A stretch of DNA of 64,000 nt from Candidatus Binatia bacterium (GTDB lineage Bacteria > Desulfobacterota > Binatia > HRBIN30), in contig DASVHW010000043.1 in the NCBI GenBank assembly GCA_036382395.1, forward strand, positions 7,678 to 71,677. The letters are read 5' to 3'. The position numbers were made by a program, and so were the translations under genes. How positions within the stretch are numbered: the first letter of the stretch is position 1; each line of letters opens with the position of its first letter. A model generated the notes under the pieces. It searched no databases, was not told where the DNA came from, and worked only from the letters and a program-made list of their open reading frames with translations. This document shows positions 1 through 64,000 of this stretch, piece after piece.

Positions 1-178
1 ACGCGTGATCTTTGGAGCACCGGCGGCAGTGCAGATCTTCTGGCCGGGAAACCGCGCGTTCCTACCGGCGGCCCTGGGCGAATGCCTCATCGTCACGGCA
101 AAAAAATCAGGATGACGCTGCCCACCAGCCCTCGACACGAACGCCGCTACGATCTATGAGGTTGGAGGCTTTCGATCC

Positions 179-3100
179 GTGATGAAATTCCTCCGTTCGT
201 TGTGGTCCAGCCCTCGCCTGTGGGTCGTCGTAATCGTCGTCTGTGCGGCGGCGGTGCGGTTGATCCACATCGAGTGGGATGAGAACCACTTCTTCCACCC
301 CGACGAACGCGCGGTGGCGTTTTCGGTGCAACGGCTGTCATTCCGGCCGCTGCAGATGGATCCCGACTTCTTCGCCTACGGGTCGCTGCCCATCTACCTG
401 GCAAAAATCACCAGCAGTGCTTTGGCGCTCGTCGATCCGCATGCGGCAACCTATGACGGCGTCATCGTCAACGGGCGGCGTGTATCCGCCGTCATCGGGG
501 CGCTCACGGTTTTCCTGCTGATCATCCTGGGCAGTCGGCTGTACGACCGCAGCGTCGGGCTGTTGTCGGGCGTGCTGTTGGCCGCCTGCGCCCTCCATTT
601 GCAGAACTCGCGCTTCATGACCGTGGACGTCACGCTGACGTTCGTCGTCCTGCTGGCGTTGTACCTCCTCGTGCGGGTTGCCACCGAGGGCCGGCTGACG
701 CACTTCATCCTGGCGGGCATAACCATCGGCTTGGCGACCGCCACCAAGTTCAGCGCCATGCCGCTCTTTCTGCCGCTGGGCATCGCCACCTTACGTCGCC
801 TCTGGGTGGAGCGCCGATTCTTCCCGATCGCCGCTCGCTGCGGCCTCGCGGTAGTGGCAGCGGTCTTGGCATTTGCGCTGGCCGAACCATACGCCGTGCT
901 CCGTTTCGGCCGTTTCTACCATGACATCCTGGAACAGAGCCACATGGTGCGCAATGCGGGGACGTTCCCCTACACCACCCAGTACATGGGAACGCCGAAG
1001 TACTGGTACGACCTCGAGCAGCTGATCATCTGGGGCATGGCCCCGGCACTGGGATTGGCCGCGGTGTGGGGAACCGCGACCCGGGTGGTGGCGGGATTCC
1101 GGGAGCGCCGGATCGAGGAATGGGTCCTGCTCTCGTGGGTCGTCCCGTTTTTCCTGATCACCGGCTGGTTCGAGGTGAAGTTTCCGCGTTATCTGCTGCC
1201 GATCTATCCGCTCATGATCCTCTGGGCGGCGGAGTGGCTGGTCCGCAAGTACCGGAGCGGGACACTCTTCGGCCGCCTCACCGCCCCGCTGGTGGTGGTC
1301 GGTACGCTGGCGGCGGCCAGCGCTTTCATGTCGATCTACACGCGGCCGTTCACCGAAGTCACCGCGTCGCAATGGGCCTACCGCCACATCCCATCGGGCA
1401 GCAAGATCCTCACGCAGGACTGGGACGAAGGCTTCCCGATGTCGTTGCCGCTCCCCGGAGCCCAGGCGGAACGCTACCGTGTGGTACCCTTCGGATACTA
1501 TGAGCAGCCGGACAGCTCGTCCAAGGTCCAGCGGCTCAGCCAAGAGCTGGCGAGCGCCGATTACATCGTCTTCCAGACCAAGCGACTGTACGGTGCGGTG
1601 ACTCGCGCCCCGGAGCGCTTTCCGCTGACCACCAACTACTTCTACGAGCTGTTCGCCGGCGATCTCGGCTACACGTTAGAGCAAGAAGTGGCGGCGCGGC
1701 CGGGGCTCTTCGGCTTCGAGATTCCGGACGAGTTGGCGGACGAGTCGCTCACGGTCTACGACCATCCGAAAGTCTTGATCTTTCGCAACACCGAGCGTCT
1801 GGCCGCGCCCGTCATCGCGGAGAAGATCCTGCGCGGCCTTCCTTCGCGGCCGCTGACTCGGAATGATCTCCTGCTGGCGCGTCCCAGCGGTGGCCTACCG
1901 CTGGAAACGACCGGCGCCGCGCCCCCCATTCAGTCGAGCCTTCTCGCACTGGTCTTGTTTGCGGCGCTGGTGGAGATCCTGAGTCTGGCCGCCTATCCGG
2001 TATTGCGTGTGTGGCTGACCGGCGTTGGCATCCTGGCGTTGAGCAAAACGCTCGGCGTACTGCTCTTTGCCTACCTTTCCTGGCTGATGATCAGCCTAGG
2101 CGCGGCCGATTTCACTCAAGGAGCGCTCAGCGCCATGGCATTCGGGCTGGCTGCCGTTGGCGCGTTGATGTGGCGGCGCACTCGCGTTCCACTGTCGCGC
2201 GGGGAGATCATCTCCACCGAGGCGCTGTTCTGGGGCGCGTTCGCCTATTTTCTTGTCGTGCGCATGTACAACCCCGAAGTCTACTGGGGCGAGAAGCCGA
2301 TGGACTTCTCTTTTCTGAACACTCTGACCCGCACGACCACGCTGCCGCCGGCGGAGCCCTGGTTCGCCGGCTCGCCCCTGCAGTACAGCTACTTCGGCCA
2401 CTACACCGTCGCCGCGTTGGGCAAGACGCTGCACCTCGATCCAGCGCTCACCTTCAATCTCGGCATTGCACTGATTGGCGGACTGACGGCGGTGGCGGCG
2501 TTTTCTGTCGGCGCGGTGGTTACGGGCCAGTGGCAAACGGGCCTGTTGGCGGCCTTCTTCGTTGCCTTGATCGGCAATCTCGCAGGCCCGCGGGAATGGT
2601 TCGCCCGCCACGCCATCGGCTTCGATTACTTTTGGGCAACATCGCGCGTCATCCGGGATACGATCAACGAGTTCCCGTTGTGGAGCTTCTTGTTCGCGGA
2701 TCTGCACGCCCACGTGCTGGTCATGCCGATCTCGTTGACGTTCCTGTGTCTCACCGTGTTGTGGGTGCGCACGCACGTGCTGCAGTCGCGCCAGCAGCGC
2801 CCCCGAGGCACGACTCTGGCGCTCCTGGTTCTGCTGTGCCTGACGTTGGGCGCCATCATGGTGACCAACACCTGGAGCACTCCCACTTACATTCTGTTCT
2901 TCGTCTTTTTGCTGGGCACACTCTGGCTCACCGAAGCGGAGCACGGAGGGTGGCTGGGCTTTCTGTTCGGCGGCATCGCCCGGGTTGGTATTCCGAGCGC
3001 CCTGCTCGTGGTTGGCGCCTATGTGCTTTTCCATCCGTACTGGAGCCACTTCGTGCGGGCAGAAGGCGCATGGTTGGGCTGGGAGCGTCTCGGGCCTGAC

Positions 3101-4957
3101 AAGCTGGTCCAGGGTTATGACTTTCTGACCGTGTTCGGTCTGTTTCTGTTCGTCCTAGTGCCCTTCGTGCTGGCGCTCTGGACGCGCAGCATCCGGCGGG
3201 GAGAGGAACCGCTCGGTGTTGGCCGGTCGTTGTTACTCATCGCCACGATCGCGCTGATACTAGTCAGCCTGGCGATCTCCACGCGGGTGTTCTCCGCCAT
3301 TCTGTTTCTGCTGACCTTACGTCCCCTGCTGGCGTTCAACACGGAACGCCGCTGGCGCATTCCGTTGACCATGGCGGCATTTGCCTTCGCCATCACCGCG
3401 GGCTGCGATCTCGTGTACGTGTGGGATCGCATGAACACCATCTTCAAGTTCTATCTGGAAGGATGGTTCTTGCTGGCCATTGCCGCTGCGGTCGCCGCCG
3501 GCGCACTCTGGAACGGCGCCGTGCGGCTGCCGTGGTTTCGGCCTATCTGGAAGGTCGCGCTCTCGCTGCTCATCGCCGTGGCGCTGTTCACTGCCGCAAC
3601 TGACACACTCGGGGTGATCCGCACCAACCGCATGCCGACCCCAAAACCGACGCTTGACGGCATGGCGTATCTCCGGGAGAAGGCCCCGTTCGAGTTGGCC
3701 GCGTTCGAGTGGTTGAACCGGCATATTCAAGGCATCCCGGTGATCTTGGAAGCGCACGGTGATTCGTACCAGGAATTCACCCGCGTCTCCATGAACACGG
3801 GCCTGCCGACGGTGCTGGGCTGGGAGTATCACGTCTTCCAGCGCGGCCACCCGCAGGCCGAAATCACTCGCCGCAAGAGCGACATCGAGTCGGTGTACAC
3901 CAGCAACAGCAAGGACAAGGTGGCGGCGTTGCTGCAACGCTATCACGTCGCCATGGTGTTCGTCGGAGCCCTGGAGCGTCGGGTGTACGCCGGTGGCAAC
4001 CTCGAGCGCTTCACGCAATGGAGCGACTTGCTGACCCCGGTGTACCGCAATCCCGGAGTCACGATCTTCGCGGTGAACGGCCGCTTTACGGGAACTATCC
4101 CGGTGACCACGATCGAGGACATTGCGCAGCCGGCGCCCGAGGAAGGAGCACCGCAGGACGCCCCCGGCAAGCTGCATCAGCCGCGCGGCGTGGCCGCGAC
4201 GCCGGAGGGCGATATCGTGGTGTGCGACTTCGGCAACAATCGTATCCAGGAGTTTGCCCGCGACTTGAGTTTCGTACGCGAATGGGGAACCCCAGGCCAG
4301 TTGCCAGGGCAGTTCAAGGAACCCTGCGGCATCGCTGTCAGTCCGAACGGTGAGGTCTTTGTTGCCGACACCTGGAATCATCGCGTGCAGGTGTTCTCCA
4401 AGGCAGGGGAGTACGTCCGCGAATGGGCAACCAGCTTCTATGGTCCACGCGGTGTGGCAGTGGACTCCACCGGGGCGGTGTTCGTGGCTGACACCGGCAA
4501 CAATCGCATCGTGCGCTTCGCTGCCGATGGACAGAAGGAGATGGAGTGGGGAGGAAAGGGATCGGAGCCGGGCCGCTTTCTCGAGCCGGTGGGGCTGACC
4601 GCCGATGCGGCCGGCACGGTCTACGTCTGCGACAACGGCAACGGCCGGCTACAGTTGTTCGGTCGCGACGGGCGTTTCGTCGGTGCCTTCCCGGTGGCCG
4701 GGTGGGAGAGCAAGGTGTATTCGGAACCCAACGTGGCTGTCGACCCGTCCGGCACGATCTGGGTGACCGTGCCGGGAGCCAAAGAGGTGCGCAACTATGA
4801 CCGGACCGGCAAGTTGTTGCGCACCATCACCGCTCAGAACACTCCCGGCGTGAGCTTCGGCATCCCCATGGGAATCACTTACCACGCCGCCGGCCATGCA
4901 ATGATCATCAGCGATCTCGATCACCGCCTGGTGCGCATCCCGCTGGCGCCACAGTGA
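179..4957 (+). CDS. Very large polytopic membrane protein (1592 aa). It has an N-terminal GT-C-type glycosyltransferase domain (PMT/ArnT, GT39-like; FHPDE motif), a second multi-TM domain (possibly DUF2298-like) and a C-terminal NHL-repeat six-bladed beta-propeller.
   Basis: Long ORF with GTG/ATG start at 179/182. Hydrophobic N-terminus with a 'FFHPDERAV' DE-type GT-C loop motif. Second TM-rich block carries 'EFPLWSFLFADLHAH'. C-terminus has repeated 'VCDFGNNRIQEF / VADTWNHRVQVF / VADTGNNRIVRF / VCDNGNGRLQLF' NHL blades. Confidence 0.65.
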   Translation: MMKFLRSLWSSPRLWVVVIVVCAAAVRLIHIEWDENHFFHPDERAVAFSVQRLSFRPLQMDPDFFAYGSLPIYLAKITSSALALVDPHAATYDGVIVNGRRVSAVIGALTVFLLIILGSRLYDRSVGLLSGVLLAACALHLQNSRFMTVDVTLTFVVLLALYLLVRVATEGRLTHFILAGITIGLATATKFSAMPLFLPLGIATLRRLWVERRFFPIAARCGLAVVAAVLAFALAEPYAVLRFGRFYHDILEQSHMVRNAGTFPYTTQYMGTPKYWYDLEQLIIWGMAPALGLAAVWGTATRVVAGFRERRIEEWVLLSWVVPFFLITGWFEVKFPRYLLPIYPLMILWAAEWLVRKYRSGTLFGRLTAPLVVVGTLAAASAFMSIYTRPFTEVTASQWAYRHIPSGSKILTQDWDEGFPMSLPLPGAQAERYRVVPFGYYEQPDSSSKVQRLSQELASADYIVFQTKRLYGAVTRAPERFPLTTNYFYELFAGDLGYTLEQEVAARPGLFGFEIPDELADESLTVYDHPKVLIFRNTERLAAPVIAEKILRGLPSRPLTRNDLLLARPSGGLPLETTGAAPPIQSSLLALVLFAALVEILSLAAYPVLRVWLTGVGILALSKTLGVLLFAYLSWLMISLGAADFTQGALSAMAFGLAAVGALMWRRTRVPLSRGEIISTEALFWGAFAYFLVVRMYNPEVYWGEKPMDFSFLNTLTRTTTLPPAEPWFAGSPLQYSYFGHYTVAALGKTLHLDPALTFNLGIALIGGLTAVAAFSVGAVVTGQWQTGLLAAFFVALIGNLAGPREWFARHAIGFDYFWATSRVIRDTINEFPLWSFLFADLHAHVLVMPISLTFLCLTVLWVRTHVLQSRQQRPRGTTLALLVLLCLTLGAIMVTNTWSTPTYILFFVFLLGTLWLTEAEHGGWLGFLFGGIARVGIPSALLVVGAYVLFHPYWSHFVRAEGAWLGWERLGPDKLVQGYDFLTVFGLFLFVLVPFVLALWTRSIRRGEEPLGVGRSLLLIATIALILVSLAISTRVFSAILFLLTLRPLLAFNTERRWRIPLTMAAFAFAITAGCDLVYVWDRMNTIFKFYLEGWFLLAIAAAVAAGALWNGAVRLPWFRPIWKVALSLLIAVALFTAATDTLGVIRTNRMPTPKPTLDGMAYLREKAPFELAAFEWLNRHIQGIPVILEAHGDSYQEFTRVSMNTGLPTVLGWEYHVFQRGHPQAEITRRKSDIESVYTSNSKDKVAALLQRYHVAMVFVGALERRVYAGGNLERFTQWSDLLTPVYRNPGVTIFAVNGRFTGTIPVTTIEDIAQPAPEEGAPQDAPGKLHQPRGVAATPEGDIVVCDFGNNRIQEFARDLSFVREWGTPGQLPGQFKEPCGIAVSPNGEVFVADTWNHRVQVFSKAGEYVREWATSFYGPRGVAVDSTGAVFVADTGNNRIVRFAADGQKEMEWGGKGSEPGRFLEPVGLTADAAGTVYVCDNGNGRLQLFGRDGRFVGAFPVAGWESKVYSEPNVAVDPSGTIWVTVPGAKEVRNYDRTGKLLRTITAQNTPGVSFGIPMGITYHAAGHAMIISDLDHRLVRIPLAPQ

Positions 4958-4972
4958 GCTGACCCGGCACCC

Positions 4973-7609
4973 ATGCACGCAACCGAGGCCACCCAGGCTC
5001 CAAGGATGCAAACGACTCATGCGCCGCTGACGTCGTCCACGCCAGTCAGGTGGCGAGGGCTGCGGATACTGCTGCTCGTGGCCGCGCTGGCGAGCGCCGC
5101 CGCAGGCCAGTATTGGCTCAGCATCCGGCACGTCGCGCTCTGGTCAGCGCCAGCATGGATGGCCGCGCTGGTCTGCTTCATCCTTCTGTACATCCTCGGA
5201 CGCGATGCTCGTGAACTCCCTTCTCCGAACGACGGTGCGGGCTCACGGTATGCGCAGTGGGGTTGGCTAGCGCTGGTGCTGGCTGTCGGCGTCTTCTTCA
5301 CCGTCTTTCGCCTCAATCAGTTCCCGCCGGGGTTGAATCACGACGCCGCCTACGAGGGCTTGTACGCCATCCGTATTCTCAACGGACTGCCCTATACGCC
5401 GTACACTCCAGAGGCCTGGGGTCGAGAAACGTTCACCTTCTATCTCCGGGCACTCAGCGTGCTGCTCCTCGGCCCGACGCGGCTGGCGGTCACGCTGCCG
5501 TCGACGGTGGCCGGCATCTTCATTCTGCCCTTCTTCTTCGTCTGGGCACGCAAGATGTTCGGCGCACGCTTCGGCCTGATGGCGACGCTCCTCCTCGGCG
5601 TCTCGGGTTGGCACCTGGTCTTCAGCCGCACCGGCTGGCGTTCCGATTTCCAGCCGCTGTTCATGACCATCACCTGTTGTTTTTTCATACGCGGCATGGA
5701 CACCGGTCGTGCGCTGGATTTCGCCCTCAGTGGAATCGGCTTGGCCGCGGCCTTGAACACCTACAACGGCGCGCGTCTCTTCCCGCTGCTTTTCCCGCTC
5801 TGGCTCGTTGCCGTCCTGCTGCAGTCCTGGCACTGGCGCGGATTCCTCCGCCAGTACTGGCACGGTCTGCTGTCCATGGCGGTGGCCTTCGGCATCGCCG
5901 TGGCGCCGTTGGCCTGGTACGCGGTACATAATTGGGAGGTCTTCCAGGGCCGGGCGCACGCGTTGGCGGGCGCCAGCACGCTGGTTGGAGCCCTCAAGGT
6001 TACGGCGCTGCTGTTCAACTACCGGGGAAATGGCGATGACTTTTTCATCGATACGCCGGCGCTTGAATACCCCGCCGCGATATTCCTGGCCTTTGGCATC
6101 TTGTGGGGCCTCGCCCGGATCCGCGACGAGCGCGTGCAGTTTGTCTTGCTGGGACTGGTGATCAACGCTGCCCCCGGCCTGGTGAGCAAGCCGAATATGA
6201 ACCGGGACATCGGCACGATGCCGTTCGTCTACTTCTTCGCCGCCTTGGGAGCCATGTTCTTCGCCACGCAGATCAGGCGGCTCATCCCTCGCGTGGGCCA
6301 TGTGCTGGCCTTGGCGTTCCTGGTGGTCGCCGGCGCTTCGGCACTGCAAGCGACGTTTGCACAGTACCTGGGTCAGCACCGGCGGGCCGTATGGGGCTAC
6401 TACCCCGAGACCACCGTGCTCGGAAACTACATCAAGACACTGGTACCGCAGTACAACATCTGGGTCGGTGGCGCGAATTTTCCGCGCGACGCCTTGACCT
6501 ATCTCTCGTACACCGGCCAAGTCGACCCGATGCAGCGCAACTACACCTGGCTGGATGATGTCACCGTGCTGTTGCAGATGAGCCCGGGGCTCGCGGCCAG
6601 CAAGGGACTGGCGTTCGTCTTGGCGACCAACGAGGAACCGAGCAGAACGGTCCTGCGCCAATTGGAGCAGCGCTATCCGCAGCACCAGGTAGTCGACGTA
6701 CGTTACCCGGAAGAGAACGGCCCGGTCTTCGCCAGGGCGCTACTGGTAAGTCCCGAGACTGCGACCGAAACGCCGGCACCAGCGACCGCCCCAAAACCCG
6801 CAGAGCCGCCGACTCCCATCGGACAAGTACATCAGCCGCGCGGGGTAGCGGCGACCGGCAATGGCCATGTCTTCGTGTGCGACTTCGGCAACAACCGCAT
6901 TCAGGAGTTCGGACGTGATCTGAACCCTGTGCGGCAATGGGGCGGCAGCGGCCAGACGCCCGGACGGTTCAACCAACCCTGTGGCGTGGCGGTGGATCCC
7001 GCTGGACAAGTCTTCGTCGCCGACACATGGAACCACCGTGTCCAGGTCTTCTCCGCGGAAGGCAATTTCGTGCGCGCGATGGCGGCGGATTTCTACGGAC
7101 CGCGCGGCATCGCGGCGGACGCGAACGGCAGCGTATTCGTCGCCGACACGGGAAACAACCGGATCGTGCGCTTGTCGGCGACCGGCCAGAAGGAGAAGGA
7201 GTGGGGCGGTAAGGGCTCAGAGCCGGGACGGTTCCTGGAGCCGGTGGGCCTGGCGGTGGACGGCACTGGGCAGGTGTACGTGTGCGACAACGGCAATGGG
7301 CGGCTGCAGACTTTTACCCGCGACGGGGAATTGCTGAGTCAGTTCCCGGTGCCGGGATGGCAAAGCGGGGTGTATTCCGAACCCTACGTGACTCTCGATC
7401 CGCGCGGCAACATTTGGGTCACGGTGCCGAGCGCAAAAGAGGTCCGCAGCTATGACCGCGCTGGGAAGTTGTTGCGTACCATCACGGGACAGGGCACCGG
7501 TGGCGTGACCTTCGACACGCCGATAGGCATCGCGTACAGCACCGCCGCGCGCGAGTTGATCGTCGCCGACCTCGCCGACCGCGTGGTGCGCATCCCGGAC
7601 AGCCGGTGA
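4973..7609 (+). CDS. Membrane glycosyltransferase (GT-C, ArnT/PMT-like) fused to a C-terminal NHL-repeat beta-propeller (878 aa). Paralog of the upstream gene.
   Basis: ATG at 4973, only 15 nt after the upstream stop. About 560 aa of multi-TM ArnT-like domain, then an NHL domain ~75% identical in protein (~80% nt) to the C-terminus of the 179..4957 product, with the same blade motifs. Confidence 0.65.
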   Translation: MHATEATQAPRMQTTHAPLTSSTPVRWRGLRILLLVAALASAAAGQYWLSIRHVALWSAPAWMAALVCFILLYILGRDARELPSPNDGAGSRYAQWGWLALVLAVGVFFTVFRLNQFPPGLNHDAAYEGLYAIRILNGLPYTPYTPEAWGRETFTFYLRALSVLLLGPTRLAVTLPSTVAGIFILPFFFVWARKMFGARFGLMATLLLGVSGWHLVFSRTGWRSDFQPLFMTITCCFFIRGMDTGRALDFALSGIGLAAALNTYNGARLFPLLFPLWLVAVLLQSWHWRGFLRQYWHGLLSMAVAFGIAVAPLAWYAVHNWEVFQGRAHALAGASTLVGALKVTALLFNYRGNGDDFFIDTPALEYPAAIFLAFGILWGLARIRDERVQFVLLGLVINAAPGLVSKPNMNRDIGTMPFVYFFAALGAMFFATQIRRLIPRVGHVLALAFLVVAGASALQATFAQYLGQHRRAVWGYYPETTVLGNYIKTLVPQYNIWVGGANFPRDALTYLSYTGQVDPMQRNYTWLDDVTVLLQMSPGLAASKGLAFVLATNEEPSRTVLRQLEQRYPQHQVVDVRYPEENGPVFARALLVSPETATETPAPATAPKPAEPPTPIGQVHQPRGVAATGNGHVFVCDFGNNRIQEFGRDLNPVRQWGGSGQTPGRFNQPCGVAVDPAGQVFVADTWNHRVQVFSAEGNFVRAMAADFYGPRGIAADANGSVFVADTGNNRIVRLSATGQKEKEWGGKGSEPGRFLEPVGLAVDGTGQVYVCDNGNGRLQTFTRDGELLSQFPVPGWQSGVYSEPYVTLDPRGNIWVTVPSAKEVRSYDRAGKLLRTITGQGTGGVTFDTPIGIAYSTAARELIVADLADRVVRIPDSR

Positions 7610-7637
7610 GCCGGAGGCGGACAGTGCGCCTCGAATC

Positions 7638-8141
7638 CTACTGCGACACCTCACTGTCGTAGGACAGCACGACGAGCACCTGACCTGCTTCGACCATATC
7701 GCCCGCCGAGACGCGTAACTCGCTGACCGTACCGGTGGCCTCGGCCACCAGGCGGTTCTCCATCTTCATCGCTTCCAGGATCAGCAAACCGTCGCCGGCC
7801 ACAATGTGCTGGCCCGGTTGCACCAGGGCTTCGAGCACTCGGCCCGGCATCGGGGCGGTGATTTCGGGAGACGCGACCGTCGCGACCCGGTGCGCCGACG
7901 CGCCACTCTCGGACACGAACTGATAGACCTCACCATCGACGGCGACCAACCGGTCCCGGCCGTTGCGCACCAAGTCGACGCGGTATTGCCGCCCGTCGAC
8001 GACGACAAAGAGCGTCGCATCATCCAGGTAGTGCGCTTCGACCACGTGCTCGGCACCATCCAGACCGACGCGATAGGCACCACCGTCGGACTGGACGTCG
8101 ACAGCGACATGGTGCTGCTTATGACGGAGCGAGATCCGCAT
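7638..8141 (-). CDS. Biotin carboxyl carrier protein (BCCP) / biotinyl-domain subunit of an acyl-CoA carboxylase.
   Basis: C-terminal biotinyl domain with the 'EAMKMEN' biotinylation motif. ATG at 8141 preceded by AAGAGG. It lies in the same reading frame as the upstream biotin carboxylase, separated only by a TAG plus 4 codons. Confidence 0.8.
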   Translation of the reverse strand: MRISLRHKQHHVAVDVQSDGGAYRVGLDGAEHVVEAHYLDDATLFVVVDGRQYRVDLVRNGRDRLVAVDGEVYQFVSESGASAHRVATVASPEITAPMPGRVLEALVQPGQHIVAGDGLLILEAMKMENRLVAEATGTVSELRVSAGDMVEAGQVLVVLSYDSEVSQ

Positions 8142-8153
8142 GGAGCCTCTTTG

Positions 8154-9647
8154 CTACCCCTGCCCCACACGCCAACTGCCAAGGGTCGTCCATGGCGAAC
8201 AGGCCGCTGAAGCTCCCGGCTGCGCCTGTGTGGATGGCCGGCTCCGGAGCAAATCGATGGCGGCGGCAATGGCGGCAATCGTCCGATGAAGCTCCCGGCC
8301 AGTCCACGAGGGGAAATGGTCGGCGATGAAATGGGTGTGCGTCTCGCCGCGAACGAACGCGGGGTGTTCCAGAACTTCGAGCAGGAAGGGAATATCGGTG
8401 GTGCAGCCGAGGATGACGTAATCCTTCAGCGCCACGAGCATCCGCCGCCGTGCCGCGTCGCGATTCTCTGCCCAGACTGACACTTTGGCGAGCAACGGGT
8501 CGTAATACATGGGCACCGCGTACCCTGCCCTGATTCCCGAATCGACGCGAATGCCCGGCCCACTCGGCTCACGCAGGTGTGCGATCGTCCCCGGGCTGGG
8601 GAGGAACTGTTGCGACGGGTCCTCGGCGCAAATCCGGCATTCGATGGCGTGTCCGCGGCTGCCAACGTCGTGCTGCCGCAACCACAGCGGTTCGCCGGCG
8701 GCGAGCCGGAGTTGCGCCTGCACGATGTCGATACCGGTGACCCACTCGGTGATGGGATGCTCGACCTGCAAGCGGGTGTTCATTTCGAGAAAATAGAAGC
8801 GCCCATCCGCATCGAGCAGGAACTCGACCGTCCCGGCGTTCCGATAGCCGGAGCAACGGGCGACCGCGACGGCGGCTTCGGTCATTTGCTGTCGGAGTGC
8901 GGGGTCAACGGCGGGCGAGGGAGTTTCTTCAATGATCTTCTGGTGGCGGCGTTGAACCGAGCACTCGCGCTCCCCGAGATGGACGACGGTGCCTGAATTG
9001 TCGGCCAGAATCTGGATCTCCACATGTCGTGGCCGTTCGAGGTAGCGCTCGAGAAACAGCCGGCCATCCCCAAACGCTCCAAGCGCCTCGCGCCCGGCAG
9101 CACTGAAGGCTGGCAGCAACTCGGTTTCATCGCGAACGATGCGCATGCCTTTGCCACCGCCGCCCGCTGCGGCCTTGATGATCAACGGGTAGCCGAGACG
9201 GCGGGCTGCTGCCACCAGCTGGGCGCTGCGCTGCGGCGGATTCTCCTCTGCCGGCACAACCGGGACACCGGCGCGCGCGACAGTCCGGCGCGCCAGGGTC
9301 TTGTCACCCATCATGGCGATCGACTCCGGGCTCGGACCGATGAACACCATACCGGCCTCTTCGACCGCTCGAGCGAAGGACGCGTTCTCCGCCAGAAAGC
9401 CGTAGCCCGGATGCACCGCATCCGCACCCGTCGTGCGGGCGGCCTCGATGATGCGTGGAATATTCAGATAGCTCTCGGCACTGGGTGGTGCGCCGACGCA
9501 GACCGCCGTATCCGCGTGCTCGACATGCGGCGCCTGCGCATCCGCCGCCGAATAGATGGCAACGGTTTCGATCCCGGTCTCGCGGCAGGCACGCATCACG
9601 CGGATGGCGATCTCGCCGCGGTTGGCAATGAGGACTCTGTGGAACAT
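8154..9647 (-). CDS. accC: Biotin carboxylase (alpha-subunit BC domain of an acetyl/propionyl/methylcrotonyl-CoA carboxylase).
   Basis: N-terminus 'MFHRVLIANRGEIAIRVMRA' and full ATP-grasp BC signature ('EMNTRLQVEHPITE'). ATG at 9647. Confidence 0.9.
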   Translation of the reverse strand: MFHRVLIANRGEIAIRVMRACRETGIETVAIYSAADAQAPHVEHADTAVCVGAPPSAESYLNIPRIIEAARTTGADAVHPGYGFLAENASFARAVEEAGMVFIGPSPESIAMMGDKTLARRTVARAGVPVVPAEENPPQRSAQLVAAARRLGYPLIIKAAAGGGGKGMRIVRDETELLPAFSAAGREALGAFGDGRLFLERYLERPRHVEIQILADNSGTVVHLGERECSVQRRHQKIIEETPSPAVDPALRQQMTEAAVAVARCSGYRNAGTVEFLLDADGRFYFLEMNTRLQVEHPITEWVTGIDIVQAQLRLAAGEPLWLRQHDVGSRGHAIECRICAEDPSQQFLPSPGTIAHLREPSGPGIRVDSGIRAGYAVPMYYDPLLAKVSVWAENRDAARRRMLVALKDYVILGCTTDIPFLLEVLEHPAFVRGETHTHFIADHFPSWTGRELHRTIAAIAAAIDLLRSRPSTQAQPGASAACSPWTTLGSWRVGQG

Positions 9648-9738
9648 GCTTGAAATAAGCTCTCAGCCCTCAGCTGTCAGCCCTTCCATATCTCTCGCCG
9701 CATTCCCTTGCTGATAGCTGACTGCTGACCGCTTCTCC

Positions 9739-11346
9739 TCACATCCGGAACACGCCCGGTCGCGTATCGGGGATCGGGCCGTGGGCGGCAGCCGCAAGGG
9801 CGAGGCCGAGGACGTGCCGGGTGTCGATGGGGTCAAGCACGCCGTCATCCCAGAGCCGCCCGGTCGAATAGTAGGGACTGCCTTCTCGTTCGTACTTCGC
9901 GAGGATGGGCGCCATGAACGCTTCTTGCTCCGCCGGCGTCAGTGTCTGCTGCCTGCTGGCGAGCTGCTGCAGCTTGACGGTAAGCAGCGTGCTGGCGGCC
10001 TGTTCGCCTCCCATCACCGATATGCGGCCGCCGGGCCACATACACAGCAGGCGCGGGCTGTAGGCACGGCCGCACATCCCGTAATTGCCCGCACCATTCG
10101 AGGCCCCGATGATCACCGTAAACTTCGGCACGGCCACCGTGCTGACCGCGTGCACCATTTTCGCGCCATCCTTGGCGATGCCACCTTGCTCGTACTTCTT
10201 TCCAACCATGAAACCGGTGATGTTCTGCAGAAAGATCAGGGGGATTTTCCGTTGCCCGCACAGCTCGATGAAGTGCGTCCCTTTGAGCGAGGACTCGGAG
10301 AACAGCGCACCGTTGTTCGCGACGAGGCCAACCAGATAGCCGTGGATACGGGCAAAGCCGGTGACCAGCGTGGTGCCGTAGAGCGGCTTGAACTCATGCA
10401 GTCGGCTGCCGTCCACCAGGCGCGCGATGATTTCGCGGACGTCGTACTGCCTTCTCGCATCGCATGGGAGGATGCCGTAGATCTCGCGCGCTTCGTACGC
10501 AGGCTCCTCCGGTGTCTGCTGATCCAGCACCGAGGGTGGCGCCGGACCCAGATTCTCAAAGATTGAGCGCGTAATTTCGATGGCGTGTTGGTCATTGGCG
10601 GCGAGATAATCGGAGACCCCGGAGATGCGCGTGTGCACATCACCGCCGCCGAGCTCCTCCGCCGACACCTCTTCGCCGGTGGCGGCCTTCACCAGCGGCG
10701 GTCCTCCCAGAAAAATCGTACCGACACCGCGCACGATCACGTTTTCGTCGCACATGGCGGGCACATACGCCCCGCCAGCCGTGCATGAGCCCATGACGAC
10801 CGCGATCTGCGCCATGCCGGCAGCGGAGAGGCGCGCTTGATTGAAAAAGATCCGCCCGAAATGCTCGCGGTCGGGGAAGATCTCCGCCTGCAGGGGCAGG
10901 AATGCACCGCCCGAGTCCACCAGGTACACACACGGCAGGCGGTTCTCCAACGCGATCTCTTGGGCGCGGAGGTGCTTCTTCACCGTCATCGGGAAGTAGG
11001 TACCGCCCTTGACCGTCGCATCGTTCGCCACAATCACCGTCTGCCGGCCACTGACGGTGCCGATACCCGTGACGATACCGGCCCCAGGAGCTTCGTTGTC
11101 GTACAGGCCGTACGCCGCCAGCGGCGACAGCTCCAGAAACGGCGTGTCCGGGTCGATCAGCGCGTCGATACGTTCGCGGGCGAGCAGTTTCCCGCGCTCT
11201 TTGTGGCGTCGCCGCAACTCTTCCGGTCCGCCGGCCCGCACCTCGAGCAGCCGCGCACGCAACTCCGCAGCCAGCGACTCGTTGTAGCGGCGGTTCTCTT
11301 CGAACCCCGGGTCAGTGAGGCGAACCTTAGTTTCAATCCGGCGCAT
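9739..11346 (-). CDS. Acyl-CoA carboxylase carboxyltransferase (beta) subunit, methylcrotonyl-CoA carboxylase beta-like.
   Basis: Carboxyl-transferase domain ('[20 protein letters not shown]', 'GGAYVPAM'). The track ORF extends to 11418, but the conserved N-terminus 'MRRIETKV' starts at the ATG at 11346. Confidence 0.85.
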
Positions 11347-11502
11347 TGGAGAACAGATACCAGATCGAGGACAGGGTCGGCCAGCGGCCCGAAGGCCATC
11401 TTCGCCGCACCCATCCATGGCGAGTTTCCGGCCCGTGTTTCCGGCCCGTTGCCACCAGGGCGAACTCGTGATAGCAAAATCCAGTTTTTGCCTGCAAGGT
11501 CA

Positions 11503-12066
11503 ATGGGGAAACACGTTCTGGACGGACAGCGCAACCGGGATATCGCCGGTGTGGTGAATCGCCTCCACCACCGGCTGGACTTTCGTTTTCCGCCGTTTCG
11601 CTTCGAAGATTTCCTTCGCGCGTTTGAGACCTACAAGATTTTCGAGGTCGACATGCCGCTGGGCCTCGATGGGCGAATCTTCTTGACCCCGGATGGCGAA
11701 CAGAAGACCATCTACCTGCGCAAGGACAATCCACGCACCCGGCTGCGATTCACGTTGGCGCACGAGATCATGCACGCGGAACTGCATTCCCGCAGCGGCA
11801 ACTTGCAAAACCTTACGGCCTGCCGGACCTCGGAGCACCACCGCGACGGGCGGCGTAACGTCTTAGAGCGCGAGGCTGATCTGGGTGCTGCAACCTTACT
11901 GATGCCGCTGTCGATGATCGATCGCCACCTACCCTATCGCATCAGGCGGGAGTATCGTGATTCCGTGGTCAAAGACATGGCACGTCTGTTTCGAGTCAGC
12001 GAAACCGCGAGGCGCATCCAACTGAAGAACTACGTCGCATACCCCGGGGAAATTGTCGCGCCTTAA
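11503..12066 (+). CDS. ImmA/IrrE-family (DUF955) zinc metallopeptidase-domain protein.
   Basis: HEXXH motif 'LAHEIMHAELH' in the DUF955 context. The ATG at 11503 sits after the divergent carboxyltransferase start. The upstream part of the track ORF (10837..11502) is antisense to that gene. Confidence 0.6.
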   Translation: MGKHVLDGQRNRDIAGVVNRLHHRLDFRFPPFRFEDFLRAFETYKIFEVDMPLGLDGRIFLTPDGEQKTIYLRKDNPRTRLRFTLAHEIMHAELHSRSGNLQNLTACRTSEHHRDGRRNVLEREADLGAATLLMPLSMIDRHLPYRIRREYRDSVVKDMARLFRVSETARRIQLKNYVAYPGEIVAP

Positions 12067-12175
12067 GCATCTGAACCCTGACCCGCTGCCGGAGGCGAGG
12101 GGACCCAACAGGGTACGTTGCCGAACTTATGAACCGGTGCACTGAGCCCTCAGCCGGATCCCGCATGGGCATTCG

Positions 12176-14071
<1,896 letters not shown>

Positions 14072-14128
14072 TCAGCAGGTCTCATGTAGCAAAACCAAGG
14101 CGGGAAAAAAGCAACATCGACCACTGCC

Positions 14129-14329
14129 CTAGCTCACCACCACCGCCCACAAGGTCCACGCAACGACACCCCACAGAGCCAAGCTGATAAGTGTTCCGGT
14201 AACAAACCCGAAGAATGGAATGTCACGCGTATCCTCGGGCGCCAGATCGTCAACTCGCCATGCCGCTCGGCTGTAAACCAGTTCCATAACTACCCTCCCG
14301 GTATTTCCGTAAAGCAATGGCTGTGCCAC
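14129..14329 (-). CDS. Small hypothetical membrane protein (66 aa) between bioA and bioD.
   Basis: ORF with a hydrophobic C-terminal helix 'FFGFVTGTLISLALWGVVAWTLWAVVV'. No recognised family. Support is positional only. Confidence 0.25.
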   Translation of the reverse strand: MAQPLLYGNTGRVVMELVYSRAAWRVDDLAPEDTRDIPFFGFVTGTLISLALWGVVAWTLWAVVVS

Positions 14330-14429
14330 CAGCGGTATTCGCTAACATAGGGCGCCGCCGAGCGAAATATCTTCTAATCAGAAGGCGAATACTGCAAGGA
14401 ATTTCCTAATTTTGCCGGAAGAATATGGT

Positions 14430-15794
14430 TCATGGCGCTTCTGTAACCTGGATGATCGAATCACGGACTACATCGCTGAGGAAATCCACCTGGTCTTCGG
14501 TGATGCAAAGCGGCGGCATCAACACAATTACGTTGCCGAGCGGCCGCAGAATGATGCCCCGTTTTCGAGCTTCCATGATGGTGCGCACGCCGACACGATC
14601 TGATGCCGCAAACGGATGTCGATTGTCACAATTTCGTACCAATTCGATACCAACCATTAGTCCTAGCTGTCGTATATCACCGACATGGCGTAACGGCAGG
14701 AAGTCACTCTCAAGTTTGCTGCGCAGTTGCTGGCTGCGCCGAATCACATTCTCGAGCACCCCTTCGTTCTCAAAAACCTGCAAACTAGCGAGTGCCACCG
14801 CGCAAGCAAGTGCATTACCGGTGTAAGTATGGCCGTGAAAGAAGGCCTTGAACTCTTCGTATGGCGCGAGGAAGGTCTGGAAGATCTCTTCCGTAGCGAA
14901 GGTCGCGGCCAGGGGAAGATACCCGCCAGTGATGCCCTTGCCGACACACATGAGATCCGGTTCGACCTGTTCGTGTTCAACAGCGAACATCTTCCCCGTC
15001 CGGCCAAACCCGGTGGCGACCTCGTCGCAGATCAGCAAGACACCATGCTGGCGGGTCAGCTGGCGCAGCCCCCGTACGTAGCCAGCGGGCTGCGACCACA
15101 TGCCGGCGGCACCCTGCATCAGCGGCTCGATGACAAGGGCGGCAATTTCGTCGCCTTTGCTTCCCAAGAGCGCCGCAGCCTCCGCCAGTGCGCTTTGCAG
15201 CGCATCCTCTTCATTCATCCCACGCTGCCAGCGGTAGACGTGGGGTGGATTCAGCCGATGGCAGGGGAAGAGCGCGGACTTGAAAAAGCGGTGGAAGGTC
15301 TCCGAGTACCCCACGCTGACGGCGCCGAGTGTATCGCCGTGGTATGACTCGGTCAGGGCCGCAAAGCGCGTCCGTTTCGTCTCTCCTCGGAGTTGCCAGT
15401 ACTGCAGCGCCAACTTCAGCGCGATTTCCACCGCCGTCGCGCCAGCATCAGAAAAGAACACCCGAGTCAAACCGCGTGGGGCGATATCGGCTAATCGTTT
15501 GGCGAGGATGATCGACGGCACGCTCGCCAGTCCCAGCAATGTGGAGTGCGCGATTTGCTCCGCCTGCTCGCGCAGAGCCCTGTCCAGCTCGGGATGGCGA
15601 TGCCCGTGCACGTTGCACCAGAGTGACGACACCCCATCCAGGTAGCGCGTGCCGGAGACGTCAATCAGGTACGCCCCTTCGCCGCTCGCAATGATCAGCG
15701 GTTCCTCGGCCAGCCACTCCTGCATCTGGGTAAACGGATGCCACAGATGGGCGTGGTCCCATCGCGCCAGCTCGGCGGGGTCGAAGCGGGTCAC
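14430..15794 (-). CDS. bioA: Adenosylmethionine-8-amino-7-oxononanoate aminotransferase.
   Basis: Class-III PLP aminotransferase with a BioA-type N-terminus 'WHPFTQMQEW...'. GTG start at 15794 overlaps the bioF stop (GTGA). Confidence 0.9.
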   Translation of the reverse strand: MTRFDPAELARWDHAHLWHPFTQMQEWLAEEPLIIASGEGAYLIDVSGTRYLDGVSSLWCNVHGHRHPELDRALREQAEQIAHSTLLGLASVPSIILAKRLADIAPRGLTRVFFSDAGATAVEIALKLALQYWQLRGETKRTRFAALTESYHGDTLGAVSVGYSETFHRFFKSALFPCHRLNPPHVYRWQRGMNEEDALQSALAEAAALLGSKGDEIAALVIEPLMQGAAGMWSQPAGYVRGLRQLTRQHGVLLICDEVATGFGRTGKMFAVEHEQVEPDLMCVGKGITGGYLPLAATFATEEIFQTFLAPYEEFKAFFHGHTYTGNALACAVALASLQVFENEGVLENVIRRSQQLRSKLESDFLPLRHVGDIRQLGLMVGIELVRNCDNRHPFAASDRVGVRTIMEARKRGIILRPLGNVIVLMPPLCITEDQVDFLSDVVRDSIIQVTEAP

Positions 15795-16957
15795 GATTCC
15801 TCCGAAAAGACCCGCCGAAAGGCCTCCAACGCAAAGGCCAGATCCTCCTGCGTGTGCGTGCTCATTGCCGTCACCCGGAGTCGCGCCGTGCCCGCAGGGA
15901 CGGTGGGCGGCCGGATGCCTTGCACGAACACGCCTGCGGCGAGCAAACGATCTGAAACACGCATGGCACGATCCGCGTCACCGATCGGCACCGGCAGGAT
16001 GTGAGTTGGCCGCGCGCCAACGCTCAGGCCGATCTGTTTGAATCCACGGTGGAGGTACGCGGCATTGTCTTCAAGCCGCTGCCTGCGCTCGGGATCGCTG
16101 GAGATGATGGTGAGTGCGGCTGCCGCCGCCGCCACCACCGGCGGGGGCAAGGCCGTAGTGTACACGAAGCTGCGAGCGGTATTGAGCAGCAGGTCGACCA
16201 GGGCACGGCTGCCGGCGACGAACGCGCCGAAGGTTCCCACCGCCTTACCCAGCGTACCCATCTGGATCGCAACGCGTTGCTGCAACCCCTCCGCCGCCAC
16301 CACACCACAGCCCTGTGGCCCCACGACGCCGGTGGCGTGCGCCTCATCCACCATGACGAACGCACCATGACGCTCCGCCACCTCACAGATGGCGGACAAT
16401 GGCGCCGTGTCACCGTCCATGCTGAATATCGACTCGGTCACCACCAGCTTCCGCCGCGCGGTCGTGCCGGCAAGCAAGGCGGCCAACGCTCCGACGTCGT
16501 TATGCCGGTAGACGCAAATGCGTGCCCCCGACAGGCGACAGCCGTCGATGACGCTGGCATGGTTCAGCTCATCGCTGAATACCGCATCCTCCTTGCCCAG
16601 CAAAGCAGTGATGGTCCCGATATTCGCGTGGTACCCTGAGTTGAACAGGAGCGCCGCCTCGGTGCACTTGAACGCCGCCAGCTGCTCCTCCAGCGCATGA
16701 TGCAGGCGCATGGATCCTGAGATCAGGCGGGACGCACCTGCACCGGCGCCGTAATCGACAGCGGCCTTCTGGGCCGCTTCTCTTACGGCGGGGTGATTTG
16801 CCAGGCCGAGATAGTTATTCGAGCACAAGAGCAGCGCGCGGCGGCCATCCACGGTCACCCATGTATCTTGAGCCCCGTCGATCCACCGCGGCCGGCGCTG
16901 CAATCCAGCCGTCCGAAGCGCCTCCAACTCACGCCTGGCGAAATCGTCGATTACCAT
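15791..16957 (-). CDS. bioF: 8-amino-7-oxononanoate synthase.
   Basis: Class-II aminotransferase/AONS signature ('LLCSNNYLGLANHP', 'SGYHANIG', 'DEAHATG'). Start chosen at the ATG at 16957 ('MVIDDFARRELEAL'); the track ORF extends to 17107. Confidence 0.85.
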   Translation of the reverse strand: MVIDDFARRELEALRTAGLQRRPRWIDGAQDTWVTVDGRRALLLCSNNYLGLANHPAVREAAQKAAVDYGAGAGASRLISGSMRLHHALEEQLAAFKCTEAALLFNSGYHANIGTITALLGKEDAVFSDELNHASVIDGCRLSGARICVYRHNDVGALAALLAGTTARRKLVVTESIFSMDGDTAPLSAICEVAERHGAFVMVDEAHATGVVGPQGCGVVAAEGLQQRVAIQMGTLGKAVGTFGAFVAGSRALVDLLLNTARSFVYTTALPPPVVAAAAAALTIISSDPERRQRLEDNAAYLHRGFKQIGLSVGARPTHILPVPIGDADRAMRVSDRLLAAGVFVQGIRPPTVPAGTARLRVTAMSTHTQEDLAFALEAFRRVFSEES

Positions 16958-17225
16958 CGGTTCCCGACGATTAGACTTGCGTGCTCGGGCTGTCAACGTC
17001 CCCACGGCCAGGCGAACTTGCCTTTGCCGGCGTTGATGGCGCGGCCGCATCGCCCTCGCCATCGGCGCGCGCAGGTTGCGGTCGCGGGCGACGCCCGGCC
17101 GTTCCACTACCGCATCGTGGGCTTCCTTCTCTGGAACTACGCCGATGGCGGGCAGCGGGGTACTCGCTCTAAGCCGTAGGGGCTGCTACAGAACCCTCGG
17201 ACTTTGTCATCGTCGAAATCTGAAT

Positions 17226-17579
17226 ATGGCTAAACTGCGTGTGCTCTTCGAGAGCGGTGCTCCGGAACGGACCATCGAATTCGACCCCGCCAAGGCTCCA
17301 TTCCAGCATAACGGCCGGCCGGGATCGATCCTCGACGTGCTACTGAGCCATGGCGTGCATCTCGAGCACGCCTGCGGCGGCAACTGTGCGTGCACCACCT
17401 GCCACGTGATCGTGAAGACTGGCGAAGGGAAGCTCTCCGAAGCGGAGGAGAACGAACTCGACCTTCTGGACAGAGCGCCGGGGCTGACATCCACGTCGCG
17501 CCTCGGATGTCAGGCGGTCATCCAGGATGATGCTGAGATTACCGTCCTCAGGCCGCGTTTCACTATCAACGCGGCCTGA
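17226..17579 (+). CDS. 2Fe-2S ferredoxin (adrenodoxin/ISC-Fdx type).
   Basis: Cys pattern 'CGGNCACTTCH ... C' typical of vertebrate-type 2Fe-2S ferredoxins. ATG at 17226 ('MAKLRVLF'). Confidence 0.75.
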   Translation: MAKLRVLFESGAPERTIEFDPAKAPFQHNGRPGSILDVLLSHGVHLEHACGGNCACTTCHVIVKTGEGKLSEAEENELDLLDRAPGLTSTSRLGCQAVIQDDAEITVLRPRFTINAA

Positions 17580-17605
17580 GGACGGCAGCGTGAGGGCGTC
17601 AAAGC

Positions 17606-18313
17606 GTGGAGCGTGAGAGCGACACTCCGCAGCGTGTAACGTACGCAGCAACGGTCGAACGCATGATCGAGAGCGCGCCTGGCACCAGGTCGCTTTTCTT
17701 GCGTCTTCCGCCGTCGCAACACTTCACCTTCATCCCCGGACAATTCATCTCCTGCTTGCTTCCGCTCGATGGCGAGCCTGCCATCCGGCCGTACTCAATC
17801 GCATCGAGTCCCGAAGAACCCGCACTGCTCGAGATCTGCTTGAACCTCGTACCCGGCGGTGTGGGTTCGCGATATCTTTTCAGCCTGGCCGTCGGTGCTG
17901 CTGTCCGGTTCACCGGACCGTGGGGACGCTTCACGCTGGACCGGCAGCCGCAGGCGGAATGTGTGTTCCTCGCCGAGGGCACCGGTATCGTGCCGATCCG
18001 CCCAATGCTGTGGCGCGCGCTGCAGAGCCGGGATACGTACCCACTGCGGCTGCATTACGCCGCTGCGAGTGCATCCCACCTGCTGTATGCCGACGAATTC
18101 GAGCGGGCGGCCCGGGAGCAGCCGCGATTCACCTTTGCTCCCTTGTTGGGTGTCTCGCTCGTCGAGCTCGTTACGCAGCACTACCTTGCAGGTGACACCG
18201 ACCGCACACGCCATTTCTACATCTGCGGCGTCGGCACAATCATCCCGCAGCTGCGCGATCTGCTGCGTCGTGGCGGATACGAGCGCCGCGCCGTGCACTA
18301 CGAGAAGTGGTAA
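17606..18313 (+). CDS. FNR-family FAD/NAD(P)-binding oxidoreductase (ferredoxin-NADP+ reductase-like).
   Basis: 'RPYSIASSP' FAD-binding RxYS motif and 'FLAEGTGIVPIRPML' NAD(P)-binding glycine-rich motif. Directly downstream of the ferredoxin. Confidence 0.75.
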   Translation: MERESDTPQRVTYAATVERMIESAPGTRSLFLRLPPSQHFTFIPGQFISCLLPLDGEPAIRPYSIASSPEEPALLEICLNLVPGGVGSRYLFSLAVGAAVRFTGPWGRFTLDRQPQAECVFLAEGTGIVPIRPMLWRALQSRDTYPLRLHYAAASASHLLYADEFERAAREQPRFTFAPLLGVSLVELVTQHYLAGDTDRTRHFYICGVGTIIPQLRDLLRRGGYERRAVHYEKW

Positions 18314-18397
18314 CCCACGCTGTCGAGACGGCTTCGGTAATCACCGATGCCGCAGCCCCGCAGAGCGCAACTCACGCCTCACAGGACGAACGGAATC

Positions 18398-19648
18398 TCA
18401 GGGCAAGCTCAAGTTGATGGTGGCAGATCGTCCGCCTTCGAGGTAGGGATCGTTGCTGGAAGTCGACAGCGCACCGGAGCCCGGAATGGTAAAGCGGTCG
18501 ATCACCAGACCAACCACTGGGACGTCCGTGCCCCGCACGACCAGGTGTGCGGTATCGGTGCCGACGGCGCTGCGGTGTAGGGCAAACAGGGAGCTGAAGC
18601 GCAAGCGGTTGAAGCAGGTGACGATGGTGGCGCCAGAGAACCGCTGTTCGAACTCGTTAACCACCGCCAGTTGTACATTGGCGCTCGACGGCAGTTGGTT
18701 GACCAAATCCTGCGAGCAGGGCACCAACACCAAGTCGCTGTCGGATCCGGCTTGGTTGGCGAGCACATTGAAATGCAAGCGGTCCGGACATTGCTCGTAG
18801 GTGATCCCGTCCAGCGAGACGACGCCGGTGAAATCGCCGGGGCTCAAGCGCCTGAATGCAATCGCGCTGTAGCCAACCATCTGGCCCTTCGTGTCGGACA
18901 TCAGCGCCCGGCCTTGCAGGGCATTGTAGGAGCTGAGGCCGGCGTCCGGCGTGCTCGGGACGACGACACATTTCAACTCGCCGTCGCCGAAGAAGGGCGA
19001 AGCGAGACGGCCGCCCGTTCCGTTTGCACCCGTGCTGGCCATCCATGATACCGGCTGATTCGGTGTCAGACTGAGGGAAAAACCGATCTCGTTGCAGGTT
19101 CCGCTACTGACGTAGAAGCATTCCACCGCAACGCGGGAGCCGGTAAGGTTCACCATCTCTATGCGCGTATCCTCCGTCGCCGAGGCCCGGACAAGCGGAT
19201 AAATCAACACCGCTGAAGGGAGCTTTTGCGCCGGCGGTACACCAACAACCTGGAACCCGGTGGGATCCGAACTCGATAGGGCGGCCGTCGGTGACGCCGT
19301 TGGCGTGGAGCTGAGAGTGAACGTCGCCGTTGCCGAAGGACTCGATGTGGCGGTTGTCGATGCCGTCGCGGTGGGGATGGAAGTTGCCGTGTACGTCGCC
19401 GTGGGCGTCAATGTCGGGGCGAGCGTGGCGTTGGGAACCGTCGTTGACGTCGGAATGAGAGTCGCTGTTGCCGTGGCCGTATTCGGTGGCGCATCCGTCG
19501 GCGTCGCGGTTGGCGGCGGGGTCGGTGTCAACATCGCCACGGTCGCCGTCGGCATAGTGCGGCGGGGCAAGAAATTGAACCGCCCATGACCAACATGGTG
19601 CATGTACAGCAAGGACAAAGCGGCCAGTATGCGGAGTAGCTCACTCAT
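18398..19648 (-). CDS. Secreted protein of unknown family. It has a signal peptide, a long Thr/Pro/Ala-rich low-complexity linker and a C-terminal ~270-aa Cys-containing domain.
   Basis: ATG at 19648 and hydrophobic N-terminus. TP-rich tract 'TPTPPPTATPTDAPPNTATATATLIPTSTT...'. The C-terminal domain shares 'PPAQKLPSA', 'ECFY', 'CNEIGF', 'QCP', 'VGTDTAH' with the adjacent paralog. Confidence 0.6.
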   Translation of the reverse strand: MSELLRILAALSLLYMHHVGHGRFNFLPRRTMPTATVAMLTPTPPPTATPTDAPPNTATATATLIPTSTTVPNATLAPTLTPTATYTATSIPTATASTTATSSPSATATFTLSSTPTASPTAALSSSDPTGFQVVGVPPAQKLPSAVLIYPLVRASATEDTRIEMVNLTGSRVAVECFYVSSGTCNEIGFSLSLTPNQPVSWMASTGANGTGGRLASPFFGDGELKCVVVPSTPDAGLSSYNALQGRALMSDTKGQMVGYSAIAFRRLSPGDFTGVVSLDGITYEQCPDRLHFNVLANQAGSDSDLVLVPCSQDLVNQLPSSANVQLAVVNEFEQRFSGATIVTCFNRLRFSSLFALHRSAVGTDTAHLVVRGTDVPVVGLVIDRFTIPGSGALSTSSNDPYLEGGRSATINLSLP

Positions 19649-19653
19649 GGCAT

Positions 19654-20589
19654 CTACGGAAAGGTCACGGTCGCAGAGCTACCGCCCTCGAAGGAAGGCT
19701 CATTGCCGGCAGTGCCGGTAGTGCCTCGGAACGGCACCTCATCCACGACCAATCCCAGGAGCGGTCCACCCGAGCCACGGACGACCACATGCGCCGTGTC
19801 GGTACCCACGACTGCTCGGGTCAGGGTGCCGGCGCCGATGTCCGTCAACGGGCGCTGGTCGAAGCATTTCAGGGTGCTGGCTGTGGAGAACTGCGATTCG
19901 AACTCGTTGTAGATGACGAACTGCACCCCCAGCGAGGTCGGGGTTTGCGTCAGCAAATTCTCGGTGCAGGGCACGAGAACCATCTCGCTCGAAGAGGTTG
20001 GTTGGTCCGCCGTCAGGACATCGAAGTGCAACCTGCTGGGGCACTGCGCGTATGTCGTCCCATCGAGCTTGAACACCCCGGTGTAGTCACCAGCGCTGAG
20101 GCGTTGAAAGCCTACGGCGCCGTAGGAAGCGGACTGCCCGTTCGACGAGGTAAAGATGGTCGCGCGCCCCTGAATGGCGTTGTGGGAATCGAGATCTGGC
20201 AAGGTTGCCTGCACGGCGCACTTCAATTCGCCCGTCCCAAAGAACGGCGGAGCAGCGCTGCTCCCACTGTTGAGCCCGGAACTGGCCAGCCACGCCATCG
20301 GCTGGTACGGCGTCAAAAGGACCATAAAGCCGATCTCGTTGCAGGATGCCCCGTCGATGTAGAAGCATTCGACCAACTGGGGATCGCCGGACAGATTGAC
20401 CAATTCAATTCGAGTGTCTTGCGCCAGATGGTTGGGTTGATCTTCAGACACCTGGACGAGCGGGAAGACGAGCAGCGCCGAGGGCAGCTTCTGGGCTGGA
20501 GGACCCCCTGCCCAGGCGCTTGAGAGCGACAACAACACTGCCCCCAAAACAACCAGCGCCTGTTTAGCCCACCACAGCAAACGCATCAC
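19654..20589 (-). CDS. Secreted Cys-containing protein, paralog of 18398..19648 without the TP-rich linker.
   Basis: Signal peptide 'MMRLLWWAKQALVVLGAVLLSLSSAWA'. Collinear conserved motifs with the upstream paralog. 5 nt downstream of the other gene's start. Confidence 0.6.
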   Translation of the reverse strand: MMRLLWWAKQALVVLGAVLLSLSSAWAGGPPAQKLPSALLVFPLVQVSEDQPNHLAQDTRIELVNLSGDPQLVECFYIDGASCNEIGFMVLLTPYQPMAWLASSGLNSGSSAAPPFFGTGELKCAVQATLPDLDSHNAIQGRATIFTSSNGQSASYGAVGFQRLSAGDYTGVFKLDGTTYAQCPSRLHFDVLTADQPTSSSEMVLVPCTENLLTQTPTSLGVQFVIYNEFESQFSTASTLKCFDQRPLTDIGAGTLTRAVVGTDTAHVVVRGSGGPLLGLVVDEVPFRGTTGTAGNEPSFEGGSSATVTFP

Positions 20590-20721
20590 TCACCCACACA
20601 AGCGAGCATCGTAGATGCCCGCCGAGATCAAATCAAGCCTAAAAGTCGCGTGCTGTCACGAAAAAAGCCTGCCAGTCCGCCAGGGTACAGCAACAATAGG
20701 GTTTTGTGCTAAGAGGGCTGC

Positions 20722-21174
20722 ATGCCTGACCGTCCCCCGCACATCCGGCGGAGCCGACGCACCGACTTCAACGCGGTGATGAAGCTGCTGGCCACCAGCG
20801 GCATTCCGGTCCCGCCGCCCGATCGCGCCACACTACGGCGCTTCCGGCACATCGTTGCCGACCTCGGGACTGACTTCTACCTCGCTTTGGTTGACGGTAC
20901 GCCGGTCGGTCTCGTACACGTAACCTATGCGCGTGCACTCACGCATGGACCCCGGGCCGGACTCAACCAGCTTGTGGTCGCCGACTCGTTTCGCCACCGC
21001 GGCATCGGCGCAGCGCTCCTCGATTTCGCCGCGCGCCGGGCCCGCAAACGCGGCTGCACGATTCTCTCTTGCGCGTTGCCGGCCGCGGGCGCCTCTCTCC
21101 GTGAGCTCTTTGCGAAGACCGGTCTTGAACCGGGCGGCGAATGGTTCGTCAAGAGGCTGCGCAGTGATGAGTGA
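20722..21174 (+). CDS. GNAT-family N-acetyltransferase.
   Basis: Acetyl-CoA binding motif 'FRHRGIGAALLDFAARRARKRGC'. 150 aa. Stop overlaps the gdh start. Confidence 0.7.
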   Translation: MPDRPPHIRRSRRTDFNAVMKLLATSGIPVPPPDRATLRRFRHIVADLGTDFYLALVDGTPVGLVHVTYARALTHGPRAGLNQLVVADSFRHRGIGAALLDFAARRARKRGCTILSCALPAAGASLRELFAKTGLEPGGEWFVKRLRSDE

Positions 21175-24100
21175 GCACCTGCTGCACGGGGCGTACCGTG
21201 GCTGAGTTGTCCAAAGCCATCGCGCGCCTCATGGAAGAGCGCGAGCGCACGCAGCCGCAGACCGTATCGGCAGACGTGCCCAAACTGCGCCAGGTAATTG
21301 AGGCGGTTCGCGCCAAGGTCACCGCCGGCGAACGCCCGCTAGCCGAGGCGTTCGCTCGCCAACTGTTTGACAAGGACGGTGCGGAGTTCCTCGAGGAGCG
21401 GGAAGTCAGCGAGTTGGCGGCAATTGCCGTGGTTGCCTTCCGATTCGTCGTCGAGCGGAGTCAGGGGGAGCCGCGGGTACGGGTGTTTGATCCGGATATG
21501 ACTCGGGAGGGCTGGGCGGCACCGTGTTCAGTCGTCGAAAGCATCCTGCGGGACCGCCCCTTCATTGTCGATACGATTCAGGAGACCCTGCGGCGCTCCG
21601 GTTGTGTCCTGCAGCGCTTGCTGCACCCGACTTTCGCGGTGGAGCGGGATGGGCGGGGAGCGGCGCTGGCCGTCGGGCCGGCCGGGGCGCTCGGGCACAA
21701 GGAGTCGTTCGTACACGTCGAGGTCGAACGCGTCGCCGATCCCGAAGCATTGTCCGCCTTGCTTCAGCAGCGTCTGACCGAAGTCGTCCTCGCCACCGAG
21801 GATTATCAAGCGATGCGCGCCAAAGCGGAGGAGCTGGCAACGCAGCTGCACACGCGTCCGTTGCGGCCGCCATGGAATGCCGATGTCGATGAGATCGCCG
21901 CATTCCTCCGCTGGCTGGGCGAGAAGAATTTCGTCTTCTTGGGGTATCGCGAGTACCAGTTCGCGGGAAGAGGGGCGGAGCGGACGGCCGAAGTTCGGCA
22001 CGGCTCCGGACTGGGAATCTCGCGCAACGAGGATCGATCGAGCTTCGCGGCGCCTCGGTCGCTGCCCGAGGCGCTGCGCCGCCGGCTCAACGAGCTGCCA
22101 CTGCTCCTGGTGTCGAAGACCAATGCCGAAAGCCCCGTGCATCGGGCTGAACACATGGATTACATCGGCATCAAGGAGATCGATGAGAACGGACTGGTGG
22201 TCGGCGAGAGACGCTTTCTCGGCCTGCTCACCTCCAAGGCCTACACCGAGGAATCGGCAGCGGTACCCCTGCTGCGGCGTAAGCTTGCCGCCATTCTCGA
22301 CGCCGAGGGCGCCATCGAAGACTCGTACGACTACAAGTCGATCGTCACGGTCTTCGACAGCATCCCGAAGGCCGACCTGCTCGCGGCTTCAGTCCCTGAA
22401 CTCCGCGCCGAGATCAAGACCATTCTGGCAGCAGAGGGTGGCAGCGAGGTGAAGGTCCTACAGCGCCCCGACGCCCTCGGCCGCGGCATATTCATCACCA
22501 TCATCCTGCCGCGCGAACGCTTTTCCAACGACTTGTATCGGCGGGTTGAAGCCCGCCTTGCGCAGGCGTTTTCGGCCATCGTGCTCGATCAGCGCCTGGT
22601 GATGGACGAGCGCGATCAGGTACGGCTGCACTTCTATCTCGCCACCGCGCCGGAGAACGTCCGCGCCGTGGCAGCAGAAGACCTGCAGGCGCAAATCACC
22701 AGCTTGTTACGGACGTGGAACGACCGGCTTCGCGATGCGCTCCGTGAACAGTTTCCGCGGGACCAGGTGCGCACCCTGGCAGACCGGTACACCGCCGCCT
22801 TCTCGAACGCGTACAAGGCCGCCACCGACGTCACAGTCGCCATCCGCGACCTCCAGTGCATCGAGGCGCTATTGTCAACGCGCGCACCCCAGGTCGATCT
22901 CATCAACGATAGCGCTGCCGGCGAGGAGCGGTTCTCTGCCCTGAAACTCTACTTGGCGGAAACGGAATTGGTCCTCAGCGATTTCCTGCCGGTGCTTGAA
23001 AATCTCGGCCTCAAAGTGTTTGCCGAAGACGCGGTCGGCGTCGCCCTCCCGGAACTCGGACGGATGCGGATCCACACGTTTTTCGTCCAGGATACCGCCG
23101 GCGCACGCCTGGATATCGCGCCTGCGGCACCGTTGCTCCAGCCGGCGCTGCTGACGCTCTTGGCGGGCAGCGTTGAAAACGACCGGCTAAACGGCCTGAT
23201 CCTGGAGGCCGACTTGGATTGGCGCCAAGTGGATCTGCTGCGTGCGTACGTGAACCACGGGGTGCAGATCGGTACCGCTCCCACCCGCAGCACGCTGATG
23301 CACGCGCTGCTCGGTGCCCCACGATCGGCACGCCTGCTGTGGGAATACTTCGAGGCCAAGTTCGATCCGCTACGGCCCCCTACCCCGCGCGAACGTCTGG
23401 CGCAGGTGTTGCCGGAAATCGAGCAGCGCCTCATCGCCAGCCTCGATGCAGTGCAGAGCGTGAGCGACGATCGCATGCTGCGTGCCCTCTTCAGTGCCGT
23501 TGCCGCCACCGTGCGCACCAACTTTTTCCGCCTGGAGTCCACTGCCCCTCGGACGGACCGGGCACGGCCCGACGCGGCGCGCGCCGCAGACGGCGGACCG
23601 CGGGCAGCAATCGCCGTAAAGTTGGAATGTGCCCGTATCCCACAGCTGCCACGCCCGCACCCGGAATACGAAATCTACGTCCACGCCCCGAACGTGGAGG
23701 GACTGCATTTGCGTGGCGCCAAGGTGGCGCGCGGCGGGATCCGCCTGAGCGACCGGCCGGATGATTTTCGCACCGAAATCCTCGGCCTCATGCAGACGCA
23801 GATGGTCAAGAACGCCGTCATCATACCAGCCGGTGCCAAGGGCGGTTTCATTCCGAAGCGCCGTCCCGGGACACCGCTCAACTCGGGCCAGACCGTGGCG
23901 GCGTATCGGAGTTTCATCAGCGCACTCCTGGATGTAACCGACAACCTCGTTCAAGGGCGCCTGGTCCCGCCAGCGGCGACCTTGCTCTACGATGATCCGG
24001 ATCCCTACCTGGTGGTGGCGGAGGACAAGGGCACCGCAACCTTCTCTGATATCGCCAACGAGATCGCGGCACGACATCAGTTCTGGCTCGGTGACGCCTT

Positions 24101-26123
24101 CGCGTCCGGCGGGGCTCACGGCTACGATCACAAGAAGGAAGGCATCACGGCGCGTGGCGCGTGGGAATGTGTGCGCCGTCACTTCCGCGAGATGGGAAGG
24201 AACGCGGACCGCGAGGTCATCACCGTCGTCGGCATCGGCGACATGAGTGGCGACGTATTTGGCAACGCGCTTTTACTGTCCCGCCGCGTGTGCCTGCGCG
24301 CGGCCTTCAACCACGTGCACATCTTCCTCGATCCTTCCCCGGACCCCGCCCGCGCCTTTGCCGAACGCGAGCGGCTGTTCGCTCTGCCGCGATCCAGCTG
24401 GTCCGATTATACCGCCAGTTTGATCAGTGAGGGTGGTGGCGTGTTTTCCCGCGCCGCAAAGAAAGTCCCACTGTCGGCACCCGTGCGCACCATGCTCGCA
24501 CTCGACAGCGAATACGCCACCGGCGAGGAAGTCGTGTGCGCCATCTTGCGGATGGACGCCGACCTGTTATGGAATGGTGGTATTGGAACCTACGTAAAAG
24601 CGAGTGATGAGACGCACGTCGGCGACAGCGCCAACGACTACGTGCGCATCAACGCGTCGGAACTGCGGGTGCGCGTGGTGGCGGAAGGTGGCAACCTCGG
24701 CTTCACGCAACGGGCACGTATCGAGTACGCGCTCCGCGGCGGGCGGATCAACACCGACGCCATCGACAACTCCGCGGGCGTGGACATGTCCGACCACGAG
24801 GTGAACTTGAAAATCGCGCTCGCCGGGCCAGTCGAGAAAGGACACCTGACCTTCGCCGAGCGCAACCGGCTACTGACCGAGCTGACCCCGGAAGTCACGC
24901 GCCGCGTCCTGTCGCACAACCGCCTCCAGGCCCGTATTCTCAGCCTCGATCAACTCCAAAGCCAGACACGGCTGAATGACTTCCGCGAGCTGATCACCCA
25001 ACTTGAAAACGAAGGAGGGCTCGACCGCCAACTCGAAGGCCTGCCAGATCGGGACACGCTGCGCAACCGCCGTAGCGTTCTCCTCGGCCTGACGCGGCCG
25101 GAGCTCGCCGTCTTGCTGGCGCACAGCAAGCTTTGGCTGCAGCACCACGTCCTGGCCTCGGCCCTGCCCGACGATCCCTTCTTCGAATCCTACCTGCGCG
25201 CGTATTTCCCCGAGGTGATCGATACGCGCTTCGGCCAGGCCGTGCGCAGCCACCGTCTGCGGCGTGAAATCATCGCCGTCGAGGCCGCCAATGCCCTCAT
25301 CGACACGATGGGGGCGGCATCCGTCAACCGGGTCGTCCATGATACCGGCACCGACCCCGCCTCGGTAGTCCGCGCGTGGGCCCTCGTAGTCGCGGCGAGC
25401 GGCGCCGCCGACCTGTGGGCGGAGATTGGCAATGCCGATCCAGCACTGCCCGTGGCAGCGGAGGTGCGCTGCTGGTCGACACTCCAGGGCGCGGTCGAGC
25501 GCGCCAGCAAGTGGATCATCGAAACGCAACCATCCACGCTGCCGGCGGCCCAGCTCGCCAACGCCTTGGGCACTTCGACGAAAGAGCTGCTCAGCATCCT
25601 GCCTCGCATTCTACCGCCTGCGGCACGAGCGGGATTGGCGGAGGCGGCTGATGCCTTGGCCAGCGAGGGAACCCCTCGCGCCCTCGCCGAACGCATCCCT
25701 CCCCTCGAACGCCTGGCGGAACTATTTGAAGTTGATCATATCGCCGGCGAACTCGGCGCGGCCCGCGCCACCGCCGCCGAAGCATACTACCAGGTGGATG
25801 ATCTGGTCGATCTCGCCTGGGTTCGCCAAAGCCTGACGGAGCTGCCGGCGGAAGACCGCTGGGAACGGCGCGCGGTTGAAGGCCTGATTGAAGGCTTGGT
25901 GTACGCGCGTCGGCAGCTGACGCACGCCATCCTCCTCCGCTGCCAGGAGGGAGGGGGGGGAGTTGAGGACTGCCTGCACGCCTACGTTCAGGAACACCAG
26001 GAACAGCTGCAGAAGCTGCGCACGCTCGTCAGCGACATCAAGAGCGCCAGGCGCACAACGCTTGCGGCGCTGCTGGTGGTGATGCGTGCGATCGGCCGGC
26101 TGGCCGACCGCGAGGACACGTGA
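21171..26123 (+). CDS. gdhB: NAD-specific glutamate dehydrogenase, large (~180 kDa) GdhB/Bac_GDH type.
   Basis: 1650 aa. Catalytic-core motifs 'GGIRLSDRPDDFRTEILGLMQTQMVKNAVIIPAGAKGGF' and 'GDMSGDVFGN'. The start is uncertain: GTG at 21171 or ATG at 21231. Confidence 0.9.
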   Translation: MSTCCTGRTVAELSKAIARLMEERERTQPQTVSADVPKLRQVIEAVRAKVTAGERPLAEAFARQLFDKDGAEFLEEREVSELAAIAVVAFRFVVERSQGEPRVRVFDPDMTREGWAAPCSVVESILRDRPFIVDTIQETLRRSGCVLQRLLHPTFAVERDGRGAALAVGPAGALGHKESFVHVEVERVADPEALSALLQQRLTEVVLATEDYQAMRAKAEELATQLHTRPLRPPWNADVDEIAAFLRWLGEKNFVFLGYREYQFAGRGAERTAEVRHGSGLGISRNEDRSSFAAPRSLPEALRRRLNELPLLLVSKTNAESPVHRAEHMDYIGIKEIDENGLVVGERRFLGLLTSKAYTEESAAVPLLRRKLAAILDAEGAIEDSYDYKSIVTVFDSIPKADLLAASVPELRAEIKTILAAEGGSEVKVLQRPDALGRGIFITIILPRERFSNDLYRRVEARLAQAFSAIVLDQRLVMDERDQVRLHFYLATAPENVRAVAAEDLQAQITSLLRTWNDRLRDALREQFPRDQVRTLADRYTAAFSNAYKAATDVTVAIRDLQCIEALLSTRAPQVDLINDSAAGEERFSALKLYLAETELVLSDFLPVLENLGLKVFAEDAVGVALPELGRMRIHTFFVQDTAGARLDIAPAAPLLQPALLTLLAGSVENDRLNGLILEADLDWRQVDLLRAYVNHGVQIGTAPTRSTLMHALLGAPRSARLLWEYFEAKFDPLRPPTPRERLAQVLPEIEQRLIASLDAVQSVSDDRMLRALFSAVAATVRTNFFRLESTAPRTDRARPDAARAADGGPRAAIAVKLECARIPQLPRPHPEYEIYVHAPNVEGLHLRGAKVARGGIRLSDRPDDFRTEILGLMQTQMVKNAVIIPAGAKGGFIPKRRPGTPLNSGQTVAAYRSFISALLDVTDNLVQGRLVPPAATLLYDDPDPYLVVAEDKGTATFSDIANEIAARHQFWLGDAFASGGAHGYDHKKEGITARGAWECVRRHFREMGRNADREVITVVGIGDMSGDVFGNALLLSRRVCLRAAFNHVHIFLDPSPDPARAFAERERLFALPRSSWSDYTASLISEGGGVFSRAAKKVPLSAPVRTMLALDSEYATGEEVVCAILRMDADLLWNGGIGTYVKASDETHVGDSANDYVRINASELRVRVVAEGGNLGFTQRARIEYALRGGRINTDAIDNSAGVDMSDHEVNLKIALAGPVEKGHLTFAERNRLLTELTPEVTRRVLSHNRLQARILSLDQLQSQTRLNDFRELITQLENEGGLDRQLEGLPDRDTLRNRRSVLLGLTRPELAVLLAHSKLWLQHHVLASALPDDPFFESYLRAYFPEVIDTRFGQAVRSHRLRREIIAVEAANALIDTMGAASVNRVVHDTGTDPASVVRAWALVVAASGAADLWAEIGNADPALPVAAEVRCWSTLQGAVERASKWIIETQPSTLPAAQLANALGTSTKELLSILPRILPPAARAGLAEAADALASEGTPRALAERIPPLERLAELFEVDHIAGELGAARATAAEAYYQVDDLVDLAWVRQSLTELPAEDRWERRAVEGLIEGLVYARRQLTHAILLRCQEGGGGVEDCLHAYVQEHQEQLQKLRTLVSDIKSARRTTLAALLVVMRAIGRLADREDT

Positions 26124-26869
26124 TGGCCGCGGCGCGTGTCGTCTTCCTCGGCAGCGGCGACGCCTTTTCCGCAGGGGGGCGTCATCAAGCCGGCTATCTC
26201 GTGCGGAGCCCTGAGGGCGTTTCCCTGCTTGATTGCGGCGCCTCAACCCTCACCGCGATGAAACAACACGGCATCGATACGGCACCGATCGATCAGATCC
26301 TCATCAGCCATTTCCACGGTGATCACTTCGCCGGTATCCCGTTCTTCCTGCTGGAGTACACCTACGAGCGACCCCGGCAACGCCCCTTGCGGATCGCCGG
26401 ACCGCCCGGCACGGAAGAACGCGTGCGGGCTCTGTTTTCAATCGTGTACAAGGAACCTGCCGCTCATCCTCTTCCGTTTCCGCTCGAATTCATCGAAATG
26501 CTACCGGATGTACCGGTAGTGTTCGGCGAACTCAGGATCGAGCCCTTCCGCGTACCGCACCAGGAAAAGGAGATCTCCCTCGGATTCAGTCTGAACTTCG
26601 CCGGGCGCCGCATTGTCTACTCCGGCGACACCGGCTGGACGGAAGAATTGATCACGCGTTCGCAGGGCGCTGATCTTTTCATCTGCGAGTGCTCTTATTT
26701 CGACACGCGTCAGCCATTCCACATTGACTACCCGCGACTTGCGGAGCACCGCTCCCGCTTCACCGCCAAGCGCATGATCCTGACACACTTGGGTCGGGAG
26801 ACGCTCACCCGGCATGACGAGATTGAAATGGAGTTGGCGTCCGACGGGCTGGCGGTGGAAATCGAGTAA
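26120..26869 (+). CDS. MBL-fold metallo-hydrolase (RNase Z / beta-lactamase superfamily).
   Basis: 'ILISHFHGDHFAGIPFFL' HxHxDH motif. ATGA overlap with the gdh stop. Confidence 0.75.
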   Translation: MMAAARVVFLGSGDAFSAGGRHQAGYLVRSPEGVSLLDCGASTLTAMKQHGIDTAPIDQILISHFHGDHFAGIPFFLLEYTYERPRQRPLRIAGPPGTEERVRALFSIVYKEPAAHPLPFPLEFIEMLPDVPVVFGELRIEPFRVPHQEKEISLGFSLNFAGRRIVYSGDTGWTEELITRSQGADLFICECSYFDTRQPFHIDYPRLAEHRSRFTAKRMILTHLGRETLTRHDEIEMELASDGLAVEIE

Positions 26870-27660
26870 TGCTGCCGCTAGATTTCGTTCGGCGAATGCA
26901 TCTCCCGGGGAGTAAGCAGGCTGTGACTGGTAACTGGCAGCGTTCTGTTCGCTTTGATGGCTGTTTGAACTTCCGCGACCTCGGCGGCTACCCGACCCGG
27001 AGCGGTCGGTTGGTTCGAACCGGACAGGTTTTCCGCAGTGACGCGCTCCACCTGCTCACCGCCAACGACATCGCGCGCCTGCGTCACGAACTCCGCATCG
27101 ACTGCGTCATCGATCTCCGGTCCACTGCCGAATTACGCACCGGCGGACGCGGTCTTCTGGAGCCCGAGCCCATTCACTTTCACCACCTGCCGCTCTTTGA
27201 CGGCGAGGCCACAGGAGGCAAGGATCTCCGGGAGGACCGCGATCTCGCCGATATCTACTTCCTCATCGCTGAATTCGCCATGCAGCGCATTGGCGGCGTC
27301 ATCACCGCCGTTGCGGAAGCGGCGGGACCCACCGTGTATCACTGCGCCGCCGGGAAGGACCGGACGGGCGTGATCTCGGCACTGATCCTGGGCATCCTGG
27401 AGGTTGAGGACGAGATCATCGTCGCGGACTACGCCCTCACGCAGGAGAACCTGGACGGCATCATTCAGCGCCTCATGGCGACTGAGGGGTACCGTACGAT
27501 GTTCGAATCGCTGCCGCCAGACACCATGCATGCGCGGCCGCAAACGATGATTGGCTTCCTCGAAAAGCTGCGCGCAAAGTACGGATCGATGCACGGATAT
27601 GCTCGGGCCGCGGGGATACCCGACGACACGATTCAACAGCTGAAAGAACGGCTCCTCTAG
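26869..27660 (+). CDS. Protein tyrosine/serine phosphatase (Y_phosphatase3-like).
   Basis: CX5R P-loop 'HCAAGKDRTG'. TAATG overlap with the upstream gene. Confidence 0.75.
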   Translation: MLPLDFVRRMHLPGSKQAVTGNWQRSVRFDGCLNFRDLGGYPTRSGRLVRTGQVFRSDALHLLTANDIARLRHELRIDCVIDLRSTAELRTGGRGLLEPEPIHFHHLPLFDGEATGGKDLREDRDLADIYFLIAEFAMQRIGGVITAVAEAAGPTVYHCAAGKDRTGVISALILGILEVEDEIIVADYALTQENLDGIIQRLMATEGYRTMFESLPPDTMHARPQTMIGFLEKLRAKYGSMHGYARAAGIPDDTIQQLKERLL

Positions 27661-27782
27661 CGCAATGTGCGTACCGCGCCCCCTCCGGGAAGCGGGTATC
27701 GAGAAACCCGCCCAAGACTTCTTGGCAGAGGTGCAGTCTCGTGCGGTTCGGAGCGCAAAAGCCGGAATCGAAATGATGGAAA

Positions 27783-27814
27783 CAAAAAGGGACCTCCGGC
27801 ATGCCGGAGGTCCC
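27783..27814. terminator. Bidirectional rho-independent terminator between convergent genes.
   Basis: Perfect 26-nt palindrome 'gggacctccggcatgccggaggtccc' (27789..27814) preceded by 'acaaaaa', which on the minus strand reads as a trailing T-run 'tttttgtt'. Confidence 0.7.
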
Positions 27815-27848
27815 TCCCTGACGACGGCCTAGTACGCGGGCCGGATTA

Positions 27849-28901
27849 CTACTTCACCTGCAGTTCCACACGCCGGTTTTGGGCGCGGCCCTCGTCGGTG
27901 TCGTTAGAGGCCACAGGCTGGCGCTTGCCGAAGCCTTCGCTGGAGAGGCGGCTGGCAGCAACGCCGTGTTTGACGAGGTATTGCTCTACCGAAGCGGCCC
28001 GGCGGTGCGACAGCTTCATGTTGTACGCGTCGGTGCCGACACCGTCCGTATGTCCCTGGATGGCGACGTTGATATCTCTCCGCTCCTTGAGGATGCTCGC
28101 GGCTTCGTCGAGAATCACCCGAGCATCGGGCCGGATGTTCGACTTATCGAAGTCGAAATGCACGGCACGCAGGACGATTTTCTCCTTCGTCGGCGGCGGG
28201 AGCGCTGGTGGTCTCACAACTGCCGCAGGCGGCGGTGGTGGCGGCGGCGCTGCGGCGGCTTCTTTGAACGACCACTTCAAGCCCACGCCAGCGGTGACCC
28301 ATTCGGCGTCGGCAGGTCCCTGCTCGTCGGCAACTTGGTAAAGGAGAATATTCGGACGTGGGGCCATGTAAGCCCGGTTCCAGCGGCCGAACAAGCCCAC
28401 TGAGAAATTCGGCATCACATTGACATCCAGGCCGCCACCCACCGAAAATCCCGGCGCCCACTGATTCAGACGCCCGCTCACACCCTTGAAGCCACCACCC
28501 TGGCCAGTGGCATACAGCTCCAGGAGGTCGCCAATCGGCTGCGCGATCCGTGGGCCGACCGTTACTCCGGCCATGGTCGTGTACCGGTTTTCATGGTTCA
28601 GACCCACCTGCCCTGGCATGTCTCTCCCATGGTCATTGTCCGGTGGCTGGAAGGTGAAATGCAATTGGCCCTGAATGCCGAGCCAATCGTTCAACATGTA
28701 CCCCGCAAACGGAGCGGCTGTCCCTCCCGTGTGGACGTGCGCACGATAATTGTCGTTGGTGGGCTCCGAAACGCCCAAATCCACTCCGAAGAACGGGCCA
28801 CCACCATCCGTTTTCGCTGGAGCCCGCTGGGCACGTGCCACCGGAGCGACCATGAGGAGGAACAAGGTCAAAAGGGTCAGGAAACTTTTCTGGCGGTTCA
28901 T
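27849..28901 (-). CDS. OmpA-family outer-membrane protein (N-terminal beta-barrel, Pro-rich linker, C-terminal OmpA peptidoglycan-binding domain).
   Basis: Signal peptide 'MNRQKSFLTLLTLFLLMVAPVARA'. Linker 'PPPPPPPAAVVRPPALPPP'. OmpA_C motifs 'GHTDGVGTDAYNMKLSHRRAASV ... NRRVEL'. Confidence 0.85.
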   Translation of the reverse strand: MNRQKSFLTLLTLFLLMVAPVARAQRAPAKTDGGGPFFGVDLGVSEPTNDNYRAHVHTGGTAAPFAGYMLNDWLGIQGQLHFTFQPPDNDHGRDMPGQVGLNHENRYTTMAGVTVGPRIAQPIGDLLELYATGQGGGFKGVSGRLNQWAPGFSVGGGLDVNVMPNFSVGLFGRWNRAYMAPRPNILLYQVADEQGPADAEWVTAGVGLKWSFKEAAAAPPPPPPPAAVVRPPALPPPTKEKIVLRAVHFDFDKSNIRPDARVILDEAASILKERRDINVAIQGHTDGVGTDAYNMKLSHRRAASVEQYLVKHGVAASRLSSEGFGKRQPVASNDTDEGRAQNRRVELQVK

Positions 28902-28968
28902 GCTATGAGATCTCCTTTCTCTCGCACGTCCAATTTGAAGTCGGCCTACACCATATCACTTTTGCCGA

Positions 28969-29001
28969 GACGTTCAATATCCCCTGACGTTCAATATCCC
29001 C
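28969..29001. promoter_or_regulatory. Tandem 16-bp direct repeat (gacgttcaatatcccc x2, 1-nt spacer) upstream of the OmpA-family gene. Candidate transcription-factor site.
   Basis: Exact duplication seen 68-100 bp upstream of the start at 28901. Confidence 0.3.
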
Positions 29002-29063
29002 CGCCTTGGTGCCGGCAGTCTAATTGGCACTGGGGCAAGAGGGTAAAGGAGTGGATTGGGGAC

Positions 29064-30053
29064 TTAGACCGCAGCGATCAGGAGGTATATCGCGCCAGCA
29101 ATGATGGCGGTACACGGAATCGTCAGCACCCAGGCCCAGACCACGTTGCGCGCCACACCCCAGCGAACCGCCGACACGCGCCGGCTGGCGCCGACGCCGA
29201 CGATGGCGCCGGTGATGGTGTGGGTCGTGCTCACGGGAATACCCGCTGCCGCTGCGCCGAGGATCGTGAACGCACCGGCGGTCTCGGCACAAAAGCCCCC
29301 GATGGGTTGCAGCTTGGTGATCTTCATTCCCATCGTCTTCACGATCCGCCAGCCACCGAATGTCGTGCCCAACGCGATTGCCGCGTGACAGATCAGGACC
29401 ACCCAGATCGGCACGAAAAACGTCGGCCCAAGATACCCGCTGGTGAACAGCAGCACGGTGATGATTCCCATCGTTTTCTGGGCGTCGTTGGTACCGTGGC
29501 CGAGACTGTAGAATGCGGCGGAAACGAGCTGCAGCCGCCGAAACAAGCTATCGACACGGGCAGGCGTGCTACGTCTCACCACGAAGGTGACCAGGGTCAT
29601 GAGAACGAGGCCGAGGATCAGACCAAGCGCCGGTGAGATGAAGACGAACAGAAAGACCTTCGTCAGGCCGCTGACCACCAGCACCTGCGGGCCGGCGGCG
29701 GCGACCCCGGCACCGGCAAAGCCGGCAATGAGCGCGTGAGAGGAGCTCGTCGGCAGCCCGTAGAGCCAGGTCACCACGTCCCAGGCAATCGCCGCGGCCA
29801 GCCCAGCGAACACGACACTGTGGGTGACGGCGCTGGGGTCAATGATGCCTTTGCCGACCGTGCTCGCAACGTTGACTCCGAAACCGAATGCCGCAACGAA
29901 GTTGAAGAACGCCGCCCACAACACCGCCTGGCGCGGGGTCAGGACCCGGGTGGAGACCACGGTGGCTACCGAGTTGGCCGCATCGTGGAAGCCGTTCATG
30001 AAATCGAACGCCAGCGCGACCAGAATGAGCCCCACCACGACCACCAACGACAT
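29064..30053 (-). CDS. pitA: Inorganic phosphate transporter, PiT family.
   Basis: N-terminus 'AFDFMNGFHDAANSVATVVSTRVL' and a second PHO4 repeat 'GHGTNDAQKTMGII'. Confidence 0.9.
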   Translation of the reverse strand: MSLVVVVGLILVALAFDFMNGFHDAANSVATVVSTRVLTPRQAVLWAAFFNFVAAFGFGVNVASTVGKGIIDPSAVTHSVVFAGLAAAIAWDVVTWLYGLPTSSSHALIAGFAGAGVAAAGPQVLVVSGLTKVFLFVFISPALGLILGLVLMTLVTFVVRRSTPARVDSLFRRLQLVSAAFYSLGHGTNDAQKTMGIITVLLFTSGYLGPTFFVPIWVVLICHAAIALGTTFGGWRIVKTMGMKITKLQPIGGFCAETAGAFTILGAAAAGIPVSTTHTITGAIVGVGASRRVSAVRWGVARNVVWAWVLTIPCTAIIAGAIYLLIAAV

Positions 30054-30107
30054 CTCCGCCCCCTAACCCAATGAGTGAACTTGCGGCCTCTGCCCGCGGA
30101 AGCGATG

Positions 30108-30737
30108 TCAGGAGTACTCGAGCGCGACGCCCTCGACCACGTTCGCCACGTCCTCGCACCGATCGATGGCGTCTTCGAGAAACTCGTAGATGTCCTTCCA
30201 CTTGATGACCATCAACGGCTCTTTGCTGTCTTGAAATAAGCGCGCCACGGCGCGCCGGAGCAGGGTGTCACCTTCGTTCTCGTAGCGATTGATCTCCATG
30301 CACACCTGCAGGAGCGCCTCACGGTTCTTCAAATCACGCAGCCCCACCATGGCGCGGCTGACCTCGCTCACGGCGCTGACCAGCGTGCCGGCCAGATCGC
30401 ACGCATCGCGGTCGACGCTGTCGATGCCGTAGAGCCAGATGCGTTCGGCGCTCGCATCGATCAGGTCGAGGACGTCGTCGAGCCGGGAAATCAATCGGTG
30501 GATGTCGCCCCGATCGATCGGCGTCACGAAGGTCCGATGCAGTATCTCCACGGCGCGATGGGTGATCACGTCGCCCTCGTGTTCCACCTCCTTGATGCGG
30601 CGCGCCTGGTCGGAGAGATCGACCGGGTTGTTCAGCATCGCTTGCAGGAGCCGCGCCGCCTCGAGCGTTTTGCCGGCGTGGCGTTCGAACAACTCGAAAA
30701 AGACCTTGCCTTCGGACGGAAACAGGCGGGCAAACAT
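30108..30737 (-). CDS. DUF47 (PhoU-like) protein, the usual partner of PiT transporters.
   Basis: TIGR00153/DUF47-like sequence. Start chosen at the ATG at 30737 ('MFARLFPSEGKVFFELFERHAG'); the track ORF extends to 30881. Confidence 0.8.
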   Translation of the reverse strand: MFARLFPSEGKVFFELFERHAGKTLEAARLLQAMLNNPVDLSDQARRIKEVEHEGDVITHRAVEILHRTFVTPIDRGDIHRLISRLDDVLDLIDASAERIWLYGIDSVDRDACDLAGTLVSAVSEVSRAMVGLRDLKNREALLQVCMEINRYENEGDTLLRRAVARLFQDSKEPLMVIKWKDIYEFLEDAIDRCEDVANVVEGVALEYS

Positions 30738-31155
30738 AGCGGGGGATACTACTGTTCCTGCTGCTAAGAGTAAAGGAAGCGCGCTGTCAATCTGCAGATC
30801 GGCTGGCATGAACGCCGCCGGCGCTCTCGGCGCTCCACCGCAGAACCGCAGTCCGCTATGTTTGGGCGGGAGAAACACCACCCCGGGGAACGGCTACCTG
30901 AAGCAACCGCTGGGGTACCAAATCAATCTGGCGAGGATTTGCGCGGCCGGCAGACGGCCGCAGAGTGTGCGCTTTAGGCCAGCGCGCGCTTCGGCTTGGT
31001 AATCACCACCACCTCCTGCCCATTCACCCGCAGCGTACGACGATCAGCCGGCGTTTGTCGCCCGCCTTGTTTGCGTGCACGCGCTTCGCGCCACTTGTGC
31101 AGTTCTTTCTCCAGGTTGCTCTTGAGCATACTGCCTCCTACTCTGCCGGAGCTGC

Positions 31156-32907
<1,752 letters not shown>

Positions 32908-33379
32908 GCCTCGCTCTCTCGTGCCGACTCCTACTACTTATGGGGAGACCGAAACGGCTTCAGGGGAGGTCCGGACTACGGGAATCCTCGAAGCTATACA
33001 CTTCCGAGGCCTACGCACAGCTATACCTGGTCAGATCCGGTTGCCACCGAAGCTCTTGGCGGGTTTGAGCTTCACAGCCAAGGGCGCCTTCTAGGGGGAG
33101 GAGTACTCACGTATCGAACGAATCTTAGCTCGGCAAAGCATTTAGACAAGGTGGGGGGTGGTAGTCAAGGCCCTTTTCGCTGTGTGCTGATCTTTCTTCA
33201 GATTATTCCGGCGCGGCGTGAGAGACCGTTGCCTCCGGCAGCGGACACCAGCTACTCACATTCCGCCGAGTCGGGGCGGATTAGCGGAAGAGCCGTAACG
33301 GCTCAGAAGAATTAATAGGCAGCGTATTTACTAGTCGGAAATGGCCTGCTAGCTAGCTGTCCGCTGGCAGAGGGGATCG

Positions 33380-33976
33380 ATGGCAGCACAGAAGGATTCC
33401 AATCACGCTGCTTCACGCGAGGGATTTCTCACACGGCTGCGCGCCGCCACAGGGCAGCCGCTGGTGGCAGGCGATGCATTTGGCGAAAGCTTCCTGCTCA
33501 CCCGGCTGAGCGACGCCGTGCAGTGGGCACGGAAGTATTCGTTCTTCCCCTACCCGTTCGTCACGGCATGCTGCGGCATGGAGTACTTCTCCGCCGCGGG
33601 GCCACGCTTCGACCTCGACCGTTTCGGTGCCGCGTTGCCCCGCTTCACGCCGCGGCAATCCGATTTGTTGATGGTGGTGGGCACGATCTCCCATCGGTTG
33701 GCACCGATACTGCAGCGCGTGTGGGAGCAGATGGCCGAACCCAAATGGGTGGTCTCCTTCGGGGCGTGCACGTCGTCGGGTGGCCCCTACAACAACTACG
33801 CGGTGGTGCAAGGCATCGACACGATCATCCCGGTGCATCTCTACATCCCGGGCTGTCCGCCGCGCCCCGAGGCGGTGCTGGACGGTCTGATCAAACTCCA
33901 GAAGCGAGTGCAGGAAGAACGCGGAGGGCAGCCGCTGCCGCATGTTCATGGCAGCGGGCGGTTGATCGAGGACTGA
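33380..33976 (+). CDS. nuoB: NADH-quinone oxidoreductase subunit B (20 kDa / PSST, cluster N2).
   Basis: 'CCGMEY', 'GACTSSGGPYN', 'IPGCPPRPE' Cys motifs. ATG at 33380 with an AGGGGA RBS. Confidence 0.9.
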   Translation: MAAQKDSNHAASREGFLTRLRAATGQPLVAGDAFGESFLLTRLSDAVQWARKYSFFPYPFVTACCGMEYFSAAGPRFDLDRFGAALPRFTPRQSDLLMVVGTISHRLAPILQRVWEQMAEPKWVVSFGACTSSGGPYNNYAVVQGIDTIIPVHLYIPGCPPRPEAVLDGLIKLQKRVQEERGGQPLPHVHGSGRLIED

Positions 33977-33982
33977 GAGGCC

Positions 33983-35581
33983 ATGCCGACCATCACTATT
34001 GACGGCCGAACCATTGAAGCACCAGCAAACGCGATGCTGCTGCCCGTCGCACTCGAGAACGGCATTCATATTCCGCACTACTGCTGGCATCCGAAACTGT
34101 CCATCGACGGCAGTTGCCGCATGTGCCAGGTCGAGGTCGAAGGCAGCCCGAAGCTCGTCATCTCGTGCAATACGCCCATCCGCGACGGCATGGTGGTGCG
34201 CACGACGACGCCGGCCGTACAGAAAGCGCGGCGGGCCGTGCTCGAGCTGCTGTTGGTGAACCATCCGCTCGATTGCCCCATTTGCGACAAAGCCGGCGAA
34301 TGCCTGCTGCAAGACTACTCCTTCGCCTTCGGTAGCCGGGAGGGGCGCAGCCGCGAACCACGGCGCAAGCTGCAGAAGCGCAAAGATATCGGCCCGCGCA
34401 TCGTGCTGGACCAAGAGCGCTGCATTCTCTGCCGACGCTGCGTGCGCTTCTGCCGCGAGATCACCGGCACCAACGAGTTGGGTGTGTTCAACATGGGCGA
34501 CCGCTCCATCCTCGACGTCATGGAGGGCAACCCGCTCGCCAACGATTACTCGATCTGCACCGCCGATATCTGCCCGGTCGGCGCGCTGGGGAACAAGGAG
34601 TTTCACCACCGCCTGCGCGTCTGGTTCCTCAAGAAAACGCCGAGCCTCTGTCCGAATTGCGCCAACGGCTGCAACATCACCGTGGATCATTATCGGGAAC
34701 GCATCTGGCGGCTCATGCCGCGGCGCAACGACGCCGTGAACGAGACCTGGATGTGTGATGCGGGACGTCTCAATCACGGCTATGTCAACAGTCCGGATCG
34801 CTTGCGCCAACCCCTCGTGCGCCGTAACGGGCAGCTGCAACCCTGCGAGTGGGAAGAGGCCCTTTCCACCGCAGCTTCACGCCTGCGGCGCAGCGCCCAT
34901 GACAGCGGGGGACGGGGGCTCGGAGCCATCGCCTCGCCCCACCTCACCAACGAAGAACACTTCCGTTTCTGGCAGCTATTGCGGGTCCTGGGTGTGCCGA
35001 ACGTCGATGTTGCCGTACGCACCGGGCCGAGCGACAACTTCCTGATCAAGGCGGAAAAGGCGGCGAACGCACGAGGCGCGAGAGACATCGGACTGCGGCC
35101 GAGCCCCGAAGGTGTGGGCCTGCCGGCACTGCTGGAGGCGGTCGCCAGCGGGCGCATCACGACGTTGTACGTGTGCGGACCCGATCTGTGGGAGACCGCC
35201 GATCGCGCCTTGCTCACGAAGGCCATGGATCGGCTCGAGTACCTGATCGTACAGGACATTTGCCGCTCGCCGCTGGCTGAGCGCGCCCACCTCGTCCTGC
35301 CGTCGCTGACGTTCGCGGAGAAGGTCGGGACCTTCACCAACTACGCCGGGCGGGTGCAGCGCTTGCACCGTGCCTTCGAACCCCCGGACAACCAACCAAG
35401 CGATGGGGAGATTTTCAGCCGGCTCCTCGGGCAGCTCAGTGAAGGTCGCTGGACCTTTCAACCGGAATCGGTCCTCGAAGAGATTGCCGCAGCGGTGCCG
35501 GCGTACGCCGGACTTACCTACGCGGGCGTCGGCCCGCTCGGCATTGCCGTCGCGGCAGCGAGTGCGGGAGCAGCCACCTGA
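33983..35581 (+). CDS. nuoG: NADH-quinone oxidoreductase subunit G (75 kDa), short form (532 aa).
   Basis: N-terminal 2Fe-2S ('CWHPKLSIDGSCRMCQVEV') and 4Fe-4S ('HPLDCPICDKAGECLLQD', 'CILCRRCVRFC') motifs, then a shortened molybdopterin-oxidoreductase-like domain. Confidence 0.8.
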   Translation: MPTITIDGRTIEAPANAMLLPVALENGIHIPHYCWHPKLSIDGSCRMCQVEVEGSPKLVISCNTPIRDGMVVRTTTPAVQKARRAVLELLLVNHPLDCPICDKAGECLLQDYSFAFGSREGRSREPRRKLQKRKDIGPRIVLDQERCILCRRCVRFCREITGTNELGVFNMGDRSILDVMEGNPLANDYSICTADICPVGALGNKEFHHRLRVWFLKKTPSLCPNCANGCNITVDHYRERIWRLMPRRNDAVNETWMCDAGRLNHGYVNSPDRLRQPLVRRNGQLQPCEWEEALSTAASRLRRSAHDSGGRGLGAIASPHLTNEEHFRFWQLLRVLGVPNVDVAVRTGPSDNFLIKAEKAANARGARDIGLRPSPEGVGLPALLEAVASGRITTLYVCGPDLWETADRALLTKAMDRLEYLIVQDICRSPLAERAHLVLPSLTFAEKVGTFTNYAGRVQRLHRAFEPPDNQPSDGEIFSRLLGQLSEGRWTFQPESVLEEIAAAVPAYAGLTYAGVGPLGIAVAAASAGAAT

Positions 35582-36123
35582 TGGCGGCGCGGGCGGTTTC
35601 CGTTTCACGGCCGCAGCCGATGCAGCAGCACTTGGGGCGCGCGGCCCTGGCGGTGCTGGTCGGGCTGTGGGTCACCAATCGTCATTTCATGCGCAACCTG
35701 TGGGGTTTCATCCGCCGCAAGCCGACGGTCTTTACCGTCCAGTTCCCGGAGCAACGGCTGGAACTCCCCAACGCCTTTCGCGGTATGCCGGTGCTGGTGC
35801 AGATGGACAACGGCAAGGAGCGCTGCGTGGCGTGCGGGTTGTGCGAGTGGGCGTGTCCCACCGACTGCATCACGATTTTCCCGGCGGAGACCGCCGACGA
35901 GATCGAACGCTACCCGGCGGTATTTGACATCAACCTGTCGCGTTGCATGTATTGCGGCCTGTGTGAAGAAGCCTGCCCGGAGGAAGCGATCGTCATGAGC
36001 CAGCGCGTGGAGGTCGCCACCTACACCCGACGCGCCATGCTCTGGCACAAGGAAGACCTGCTCGTTCCCGTCTCGCAGCTCGGCAAACGCCTCCAACACC
36101 TGCGCCGTGGCTACGACCGCTAG
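35581..36123 (+). CDS. nuoI: NADH-quinone oxidoreductase subunit I (2x[4Fe-4S], TYKY).
   Basis: 'CVACGLCEWACP' and 'CMYCGLCEEACP' ferredoxin motifs. Start overlaps the nuoG stop (TGATG). Confidence 0.85.
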   Translation: MAARAVSVSRPQPMQQHLGRAALAVLVGLWVTNRHFMRNLWGFIRRKPTVFTVQFPEQRLELPNAFRGMPVLVQMDNGKERCVACGLCEWACPTDCITIFPAETADEIERYPAVFDINLSRCMYCGLCEEACPEEAIVMSQRVEVATYTRRAMLWHKEDLLVPVSQLGKRLQHLRRGYDR

Positions 36124-36140
36124 CTGAAAGCTCGAAGCCG

Positions 36141-37892
36141 ATGGCTGAACCTGTCGTTGAAAGCTCCCCCGCCCCAGCCCATCCGATTCTGGATCGCCTG
36201 CAGGCACAATTCCCACACGACGTGACCGGCGTCAGTCTGTACCGCGGAGACGTCAGCGCCAGCATAGCGCCGGAACGCATCCTCGACGTAGCGCGCTTCA
36301 TCCGCGATGATCCCGCGCTGCGCTTCGACATGCCGCTGGATGTGACGGCGGTCGATTATCTGGGACAGCACCCGCGCTTCGAAGTCGTGTATCATTTGTA
36401 TTCTACCACGCACCATCACCGACTGCGGCTGAAGGCGCGTGTGCCGGAAGACCGCCCCCTCGCCAGCGTGACCCCGGTGTGGGTGGGCGCCAACTGGCTG
36501 GAACGGGAGACGTACGATATGTACGGCATCCGTTTCGCCGGCCATCCGGATCTGCGCCGGATTTATCTGTACGAGGAGTTCCAGGGGCATCCCTTGCGGA
36601 AAGACTACCCCAAGGACAGGCGGCAGCCGCTCATCGGCCCGGGCTCACGCCGCGGCGTGTCTACTGGCGACGACCGCCCGTACTCCACCGACTTGCCGAA
36701 ACCCCCGCACGGCAAAGGCATGCTGGGGGCGGACTTGATGCGGGTACAGCTCGGGCCGTCCCATCCTGCCACTCACGGCACGGTGCGTATCGTCGTGGAT
36801 CTGGACGGTGAAACCATCACCAACGCCGACGTGCAGGTCGGATTTCTGCATCGTGGCTTCGAGAAGGAATGCGAGAGCGGTTTCTACTATCAGGCGATTC
36901 CCTACACCGATCGCCTGAATTACAGTTCCGCGATCCTCTGCAACGTCGGTTACTGCATGGCGGTGGAGAAGTTGCTGGGGATCGAAACCACGCCGCGCTG
37001 CCAATTCCTGCGCGTCCTGTCCGGCGAGATGGCCCGCATGGCCGACCACTTCCTGTGTGTCGGCGCCACCGCGCTCGAGCTGAACGCGTTCACGCCCTTC
37101 TTGTACTGTCTCCAGGCACGCGAGCTGGTGTGGGACGTCGTCGATGCCCTCTGCGGTGGCCGCGTCACCAGCAACTACATCCGCATCGGCGGCGTCAGCG
37201 CCGACCTGCCTGAAGGCTTTGCCGAACTCGCTCGACTGAAGATTTCGAAGGCGCTGAAGCTGCTCGACGACACCGAAAAGTTGCTGACAGAGAATCCGAT
37301 TTTCCGCGCCCGCATGGAAGGTGTGGGCTATCTGCCGGCCGAGGAGCTCATCGCCTACGGCGTGTGTGGTCCCGTGCTGCGGGCGGCCGGTGTGGATCTC
37401 GATCTGCGGCGGGCGCAGCCATACTTGGTGTACGATCAGCTCGAATTCGACGTGCCCCTCGGAACGCGGGGCGACAACATGGACCGCTATCTGGTCCGCC
37501 TCGTGGAGCTTCGACAGAGCGCCCGCATCATCGAGCAATGCTTGCGCATGTTGCCGCCTGGTCCAGTGGACATCGACGACCCGGCGATTCGCTGGCCGGG
37601 AAAGTCAAAAGTGTTCGGCCGCATGGAGGAGCTCATCGACCAGTTCAAGCTGGTCACCGAAGGTGTCAAGCCGCCGCCCGGCGAAGTGTACGTCGGCACC
37701 GAGTCGGCCAACGGCGAGATCGGCTTCTTCCTGGTCAGCGATGGCACGGGAAAGCCCTACAAGTGCCGCGCCCGCACGCCGAGTTTTTCGAACACCCAGC
37801 CGCTGGCGCGCATGATTCAGGGACGGCTGATTGCCGATCTGGTCCCGACGTTCGACTTGCTCAACATGATCGGAGGAGAATGTGACCGCTGA
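36141..37892 (+). CDS. nuoCD: Fused NADH-quinone oxidoreductase subunits C and D (30 kDa + 49 kDa).
   Basis: N-terminal NuoC ('VWVGANWLERETYDMYGIRFAGHPDLRRIYL') joined to NuoD ('GPSHPATHGTVRIVVDLDGE', C-terminal '...GGECDR'). Confidence 0.9.
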   Translation: MAEPVVESSPAPAHPILDRLQAQFPHDVTGVSLYRGDVSASIAPERILDVARFIRDDPALRFDMPLDVTAVDYLGQHPRFEVVYHLYSTTHHHRLRLKARVPEDRPLASVTPVWVGANWLERETYDMYGIRFAGHPDLRRIYLYEEFQGHPLRKDYPKDRRQPLIGPGSRRGVSTGDDRPYSTDLPKPPHGKGMLGADLMRVQLGPSHPATHGTVRIVVDLDGETITNADVQVGFLHRGFEKECESGFYYQAIPYTDRLNYSSAILCNVGYCMAVEKLLGIETTPRCQFLRVLSGEMARMADHFLCVGATALELNAFTPFLYCLQARELVWDVVDALCGGRVTSNYIRIGGVSADLPEGFAELARLKISKALKLLDDTEKLLTENPIFRARMEGVGYLPAEELIAYGVCGPVLRAAGVDLDLRRAQPYLVYDQLEFDVPLGTRGDNMDRYLVRLVELRQSARIIEQCLRMLPPGPVDIDDPAIRWPGKSKVFGRMEELIDQFKLVTEGVKPPPGEVYVGTESANGEIGFFLVSDGTGKPYKCRARTPSFSNTQPLARMIQGRLIADLVPTFDLLNMIGGECDR

Positions 37893-39744
37893 GCACGTCC
37901 ACACGGGCGGCGCCGAGATCTCCGGCACACGAGCGGGCAGCCGCGGTGACCATAAGCTGTCAGACGCGTGTCGCGCCAGCATTGTGGCGCTGCGCAAGAA
38001 TTACCCGCAGCCCCGCGCGGCGCTGTTGCCGGCCTTGCACCTGGCACAGGCGGAATACGGCTACCTGCCACGCGAGATCGTCGACGAAATTGCGGGATTG
38101 CTGGACCTGCTCCCCATCCAGGTCCAGGAGGTCGTGTCGTTTTATCCCATGTTCCACAGCACCAAGGTGGGACGCTGCCACATCCAGGTGTGCACCAACA
38201 TCGCCTGTGCCTTGGGTGGTGCGCGCAAGCTGGTACGGCAAATCGAATCCACCCTGGGCATTCGCCCCGGCGAGGTCGCGCCGGACGGCAAGTTCTCGCT
38301 TGCCGAGGTGGAGTGTCTCGGATCGTGCGGCACCGCGCCCGTGCTCCAGCTCAACAACCAGCCGTTCCTCGAACGCGTGACAGCGGATGACATTGGCCGA
38401 TTGCTGAAAGCTGACGATCCGCTTCAGGTCACGCGCGAAGCACCAGAAATCTCGATGATCCCGGAGGGCATCGAAGGCTATCTCCTCCCGCCCAATGGGC
38501 AGGCACGCCGCGCCATCGACGACTACCTCGCGGTGGGCGGCTACCAGACAGCGCAGAAAGCTTGGCGCGAAATGCAGCCCGAGGAGATTCAAGAGATCGT
38601 CAAGGCCTCGGGCCTGCGCGGCCGCGGCGGCGCCGGTTTTGGAACCGGTATGAAGTGGACCTTCATGCCGAAGGAATCGCAGAAGCCGTGCTACCTTGCC
38701 GTCAACGGCGACGAGAGCGAACCCGCCACCTTCAAGGACCGGCAGATCCTCCAGCGCAACCCACATCAGTTCCTCGAGGGCGTGTTGATCGCCGGGCGCG
38801 CCATCCGCGCCCAGGCCGCCTATGTCTACCTGCGCGGCGAGTACGTCGTTCCCTACCTCACCTTGATGGAGGCCAGGGAGCAAGCGTACGCGCGCGGCCT
38901 CTTCGGCGACAACATCATGGGCACGGGAAACAAGTTCGACGTCTACGTCACCCGCGGCGCCGGCGCCTATATCTGCGGCGAAGAAACCGGCATGATGGAA
39001 TCGCTGGAAGGCAAGAAGGGCCAGCCCCGCAAGCGCCCGCCGTTTCCGGCCGCCTCGGGACTGTGGGCTTGCCCGACGACGGTCAACAACATCGAAACGA
39101 TGACCCATGTCCCGGCGATCGTCGGACGCGGGGCCGAGTGGTTCAAGAGCATGGGCACCGAGAAGAGCACGGGCAACACGCTTTTCGGCGTCAGCGGCCA
39201 CGTGCGCCGGCCGGGCGTGTACGAGCTGCCACTCGGCACGACGATGCAGGAGATCATCGAGAAGCATGCGGGCGGTTTGGCGAACGGCCGGCCGGTGAAG
39301 GCGATCATTCCAGGCGGCGTGTCGATGCCGGTGCTCACCGCTGACAGTATCGGCGTGCGCATGGATCACGATTCGCTGCAGAAGGCGGGCACGCTGCTCG
39401 GGACCGGTGGCATCGTGGTGATGGACGATTCCGTCTGCGTGGTGCGCGCCGCCGCCGTGATTGCGCGCTTCTTCCGGCACGAAACCTGTGGCCAGTGCAC
39501 CAATTGCCGCGAGGGCACCGCGTTCCTCTACAAGCTGCTCATGCGCATCGAGAACGGCGACGGAACGGAGGCCGACCTCGACACCATCGCTCAGGTGTGC
39601 GGCTACATGGAAGGGCAAACGATCTGCGTGCTCTCCGATGCCGCGGCATGGGCGGCCGGTAACTTCCTCAAGCGCTTTCGTAGTGAGTTCGAGCAGCACA
39701 TCCGAGAAAAGCGCTGCCCATTGCCGAACAGTTTTGAAATGTGA
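37882..39744 (+). CDS. nuoEF: Fused NADH-quinone oxidoreductase subunits E and F (24 kDa 2Fe-2S + 51 kDa FMN/NADH-binding).
   Basis: NuoE thioredoxin-like 2Fe-2S ('CTNIACALGG ... ECLGSCGTAP'), then NuoF ('GLRGRGGAGFGTGMKW', 'ETCGQCTNCREG'). 11-nt overlap with nuoCD. Confidence 0.9.
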   Translation: MTAEHVHTGGAEISGTRAGSRGDHKLSDACRASIVALRKNYPQPRAALLPALHLAQAEYGYLPREIVDEIAGLLDLLPIQVQEVVSFYPMFHSTKVGRCHIQVCTNIACALGGARKLVRQIESTLGIRPGEVAPDGKFSLAEVECLGSCGTAPVLQLNNQPFLERVTADDIGRLLKADDPLQVTREAPEISMIPEGIEGYLLPPNGQARRAIDDYLAVGGYQTAQKAWREMQPEEIQEIVKASGLRGRGGAGFGTGMKWTFMPKESQKPCYLAVNGDESEPATFKDRQILQRNPHQFLEGVLIAGRAIRAQAAYVYLRGEYVVPYLTLMEAREQAYARGLFGDNIMGTGNKFDVYVTRGAGAYICGEETGMMESLEGKKGQPRKRPPFPAASGLWACPTTVNNIETMTHVPAIVGRGAEWFKSMGTEKSTGNTLFGVSGHVRRPGVYELPLGTTMQEIIEKHAGGLANGRPVKAIIPGGVSMPVLTADSIGVRMDHDSLQKAGTLLGTGGIVVMDDSVCVVRAAAVIARFFRHETCGQCTNCREGTAFLYKLLMRIENGDGTEADLDTIAQVCGYMEGQTICVLSDAAAWAAGNFLKRFRSEFEQHIREKRCPLPNSFEM

Positions 39745-39791
39745 GAAGAGCCGTCAGCATTCAGCTAACAGCGGTCAGCTTCGGAGACCAG

Positions 39792-39828
39792 GTTCCCTCT
39801 CCCTCCGGGAGAGGGTCAGGGTGAGGGG
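39792..39828. repeat. REP-like palindromic intergenic repeat, copy 1 (gttCCCTCTCCCtccGGGAGAGGGtcagggtgagggg).
   Basis: 9-bp perfect inverted repeat CCCTCTCCC/GGGAGAGGG plus a 'tcagggtgaggg' tail. A near-identical copy is at 44926..44962. Sits just downstream of the nuoEF stop. Confidence 0.6.
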
Positions 39829-39893
39829 ACTAGATGATGGCTTCGACAAACGAGCTGAAAGCTGAGCGCTGAAAGCTGAGCGCTGGAGGATTC

Positions 39894-40172
39894 ATGCCCG
39901 GACCGATTCTTCGCAACGCAGTGGTGAAATACTTCGGCACACCGAACCAGACCGAAGGCAGCGTCAACGAGCCGCGCGAACGCGAAGAGCACGGCATGCA
40001 CTTCAATGAGAAGTGGACCTACCGCGGCCCGCGGCGCGACCCCGCTGGTGCCGTCGAGCGCATCATCTATTGGCACCGCTACGACTACGTCGGCGCGATG
40101 ATCCGCAAGACCAAAGACGGCGAGTGGCAGAAGGACGACAGCCTCCCACAAGCGCTCGGTCGGACGGCGTAG
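39894..40172 (+). CDS. Hypothetical small protein (92 aa).
   Basis: ATG with a strong RBS (ctGGAGGAttcATG). No family recognised. Confidence 0.4.
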   Translation: MPGPILRNAVVKYFGTPNQTEGSVNEPREREEHGMHFNEKWTYRGPRRDPAGAVERIIYWHRYDYVGAMIRKTKDGEWQKDDSLPQALGRTA

Positions 40173-40243
40173 CCACTTCACATCAAGTACGGAGTCCGGA
40201 TCAGGTTCCTCCCTTTGCCAGAGTCCGTCGATTTTCTCCGAAT

Positions 40244-40271
40244 GTAGCGGCGCAGCATGCTGCGCCGCTAC
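40244..40271. promoter_or_regulatory. Perfect 28-nt palindrome (gtagcggcgcagc-at-gctgcgccgctac). Candidate operator or terminator hairpin.
   Basis: Exact 13-bp inverted repeat around a 2-nt centre, between the 92-aa ORF and the secreted-protein gene. No T-run follows. Confidence 0.35.
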
Positions 40272-40402
40272 GGAAGGGCGCGGAAAATGCGGCCTACCAA
40301 GCCAGCGGCCGGTCATTTATCGACAGTCTCTGCCAAGGAGGGGAATGAGGCTGGATTCGCCACCGGGCTTGCCGCGCCGGCGGCACTTGATACGATCGCC
40401 CC

Positions 40403-40915
40403 ATGCGAATCGCAACCGTCTTCTTGGCATTCCTGTGCGCTGCCGCACTCAGCGCGGCCACGCCCCTGGGTACCGGCATGCGCATGCCGGCATTCACGTT
40501 AGCCGATCAGCACGACGTGCAAGGTTCGGTGCGCCCCGACACTCGCTGCGTCCTCTTCAGCCGCGACATGAGCGCCGCGAATGTCGTGAAGGAGGCGCTG
40601 GCCAACGACCCTGCTGCACTGATCGAGGCGGCTAGTGCCGTTGTCGTGTCCGACATCTCCGGCATGCCCAGCCTCATCACCAAGCTGTTCGCGTTACCGG
40701 CGCTACGCAAGCGCCCGTACCAAATACTGCTCGACCGCGACGGGAAAGTGACAGCGAACCTCCCCTCCATGAACGGCAAGGTCACGGTGCTTCAACTGCA
40801 GGCGCTCACCATCGAGCGCGTGGAGTACGTCGAGTCTGCCGACGCGCTCCGCGCGGCGCTGCGTCAGGCGGCCGCGCCGCCGCGGGACCATCGAGCCAGC
40901 GGGGACGCAGAATGA
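40403..40915 (+). CDS. Secreted hypothetical protein (170 aa), weak redoxin-like N-terminal pattern.
   Basis: Signal peptide 'MRIATVFLAFLCAAALSAA'. 'PAFTLADQHDVQ' resembles AhpC/TlpA-type beta-alpha-beta entries but has no CxxC. Confidence 0.45.
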   Translation: MRIATVFLAFLCAAALSAATPLGTGMRMPAFTLADQHDVQGSVRPDTRCVLFSRDMSAANVVKEALANDPAALIEAASAVVVSDISGMPSLITKLFALPALRKRPYQILLDRDGKVTANLPSMNGKVTVLQLQALTIERVEYVESADALRAALRQAAAPPRDHRASGDAE

Positions 40916-41712
40916 TCAGCCCGGACTTCCGGAGCATGATGGCGCTCGAGCCGCACGGGCCGGACACATTCGTGGCCACGGGTCCGCGCTATCCCTGGGG
41001 CGGACTCTACGGCGGCCAGATCATCGCGCAGGCGCTACGCGCCGCCTCACTCACCGTCGACCCGGCCTACCAGTTGCACTCGCTCCACGCCTACTTCATC
41101 CGCCTCGGCGATGCGGCGGAGCCCATTCGGCTCGAGGTCGACCGCATCCGCAACGGCCGCAGCTTTCTCACGCGGCGCGTCGTCGCGCGCCAGTCCGTTG
41201 GCGCCATCCTCAACATGTCCTCGTCGTTCCACGTGCCCGAGGAGGGCCCCGAGGTGCAAACGGAGGACATGCCGCGCGTCCCGCCGCCCGACCAACTCAC
41301 CCCCAATAGCTGGAGCCCACTCATCGAACGGCGCCTCCTGCGCGAGGACATCGCGCCGGGCCGCGTCGGCGCCTGGATGCGATTCGCGGAAGACATCGGC
41401 GACGATCCTCTCCTGAACGCCTGTGCGTTGGCCTACCTCTCGGACGATCTGCCGACCGACGCCGTGGTCGCGCGCCATCCCAATCGCCCGCCGCGCGATG
41501 CCGCGGAGCGAAGGTTCTGGAACGCCAGCCTCGACCACGCCATCTGGTTTCACCACCCGTTGCAGGTGAACGAGTGGCACCTGCACGATTTCACTTGTCG
41601 CGGACTCGTCGGCACGCGGGGCTTATCCGTCGGATCCATCTTCGACCGCCGCGGCCGGCACATCGCGACCGTGTCGCAGGAAGCCCTGATCCGGCCGATC
41701 CGCACCGACTGA
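40912..41712 (+). CDS. tesB: Acyl-CoA thioesterase II (TesB-like, double hot-dog).
   Basis: 'GGQIIAQALRAA', 'LHSLHAYFIRLGD', 'RNGRSF' motifs of the TesB family. ATGA overlap with the upstream gene. Confidence 0.8.
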   Translation: MISPDFRSMMALEPHGPDTFVATGPRYPWGGLYGGQIIAQALRAASLTVDPAYQLHSLHAYFIRLGDAAEPIRLEVDRIRNGRSFLTRRVVARQSVGAILNMSSSFHVPEEGPEVQTEDMPRVPPPDQLTPNSWSPLIERRLLREDIAPGRVGAWMRFAEDIGDDPLLNACALAYLSDDLPTDAVVARHPNRPPRDAAERRFWNASLDHAIWFHHPLQVNEWHLHDFTCRGLVGTRGLSVGSIFDRRGRHIATVSQEALIRPIRTD

Positions 41713-41722
41713 CCCAGCGCGC

Positions 41723-42082
41723 CTATTGCCAGCGGCCAAAACGCAGGGGCTCGCGTCCTTCGATTACCTCGGGCGTGATCATCGCTTGCCCGTCGGTAGA
41801 TTGCCACACGGCTCGCGCCGCCGCTTCATTGCCCCCGGTAATCCAGCCGGTGAATCCGCCGACTTCAGCAGTGGCCAGTGTGATCGTCAAGCGGAGCGGG
41901 AAGTACACGATATTGGTCAAGGCCGCCAGCAGACTTGCCCCCGCATCAGGCTCGAGGCCCGTCGACGTCTCCGTCATCTGCGAGGCAGGTTCGCCACCCG
42001 CCAGCATCTGCTCAGCCGCCCAAACCGGCATCGCGACTACAAGCGCCAGCAGAAGAAGCAACGCACATGATGCCTTCTTCAT
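41723..42082 (-). CDS. Small secreted hypothetical protein (119 aa).
   Basis: Signal peptide 'MKKASCALLLLLALVVAMPVWAA'. No family assigned. Confidence 0.45.
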   Translation of the reverse strand: MKKASCALLLLLALVVAMPVWAAEQMLAGGEPASQMTETSTGLEPDAGASLLAALTNIVYFPLRLTITLATAEVGGFTGWITGGNEAAARAVWQSTDGQAMITPEVIEGREPLRFGRWQ

Positions 42083-42196
42083 GAGGCCTCCCTTGCAACC
42101 ACTGTGAGCTTACACTCACGGCGAACGTTTGTCAGCACACACGCACCAGGCGCCGTTGTGACCCCTGGCCGTTCATGCTAATCGACTGCGGTTCTG

Positions 42197-43411
42197 ATGG
42201 CCAAATCGGCACCGCAACAGCGTCCGGCACTCACCATCATTTTCCTCACCGTCTTCGTTGACCTCTTGGGGTTCGGCATTGTCTTGCCTCTGCTGCCCTA
42301 CTACGCGCGCGAGTTTCATGCCTCTGGAATGACCGCCGGGGCACTGATCGCCGTTTATTCCGCCATGCAGTTCGTGTTTGCGCCGCTGTGGGGACGCTGG
42401 TCGGACCGCATTGGCCGGCGGCCTGTTCTTCTCGTGAGCCTGGCGGGTTCGACCTTGTCCTATCTGCTGTTTGCGCTCGCCGGCGGCATCGGCATGCTAT
42501 TCGTCTCCCGGATTTTTGCTGGCATTGCCGGCGCCAACATTCCGGTGGCGCAGGCATTCATCGCCGACAGCACGAGCGAGAAGGACAGGGCTCGCGGTAT
42601 GGGGCTCATCGGTGCCGCGTTCGGTCTCGGTTTCGTTTTTGGACCAGCGGTCGGCGGGTTACTGGCGCACTACGGTCATGCCGCCCCTGGTCTGGCAGCC
42701 ACGGCCATTTGTGGACTCAACTTCATCGGCGCGCTGTGGCGTCTGCCTGAGTCGCTTGCCCCGGAGCGCCGTCACGTCACTCGAGGCCGACACCCGGTGA
42801 CGCAGTTGCGTGAAGCGTTCCACCGGCCGCAGCTTGGCGTGTCCATGTTCATGTTCGCCGCCGTCGTGTTTTCGTTCTCCACCGTCGAGACGACACTTTC
42901 GTTGCTCTGCGCCACGTCCTACCGCATGAGCGCATCGCACATTTATTGGTTGTTTGCCTACCTGGGTGTGATGACCACGATCATGCAAGGCGGCCTCATG
43001 GGCCGGCTCTCCCACCGTATCGACGAGAGTCGCCTGGTTGTCATCGGCGCGGCACTGCTCGCTGCCGGCATCGCCGCGGCGCCGTACACACCGCCCATCA
43101 CCCCACTTCTCCTGGCCTTGGGCGCCATCGCGTTCGGCCAAGGCATCACGTCGCCAGTGTTATCGAGCTTGATCTCGAAAGCGAGCGGAGGAAAGGGACA
43201 CGGCGGCGTGCTTGGCATCTCCCAGTCGCTCGGCAGTCTGGCGCGCATCCTGGGCCCGCTGTGGGGCGGATTGATGTTCGACTACGGCGGACCAGCCGCG
43301 CCGTACCTGACCACAGCGGCCGTGATGGCCATCACGGCCTATGTCGGGCTCTCACTGCCGCACCACGCCCACGCCACAGCGGACGCCGGAGCGGAGTTGA
43401 AGGCAGGTTAG
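42197..43411 (+). CDS. MFS transporter (12-TM, DHA1-like).
   Basis: MFS signature 'GRWSDRIGRRPVLL' between TM2 and TM3. 404 aa. Confidence 0.85.
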   Translation: MAKSAPQQRPALTIIFLTVFVDLLGFGIVLPLLPYYAREFHASGMTAGALIAVYSAMQFVFAPLWGRWSDRIGRRPVLLVSLAGSTLSYLLFALAGGIGMLFVSRIFAGIAGANIPVAQAFIADSTSEKDRARGMGLIGAAFGLGFVFGPAVGGLLAHYGHAAPGLAATAICGLNFIGALWRLPESLAPERRHVTRGRHPVTQLREAFHRPQLGVSMFMFAAVVFSFSTVETTLSLLCATSYRMSASHIYWLFAYLGVMTTIMQGGLMGRLSHRIDESRLVVIGAALLAAGIAAAPYTPPITPLLLALGAIAFGQGITSPVLSSLISKASGGKGHGGVLGISQSLGSLARILGPLWGGLMFDYGGPAAPYLTTAAVMAITAYVGLSLPHHAHATADAGAELKAG

Positions 43412-44898
43412 AAAATCTTCTCACGCGCCGCGGTAATGGCACGCTGCCAGGCTTTGAACCGGCCCTCGCGCTCATCGGCACTCCAGCACGGCTCGAAGAT
43501 CCGTCCTGAGCGCCAGGCGTGACGGACGTCATCCAGACTGCGCCAGACACCGGTCGCCAGACCGGCCAGGTAGGCGGCGCCGAGCGCCGATGCCTGCACC
43601 GATTGCGGCCGCTCGACCGGCAGGCCCAGGACGTCGGCCAAGTGCTGGAGGAGAAAGTCGTTGACGGCGGCGCCACCATCAACTCGCAGGCGTGGCGGCC
43701 GCGGCGTCGATGAATCTTCGAGCAATGTCTCCAGCACTTCGCGGCTGCGATAGGCGATGCCTTCGAGCACGGCACGGACGACGTGCGCCCGCGTGCTGCC
43801 ACGCGACAACCCGCCAATGACCGCACGAGCATCCGCATCCATGTAGGGCGTCCCCAAACCCTGAAACGCGGGGACGGCCCACACGCCGCCGGAGTCCGGC
43901 ACCTGCATTGCCAGCGTGGCGCTTTCTTCCAAGCTTTGCAGCACGCCGAGGCCGTCACGCAGCCACTGCACCGCGGCGCCCGCGGTGGGCACCGTCCCTT
44001 CCAAGCAATAGGTGCGGCCCCCCGCCAGACCCCAGAGGATCAACGGGTAGGCACCATGCATCGAGAGCACCGGGAACTCGCCGACGTTGACGTCCGCCAT
44101 GGCCGATGTTCCGTAGGTGATCTTGACCGCACCTTTGTCGACGCCCAGCTCGCCGAACATCGCGGCCTGTTGATCGCCGGCCATACCGGCCACCGGAACT
44201 TCCGCACCAAAGGCGTGCAAGCTGGCGTGGCCGTAGGTCTCACTGGACGAGCGAATGGTGGGCAACATGGTCGCAGGGATATTCAGAAACTCCAGGATCT
44301 GTTGATCCCAGCCGCCTTGCATCGCATCGTAGAGGCCGGTGCACGAGGCGTTGGAGTGGTCCGTGGCGTACACCGCGCCACCGGTGAGCTTCCATAAGAG
44401 CCAAGTGTCCACCGTACCGAAGCAGAGCTCTCCGTTGGCAGCCCGCTGCGCACCATCCGGCAGCGTACGCAGTACCCATTCGAGCTTCGTGGCCGAGGCC
44501 ATGGCGTTCGTATAAATGCCGTGCGCCAGCAGCTCGGGCACACGATCAGCGGTGCGCGTGTCCTGCCACACGATGGCGGGGTAAATCGGGCGCCCCGAGT
44601 CGCGTTCCCAGACCACCGTCGTGGACCGCTGGTTGGCGATGCCGATAGCGGTGAGGTCGGCGGCCGTCAGCCGTGCGGCCTCCAAACTCCGCGCGCACAC
44701 GGCATGGGTCGCCTTCCAAATCTCCTCGGCATCCAATTCGACCCAACCGGGTCGGGGATAGCGCGGGGTCAACTCGTGATAGGCGACGCCGAGGACGGCG
44801 CTGCTGTCATCGATGACCAGCGCGCGCACGCCGGTCGTGCCTTCATCAATCGCGAGAACGTAACGCATGACCAAAAAGCCGTGAGTCGTGCTCGTCAA
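43408..44898 (-). CDS. glpK: Glycerol kinase (FGGY family).
   Basis: N-terminus 'YVLAIDEGTTGVRALV', 'GWVELDAEEIW', and C-terminal FGGY motifs 'VDGGAAVNDFLLQHLADVLGLPVERP'. Its stop overlaps the MFS stop on the other strand (ttag). Confidence 0.9.
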   Translation of the reverse strand: MTSTTHGFLVMRYVLAIDEGTTGVRALVIDDSSAVLGVAYHELTPRYPRPGWVELDAEEIWKATHAVCARSLEAARLTAADLTAIGIANQRSTTVVWERDSGRPIYPAIVWQDTRTADRVPELLAHGIYTNAMASATKLEWVLRTLPDGAQRAANGELCFGTVDTWLLWKLTGGAVYATDHSNASCTGLYDAMQGGWDQQILEFLNIPATMLPTIRSSSETYGHASLHAFGAEVPVAGMAGDQQAAMFGELGVDKGAVKITYGTSAMADVNVGEFPVLSMHGAYPLILWGLAGGRTYCLEGTVPTAGAAVQWLRDGLGVLQSLEESATLAMQVPDSGGVWAVPAFQGLGTPYMDADARAVIGGLSRGSTRAHVVRAVLEGIAYRSREVLETLLEDSSTPRPPRLRVDGGAAVNDFLLQHLADVLGLPVERPQSVQASALGAAYLAGLATGVWRSLDDVRHAWRSGRIFEPCWSADEREGRFKAWQRAITAAREKIF

Positions 44899-44925
44899 TC
44901 GTGTTCGGAAGAACAGCCCGGTTGG

Positions 44926-44962
44926 GTTCCCTCTCCCTTTGGGAGACGGTCAGGGTGAGGGC
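44926..44962. repeat. REP-like palindromic intergenic repeat, copy 2 (gttCCCTCTCCCtttGGGAGAcGGtcagggtgagggcc).
   Basis: Matches the 39792..39828 element at ~33 of 37 positions. Lies between the FAD-oxidase stop and the glpK start. Confidence 0.6.
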
Positions 44963-44989
44963 CAACAAGCCACGCCTCACGGACACGAC

Positions 44990-46408
44990 TCACGATTCTT
45001 CGGGGATCAGCACCCCGGGGTTCATGATGCCGTTGGGATCGAGGGTCTTCTTGATGCGCCGCAACACCGCCAGACCGTTGCCGAGTTCCCGCTCCATCCA
45101 CGGCATACGCAGGCGACCGATGCCGTGGTGGTGCGAAATCGTGCCGTGACAGCCGAGGGTCGCCTCCATCGCCTGGCGCCAGCACGCCAAGTACGTCGCT
45201 TCCGCCTGCTCTGGATCGTCGGGGCGCGCAACAAACGTGAAGTAAATGTTCGTGCCCTGCGGGTAGCTGTGGGAGCTGTGTCCGGATGCAATCACGATCC
45301 CCTCGACTTGTTGCAACGCGGCGATGACCTCGCGGTACAGGTCGTGAATGTGGTCCCAGGTGGTGGCGACCTCGATGGTATCCAACACGAAGCCTCGTTC
45401 GAGAAAGGTCTCGAAGCCGGGCACTTGGTTGCGCTCGACCAGCCAGTGCTGCACCGGCTCGGGTCCCACGACCTGTCCCCCGTTGGCCGAGCAGATGGCG
45501 TCGCTCGCCGTGCTTTCGGCCGCGGTCAACGCCGCCGGTCCTTCGGACAACAGCAACAGCAGGCAATTGTTGCCGGTGCTGGCGCTGGTGAACAAGCGTG
45601 CGGTCTCGATGCCATCGTACAACCGCACCACCGGCGGCTTCCATCCCGCACGCAGGATATGGCGAATCGCCTCCAAGCCCTCACCTATGGATGCAAAACT
45701 GTAGGCCTGGGGGACGCTGGTCTCAGGCCGAGGGAAGATCTTGGCCGTCACTTCGGTCACGATGCCAAGCGTACCTTCCGCACCCAAGAACAAGTGGCGC
45801 AGATCGGGCCCTGTTGCGGACCGCGGTCCCACCCGCGTGCGCAGCACGTGACCGTCGGGCAGCACCGCTTCGAGCGCGAGAACGATGTCCTCGATACTTC
45901 CGTAGCGCGTGGAGTACTGGCCCGCTGCCCGCGTCGCCACCCAGCCGCCGACAGTAGAGATGTCGATCGACTGTGGAAAATGCCCCATCGAGTACCCCGC
46001 TTCGTTCAGCGCCGCTTCGAAAGCATTGCCCATCATGCCGGCTTGCACGCGGACGGTCAGCGCGGTCTCGTTGAGCTCAACGATGCGATTCATCCGGCGC
46101 AGGTCGACGACGATGGCCCCATCGGCTGGCAGGACACCTCCGCACACACCGGAACCGGCGCCAAAGGGTACGATCGGAAGGTGCTGCTGATTGGCGTATT
46201 CGATCACCGTGCTGATGTGCTCGACTCCAGTGGGGCTCACGACGCACAGCGGGCGCGCGGTCAGGGTGCCACGCAGCGCGCGCAACACGGACAGACACCA
46301 GGTATCGCGGCTGTGTTGCCGCAAACTGTCGTCATTCCACCGCACGATCTCGCTGCCGAGTCGCGCCGTGAGTTCCTGGCGATGACGCACGAGGTCGGCT
46401 TCAGCCAT
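44990..46408 (-). CDS. FAD-linked oxidase (GlcD / D-lactate dehydrogenase-like; PCMH-type FAD-binding domain plus FAD-oxidase C-terminal domain).
   Basis: 'PIVPFGAGSGVCGG', 'VDLRRMNRIVELN', and C-terminal 'HHHGIGRLR' typical of the GlcD/AGPS family. Confidence 0.8.
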   Translation of the reverse strand: MAEADLVRHRQELTARLGSEIVRWNDDSLRQHSRDTWCLSVLRALRGTLTARPLCVVSPTGVEHISTVIEYANQQHLPIVPFGAGSGVCGGVLPADGAIVVDLRRMNRIVELNETALTVRVQAGMMGNAFEAALNEAGYSMGHFPQSIDISTVGGWVATRAAGQYSTRYGSIEDIVLALEAVLPDGHVLRTRVGPRSATGPDLRHLFLGAEGTLGIVTEVTAKIFPRPETSVPQAYSFASIGEGLEAIRHILRAGWKPPVVRLYDGIETARLFTSASTGNNCLLLLLSEGPAALTAAESTASDAICSANGGQVVGPEPVQHWLVERNQVPGFETFLERGFVLDTIEVATTWDHIHDLYREVIAALQQVEGIVIASGHSSHSYPQGTNIYFTFVARPDDPEQAEATYLACWRQAMEATLGCHGTISHHHGIGRLRMPWMERELGNGLAVLRRIKKTLDPNGIMNPGVLIPEES

Positions 46409-48095
46409 GCGCCACGCGCGGTGTGGTTTCGGCTTCCAACTCCGGCGAGAAGGTGTTCACTTCGCGTACGTGGCGCCGATAGTTTGTGAGCTCCGCGGCG
46501 ATACGACGGGCATCCCAACCCAAGAGATCGCCCATCAGCCGTGCCGCCTCGGGGGCCACGGTGAGACCGTTGTCGACATCCCACAAGAACAGACGCGCCC
46601 GCCGTTCCAGAAAGTCCTGCAACGTCATGGCCATCTCCTCGCGAACGGCGTAGGCCACCTCGCCGCGGGTGACCGCCTTGTCGGCGGCGCACCGGCGCGC
46701 CAACGCCGGGTCCGCCACCATGGCCTCCACCATCCGTTCCGCATTACTGCCGTAGAGACCCACCAACCGGTCGACGATGTCGGTCGCCACCTGCGGCCAA
46801 CGTTTCTTCAGGCGCGTGACGAAGGCCTCGATATCATCACCGGTCTCACCGCCAGACAACGGCACGCTGTCGCTGTCGCCCTTCCTCTCAGGCAGCCGTT
46901 CCCCGCCGGCCGACAGACGCTCGACCGCCATCTCCACCACGCGCTCCGCCATCTTTCGATACGTCGTCAGTTTGCCGCCGGCAATTGAGATCATCCCCGT
47001 CGGACCGACCATGATTTCATCCCGGCGTGAGATTTCCGTCGGCGTCTTGCCTTCCTGGTGCAACAGTGGCCGAAGCCCGGCCCACGCGCCAACGACGTCG
47101 CTCTCGGTGAGTCGATCCACATCGAACGTTGCGTTGGCGGCATCGAGCAGGTACGTGACATCCTCCGCCGTGATCCACGGGTCGTCGTAGCGCCCGTCGT
47201 AATCCGTGTCGGTTGTGCCGATATAGACGACGTCGCCGTGCGGCACGACGAAGACCGCGCGGTGATCGGAGGTGTTCATGACTACGATGCGTGAAACCGT
47301 CAGCCGCTCGCGCCGCAGGACAAGATGAATTCCCTTGGTAAGATGCAGGCGCGGGGTCTCTCCTTCCCCCTCGAGCAGGCGGACGGCATCGACCCAGGGA
47401 CCGGCGGCGTTGACGATCACCTTGGCACGCACGGAGCACTCGCCGCCGGTCATGGAGTCTTTGACCATCGCCGCGGACAACTTGCCGTTGTCCTTGGCCA
47501 AGCCCGTGACCTCGGAGTAGTTGGTGACGACCGCACCCAGCGCGGCAGCTGACTTCAGGGTGTCGAGCACCAGGCGCGCATCATCGGTGAGATACTCGAA
47601 GTAGAGACCGGCGCCGTACAGATCCTTCGGCCGCAACAACGGTTCCAAAGCAAGCGTCTCATCACGGTTGACCATCCGATAGCGCTCGTCTTCAAGGACC
47701 CGCGCCATGCGATCGAAGGTCCACAAGCCGACGCTGAGCTTGGCATAGGTCGGGCGCGAGTGGACGGGAACGAGCATGTGAATGGGCCGCGCCAGATGGG
47801 GTGCCAGGCGCCGCAGGACGCGGCGCTCGTTCGCGGCCTCCATGACCAGACCGACATCGCCTTGCTGCAGGTAGCGGACGCCCCCGTGAATCAGCTTCGA
47901 AGATCGGCTGCTGGTGCCAACGGCAAAGTCGCGCCGTTCCACCAGAGCGACGCGCAACCCACGCAGCGCCGCATCCCGCGCGATCCCAGCACCAGTGATA
48001 CCGCCGCCGATCACCAGCACATCGAATTGATCACGCGAGAGCTGTTCGAGATTCTTGGCTCGGGTTCGGAACGAGAAATCGAGAGAACGCGCCAT
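46401..48095 (-). CDS. glpD: FAD-dependent glycerol-3-phosphate dehydrogenase.
   Basis: 'FDVLVIGGGITGAGIARDAALRGLRVALVERRDFAVGTSSRSSKLIHGGVRYL' dinucleotide-binding motif and GlpD family features. 8-nt overlap with the downstream oxidase. Confidence 0.85.
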   Translation of the reverse strand: MARSLDFSFRTRAKNLEQLSRDQFDVLVIGGGITGAGIARDAALRGLRVALVERRDFAVGTSSRSSKLIHGGVRYLQQGDVGLVMEAANERRVLRRLAPHLARPIHMLVPVHSRPTYAKLSVGLWTFDRMARVLEDERYRMVNRDETLALEPLLRPKDLYGAGLYFEYLTDDARLVLDTLKSAAALGAVVTNYSEVTGLAKDNGKLSAAMVKDSMTGGECSVRAKVIVNAAGPWVDAVRLLEGEGETPRLHLTKGIHLVLRRERLTVSRIVVMNTSDHRAVFVVPHGDVVYIGTTDTDYDGRYDDPWITAEDVTYLLDAANATFDVDRLTESDVVGAWAGLRPLLHQEGKTPTEISRRDEIMVGPTGMISIAGGKLTTYRKMAERVVEMAVERLSAGGERLPERKGDSDSVPLSGGETGDDIEAFVTRLKKRWPQVATDIVDRLVGLYGSNAERMVEAMVADPALARRCAADKAVTRGEVAYAVREEMAMTLQDFLERRARLFLWDVDNGLTVAPEAARLMGDLLGWDARRIAAELTNYRRHVREVNTFSPELEAETTPRVAHG

Positions 48096-48267
48096 ATAAT
48101 TCTAGTAGAACACCGCCCCTTCGAATACCCGCCACCTTCGCTTCCCCTCCCGGGTTTGTCAACCGGAACCGCGGCGGCGTCATGGTTCGATATGGCGACG
48201 TGGTATCGCATTCAACCACTCATTTTGCTTCAGTTGACTCCGAAGGCTGGGCACGATTTACAGTACG

Positions 48268-48984
48268 GTGATGTTCCTTCGGGCGATACTTTTCGATTAC
48301 GGCGGCACGTTGGATGGGGCGGGCAGCCATTGGCTGCTTCGTTTCGAGGAACTGTACCGCCAATCGGGGCTCGATGTGCCATTCGAACGGCTGCGAGCCG
48401 CCTTCGATCATGCCACACAGTGCGCCTACGCGGACCCGACGGTGGCCGGGTTCGGACTGGAGACGCTCGTGCAGTATCACGTGCAGCGGCAGATGGAACA
48501 CCTCCGCATCTCCGACCCCACTCGTGCCGACATGGTGGTGGCGCGATTTCTCTACGCATCCCGGGCGGGACTGGAAGAGAGCCGCCTCGTACTCGACCGG
48601 CTCCGCCACCGTGTCGCCCTGGGAGTGATCTCGAATTTCTATGGGAATGTGCACCGGATTCTCAACGAAGCGGGGCTGGCGCCCCTACTGACCACCGTCA
48701 TTGATTCGGGCGTCGTGGGCTTGAAGAAACCCGATCCGGAGATCTTCGCCTTGGCGGTACGCCAGATCGGCTGCGCACCAGCAGAGGCGCTGTATGTCGG
48801 TGACTCCTTCGAGAAGGACATCGTTGGGGCACACATGGCCGGACTTCGCACCGCTTGGCTGGTCGGCACGACGGAACGTCCCTGTCCCCGCCCGCAGTGC
48901 GTCGACGTGCGGGTGCGCCGCCTCGCGGATGTGGAACGGATCGTCGACAGCTTCCCGAACGCCAGCGCCGCAGCTGAGTCGTAA
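48268..48984 (+). CDS. HAD-superfamily hydrolase (subfamily IA, haloacid-dehalogenase-type motif I).
   Basis: Motif I 'LFDYGGTL', motif II 'VISNF', motif III/IV 'KKPDPEIF ... YVGDSFEKDIVGA'. Confidence 0.75.
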   Translation: MMFLRAILFDYGGTLDGAGSHWLLRFEELYRQSGLDVPFERLRAAFDHATQCAYADPTVAGFGLETLVQYHVQRQMEHLRISDPTRADMVVARFLYASRAGLEESRLVLDRLRHRVALGVISNFYGNVHRILNEAGLAPLLTTVIDSGVVGLKKPDPEIFALAVRQIGCAPAEALYVGDSFEKDIVGAHMAGLRTAWLVGTTERPCPRPQCVDVRVRRLADVERIVDSFPNASAAAES

Positions 48985-48990
48985 GCGCCG

Positions 48991-49698
48991 ATGAAAGCCG
49001 GACTCATCGCTGCCGGGCTCGGCGTGCGCCTCCGCGAGCACGGCATCACGCTTCCCAAACCCCTGGTCCCCGTGGCCGGTAGAGCCTTGATCGACTACGT
49101 GCTGGGCGCCGCGGTCATGGCGGGAGTGCGTCAGATCGCGGCCATCGTCAACGAGGAGTCCAGCGGGATCGAGCAGCACTGTCAGGCGCATTGGCCGCAG
49201 CTGACATTCGAGTTTGTCCGGCGCACGACGCCAAGCTCGATGGAAAGCTTGTTCGCACTGCGCCCGTTGTTGGAAGGCGGACGGTTCGTGCTGCTGACGG
49301 TGGACGCGATTTTCGCACCGGCGGTGCTGCAAACATTCCTCAGCGCAGCAGCTGCGCGCGACGACGCACAGGGGGTGCTCGCATTGAGCGATTTCGTCGA
49401 TGATGAAAAGCCGCTCTATACGCGCATCGCGTCAGACGGCCGTATCACGGCACTGGGTGCCGACGCCCAAGGCGCCACGTTGGTCACTGCAGGATTCTAC
49501 GTGTTCGACCCAGTGATCTTCCGCGAAATCCCTCTCGCCAGGCAGTCCGGCTTCACGGCGTTGCGCCAGTTCTTGGGACACCTGCTCCAGCGGGGCTACC
49601 GTCTGTACGGCGAGCGGATTTCCAAGACCGTCGACGTCGACCGGCCGGAAGATATCGGTGTCGCCGAGGCCTTCATCCGCAGTGGATTCACAGCATGA
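48991..49698 (+). CDS. Sugar/polyol-phosphate nucleotidyltransferase (LicC/IPCT-like cytidylyltransferase fold).
   Basis: N-terminal 'MKAGLIAAGLGVRL' (G-x-G-x-R) NTP-transferase signature. 235 aa. Confidence 0.75.
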   Translation: MKAGLIAAGLGVRLREHGITLPKPLVPVAGRALIDYVLGAAVMAGVRQIAAIVNEESSGIEQHCQAHWPQLTFEFVRRTTPSSMESLFALRPLLEGGRFVLLTVDAIFAPAVLQTFLSAAAARDDAQGVLALSDFVDDEKPLYTRIASDGRITALGADAQGATLVTAGFYVFDPVIFREIPLARQSGFTALRQFLGHLLQRGYRLYGERISKTVDVDRPEDIGVAEAFIRSGFTA

Positions 49699-50504
49699 GC
49701 AAATTGGTTGGCATGACCCGTGAGCGGGTGTTCTCACCTGGCAAAGTGGAGGATGACAGCGCCATCCTCGAAGCAGCCGCCGCCCACCTGCGCGCACGGG
49801 GCCACGCCGTAACGGTGTGCCGCGCCGACGAACCCGAGTGGCCGGACCCAACGGGTGTCAGCTTGGTGTTCACCATGGCCCAAGGGGCCGCCGCGCTGGC
49901 GCGCCTGCAACACTGGCAAGCGCAGGGCGTGCGCATCATCAACAACCCGGACGGTATCCTCAATTGCCAGCGCCACCGAACGATTGCAGCCTTCGCCAAC
50001 GCAAAGATTCCGTTTCCCCAGAGTGTTCTCTTGGAGACGAGCGACGGCGCGGCTCTGCCGCAATGGGTGGCGCAGGGGGCATGGGTGAAGCGGGGGGACG
50101 TCCACGCCACCGAAGCGGGAGACGTGATCCGGATCGACAGCCGCGCCGCCGCGCGCGACGTGCTGCAGCGGCTGCAGCAGAGGGGTATCCGTACCGCCCT
50201 GGTGCAGCGGCACGTGCTGGGAACGGTGCTGAAGTTTTATGGTGTCTGGCAACGGTTCTTTCATTGCGTGCCCCCGCTCAACGGCTCGCCTCTTCCAGCC
50301 GACGTGCTCGAGCAAATGGAGGCGCTGGGCCGACGCGCGGCGCAAGCGCTGAACGTCGAAATCTACGGTGGTGATTGTGTTTACGCCGCCAACGGCGCGC
50401 TGTCCTTGATTGACTTGAACGATTGGCCCAGCTACGCTTCGTGCCGCGCTGAGGCGGCCATTGAGATAGCAGCCTATTTGCATGCGCGAGAAGCCGCAAC
50501 TTGA
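49695..50504 (+). CDS. ATP-grasp domain protein (RimK/GshB-like ligase, or ITPK1-like kinase fold).
   Basis: 'GVRIINNPDGILNCQRHRTIAAFANAKIPFPQS' pre-ATP-grasp/ATP-grasp junction, 'WVKRGDVHATEAGDV' and 'LIDLNDWPS' motifs. Start overlaps the upstream stop. Confidence 0.6.
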   Translation: MSKLVGMTRERVFSPGKVEDDSAILEAAAAHLRARGHAVTVCRADEPEWPDPTGVSLVFTMAQGAAALARLQHWQAQGVRIINNPDGILNCQRHRTIAAFANAKIPFPQSVLLETSDGAALPQWVAQGAWVKRGDVHATEAGDVIRIDSRAAARDVLQRLQQRGIRTALVQRHVLGTVLKFYGVWQRFFHCVPPLNGSPLPADVLEQMEALGRRAAQALNVEIYGGDCVYAANGALSLIDLNDWPSYASCRAEAAIEIAAYLHAREAAT

Positions 50505-51862
50505 TGGGAAAAGCTGCATCGAAGAAAGCGCCGGCCCACGATCGACTCCCCGGGCCAAAATCACGCGCCCTCATCGCCACCGAGGGTGAGTACATTGCCC
50601 CGGGACTGCAACGCATTGCCCAGCTCTCCGAAATCGCCTTGGTGGAAGGGCGTGGGTGCACGCTGGTCGATGCCGACGGCAACGAATACCTTGATTTCTT
50701 TGCGGGCGTTGCGGTCGCCAGTCTCGGCCACTCCCACCCACGGTTCGTCTCCGCGCTGATCCATCAGCTCGAAAGGCTGGCGGTGGGGAGCTTCACCAAC
50801 GAGCCGCGGACCGCATTGCTGAAACTCTTGGCGGAGCTGGCGCCGGGGGCGTTGAAACGGACCCAACTCTACAGCGGTGGGGCGGAGGCGGTCGAAGCCG
50901 CTGTTCGGTTGGCAAAATCGTACACCAAGAAGCACGAGGTCGTCGGCTTCTGGGGCGGTTTCCACGGCAAGACCGGTGGGGTGATGGGGCTGATCGGCGA
51001 TGCGTGGAAGCAGAAATGGGGGCCGCTCGCTCCAGGCACATACCTCGTGCCGTATGCCGATTGCTATCGTTGCCCCTTCAAGTTGAGCTACCCGAATTGC
51101 GGCCTGTTCTGCGTCGAATTCATGCGCAAGTCCCTCAAGACCACTACCGCAGGGGCCATCGCCGCGATCATCGTCGAGCCGATGCAGGGGACGGCGGGAA
51201 ACGTCATTCCACCACCGGAGTTCCTGCCCGCGGTGGCGGAGGTCGCGCGCGAGAACGATGCCCTCCTCATCATCGATGAAATGATCACCGGTTTCGGCCG
51301 CACCGGAAGCATGTTCGGCTGTGACCATACCGACACCGAGCCGGACGTCATGACGATCGGCAAAGGATTCGGGTCGGGGTTCCCGGTCACCGGCCTGGTC
51401 TCCACCGACGAGATCACCGCTTCCTTCCCCTTCGCCAAGCCGAGTTCCTCCTCGTCGAGCTACGGCGGCAACCCGCTGGGCGCGGCGGCGGCGCTGGCCA
51501 CCGTCGAAACGATCTTGGACGAGGAACTGGTGGAGAACTCGCAACGCGTCGGCACGGTGCTGCTGCACGAGCTGCGTCGCTTGCAGGACAAATACGAGTT
51601 CATCGGCGATGTCCGCGGCTCCGGTCTCTTGATTGGGCTCGATCTGGTGAAAGATCGGACCACGAAGCAGCCGCTGTCCTCGGCTGTCACGGAAGAAATC
51701 TTCCGAGGCGCGCTTCGGCGCGGCCTGCTGCTGATGGGGTACTTCGCGCGCGTACGCATCAATCCACCTCTCATCCTGACAGAAATGGAAGCAAGGGACG
51801 GCGTCGCCATCCTGGATGAAGTCTTTGCCGAGGTGGCGCGAACCGGCAGCTACCGGCAATGA
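50501..51862 (+). CDS. Class-III pyridoxal-phosphate aminotransferase.
   Basis: 'LIIDEMITGFGRTGSMFGCDHTDTEPDVMTIGKGFGSGFPV', with the PLP lysine in 'TIGKG'. 453 aa. Confidence 0.85.
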   Translation: MMGKAASKKAPAHDRLPGPKSRALIATEGEYIAPGLQRIAQLSEIALVEGRGCTLVDADGNEYLDFFAGVAVASLGHSHPRFVSALIHQLERLAVGSFTNEPRTALLKLLAELAPGALKRTQLYSGGAEAVEAAVRLAKSYTKKHEVVGFWGGFHGKTGGVMGLIGDAWKQKWGPLAPGTYLVPYADCYRCPFKLSYPNCGLFCVEFMRKSLKTTTAGAIAAIIVEPMQGTAGNVIPPPEFLPAVAEVARENDALLIIDEMITGFGRTGSMFGCDHTDTEPDVMTIGKGFGSGFPVTGLVSTDEITASFPFAKPSSSSSSYGGNPLGAAAALATVETILDEELVENSQRVGTVLLHELRRLQDKYEFIGDVRGSGLLIGLDLVKDRTTKQPLSSAVTEEIFRGALRRGLLLMGYFARVRINPPLILTEMEARDGVAILDEVFAEVARTGSYRQ

Positions 51863-52908
51863 CGAGAGTCCGTGATGGCGCGATCATTGGCTTCGGTAAC
51901 ATGGCAGCCAATGGTCACCTACCGGTCTGGCGCGAGCGCTCCGACTTTCGCATTGTCGCCGTAGCCGACTCGGACCCGGGCCGGCGCGCGCTGGCGGAGC
52001 AGGCCATCGCCGGCGTCCGGACGTACACGGATTACTACGAGTTGCTGCGCAGTGAGCGGTTGGATTTCGTCGACATCGCCACCCCGCCCTCGTTGCACGC
52101 GCCGGCGATCATCGCTGCGGCGCGGGCCGGTGTAGACGTATTGTGTGAAAAACCCGTCACGCCGTCGCTGCACGAATACCGCGCCGTGCGGACCGCTGTG
52201 AGCCAAGGCGGGGTGGTGTTGCACACGGTCCACAACTGGAAATACTCGGAAGCATTTCGTACGGCGCGGGGGCTGTTGGCGGCAGGCGGCCTCGGCTCGC
52301 TGCGCGCGATCTCGTTCGACACCGCGCGCAACGGCTGCGCCAGCAGCACCAGCGGCAACTGGCGCGTGCAGGCGTCCGTCGCCGGCGGCGGGATTCTCAT
52401 CGACCACGGCTGGCACACCTTCTACCTGCTGTTGGCGCTGGCAAACGAACAGCCGTGCCGGATCCGCGCCGCACTGGAGCGGCGCCGCTACGTCGATGCC
52501 GAAGTCGAAGACACCGCCGTGTGCACCATCGATTTTCCGTCGCTCGTGGCTGAGATTCGCTTGACCTGGGCCGCGAGTGAGCGCCGAACACAGTGGCGGC
52601 TCGTCGGTAACGACGGCGATCTGCTGATCGACGACGACCAGGTGGTCATGCAGGGAAAGACGGCGCGACACTCGCAGCAGTTGGCGACGGCATTGTCCGC
52701 CGGCTCCCACCACCCGGAATGGTTTGCCGGTGTGGTGGACTCGTTTCGCCAGGAGCTGGATGAACCGGAGGTGCGGGGCACGAATCAAACAGAAGCTGAG
52801 TGGTGCCTGCTCATGCTCGACCTGGCGTATGCCTCCGATGCCCGTGATTCGCGGCCAATCGACGTTCCTCGGCTCAGCGAGTGGTTTGAGGGGGGGGTGG
52901 GGAATTGA
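51859..52908 (+). CDS. Gfo/Idh/MocA-family NAD(P)-dependent oxidoreductase (inositol/sugar dehydrogenase-like).
   Basis: N-terminal Rossmann 'IIGFGNMAANGHLPVW', 'CEKP' motif, and the Gfo/Idh/MocA C-terminal domain. Confidence 0.85.
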   Translation: MTRVRDGAIIGFGNMAANGHLPVWRERSDFRIVAVADSDPGRRALAEQAIAGVRTYTDYYELLRSERLDFVDIATPPSLHAPAIIAAARAGVDVLCEKPVTPSLHEYRAVRTAVSQGGVVLHTVHNWKYSEAFRTARGLLAAGGLGSLRAISFDTARNGCASSTSGNWRVQASVAGGGILIDHGWHTFYLLLALANEQPCRIRAALERRRYVDAEVEDTAVCTIDFPSLVAEIRLTWAASERRTQWRLVGNDGDLLIDDDQVVMQGKTARHSQQLATALSAGSHHPEWFAGVVDSFRQELDEPEVRGTNQTEAEWCLLMLDLAYASDARDSRPIDVPRLSEWFEGGVGN

Positions 52909-54104
52909 AAACTGCTGTGATTCTTCCGCCGACAGCCGCAAGCTTTCAGACCGTCGCCGGCCTACCGCTGATTCAGCGCACCGTGCTGAGCGCGGCTCGA
53001 TGCGACTTCGACCGTATCGTCGTTCTCGGAAACGGACGTGCCGAGCCTCTGCGCACGCTGCTTGCCGGAGACAAGCGCACGCGTGCCGTCGAGGTGACCA
53101 AGGGCCTGTCGCAAGTCGAAGGCTCATCCGTGACTGTGATCCCGAGCGATCGCCTACTGACCGCTGCGACCCTCGCACGCGTCAATGCGGCCAGTTTGGA
53201 TGGCCGGCCGCTCCTGTTCGGTGCGGGCGGTCGCCATGACATCGCCGTGTGCCGGCCCGGGATGCTCTCTGGTATCGACCTCAACGCGCTCGCCGCACAG
53301 GGAGCCGACGCCGTGTGGGCGGCACTCCATGCGCGCGGGGCGCAGACCCTTCCGCTCGACGGGGAGGTCTGTCTGCCGGTCGGCGACGAACACTCCGCGG
53401 CCGCGGCGGAACTGGCGTTGTGCAAACGTCTGCGGGCTGACAGCGCCGCCAGTGATGGGCCGCTGGCCCACTGGATCGACCGCCGCATCTCGCTACGGAT
53501 CAGCCGCTGGCTCGCCAACCACACGCGCGTGCGGCCGAACCACATCACCATCGTCGGGACCTCGATCGGGCTGCTCGCCGCCGCCACGCTCAGTGTCGGC
53601 ACCTACTGGGCCGGAGTCGCCGGCACGCTGCTGTTTCTGTGCGCCACCATTCTCGACGGTTGCGATGGCGAGGTGGCCCGACTGACGTTCTTCGATTCCC
53701 CGTTCGGCGAGAAGTTCGATGTCATCACCGACAACATCGTGCATGTCGCGATTTTCATCGGCTTGGCGCTCGGCCTGTACCACCAAAACGCCAGCGGCCA
53801 TTACCCTCTTCTGATCTCCATCTTGCTCGGCGGATTCGCATGCGACACAGCCCTGAGCTACTTTTTCCTCGTTCGGCGGCCGGGCTTCGCCCGCAGCGGC
53901 GGCGCGCCGGTGACTTTGAAAGGCAAGGTCCGGCGGAAGCTGCTGGGCCTCTTCGAGGCCATGATGAACCGCGACTTCGCTTACCTGCTCCTCGTGCTGG
54001 CAGTGGTCGATCGCTTATACTGGTTTTTCTGGGGCGCCGCGTTCGGCACCTATCTCTTCGCGATTCTGTTAGTGTGGATTTACCGATGGCGTGATGCGGC
54101 ATGA
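52905..54104 (+). CDS. CDP-alcohol phosphatidyltransferase-family membrane enzyme with an N-terminal degenerate nucleotidyltransferase-like domain (IPCT/DIPPS-like architecture).
   Basis: C-terminal 'DGCDGEVAR ... GEKFDVITDNIVH' matches the CDP-OH-P transferase motif D-G-x2-A-R...G-x3-D-x3-D. N-terminal 'MKTAVILPP...GLPLIQR' is NTP-transferase-like but lacks the GxGxR loop. TTG start overlaps the upstream stop. Confidence 0.7.
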   Translation: MKTAVILPPTAASFQTVAGLPLIQRTVLSAARCDFDRIVVLGNGRAEPLRTLLAGDKRTRAVEVTKGLSQVEGSSVTVIPSDRLLTAATLARVNAASLDGRPLLFGAGGRHDIAVCRPGMLSGIDLNALAAQGADAVWAALHARGAQTLPLDGEVCLPVGDEHSAAAAELALCKRLRADSAASDGPLAHWIDRRISLRISRWLANHTRVRPNHITIVGTSIGLLAAATLSVGTYWAGVAGTLLFLCATILDGCDGEVARLTFFDSPFGEKFDVITDNIVHVAIFIGLALGLYHQNASGHYPLLISILLGGFACDTALSYFFLVRRPGFARSGGAPVTLKGKVRRKLLGLFEAMMNRDFAYLLLVLAVVDRLYWFFWGAAFGTYLFAILLVWIYRWRDAA

Positions 54105-54206
54105 GCACGGGCGCGGGCCGACTGACACCGTCACTCTCGTGCTCCGGCCTGCCCGGCATACGCCGATGATCCAATCCTTGGCTCTGGAGACATAGGCACA
54201 AGACGC

Positions 54207-55214
54207 ATGTTTACTCAGCGTGTATTCCGTATCGCCGAACGCCTCTTTCTCGTCGGCGGATTGATTCTGCTCGGGTTCATCCTGCGCGAGCTTGGGGTGC
54301 GGGCCGTGCTCGCCAACCTCCAGCTCGTCGGTTGGGGAATTGTCGCGCTCGTGCTTCAGGAGATGCTGGCGTACGTGGCAAACACGCTGGGCTGGCGGGC
54401 GGCTTTCCCGACTCCCCGGCCCCGGATTCCGTTCACACAGCTGCTCACCGCACGCATCGCGGGCGACGCGGTCAACTACCTCACCCCAACCGCAACCCTC
54501 GGCGGTGAATTCGTGCGGACCCGTTATTTGCGCGGCCAAGCCGAAGGCACGTCATTGGTGGCATCGGTCGCTGTCGCCAAACTGACCCAGACCATCGGCC
54601 AGATTGCGTTCGTCATCATCGGCCTGGCGTTCGTGCTCGACGATACGCCGCTTCCGTCTGCCGTCCGGCACGGCCTGTTCGTCGGATTGGCAGCGTTTTC
54701 AGCGCTGACGCTGGCACTGGTCATGGCGCAGCGCCGTGGGATGTTCGCCCCGATGCTGCGGATGGCGCAACGCCTGGGGTTGCCGGATCGGGCGCCGGAG
54801 TTCGGGCGACGTCTGCAGCGTCTGGATGCAGAGATCGCCCGTTTTCATGGTGAGGGCAACGGCGCCTTTTTCCTCTCATCGGCGAGCTTTTTCGCCGGAT
54901 GGGCCATGGGCGTCGTGGAAATTTACCTTATCCTTTGGCTGCTCGGGCTGCCCGTCAGTGTGCATCGCGCCCTCACCATCGAAGTGTTCTCGGTCGCCAT
55001 CGACGGAATGTTCTTCTTCGTGCCGGCGAAGGTGGGGACACAGGAGGGCGGAAAGGTGCTCATCTTCACCCTGCTGGGCCTCGACCCGGGCAAGGGCCTG
55101 GCGTTAGGACTCTTGCGGCGCATACGCGAACTGACCTGGGCTCTGGTGGGAATGCTGATTCTGTCACGCCAGCAAATGGCGCCGCGCCCCGTCTTCCAAC
55201 CCCTCGTCCGGTAG
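54207..55214 (+). CDS. UPF0104 / lysyl-PG-synthase-TM-domain (flippase-like) membrane protein, HpnL-like.
   Basis: Multi-TM protein of ~335 aa with 'FFFVPAKVGTQEGG' near the C-terminus, typical of the TIGR00374/HpnL family. Immediately precedes an HpnK-like gene. Confidence 0.55.
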   Translation: MFTQRVFRIAERLFLVGGLILLGFILRELGVRAVLANLQLVGWGIVALVLQEMLAYVANTLGWRAAFPTPRPRIPFTQLLTARIAGDAVNYLTPTATLGGEFVRTRYLRGQAEGTSLVASVAVAKLTQTIGQIAFVIIGLAFVLDDTPLPSAVRHGLFVGLAAFSALTLALVMAQRRGMFAPMLRMAQRLGLPDRAPEFGRRLQRLDAEIARFHGEGNGAFFLSSASFFAGWAMGVVEIYLILWLLGLPVSVHRALTIEVFSVAIDGMFFFVPAKVGTQEGGKVLIFTLLGLDPGKGLALGLLRRIRELTWALVGMLILSRQQMAPRPVFQPLVR

Positions 55215-55320
55215 CGATGCGGGCTGCGCCCAGCGTCCGTTCGGCGGGACCGCTCCCCGCCCGCACTCCAGAGGCTTCCGGCGGACGTGTTGGGTCGCTT
55301 CGGGTGGCTACCAACGGCAC

Positions 55321-56247
55321 TTGACGGAGATGCGAAAAGTCGCAGGCGCAATGCACGAGCGGCCCATGTCCCGAACCCCCGAGCGAAGGCGGCTGATCGT
55401 ATCCGGTGACGACTTTGGTATGTCGCCGGGCGTCAACGCCGGAATCATCGCGGGGCATCGCAACGGCATTTTGACCGATGCCAGCCTGATGGTGAACGGG
55501 ACCGCCTTTGCAGAGGCGGTCGATCTCGCACGCGCCACCCCGACACTGGCGGTCGGCCTGCACCTCGTTCTGGTGCAGGGCCGCGCCACGTCGGCGGCGC
55601 ACCAGGTGCCCGGCCTAGTGGATGCCGCCGGCATGTTCCGGAACAACTCGGTGGCGGCGGGATTGCGCTACTTCTTCGCCCCCGGAATGCGCGCCCAAAT
55701 TGAACGCGAAGTGAGTGCTCAACTGGAAAAATACCTCGCCACCGGGCTGCCGCTGGCGCACGTGGACGGTCACCTCAATATCCACATGCACCCGACCGTC
55801 CTGATGATCCTGTTGCGGCTCGCCTCACGCTACGGCGTCCGTGCCATGCGCCTGCCGCGCGAACCGTGGCGGATTTCGCTGCGGCTGGACCGGCGTGAAC
55901 GCCGGCGTAAGCTGGTCGAAGCGCTGATCTTCCGCAACCTCACGCGTTACGCCCACCCGCGGCTAGCGGCGCATGGTATCCGCCATCCTGATCAGCTGTT
56001 CGGACTGCACCAGAGCGGCCACGTCAACGAACCATACCTGCTCAGTGTATTGAGCGCGTTGCCCGCGGGCCTCACCGAAGTCTACTGCCACCCTGCCTTC
56101 ACCGACGACGAGGCACGACGGTGGCGTCCAGCAGATTACGAAAGCGAGGTCGAACTGGCGGCGTTGACCAGCCCCCGCGTTCGCCGGGCGCTACGCACGA
56201 GCGCGATCGAGCCCATGAGCTACGAGGACCTTGCCTCCTCGGGCTGA
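55321..56247 (+). CDS. YdjC/ChbG-family carbohydrate deacetylase, HpnK-like.
   Basis: 'LIVSGDDFGMSPGVNAGIIAGHRNGILTDASLMVNG' and 'AVGLHLVL', 'HVDGHLNIHMHP' YdjC motifs. Start ambiguous (55321 or 55366). Confidence 0.75.
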   Translation: MTEMRKVAGAMHERPMSRTPERRRLIVSGDDFGMSPGVNAGIIAGHRNGILTDASLMVNGTAFAEAVDLARATPTLAVGLHLVLVQGRATSAAHQVPGLVDAAGMFRNNSVAAGLRYFFAPGMRAQIEREVSAQLEKYLATGLPLAHVDGHLNIHMHPTVLMILLRLASRYGVRAMRLPREPWRISLRLDRRERRRKLVEALIFRNLTRYAHPRLAAHGIRHPDQLFGLHQSGHVNEPYLLSVLSALPAGLTEVYCHPAFTDDEARRWRPADYESEVELAALTSPRVRRALRTSAIEPMSYEDLASSG

Positions 56248-57092
56248 GTACTTCCAGGGGCCGCGACCGAGCCTTCGCCGAAACCCGCCAGCAGAGCGGC
56301 GCCTGCGATCGCCAGTGTGAAGGCCAGTGGCCGTAGCACCGCCGCCGGTCCCTCGCTCGGCAGGGCTTCGCCAAACACCATGATGCCGCCCACGATGGGC
56401 ACCAGATTCGACAGGCCGGAATAGAGCGGCATCACCACCACCCCGCGGCCGCTCTGTAATGCCGCCTGCATCAGGGCAAATCCGACGATATTGGCGCCCG
56501 TAGTGAGAACGATGTAGATCACCGCATCCTGGGAGGCGAACGACCCCTCGTCGGCAAGCCCCTTGGCATAGACGGACGCCAAGCCCAAGATCAATCCGCT
56601 GGCGACGCTCATGCCGATGGCACGGCCCGGCTGCTGATCGGCAAACCACGCCAACGCGGAGAGGGCGAGCACCGCCACCGAAAACAGAAACAGGTCATGC
56701 GCCGCGCGGTGTGCCGCGGGATCGCTCGACAACGATACGCTCAACGTGATCAGCGAGGCGGTGATCAGCAAGACACCGAGCCACTCGACCGGCCGCGGCT
56801 CTTCCCCCAGTCCCACCACGGAAAGAATCACGAAGAGGACGATGCCACCGTTCAGCGCCGTGTGCACGATGGAGAGCGGGGCGGCGCGTAGCGCCATGAA
56901 GTAGAACCCGTAACCGACGATCTGCAGCGCCAGACCGATCATCCACAACGGATCGCGAACGAAGGCCCACCAGGCGCTGAGGCGCCAGCCACCACCGAGG
57001 GACGGCAGATGCTCCGCCTGACGCTTCATGAGATACAAGCCGAGCGTCAGCAAGGTACTGGCAACAATGGCTAACAGGGAAGCGAACTCCAT
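56220..57092 (-). CDS. EamA/DMT-superfamily membrane transporter.
   Basis: 10-TM hydrophobic protein (290 aa) with two EamA-like halves. 3' end overlaps the hpnK-like gene on the other strand. Confidence 0.55.
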   Translation of the reverse strand: MEFASLLAIVASTLLTLGLYLMKRQAEHLPSLGGGWRLSAWWAFVRDPLWMIGLALQIVGYGFYFMALRAAPLSIVHTALNGGIVLFVILSVVGLGEEPRPVEWLGVLLITASLITLSVSLSSDPAAHRAAHDLFLFSVAVLALSALAWFADQQPGRAIGMSVASGLILGLASVYAKGLADEGSFASQDAVIYIVLTTGANIVGFALMQAALQSGRGVVVMPLYSGLSNLVPIVGGIMVFGEALPSEGPAAVLRPLAFTLAIAGAALLAGFGEGSVAAPGSTQPEEARSS

Positions 57093-57184
57093 ACCCAGGC
57101 GGGTCGCAGAACCTCAGTCCGACGTCAAGCGCGCGCAACAGATCGGCAACGGCATCCGCCCCGTGAGCGCCAACGAGCCGGCAC

Positions 57185-58648
57185 TCACGACGCAGGAGAC
57201 GTCGTCGAGTTGGCTGCGGCCTTACCGTTGCCAGCTGCGCGGCGCTTGCGCATGGTGGACAGGAATTCGCGGGCTTCCCGCAACATGCGTTTGCGCTCAT
57301 CGCGGCTCTTCAGCATTTTCTTCGCCGCCTTCATGAAATATCTCGGCCGGAAATAGTACTTGCGGTAGAAGCGCTCGACGGCCGCGAAAATCTCCTCGGC
57401 CGAAGCCTCCGGATAACTGACCGTGCACCGCTGGTAGCCGGCTTCGTCGTTGTAGACGTCCTGCACGAGGAAGTTGTGCTCTTTCACATATTCATAGAAG
57501 TGCGTGCCCGGATAGGGCGATGCCAGCGACACCTGGATGGTTTCCGGGTCCATTTCGCGGGCGAAACGGATCGACTCCTCGATGGTCGCCAGCGTTTCGC
57601 CGGGGAGGCCGACGATGAACGTGCCGTGAATGAGAATGCCGAGATCGTGGCAATCCTTCGTGAAGCGGCGTGCCCGTTCGAGGCTGACGCCCTTCTTGAT
57701 GTTCTGCAAGATCTGCTCGTTGCCGGACTCGTACCCGACCACGAACAAGCGCAGCCCACCGTCCTTGAGAACCCGCAACGTCTCCCGGTCCACGTTGGCG
57801 CGCGCATTGGTCGACCAGCACAACCCGAGCGGTTTGAACAACTGCGCCAGCTGCCTGGCACGAGGTGGATCCGCGGTGAACGTATCATCGTCGAAGAAGA
57901 TCTCTTTCATCTCCGGGAAGAGGCGCTTCATGTCCTTGACTTCCTCGAAGACGTTCTCCGAACTGCGGGTGCGGTAGGAATGGCCGGTCGTGACCTGCGG
58001 CCAGAGACAGAACGTACAGCGCGCGGGGCAGCCGCGGCCGGTGTACATGGAGACGTAGGGATACTGGCAATAGGGGCTGTTGTACTTCAGGTACTGAAGG
58101 TCGCGATGGTAAATCTGGGTCACGAAAGGCATCGCGTCGAGTTCCGCGGTGGTCAGCGGCAAGCGCTCTGGATTGTGAATCACGTTGCCGTTTTGCCGAT
58201 AGCTGATGCCTGGAATGCGTGACCAGTCATGGCCCAGGGCAACGTCCCGAACGGCGTAGTCGAATTCCTTGCGCGCCACCAGGTCGATGGCCGACGACGC
58301 TTTCAGAGAGGCTTCCGCCTGCACCGTGACATGGCCGCCGACAAACGCGATGGTACACTTCGGATTGGCATCCTTGATCATTTCCGCCGTGCGCGCGTCG
58401 AGCCGGAACGAAGGCGTGCTGGTGTGCACGACGACGAAGTCGTAGGCGCTGGCGATGGCCACCGTTTGCTCCTGGTTGAGGTGCTCGGGCGGCGCATCGA
58501 GGACGCGGCTGTCCGCCACCAGCCCGGCCGGGTAGCAGAGCCAGGTGGGATACCAGAAAGACCACACTTCGCGGGTCGCCTGGTAGCGTGATCCTGCCCC
58601 GCCGTCGAAGTCCTCGTAGGCAGGCGGGTTCAGAAAGAGCGTCTTCAT
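57185..58648 (-). CDS. B12-binding radical SAM protein, hopanoid-associated HpnJ-like.
   Basis: N-terminus 'MKTLFLNPPAYEDFDGGAGSRYQATREVWSFWYPTWL' is characteristic of HpnJ. Radical-SAM motif 'CPARCTFC'. Start at the ATG at 58648; the track ORF extends to 58753. Confidence 0.75.
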   Translation of the reverse strand: MKTLFLNPPAYEDFDGGAGSRYQATREVWSFWYPTWLCYPAGLVADSRVLDAPPEHLNQEQTVAIASAYDFVVVHTSTPSFRLDARTAEMIKDANPKCTIAFVGGHVTVQAEASLKASSAIDLVARKEFDYAVRDVALGHDWSRIPGISYRQNGNVIHNPERLPLTTAELDAMPFVTQIYHRDLQYLKYNSPYCQYPYVSMYTGRGCPARCTFCLWPQVTTGHSYRTRSSENVFEEVKDMKRLFPEMKEIFFDDDTFTADPPRARQLAQLFKPLGLCWSTNARANVDRETLRVLKDGGLRLFVVGYESGNEQILQNIKKGVSLERARRFTKDCHDLGILIHGTFIVGLPGETLATIEESIRFAREMDPETIQVSLASPYPGTHFYEYVKEHNFLVQDVYNDEAGYQRCTVSYPEASAEEIFAAVERFYRKYYFRPRYFMKAAKKMLKSRDERKRMLREAREFLSTMRKRRAAGNGKAAANSTTSPAS

Positions 58649-58872
58649 ACAACTCCCATTGTGCCTCGTCCGATTGCTATTTCGAGCCAGCAGAGTAACC
58701 GAGCCCACCCGCCCGATCAAGAGCGCATCGATCCGAGCGCATCGATCCGCCACTCTCGGCCGTCACGGCAATGAGGATCGATGGCGCCCTCTCGGCGCAC
58801 ACGCACCAGAGTCGCGGAAACGCGTATCTCAGCCGGCTTTTCCTCTCAAGCCGGCTGTGATCTTATACCCCA

Positions 58873-60096
58873 ATGCCGGTCGCCATCCGCCGCTACGCCG
58901 CGGTAATCGCGGTAATTGTCGCCTGCGTTGCGTGTCTCGTCATCCTTGGCGAACGGGCGGACGCGGATATGACGCTGATTCCATTGCCGGAAGTCATCGT
59001 TGATCCGAACGAAGGCACCACCGTCGGTTTTCTTCCCGTCATGCTGATCGCCAACGACGCCAAGAGCATCCGCAGTATCATCGCTCCCGACGTCCGTTAC
59101 AACGACACCTTCGGTGTGTACCCGACGGTTCGCTTCTTCGACTATCCCGATCCCAAACAGAAGTACTTCATCATGGGCGGGAAAGGGAGCAAGCGCGGCG
59201 AGGACCTCGAAGGGAATTATGCCGGCCAGGATCTTCTCGCCGGCTGGCTGGACCTGCGCGCCGACGCCGCGCACGAGGATGACCCGTTCGAACGGTTTTA
59301 TGGCTTCGGCAACCACACCCCGAACTCGAACGAGGCCAATTGGACCTCGAGGACCAACGGCGGAACATTTTTCACCGGCTTGAACTTTTTCGGAGATTTC
59401 CAGGCCTTCTGGCAGCCGCGGCTGCGCCAAGTGCGTGTCGGCCGAGGCGGCATCGGCACCCTGCCGCAAGTTCGCGATCCGACATCCGGTTTTTCCAGCG
59501 TCAACGGTGTCACCGGCGCCTCGATCTTCGGCCAGCAGTTCGGATTGATCTACGACGATCGTGATGTTCGCGACATTCCCACGCAAGGCGTGTTTGCCCA
59601 GAGCTCCATCGAGATCGTCGACAAAGCCCTCGGCAGCTCGAACTCGTTCATCAAATATGCGTTCGAGGGCAAGTCGTTCATTCCGTTGCGGCCGGACAAG
59701 AAGTTCATCGTTGCGCTGCATGCGGTGTTGAATTATCTGCAGCACGGTGAGGATGCCCCGTTCTACGAGAAGAACAGCGTCGGCGGCATTGGCAGCCTGC
59801 GCGCCTTCGGCAGCCACCGGTTCACCGACAACCATCGTTTTTTCCTCCGGGGTGAGCTGCGCACCAACGTCTACGAACGGGAAGTCTTCGGCGTACGGGC
59901 GCATCTCGAGATCGCACCGTTTCTCGACGTCGGCAAGGTGTTCAATTCCTCCAGGGAGTTTCCCCTCGAAGACCTACACGTCGTCGGCGGGCTCGGCTTC
60001 CGTGCCGTCGTCGTCCCCCAGGTGGTTGCGTACGTCGACTTTGGCAGCTCGGGCGGAGCCCCCGCCGCGTTTACCGGGATCGACTATCCGTTCTAG
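58873..60096 (+). CDS. Outer-membrane beta-barrel protein (Omp85/surface-antigen-like barrel, C-terminal Phe).
   Basis: Signal/anchor 'MPVAIRRYAAVIAVIVACVACLVILG'. Alternating beta-strand pattern. Ends '...GIDYPF', the canonical OMP C-terminal aromatic signature. Confidence 0.5.
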   Translation: MPVAIRRYAAVIAVIVACVACLVILGERADADMTLIPLPEVIVDPNEGTTVGFLPVMLIANDAKSIRSIIAPDVRYNDTFGVYPTVRFFDYPDPKQKYFIMGGKGSKRGEDLEGNYAGQDLLAGWLDLRADAAHEDDPFERFYGFGNHTPNSNEANWTSRTNGGTFFTGLNFFGDFQAFWQPRLRQVRVGRGGIGTLPQVRDPTSGFSSVNGVTGASIFGQQFGLIYDDRDVRDIPTQGVFAQSSIEIVDKALGSSNSFIKYAFEGKSFIPLRPDKKFIVALHAVLNYLQHGEDAPFYEKNSVGGIGSLRAFGSHRFTDNHRFFLRGELRTNVYEREVFGVRAHLEIAPFLDVGKVFNSSREFPLEDLHVVGGLGFRAVVVPQVVAYVDFGSSGGAPAAFTGIDYPF

Positions 60097-60344
60097 AGGC
60101 CCGGCCGAAAATGGGTTCCGAAGCGAAACTCGTCAGCCGCAGTGCGCGCACGTCGGCGCTTTCGACGCTCGCACGCCTCGCAACGGCTGACCTTCGCATC
60201 GCTGATGCTGGTTGACATTGTCGGGCCGTAGGGCTTTGACACCGCTGCGGATCGCGCGCGGCACGCAATCCGTTGGCAGAAGAGACACTCCGCTTCGGTG
60301 GCAGGTCGAGAAGGCACGCTGATGACGCTCGGGAGGATACGCAC

Positions 60345-61256
60345 ATGATGCTGAAGGACAAGGTTGCGGTGGTCACGGGTGCGGGCGGCGGCATCGGCCG
60401 TGGCATCGCACTGTCGCTCGCCCGGGAGGGCGCCAAGGTGGTCGTCAACGACCTTGGCGGCAGCGCCATCGGTGAGGGTCGGGATGCGGCGCCGGCGGAC
60501 CAGGTGGTGGCCGAGATCGTCGCGGCGGGCGGGACCGCGGTGAGCAACTACGACTCCGTCGCCAGCCTCGCCGGCGGCGAGAAGATCATCGGCACCGCCT
60601 TGGAGAAGTTTGGCCGCATCGACGTGGTCGTCAACAACGCGGGTATTCTGCGCGACCGCATGCTGTTCAACATGAGCGAAGACGATTGGGATGCGGTCAT
60701 CGCCGTGCATCTGAAGGGTGCGTTCGCCTGCACGCGGGCGGCGGCCCCTCACATGCGCCAGCAGAAGAGCGGGCGGATCATCAACATCACGTCGACGTCG
60801 GGGTTGATCGGCAACTACGGCCAGGCCAACTACGCGGCGGCGAAGTTGGGCGTCGTCGGCCTGACCAAAGGTGCCGCGCTCGATCTCGCTCGCTACGGTG
60901 TCACCGCCAACTGCATCGCCCCGTTCGCCTGGACACGGATGATCGGCTCCATTCCCACCGAGACCGAGGCGCAAAAGGCCCGCGTCGAGAAGATCAAGAA
61001 AATGGACCCGGCGATGATCGCGCCGCTGGTGGTCTTCCTGGCAAGCGATGCGGCCCAGGAAATCACCGGCCAAATCTTTTGCGTGCGCGGCAAGGAGATC
61101 ATCCTGTTCTCCCAGCCACGGCCCATCCGCCAGATCGTGGATGTCGCAGGCTGGACGGCCGAGAAGGTCGCCGCCGTCGTGCCCGACGCGTTCAAGAGTT
61201 CTTTCTACAAGCTCGATGTCAGCGCGGATATTTTTCCGTACGATCCGTTCGTGTGA
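60345..61256 (+). CDS. SDR-family NAD(P)-dependent oxidoreductase with a ~50-aa C-terminal extension.
   Basis: 'VAVVTGAGGGIGRGIAL' TGxxxGxG, 'NNAG', catalytic 'YAAAKLG'. ATG at 60345 with a GGGAGGA RBS. Confidence 0.8.
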   Translation: MMLKDKVAVVTGAGGGIGRGIALSLAREGAKVVVNDLGGSAIGEGRDAAPADQVVAEIVAAGGTAVSNYDSVASLAGGEKIIGTALEKFGRIDVVVNNAGILRDRMLFNMSEDDWDAVIAVHLKGAFACTRAAAPHMRQQKSGRIINITSTSGLIGNYGQANYAAAKLGVVGLTKGAALDLARYGVTANCIAPFAWTRMIGSIPTETEAQKARVEKIKKMDPAMIAPLVVFLASDAAQEITGQIFCVRGKEIILFSQPRPIRQIVDVAGWTAEKVAAVVPDAFKSSFYKLDVSADIFPYDPFV

Positions 61257-61281
61257 GCCAAATTACCCGGGGCTGCCGATC

Positions 61282-61387
61282 GGCTCGGCTTCCGTGCCGT
61301 CGTCGTCCCCCAGGTGTTGCGTACGTCGACGTTGGCAGCTCGGGCGGAGCGCCCGCCGCGTTCACCGGGATCGACTATCCGTTCTAG
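61282..61387 (+). pseudogene. Duplicated 3'-terminal fragment (~106 bp) of the outer-membrane protein gene. Degenerate copy with a 1-bp deletion.
   Basis: 61282..61387 aligns to 59990..60096 with 3 substitutions and 1 indel, including the terminal '...GIDYPF*' codons and the TAG stop. Confidence 0.7.
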
Positions 61388-61389
61388 CC

Positions 61390-61589
61390 GCAATGCCAGT
61401 AACTTAAGCGGCGTCGTGCCAAGATCGCATCCTTCGAGACGGCGCCTGAAGGACGGCGCCTCCTCAGGATGAGCGGATAATCATTGTTGCATCAAGCCAA
61501 TACCGCTCACCCTGAGGCCGCATCTCCTCAGCGGCCGTCTCCTCGAAGGGTGGCGGCCACCTCGGAGGCCCTTAAGTTACTGGCATTGC
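61390..61589. mobile_element. MITE-like 200-bp element with perfect 19-bp terminal inverted repeats (gcaatgccagtaacttaag ... cttaagttactggcattgc) and a nested 15-bp hairpin.
   Basis: Left TIR 61390..61408, right TIR 61571..61589. Inner stem 61452..61466 / 61493..61507 (14/15 match). No ORF inside. Lies between the duplicated gene fragment and the epimerase gene stop. Confidence 0.45.
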
Positions 61590-61601
61590 TCCTAGCCCCC
61601 G

Positions 61602-62699
61602 CTACTCGGTCGGCGGGCGATCTCTCTGGACCTTCGGATCGAAGTATGCGAGCCCGAGCCCCGGCGGCTGCTTGAAGCGGACCTGGCTCAGTCGCTCGAG
61701 GCCGTCCTTGTACAACGCAATCAGTCGGTCCTCCGAATCGTACTCGAACGGGTCCTGCAGGATCCACTCCGTTTCGCCCCCGGGCGGTGGTGGGTTGGCG
61801 ACGTACCAGCGGGCGGTGAGCGCAAGCGCTGCCGGCGGGGAGACCGGATCTCGATATCCAAGCTCGCGCCGGAGCTTGCCGATGTCGAGCACTCGGTGGG
61901 TCGGCAACGGGTGCATGATCATCGGCCACGCGGGGCGCGCCACCTCCCAAGGCATCGACACGATCTCCATCTCGTGGTCGAGGGCGGCGCAGATGCACTC
62001 GACGACCTGCCTGAGGCTCAGCACCTGTTCGTCCCCGGCGTTGTACACCTGCCCGGCCGAAACCGCGGGGTTGTCGAGGGCCAGCAGGACGGCGTGCGCC
62101 ACGTTTCCCGAGTAGCCGAAGGTGCACAGCGTCAGGCCGCCCTCCGGAAGGATTATGTGTCGCCGGCCGTCGATGATGCGGCGAACGATGCACCATTCGC
62201 GCGGCACGAGCTGCCGGGGGCCGTAGACGTACGGGTAGCGGATGTGCGTCGCCTCGGGATGCAGCGCCAGCACCGTCTCCTCCGTCATGCGGATGCGGTA
62301 GCCCTTGCGGTGCTCCTCCTCGCTGGCCACCTTGGGTCCATCCTCGTAGGTCGGCACCGGCATCCCCACCGGCGTGAACCGTCCCGGCTCGAAGTAGCCG
62401 CGATAGCACGGGAAGCCGCCCGCGGAGATCAGGCGGCCCGTTTTGCCGACGAGGAGTTCGGCGATCGCGCGCAGCCGCCCGTAGGTGACGACACTCACAT
62501 CGAACGTGCGACCGGCCAGCGCCTCCCGAACGGCGCCGGGCTCCCAAGGATCCACGTGGATGTGCTCGACCTCGGACGGGATCTCATCGATCTCGTGCAG
62601 GCTCCTGTGCAGCATGGACACGCGGTAGCCGCGCTCGATGAGCCCGCGAATGATGAACGGCCCCGTGGGGCCGGTCCCGCCGACGATGAGAGCCTTCAT
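61602..62699 (-). CDS. NAD-dependent epimerase/dehydratase (extended SDR).
   Basis: 'MKALIVGGTGPTGPFIIRGLIERGYRV' Rossmann motif. Start at the ATG at 62699; the track ORF extends to 62729. Confidence 0.8.
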   Translation of the reverse strand: MKALIVGGTGPTGPFIIRGLIERGYRVSMLHRSLHEIDEIPSEVEHIHVDPWEPGAVREALAGRTFDVSVVTYGRLRAIAELLVGKTGRLISAGGFPCYRGYFEPGRFTPVGMPVPTYEDGPKVASEEEHRKGYRIRMTEETVLALHPEATHIRYPYVYGPRQLVPREWCIVRRIIDGRRHIILPEGGLTLCTFGYSGNVAHAVLLALDNPAVSAGQVYNAGDEQVLSLRQVVECICAALDHEMEIVSMPWEVARPAWPMIMHPLPTHRVLDIGKLRRELGYRDPVSPPAALALTARWYVANPPPPGGETEWILQDPFEYDSEDRLIALYKDGLERLSQVRFKQPPGLGLAYFDPKVQRDRPPTE

Positions 62700-62988
62700 C
62701 GCCCGTGCCCCGTGCCGGCGGCCGAACACGCCGCTTGCACCAACCCAGCGCTCGGCCTTACGCCTGAAAGGCGGAGAACACTCGTCCTCATCGACCTCCC
62801 GCTATCATATGGAGCGTGGAAAAAGCAGACCTCCCGATCTCGCGTGATCGGCCGACAGCGCAATGGGCCTCGGAAGCGCTTGACGCTCAAGGTGTCGCCG
62901 CCAGATCGAAGCGGAGATCCTGCGCAAGTGAGCAAGCGCCTCCGCGGCGTGGGAGTCAGCGAAGCCATAGTATTGCTTAGCTGAGTGC

Positions 62989-64000
62989 TTACGACTTCTT
63001 TAGACAGCTCAGGAATGCTTTCAGCGGCTTGGTGTTGATGACATCCGACTTCTCCGCCCAGCCGCGACGAGCGGTGGCGACGCCGAAGTGGAGGTAGTGG
63101 AGGTGGTTGACGTTGTGGGCGTCGGTGTCGATGACCAGCGGCACGCCGGCCTCAACGGCCTTGCGCACGTGTTCGTCCTTCAGATCGAGCCGGTCCGGAA
63201 AGGCGTCGATCTCCAGCACGGTGCCGGTGCGCTTGGCGGCGGCAATGACCGCATCAATGTCGAGGTCGACGGGCTCGCGCTTGTTCAGGACGCGCCCGGT
63301 CGGATGAAAGAGGATGTCGGCGTGCGGGTTTTCCATGGCGCGGATGACCCGGCGGGTCATTTCCTCGCGCGGCAGGCTGAAGTGGGAGTGCACCGCGACG
63401 CCCACCACGTCGAGCTTGGCCAAGGTCTCATCGGCGATGTCCAGCGTGCCGTCCTTGTTGATGTTGACCTCGGCGCCCTTCAACACCGTGATGCCGTGGA
63501 GCCGCTTGTTGAGCTTGTCGATCGCCGACATTTGCTGCTTGAGCTTCTTCTCGTCTGACCCGCCGGTCATTGCGAGGCTCTTGGTGTGGTCGGTGATGGC
63601 GATGTACTCGAGACCCAACCGCTGCGCTTCCTCGACCATCTCCTCGATCGTGTTCTGCCCGTCGGTCCACGTGGTCTGCGTTTGGAGGTCGCCGCGCAGG
63701 TCGCCGTACGCAACCAGCTTCGGCAGCTTCCCGGCCATGGCCGCTTCGATCTCTCCCGTGTTCTCGCGAATCTCGGGTGGGATGTAGGGCAGGCCCAATA
63801 CCTTGTACACTTCCTCTTCGGTCTTGCCGGCAATCGCCTTGTCGCCGCGGAAAACGCCATACTCGTTCAGCTTCAGCTTTTTCTCGATGGCCAATCGGCG
63901 CAGCGCGACGTTGTGGTCCTTGCTGCCGGTGAAGTAATTCAACGCCGCGCCGAAGCTGTCCTGCGGCACGACCCGCACATCGACATCCATGCCGGTGTGC
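62989..64000 (-). CDS. polX: DNA polymerase X family protein, C-terminal PHP (3'-5' exonuclease/phosphoesterase) domain. Partial: the N-terminal part lies beyond the window edge.
   Basis: 'YIAITDHT', 'HSHFS', 'HADILFHPTGR', 'IDTDAHN' PHP metal-binding motifs preceded by a PolX thumb-like segment. The ORF runs to the window end. Confidence 0.7.
   Translation of the reverse strand, partial: HTGMDVDVRVVPQDSFGAALNYFTGSKDHNVALRRLAIEKKLKLNEYGVFRGDKAIAGKTEEEVYKVLGLPYIPPEIRENTGEIEAAMAGKLPKLVAYGDLRGDLQTQTTWTDGQNTIEEMVEEAQRLGLEYIAITDHTKSLAMTGGSDEKKLKQQMSAIDKLNKRLHGITVLKGAEVNINKDGTLDIADETLAKLDVVGVAVHSHFSLPREEMTRRVIRAMENPHADILFHPTGRVLNKREPVDLDIDAVIAAAKRTGTVLEIDAFPDRLDLKDEHVRKAVEAGVPLVIDTDAHNVNHLHYLHFGVATARRGWAEKSDVINTKPLKAFLSCLKKS

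Follow-up and report, generated by a model that had tools for sequence, protein, structure and literature searches.

The second copy of an Omp85-family gene 3' end beside an SDR gene in Candidatus Binatia: a probable relic of microhomology-guided joining

The locus is part of a 64-kb stretch of DNA from an uncultured Candidatus Binatia bacterium, hereafter the window, and includes an intact gene for an Omp85-family outer-membrane protein (OMP), an SDR-family oxidoreductase gene, a palindromic MITE-like element and a convergent epimerase-family gene that shares its block with PolX (Table 1). Located upstream of the OMP gene were the hopanoid genes HpnJ and HpnK, both identified as NCBIfam equivalogs, and the synteny between HpnJ and the OMP gene was kept in the related loci L010, L012, L016-L018, L020, L033, L038 and L042. 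The OMP protein had no exact match on record, and its homologues were searched for instead. Among the NCBIfam models, Omp85_fam matched the OMP at 1e-41, which is under that model's cut-off, and the SDR protein gave a PRK07791-like match, also under cut-off.

Table 1. Features of the OMP-SDR locus, with positions counted from the first nucleotide of the window
Feature	Position	Strand	Description
Omp85-family outer-membrane protein gene, intact	58873..60096	+	407 aa, C-terminus ...GIDYPF then stop; Pfam Omp85 5.7e-19
Repeat copy 1	59990..60096	+	107 nt, functional OMP 3' end (final 35 codons and TAG)
40-nt stretch directly 3' of OMP stop	60097..60136		Occurs in L038/L039; first 12 nt in L008 too
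47-nt methyltransferase-gene interior fragment	60138..60184	-	Gene intact in relative L042; right end is deletion joint J2
Native SDR upstream region	60174..60344	+	Common to L025/L027, L038 and L042
SDR-family oxidoreductase gene	60345..61256	+	303 aa; Pfam adh_short 7e-47; own GGGAGGA RBS
Native SDR 3' flank	61257..61289	+	Common to L025/L027 and L038/L039
Repeat copy 2	61282..61387	+	106 nt, dead OMP 3' fragment
Joint J3, 8-bp microhomology GGCTCGGC	61282..61289	+	In SDR 3' flank and in OMP at 59990-59997
Palindromic MITE-like element	61388..61591		204 nt; 19-nt perfect terminal inverted repeats; at synteny breakpoint J4
NAD-dependent epimerase-family gene, convergent	61602..62699	-	PolX in same block

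The 3' end of the OMP gene, including its TAG stop, was present twice in direct orientation, and the three substitutions and 1-bp deletion that a preliminary description had counted between the copies were re-measured and confirmed. No mismatch occurred in the first 35 nt and the identity also ran through the TAG. This pair was the sole near-identical long direct repeat within the window, the remaining repeat families being paralogous repeats of 65-79% identity. Between the copies were a 249-nt spacer, the SDR gene and 25 nt, and the SDR gene was, as first described, the only gene there and equipped with its own RBS.

Three contigs from other samples (L001 and L003 from JGI, L002 from ENA) showed this arrangement too, together with the four inter-copy differences seen in the window. 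They were 98.8-99.7% identical to the window and spanned both copies, with two of them continuing into the epimerase gene. An artefact of assembly was excluded because these contigs had been assembled independently with both copies. The ends of short Logan contigs (L005-L007) do lie within the repeats, as expected of a true repeat, and a collapsed or chimeric repeat can scarcely be credited when the three contigs, which differ in sample and assembler, agree on all four differences. Relatives sharing the arrangement shared the divergence between the copies as well, and the case put forward beforehand as counter-evidence, an identical arrangement with undiverged copies, was not encountered among them.

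The two copies differed in their state of preservation. Copy 1 retained the C-terminus of the OMP, in agreement with the preliminary description. Compared with the OMP 3' ends in L008 and in strain B (L033), it showed two differences, GCG>GCC and TTC>TTT, both synonymous; only the former was private to copy 1, the TTT variant being present in L038 and L042 as well. Copy 2 contained the 1-bp deletion as a frameshift, carried a Phe>Val change and was without a start codon or RBS, and in a population variant (L004) additional deletions between repeats of 5-7 nt had removed most of it. The appropriate annotation for copy 2 is a pseudogene fragment rather than an ORF. At site 60072 a C was found in copy 2, L008 and L033 while a T was found in copy 1, L038 and L042, and the sequence 3' of copy 2 was CCGC as in strain B compared with AGGCCC... 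3' of copy 1. Copy 2 may derive from another allele because of this C and the CCGC flank.

Comparison with relatives placed the joints and breakpoints of the locus and so bore out its description as a rearrangement footprint. The loci L038/L039 were colinear with window positions 55338-61288 (95.9%) and had the same OMP gene, an identical 249-nt spacer and the SDR gene, which was followed by HicB and IS200/IS605 with no copy 2. An older state was represented by L042 (97.1%), where the OMP gene was followed by 3.2 kb with three genes and then by the SDR gene, while in L033/34 the OMP gene was followed by geneX. These arrangements do not support the earlier proposal of an SDR insertion between the repeats, and none of them was the predicted empty site in which the OMP gene would directly precede the MITE-like element or the epimerase gene. 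A foreign origin of the SDR gene, for which a comparison of composition had been suggested, was likewise not upheld. The GC content was not diagnostic (SDR 0.64-0.70, OMP 0.57-0.64, epimerase 0.67-0.69), and dS, which replaced codon usage as the measure, was 0.095 for SDR (to L025) and 0.090 for OMP (to L034). The SDR gene is therefore not foreign to the clade, since its dS to the sister strain matches that of the OMP gene. Transplantation of the SDR gene from another locus, as a reading of L025 had suggested, was ruled out by L038 and L042, in which the link of OMP and SDR is ancestral. The SDR homologues with 90% identity in L028-L032 were found in contexts that were all different, and these are uninformative because their dS is about 0.8.

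The spacer between the OMP and SDR genes was made up in part of deletion relics. A source for the 40 nt directly after the OMP stop was found in none of all the fetched loci. The fragment at 60138-60184 corresponded to L042 13497-13543 with 95.7-97.9% identity (E about 1e-15), in the interior of the methyltransferase gene, and joint J2 at its right end marked the loss of 782 nt between two direct repeats of 11 nt, CGCCCCGCAAC. This 47-nt match overturned a reading in which 60135-60165 was the native sequence that follows the stop in strain B (p = 0.004), and significant similarity between strain B and the L042 methyltransferase gene was absent. A divergent ORF on the minus strand starts within the native SDR upstream region, with its ATG at 60219-60221, and contributes its first 13 codons to it; a promoter and terminator scan gave no signal above shuffled expectation.

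Joint J3, with the sequence GCCGATCGGCTCGGCTTCCGTGCC, connected the SDR 3' flank to the second OMP fragment. The parental match to GGCTCGGC in the SDR flank was 8 nt in L025 and 7 nt in L038, and the probability of a microhomology of at least 8 at a random junction was 2.4e-4. The joint was head-to-tail, as position 61289 was joined to the equivalent of 59998, located 1,292 nt upstream, with strand and orientation unchanged. This geometry fits the tandem-duplication remnant offered as the second option in the preliminary description. RecA-independent tandem-duplication join points at short repeats are a feature of gene duplication-amplification in Salmonella and E. coli, known from the Roth/Andersson literature. 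J3 can be placed among such join points by its head-to-tail geometry between similarly oriented sites about 1.3 kb apart, by its 8-bp GC-rich microhomology and by the unduplicated parent in L038/L039, and it differs from them in that 106 nt of the second unit are left and the rest has been replaced at a MITE-associated breakpoint. Unlike the unstable amplifications of the laboratory, this remnant has become fixed in a natural population and has already diverged. Recent examples of duplication-amplification include PMC12625342 and PMC10414762.

The right end of copy 2 was located at the stop-codon CTAG, where the MITE-like element sits. CTAG was present on each side of the element, at 61384-61387 (the copy 2 stop) and at 61592-61595, and because CTAG is itself palindromic a target-site duplication is indistinguishable from a part of the inverted repeat. 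The predicted hairpin had a folding energy of -117 kcal/mol (z = -9), and an Rfam search of 59800-61800 gave no meaningful family, with the palindrome producing only a sub-threshold match to a plant microRNA hairpin. In its terminal inverted repeats, flanking CTAG, empty site and non-coding nature the element resembles MITEs with IS5-like CTAG targets. It departs from them in being seen as a single copy, in the mismatch between its two ends over their terminal 2 nt and in a left flank that differs from the empty-site expectation. A search for further copies found the one in the window and none outside the same strain among 42 loci. The orthologous site in L035 was empty, reading ...GCCTAGCCAGCCCGCGCTA with a single CTAG, and only its right flank was orthologous. 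Homology to L035 ended at the right end of the element, which defines J4, and in L035 the epimerase gene adjoined a CoA-transferase gene with the element and OMP/SDR absent.

Taken against this background, copy 2 is probably a non-functional relic of illegitimate, microhomology-guided joining, and not of an SDR insertion. In the ancestor the OMP and SDR genes would already have been neighbours, about 3 kb of intervening genes having been lost earlier through short-repeat deletions. The site 33 nt past the SDR gene (...GGCTCGGC) would then have been joined to the same 8-mer in the OMP gene. The unit formed by the OMP 3' end, the spacer, the SDR gene and 25 nt would thereby have undergone a direct duplication of the tandem type, with J3 as the presumed join point. 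A formerly complete second unit would subsequently have been cut at the OMP-stop CTAG, leaving its first 106 nt with the MITE-like element there and the epimerase-PolX block beyond. This truncation may have occurred by insertion of the MITE followed by recombination between two MITE copies, although the latter step is a conjecture since a single copy of the element is known. A full tandem intermediate would read copy 2, then AGGCCCGGCC... / TAGAGGCCCGGCC, then a second SDR gene. Against this explanation, a complete second unit with two SDR copies was found in no genome; the window and L001-L003 contained one SDR gene and just 106 nt of unit 2. Also against it are the possible origin of copy 2 from another allele and the fact that breakpoints placed purely at random would not be expected to coincide, as they do at 61288/9 in the window, L038 and L025.

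Homology-facilitated illegitimate recombination (HFIR), known from natural transformation in Acinetobacter and Streptococcus pneumoniae, provides an unlikely alternative and is the nearest surviving form of the earlier idea of an insertion that regenerates the OMP C-terminus. Donor DNA resembling L038 (the OMP 3' part, spacer, SDR gene and 33 nt) would have entered a related recipient by a homologous left crossover in the OMP gene and an illegitimate right joint at GGCTCGGC in the recipient's OMP gene, so that copy 2 would be the recipient's original 3' end, pushed downstream. The OMP gene did show a mosaic signal: at informative sites near 59750 the window, L042-like up to there, became L038-like, with identity to L038 of 97.5-98.9% from about there through the SDR gene and 95.4-96.9% upstream. 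The dS values to L008 (0.40 in the OMP 5' part, 0.15 in the OMP 3' part and 0.10 in SDR) show that such tracts move between lineages, and the outgroup state C at 60072 and the strain-B-like CCGC after copy 2 also speak for HFIR. A possible one-sided homologous anchor in OMP, together with an illegitimate joint at a GC-rich microhomology of 3-10 bp, would be common ground with HFIR. This process usually deletes recipient DNA, whereas recipient sequence would here have been duplicated. The allelic support, and with it the distinction between donor and recipient, amounts to one SNP and 4 nt; copy 2 matches neither the 3' end of the OMP gene in the L042-like background nor what lies downstream of it there; and a recipient that already had a downstream SDR gene would be expected to undergo plain homologous replacement. 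HFIR would gain support from an OMP 3' end that carries the frameshift or the C allele and continues into CCGCGAGTG or CCAGGATC. The term is used in PMC6382021.

It is improbable that copy 2 arose as a templated patch in one complex rearrangement of the MMBIR or end-joining type, without a second SDR gene ever having existed. A broken end past the SDR gene would have primed at GGCTCGGC in the OMP gene, copied about 106-110 nt and then been joined to the MITE/epimerase locus. Such a patch would account for the position of copy 2 exactly between the synteny breakpoints J3 and J4, for the microhomology at J3 and for the failure to find a full tandem intermediate, but no microhomology could be assigned at J4 and the end of the copy coincides with CTAG, the apparent target site of the element, which transposition fits better.

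The right-hand boundary of the SDR region was shared among strains. The window, L038 and L025 all diverged at one shared position, 61288/9, after ...GGCTCGG(C), and 33 nt past the SDR stop they continued into the OMP fragment, into HicB and IS200/IS605, and into a glyoxalase-like gene, respectively. As three unrelated continuations occurred in strains less than 5% diverged, a recurrent site-specific breakpoint at ...GGCTCGG^ was considered, and this is highly doubtful. If it were real, through a dedicated mechanism such as hairpin or single-stranded-DNA targeting, copy 2 would have been captured at an unrecognised hot spot of gene shuffling. A conserved hairpin after the SDR stop was tried as the cause of the shared breakpoint and rejected, as the folds differ among strains.

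A mobile SDR cassette or integrative element targeting the OMP 3' end, with the repeats as attL/attR-like sites, is very improbable. A lone gene with its own RBS between repeats and the differing SDR contexts of L008, L025, L028, L029 and L032 would agree with it, and direct repeats of a gene 3' end around extra DNA with the gene left intact recall the att duplication of islands and prophages that integrate at 3' ends. Unlike in those elements, an integrase is absent and the supposed cargo is resident, vertically inherited and kept in repeat-less relatives, which retain OMP, spacer and SDR. The search for an integrative element gave no integrase or recombinase, with SDR the sole gene inside and the epimerase and PolX genes as neighbours, and the search for an integron cassette gave no shared attC-like imperfect palindrome, homology between contexts stopping 1-33 nt past the stop. 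Recombinase, attC and inverted repeats were all absent from the unit; furthermore, the spacer is built of relics that deletions left of resident genes and the dS agrees with vertical descent. The arrangements in L038/L039 and L042 contradict such an element.

The second copy is an ordinary scar in a rearrangement-prone spot, produced by a known type of event and not by a new kind of mobile element, and no new OMP or SDR biology is implied. The locus serves as a worked example of how population-level metagenome contigs can reconstruct such a spot, located here beside a hopanoid-associated cluster in uncultured Candidatus Binatia. The steps reconstructed are deletions between repeats of 11 nt and of 5-7 nt, the joining of a duplication at a repeat of 8 nt, a MITE located at a synteny breakpoint and tracts of recombination between strains. 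The 106-nt repeats would be expected to expose the SDR gene to loss through repeat-repeat recombination and, depending on the position of the crossover, such a loss could also carry the frameshift into the OMP gene.

The final 107 nt of the Omp85-family outer-membrane protein (OMP) gene (copy 1) recur as 106 nt (copy 2) beyond the neighboring oxidoreductase (SDR) gene. Three substitutions and a single 1-bp deletion set the copies apart; the first 35 nt and the stretch through the TAG are identical. The copies are separated by a 249-nt spacer, the SDR gene (303 codons, with a GGGAGGA ribosome-binding site of its own) and a further 25 nt. Independently assembled contigs from other samples also encode exactly this SDR protein, and three contigs with 98.8-99.7% identity to the window, L001 (JGI), L002 (ENA) and L003 (JGI), each span both copies. 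The four differences recur in all three, with one additional change in copy 2 of L002, while short Logan contigs end inside the repeats. Because these independent contigs cover both copies with the same four differences, the repeat is real and an assembly artefact was ruled out, confirming the 106-bp repeat flanking the SDR gene reported in the preliminary description. No further near-identical long direct repeat was found in a scan of the whole 64-kb window. Diverged (65-79%) internal direct repeats at 4175-7180 and 19035-20374, comprising 48-nt units at 123-nt spacing in two blocks separated by 2.6 kb, plus one 93-nt pair, resemble paralogous protein-repeat domains more than recent duplications.

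Features of the OMP-SDR locus and its joints (window positions unless a contig is named)
Feature	Position	Description	Short repeat at joint
Hopanoid-associated block	55321-60096	HpnK (YdjC-like), EamA/NIPA-like membrane protein, HpnJ (B12 radical SAM), POTRA-less Omp85-family protein	
OMP gene	58873-60096		
Copy 1	59990-60096	OMP 3' end	
Segment directly past copy 1 stop	60097-60136	40 nt	
Methyltransferase gene piece	60138-60184; L042 13497-13543	47 nt, interior	
J2 deletion	L042 13497-13543 and 14315	right end of 47-nt piece	11 nt
SDR gene	60345-61256		
J3 duplication joint	61282-61289	SDR flank/copy 2	8 nt
Sequence beyond J3 breakpoint	61288/61289; L038 8208; L025 2472	window: OMP fragment; L038: HicB and IS200/IS605; L025: glyoxalase-like gene; mutually unrelated	
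Copy 2	61282-61387	repeat of OMP 3' end	
Palindrome	61388-61591	204 nt, near-perfect; 19-nt perfect terminal inverted repeats; hairpin -117 kcal/mol (z = -9)	
CTAG flanks of palindrome	61384-61387 and 61592-61595	first is copy 2 stop codon	
L004 deletions	L004 1054-1290, about window 61300-61531	two deletions	5-7 nt
L042 genes between OMP and SDR		86 aa; 372 aa; 342-aa methyltransferase (minus strand)	

The nearest matching genomes were Candidatus Binatia MAGs. Upstream of the OMP gene are the hopanoid-associated HpnK and HpnJ, which both match NCBIfam equivalog models above cut-off. HpnJ-OMP synteny was kept in Binatia relatives whose OMP identity was as low as 51%, and the gene downstream of OMP was lineage-dependent (glycosyltransferase, RecQ helicase, GFO/IDH oxidoreductase or choice-of-anchor-Q gene). 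The kept synteny of the hopanoid block suggests that the OMP is linked to hopanoid lipid handling.

Contigs L038 and L039 (JGI samples 3300046703 and 3300046710) were colinear with window 55338-61288 at 95.9% identity and carry HpnK, EamA, HpnJ, OMP, an identical 249-nt spacer, SDR and an identical 33-nt 3' flank. Past ...GATCGGCTCGG come a HicB-like antitoxin and an IS200/IS605 transposase, with copy 2 absent; OMP and SDR therefore stood side by side without the repeat. Contig L042, 97.1% identical to window 48995-60096, has OMP, 3.2 kb with three genes, and the SDR region from window coordinate 60174 on. Strain B (L033 and L034), 94.7% identical to the window with the same upstream synteny, has CCGCGAGTG... 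directly after OMP and then a choice-of-anchor-Q gene. Contigs L025-L027, drawn from the same sample series, contain the SDR region (60174-61289) at 96%, with a glyoxalase-like gene and SIR2 after it. The dS of SDR between the window and L025 (0.095) matches that of OMP between the window and L034 (0.090). SDR is a vertically inherited resident and no recent foreign arrival. The earlier proposal that SDR had been inserted between the repeats was thus contradicted by L038 and L039, and by L042, where SDR already lies downstream of OMP. The IS200/IS605 end region of L038 (9171-9341) had two further copies in L008, a more distant Binatia MAG (7632-7802 and 8012-8151, about 90% identity), and these recurrences suggest that IS ends, or small elements derived from them, form a family in these genomes.

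The spacer retains a piece of the methyltransferase gene that is intact in L042 (95.7-97.9% identity), and joint J2 matches a 782-nt deletion between two copies of an 11-nt direct repeat, CGCCCCGCAAC, present in L042. Since a 47-nt fragment cannot give rise to the whole gene it came from, the state in L042 is ancestral and the spacer of the window and L038 is a deletion relic. The segment directly past the copy 1 stop was shared with L038 and L039 but occurred in neither L042 nor strain B; L008 has the first 12 nt of it (AGGCCCGGCCGA) as well, and no source for it was found in the loci compared.

At joint J3, the parental SDR flank in L025 reads ...GGTCGGCTCGGC followed by GGCACG and the OMP gene reads ...GGCGGGCTCGGC followed by TTCCGT, while the window reads ...GATCGGCTCGGC followed by TTCCGT. 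As the window joins both parental sequences there, the crossover lies inside an 8-bp microhomology (7 bp with an L038-like parent). Microhomology of at least 8 bp had a frequency of 2.4e-4 among 200,000 random junctions from this region. J3 ties the downstream point to a site that lies 1,292 nt upstream and has the same orientation, the arrangement of a direct tandem duplication. The window, L038 and L025 part from one another at one nucleotide, 33 nt past the SDR stop, and a local hot spot at this position is possible; the J3 microhomology explains where the breakpoint lies for the window alone. That breakpoints recur there at a site-specific hot spot is highly improbable, and no conserved fold was found in the SDR 3' flank when the window and its relatives were compared.

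The other side of copy 2 is joint J4, the palindrome and epimerase-PolX breakpoint. Contig L035 (PolX-epimerase, 97.3%, sharing one sample with L038) was homologous to the window only as far as 61594, at the right end of the palindrome; past this it carries a CoA-transferase gene with its stop within a single CTAG, and the element is absent. The palindrome has the structure of a MITE, with inverted repeats, CTAG flanks and an empty site, and was seen in one copy; its variant in L001 and L002 was 21 nt longer. Copy 2 lies between J3 and J4 and is therefore bounded by two rearrangement joints. The rearrangement footprint proposed earlier was borne out.

The best-supported explanation is that an illegitimate, microhomology-guided head-to-tail joint made copy 2 when OMP and SDR were already neighbors. 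The starting genome would have had the two genes 249 nt apart, and the joint would have produced a tandem-duplication-type structure. Of its second unit 106 nt remain, up to the CTAG of the stop codon; the MITE-like element and an epimerase-PolX block, translocated or inverted, start there. The head-to-tail geometry of J3 fits the tandem-duplication remnant also put forward previously, or a closely related microhomology-mediated event. Short repeats at joints form a shared mutational signature across the locus (Table). The structure behaves like the classical join points of RecA-independent duplications at short repeats, and possibly like homology-facilitated illegitimate recombination (HFIR).

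A full tandem duplication, later truncated in association with the MITE, may have given rise to this structure, although the full tandem intermediate was not found among the contigs compared. HFIR import from an L038-like donor, leaving copy 2 as the recipient's own displaced 3' end, is a thin and rather unlikely variant, consistent with the window being a mosaic (L042-like to about 59750 and L038-like beyond) and with copy 2 having the outgroup base at 60072 and then CCGC as in strain B. The OMP gene of L008 (region 2866-5356) is also a mosaic, with a dS to the window of 0.40 in the 5' 670 nt and 0.15 in the 3' 555 nt, and its SDR dS was 0.10; this contrast shows that tracts do move between lineages. 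L008 also has an IS1595 transposase just upstream, a 59-codon Lys/Arg-rich ORF between OMP and SDR, and a MazF/RHH pair downstream. A templated patch copied within one complex rearrangement is very doubtful. An integrative element (no recombinase or empty site), an integron cassette (no attC) and a composite transposon (no transposase) were rejected.

The fate of the copies was followed using the OMP 3' ends of L008, L033, L038 and L042 as outgroups. Copy 1 showed synonymous changes only relative to L008 and L033 (GCG>GCC, TTC>TTT). Copy 2 carries a frameshift, caused by the 1-bp deletion, as well as a Phe>Val change, and is without a start codon or ribosome-binding site. In the population variant L004, two further deletions at short repeats (CGTCGT, CTCCT) have removed the bulk of copy 2 together with the palindrome's left arm and a portion of its interior, although the assembly of that one contig could in principle account for this. 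The repeat belongs to a known kind of ordinary genomic scar, and on these sequence features copy 2 appears to be dispensable and decaying.

Follow-up and report, generated by a model that had tools for sequence, protein, structure and literature searches.

Correia elements (Neisseria), ERIC, RUP and Nezha are small non-coding intergenic MITEs with inverted-repeat ends, target duplications and long hairpins. Bacterial MITEs are roughly 50-600 bp long and encode no transposase; the classical ones outnumber their autonomous partners, and regulatory effects (promoters, RNase III sites, terminators) have been documented for some of them. REP/BIME sequences, which are GC-rich extragenic palindromes, are often located between convergent genes and can influence how stable an mRNA is (PMC3184786). 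MIC231 elements of Bacillus cereus are non-autonomous IS231 derivatives and move with their cognate transposase acting in trans (PMC6199540). Among insertion sequences with their own transposase, the IS4 subgroup is described by the end consensus -AATR--------WTW (De Palmenaer et al. 2008, Table 1, PMC2266710) and is listed with direct repeats of 10-13 bp and a length of 1.40-1.65 kb (PMC2266710). IS4 of E. coli K-12 has the ends TAATGCCAGTCAGTTAAG and TAATGCCGATCAGTTAAG and sits in a 12-bp duplication (ATCTTGGTTCTG).

The element analysed here lies near the right edge of a 64-kb stretch of DNA (the window) and measures 200 bp, made up of perfect (19/19) terminal inverted repeats around 162 bp. 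Its left repeat (GCAATGCCAGTAACTTAAG; 61390..61408, + strand), putatively the recognition end of a transposase, is matched on the right by the exact reverse complement (61571..61589, - strand). Even with up to three mismatches allowed, these two arms are the only places in the window that match the 19-mer, and in 100 dinucleotide-preserving shuffles no match turned up. The interior (61409..61570), a non-coding foldback as judged from folding and interior comparisons, contains a nested 15-bp hairpin (61462-61476 / 61503-61517) that pairs at 14 of its 15 positions, and at full length the element can be folded as a single long, imperfect hairpin (+ strand -117 kcal/mol, - strand -125 kcal/mol; z about -9 for each). 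ORFs that reach 40 aa are absent from its inside; the few mechanical ORFs found here merely run across the edges of the element. Hence, what the original prediction had read from the letters, namely perfect 19-bp repeats at these positions, a nested hairpin of 14/15, lack of an ORF and a placement directly after an OMP fragment and 12 bp from an epimerase stop, was reproduced throughout.

On its right, the element is faced by a convergent NAD-dependent epimerase-like gene (61602..62699, - strand), whose stop codon (61602-61604) is 12 bp away from the element's right end. On its left, the element starts 2 bp past the TAG of a decaying 107-bp duplicate of an Omp85-family (OMP) gene's 3' end (61282..61387, + strand; original at 59990-60096). 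Directly abutting the two ends are 8-bp direct repeats that qualify as target-site duplications, TTCTAGCC on the left (61382..61389), which contains the TAG stop of the OMP gene remnant, and TCCTAGCC on the right (61590..61597), with one mismatch between them (7/8). As the palindrome CTAG is part of this repeat and thus present in both flanks, complementarity of the arms reaches as far as 25 nt (61384-61408 / 61571-61595, 92%). Neither a 3-mismatch scan nor short-word BLAST found further or degenerate copies in the 64-kb window, and a transposase homologue was not found in it either, so that any movement of the element would have to take place in trans.

Other repeats in the window are of different kinds. 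There are two perfect 28-bp palindromes, GGGACCTCCGGCATGCCGGAGGTCCC at 27788-27815 with an A-run before it and GTAGCGGCGCAGCATGCTGCGCCGCTAC at 40244-40271, both centred on GCATGC, which are probably transcript-end hairpins. A direct repeat of 37 bp (39791-39827 and 44925-44961) has 92% identity. Two paralogous stretches that have diverged, one of 773 bp at 72% (4175-4942 and 6830-7597) and one of 212 bp at 68% (18963-19171 and 20213-20418), are located in or beside large ORFs.

Outside the window, scans with the exact 19-mer returned 12 stretches from 185,579 species-representative genomes and 115 from JGI metagenomes, and the 162-bp interior was compared by BLAST with all of these 127 loci. 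This revealed a family of about 201 bp at six or more distinct insertion sites (metagenome contigs and one Binatia MAG), the interiors of which are about 84-98% identical to ours, with L021, L032, L047 and L070 at the lower end (~84-86%). L124 and L045 are partial relatives by the same comparison, and L001 holds the edge of a family copy in a Candidatus Binatia MAG, JBIOJG01. L021 is flanked on both sides by TTCTAGCC, the very 8-mer seen to the left of the window element, and L032 by GTCTAGCC (8/8 in either case); the flanking repeats of L070 and L124 match at seven of eight positions each. L047 has no flanking repeat and one flank in common with L070, and is therefore rearranged. Beyond the 8-mers, the flanks of the family copies are unrelated from site to site, and the copies are thus independent insertions, each of which duplicated 8 bp of target.

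The 19-mer also bounds full-length insertion sequences. In L006, a MAG labelled "uncultured delta proteobacterium" (GC 0.66), it occurs in inverted orientation 1.8 kb apart and delimits an IS of 1,810 bp, both ends of which are identical to the window 19-mer and both flanks of which read CCTTAGGC. Two more were recovered through a protein search with the transposase clade: L146 (1,806 bp) between perfect 8-bp repeats (AGCTAATA / AGCTAATA) and L147 (1,809 bp) between GGCTAGGC and GGCTAGGC, the latter with the end variant GCAATGCCGGTCACTTAAG. The L006 element encodes a 125-aa protein (Pfam DUF6788) and, overlapping with it, a 448-aa transposase composed of the Pfam domains Nterm_IS4 and DDE_Tnp_1, which scores 238 bits against the NCBIfam IS4-family equivalog NF033592 (cutoff 115), shares 36% identity with E. 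coli InsG (E = 4e-83) and has in its translation the motif YHERWELEIGFDEVK, i.e. Y(2)R(3)E(6)K. L146 and L147 each combine a DUF6788 ORF with a transposase, too. In all three the DUF6788 ORF (124-125 aa; L006 319-696, L146 2676-3050, L147 2673-3050) overlaps the transposase gene at its start, and in L147 another DUF6788 ORF is found close by. The transposase clade comprises 5,375 proteins at E ≤ 1e-40, mostly encoded on contigs of ~1.8 kb, as is expected of a repeated IS. A partial copy, L061, has a 46%-identical transposase adjoining the exact 19-mer.

Among the first 127 loci a transposase is encoded in L006 and L061 only, which implies that miniature copies far outnumber full-length ones. 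Two other candidates for full-length elements were rejected: L011 is a chance pair of ends around ordinary genes, and L115 turned out to be a miniature copy of ~145 bp into which an IS of the IS110 family has inserted. This arrangement (3814-5600), in which the inserted IS has the Pfam domains DEDD_Tnp_IS110 and Transposase_20, echoes the known habit of the IS110 family of inserting into extragenic palindromes. No parent IS sharing subterminal sequence with our element was present among the 127 loci, and the element's interior has nothing in common with the interior of any full-length IS examined. Hence, the element is not a simple deletion derivative of those IS, and it is only by its ends that it is tied to the transposase.

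A similar picture emerges for miniatures in general. The first 127 loci contain 92 pairs of inverted ends (up to 3 mismatches) that sort by length into classes of about 105, 126, 144-145, 201, 222, 288-295, 374 and 520 bp. The interiors of these classes are mutually unrelated; their common part is confined to the ~20-bp ends. Among 79 non-redundant miniatures the flanking repeats match at all eight positions in 37, at seven in 27 and at fewer in 15, and within the perfect 8-bp repeats positions 4-5 are T-A in 86%. CTAG (14) and GTAC (8) are the commonest target cores, and outer positions are G/C-rich. As for individual series, the contigs Ga0247838 to Ga0247842, which make up most of loci L013-L127 (locus GC about 0.5), contain dozens of 144-145-bp miniatures, sometimes two or three per 10-kb contig and mostly in perfect CCCTAGCC or CCGTACCC duplications. 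To us, this has the look of a burst, although the loci retrieved from that series showed no transposase. In an actinobacterial (Umezawaea) MAG, a 105-bp miniature with the same ends lies in a perfect repeat of GTCAAATC (L004, 4112-4216), and the exact 19-mer is also found in Lachnospiraceae, Calditrichaceae, Alteromonadaceae, Salinibius and Rheinheimera contigs, where some occurrences resemble element ends. This distribution suggests that the 19-mer ends have spread across phyla.

How long the element has been in place can be gauged from other strains. The same locus, including the element, is present in seven independent assemblies from different samples (L022, L128-L133), and all sampled strains with an identical epimerase carry it. 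Samples that contain this strain include SRR35575056, SRR35575052 and ERZ27294202. In L022, the same locus of a 98%-identical strain, it measures 221 bp: at 61555-61562, the window element is shorter by 18 bp (GGGCACCTTTCGGGTGGC, framed by GGTGGC repeats) and by a GAG triplet, both of which are present in all of the other assemblies of the locus (L022, L128-L133); more distant family copies also go without the 18 bp. Fixation in the sampled close strains, the one mismatch in the target duplication and the 18-bp and 3-bp indels between strains indicate an insertion that is not recent. Contigs often end inside the element, which fits a repeat as well as a palindrome that confounds assembly. Further to the right, beyond 62895, strains L128, L129, L130, L132 and L133 (all with an identical epimerase-like protein) diverge from the window; past this point L128-L130 have type I restriction-modification genes (HsdM, HsdS) in place of the window's PHP-domain gene.

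A base-exact empty site was not found among close strains, more distant relatives or OMP orthologues. Orthologues at 77-83% DNA identity have no element but differ in their downstream genes, and a 95%-identical strain (L142/L143) has TTCTAGCC once and unoccupied at the end of its OMP gene, with a different right-hand neighbour. For the locus minus the element, the predicted empty junction is CCGTTCTAGCCCCCGCTACTCGG. In L142/L143 the OMP gene end reads ...CCGTTCTAGCCGC... and is followed by a different gene; a short-chain dehydrogenase gene, a 107-bp copy and the element are all missing there. It follows from this terminus that TTCTAGCC is the native end of the OMP gene and, in L142/L143, an unoccupied target.

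This bears on the 107-bp duplication next to the element, with which the original prediction had seen a possible mechanistic link. The two copies, 96% identical, bracket the short-chain dehydrogenase gene. Each differs by about two changes of its own, and the downstream copy, although frameshifted by a 1-bp deletion, has kept the native CC behind its stop. That the element caused this duplication or arose from it may be suspected, given that the 107-bp copy ends a mere 2 bp from the element. However, transposition in this family leaves 8-bp repeats rather than a 107-bp repeat 1.3 kb off, the left 8-mer is native in a strain with neither element nor duplication, and private changes in both copies together with the frameshift fit an independent rearrangement involving the dehydrogenase gene. 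To our minds, a causal connection is thus highly unlikely, and the proposed link did not hold up against the exclusive 8-bp duplications, the native TTCTAGCC of L142/L143 and the independent divergence of the copies. On the simplest interpretation, a rearrangement introduced the dehydrogenase gene along with an OMP 3' end and left the old terminus as a remnant beside the epimerase-like gene; the element would be found in this old terminus because a preferred, CTAG-centred target was available there. The absence of both the dehydrogenase gene and the copy from L142/L143 marks the region downstream of this OMP gene as a hotspot of rearrangement. Among named proteins, those most similar to the OMP come from Candidatus Binatia MAGs (67-68% identity). 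Together with the related copy in L001, this makes a Binatia-related, GC-rich (63.5%) uncultured bacterium the likely source of the DNA.

The hairpin itself invites another explanation, which the original prediction had offered as an alternative to a MITE: a structured RNA evolved by the host (an sRNA gene, a shared 3'-UTR hairpin or a bidirectional terminator) and not mobile DNA at all. Very stable folding on both strands (z about -9), a position between convergent genes only 12 bp from one stop codon and stems that vary less than loops among family copies speak in its favour. Searches of Rfam at permissive thresholds, however, gave only meaningless microRNA and IRES hits (the top one, to a plant microRNA model, scored 33 bits where the gathering score is 268), and between 61000 and 62000 neither T-tract terminators nor sigma-70-like promoters were detected. 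The foldback is retained in the six family members, but with a covariation term of 0.09 and compensating changes in only 2 of 72 pairs the structure is inherited with the element rather than demonstrably under selection. Moreover, the same element recurs at loci that are unrelated to one another, each time with an 8-bp duplication peculiar to the site, and ends in the sequence that bounds transposase-encoding IS, and a secondary, co-opted role as RNA would leave the origin of the element unexplained. With no Rfam family, T-tract terminator or hairpin covariation behind it, we give the host-RNA alternative very little chance. As a by-product, the modelled hairpin may nevertheless influence how the two convergent transcripts terminate or how stable they are.

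If mobile, the element might still belong to another superfamily. CTAG, with TA inside it, is placed symmetrically at both ends (CTAGCC|element|TCCTAG), which could be taken for an IS5-type (4-bp CTAG) or an IS630/mariner-type (TA) MITE; the element would then measure 204-208 bp and have imperfect outer ends. Such a reading is scarcely credible in that it needs two mismatched bases (CC vs GA) at the extreme tips, whereas the 8-bp repeats abut the 19-mer and are perfect in L021, L032, L006, L146 and L147, with the AGCTAATA target containing no CTAG, and the partner transposase is of the IS4 family, not IS5 or IS630. The 8-bp repeats and the IS4-type partner rule out duplications of the IS5 (CTAG, 4 bp) or IS630 (TA, 2 bp) kind. 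Inverted repeats can also come from misassembly, but in view of the shuffled sequences (0 matches in 100), a structure present in seven independent assemblies and related copies elsewhere, the odds of a chance palindrome or an assembly artefact are practically negligible.

Taken together, the element is very probably a non-autonomous MITE with the ends of an IS4-family (IS4-subgroup-like) transposase, and the ~1.81-kb IS its autonomous partner. The MITE interpretation of the original prediction, which had suggested searching for further copies of the ends, for an IS with matching ends and for target-site duplications, is borne out by all three: copies with the 19-mer ends are dispersed over unrelated sites in other metagenome contigs, full-length transposase-encoding IS with the same ends exist in other genomes (L006, L146, L147), and the 8-bp target-site duplications match at seven of eight positions for the window element and at all eight for L021 and L032.

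As to how the MITE may have reached its present site, we envisage that a transposase, encoded at another locus of the genome or in an earlier host, attached to both 19-bp ends and, supplied in trans as is known for MIC231 and IS231 (PMC6199540), excised or copied the element. The element would then have been inserted at TTCTAGCC through a staggered cut of 8 bp. This target is the stop-codon context of the OMP gene remnant, which lies 6 bp away from where the convergent epimerase-like gene stops. The long hairpin would be a built-in property of a foldback element. A bolder scenario may be considered, in which an undescribed IS4-subgroup-like clade, marked by an upstream DUF6788 ORF, an 8-bp duplication and a palindromic T-A target, has repeatedly spawned unrelated miniatures across phyla, and in which the 201-bp foldback of Binatia has in addition been co-opted as a bidirectional transcript-end hairpin. 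In this extended form we regard it as speculative and rather doubtful.

Within the library searched, the end sequence gave only unrelated primer matches and no description of the family. The family is previously uncatalogued and yet an ordinary, textbook MITE with a recognisable IS4-type partner. Mildly new are the 8-bp, T-A-centred target, the accessory DUF6788 ORF and the repeated birth of unrelated miniatures on the same ends. For annotation, our findings account for a conspicuous palindrome and for the assembly breaks of this lineage at the spot, and the 19-mer ends combined with an 8-bp repeat with central T-A provide a signature for masking Binatia-like and other environmental genomes. 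For mobile-DNA biology, they add an IS4-type MITE family with a ~1.81-kb partner and a duplication shorter than in the subgroup listing, and they show one end sequence serving many unrelated miniature families, while the current understanding of how such elements work is unchanged.

In comparison with described systems, Correia, ERIC, RUP and Nezha belong to other transposase families and have other end sequences than the window element. Like REP/BIME, it is an extragenic palindrome between convergent genes; it differs throughout, however, from REPs, which are ~20-40 nt long, have neither terminal inverted repeats nor target duplications and go with Y1 (RAYT) transposases. With MIC231 it has in common that it is non-autonomous and bounded by IS4-family ends, but MIC231 elements measure 0.7-3 kb and carry passenger genes, whereas ours is non-coding and only 200 bp long, and they belong to the IS231 subgroup with different ends (CAT...) and repeats of 10-12 bp. 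As for IS4 itself, the ends of the window element (CAATGCCAGTAACTTAAG) agree with the IS4 end TAATGCCAGTCAGTTAAG at 15 of 18 positions, and CAATGCCAGTAACTTA fits the IS4-subgroup consensus -AATR--------WTW; an IS on a Deinococcus plasmid, with a 49%-identical transposase, has the ends C/TCAATGCCAGTAAGTTAAG. As in E. coli IS4 and its subgroup, the partner transposase has an IS4 N-terminal domain, a DDE domain and the YREK motif, although the window element, unlike E. coli IS4, comes without a transposase of its own. Two features set the partner apart from the subgroup as listed. At ~1.81 kb it is longer than 1.40-1.65 kb, which is due to the extra DUF6788 ORF upstream, and, together with the miniatures, it consistently duplicates 8 bp with a T-A centre instead of 10-13 bp. 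This consistency of the 8-bp repeats points to an IS4-subgroup-like clade with a shorter duplication.
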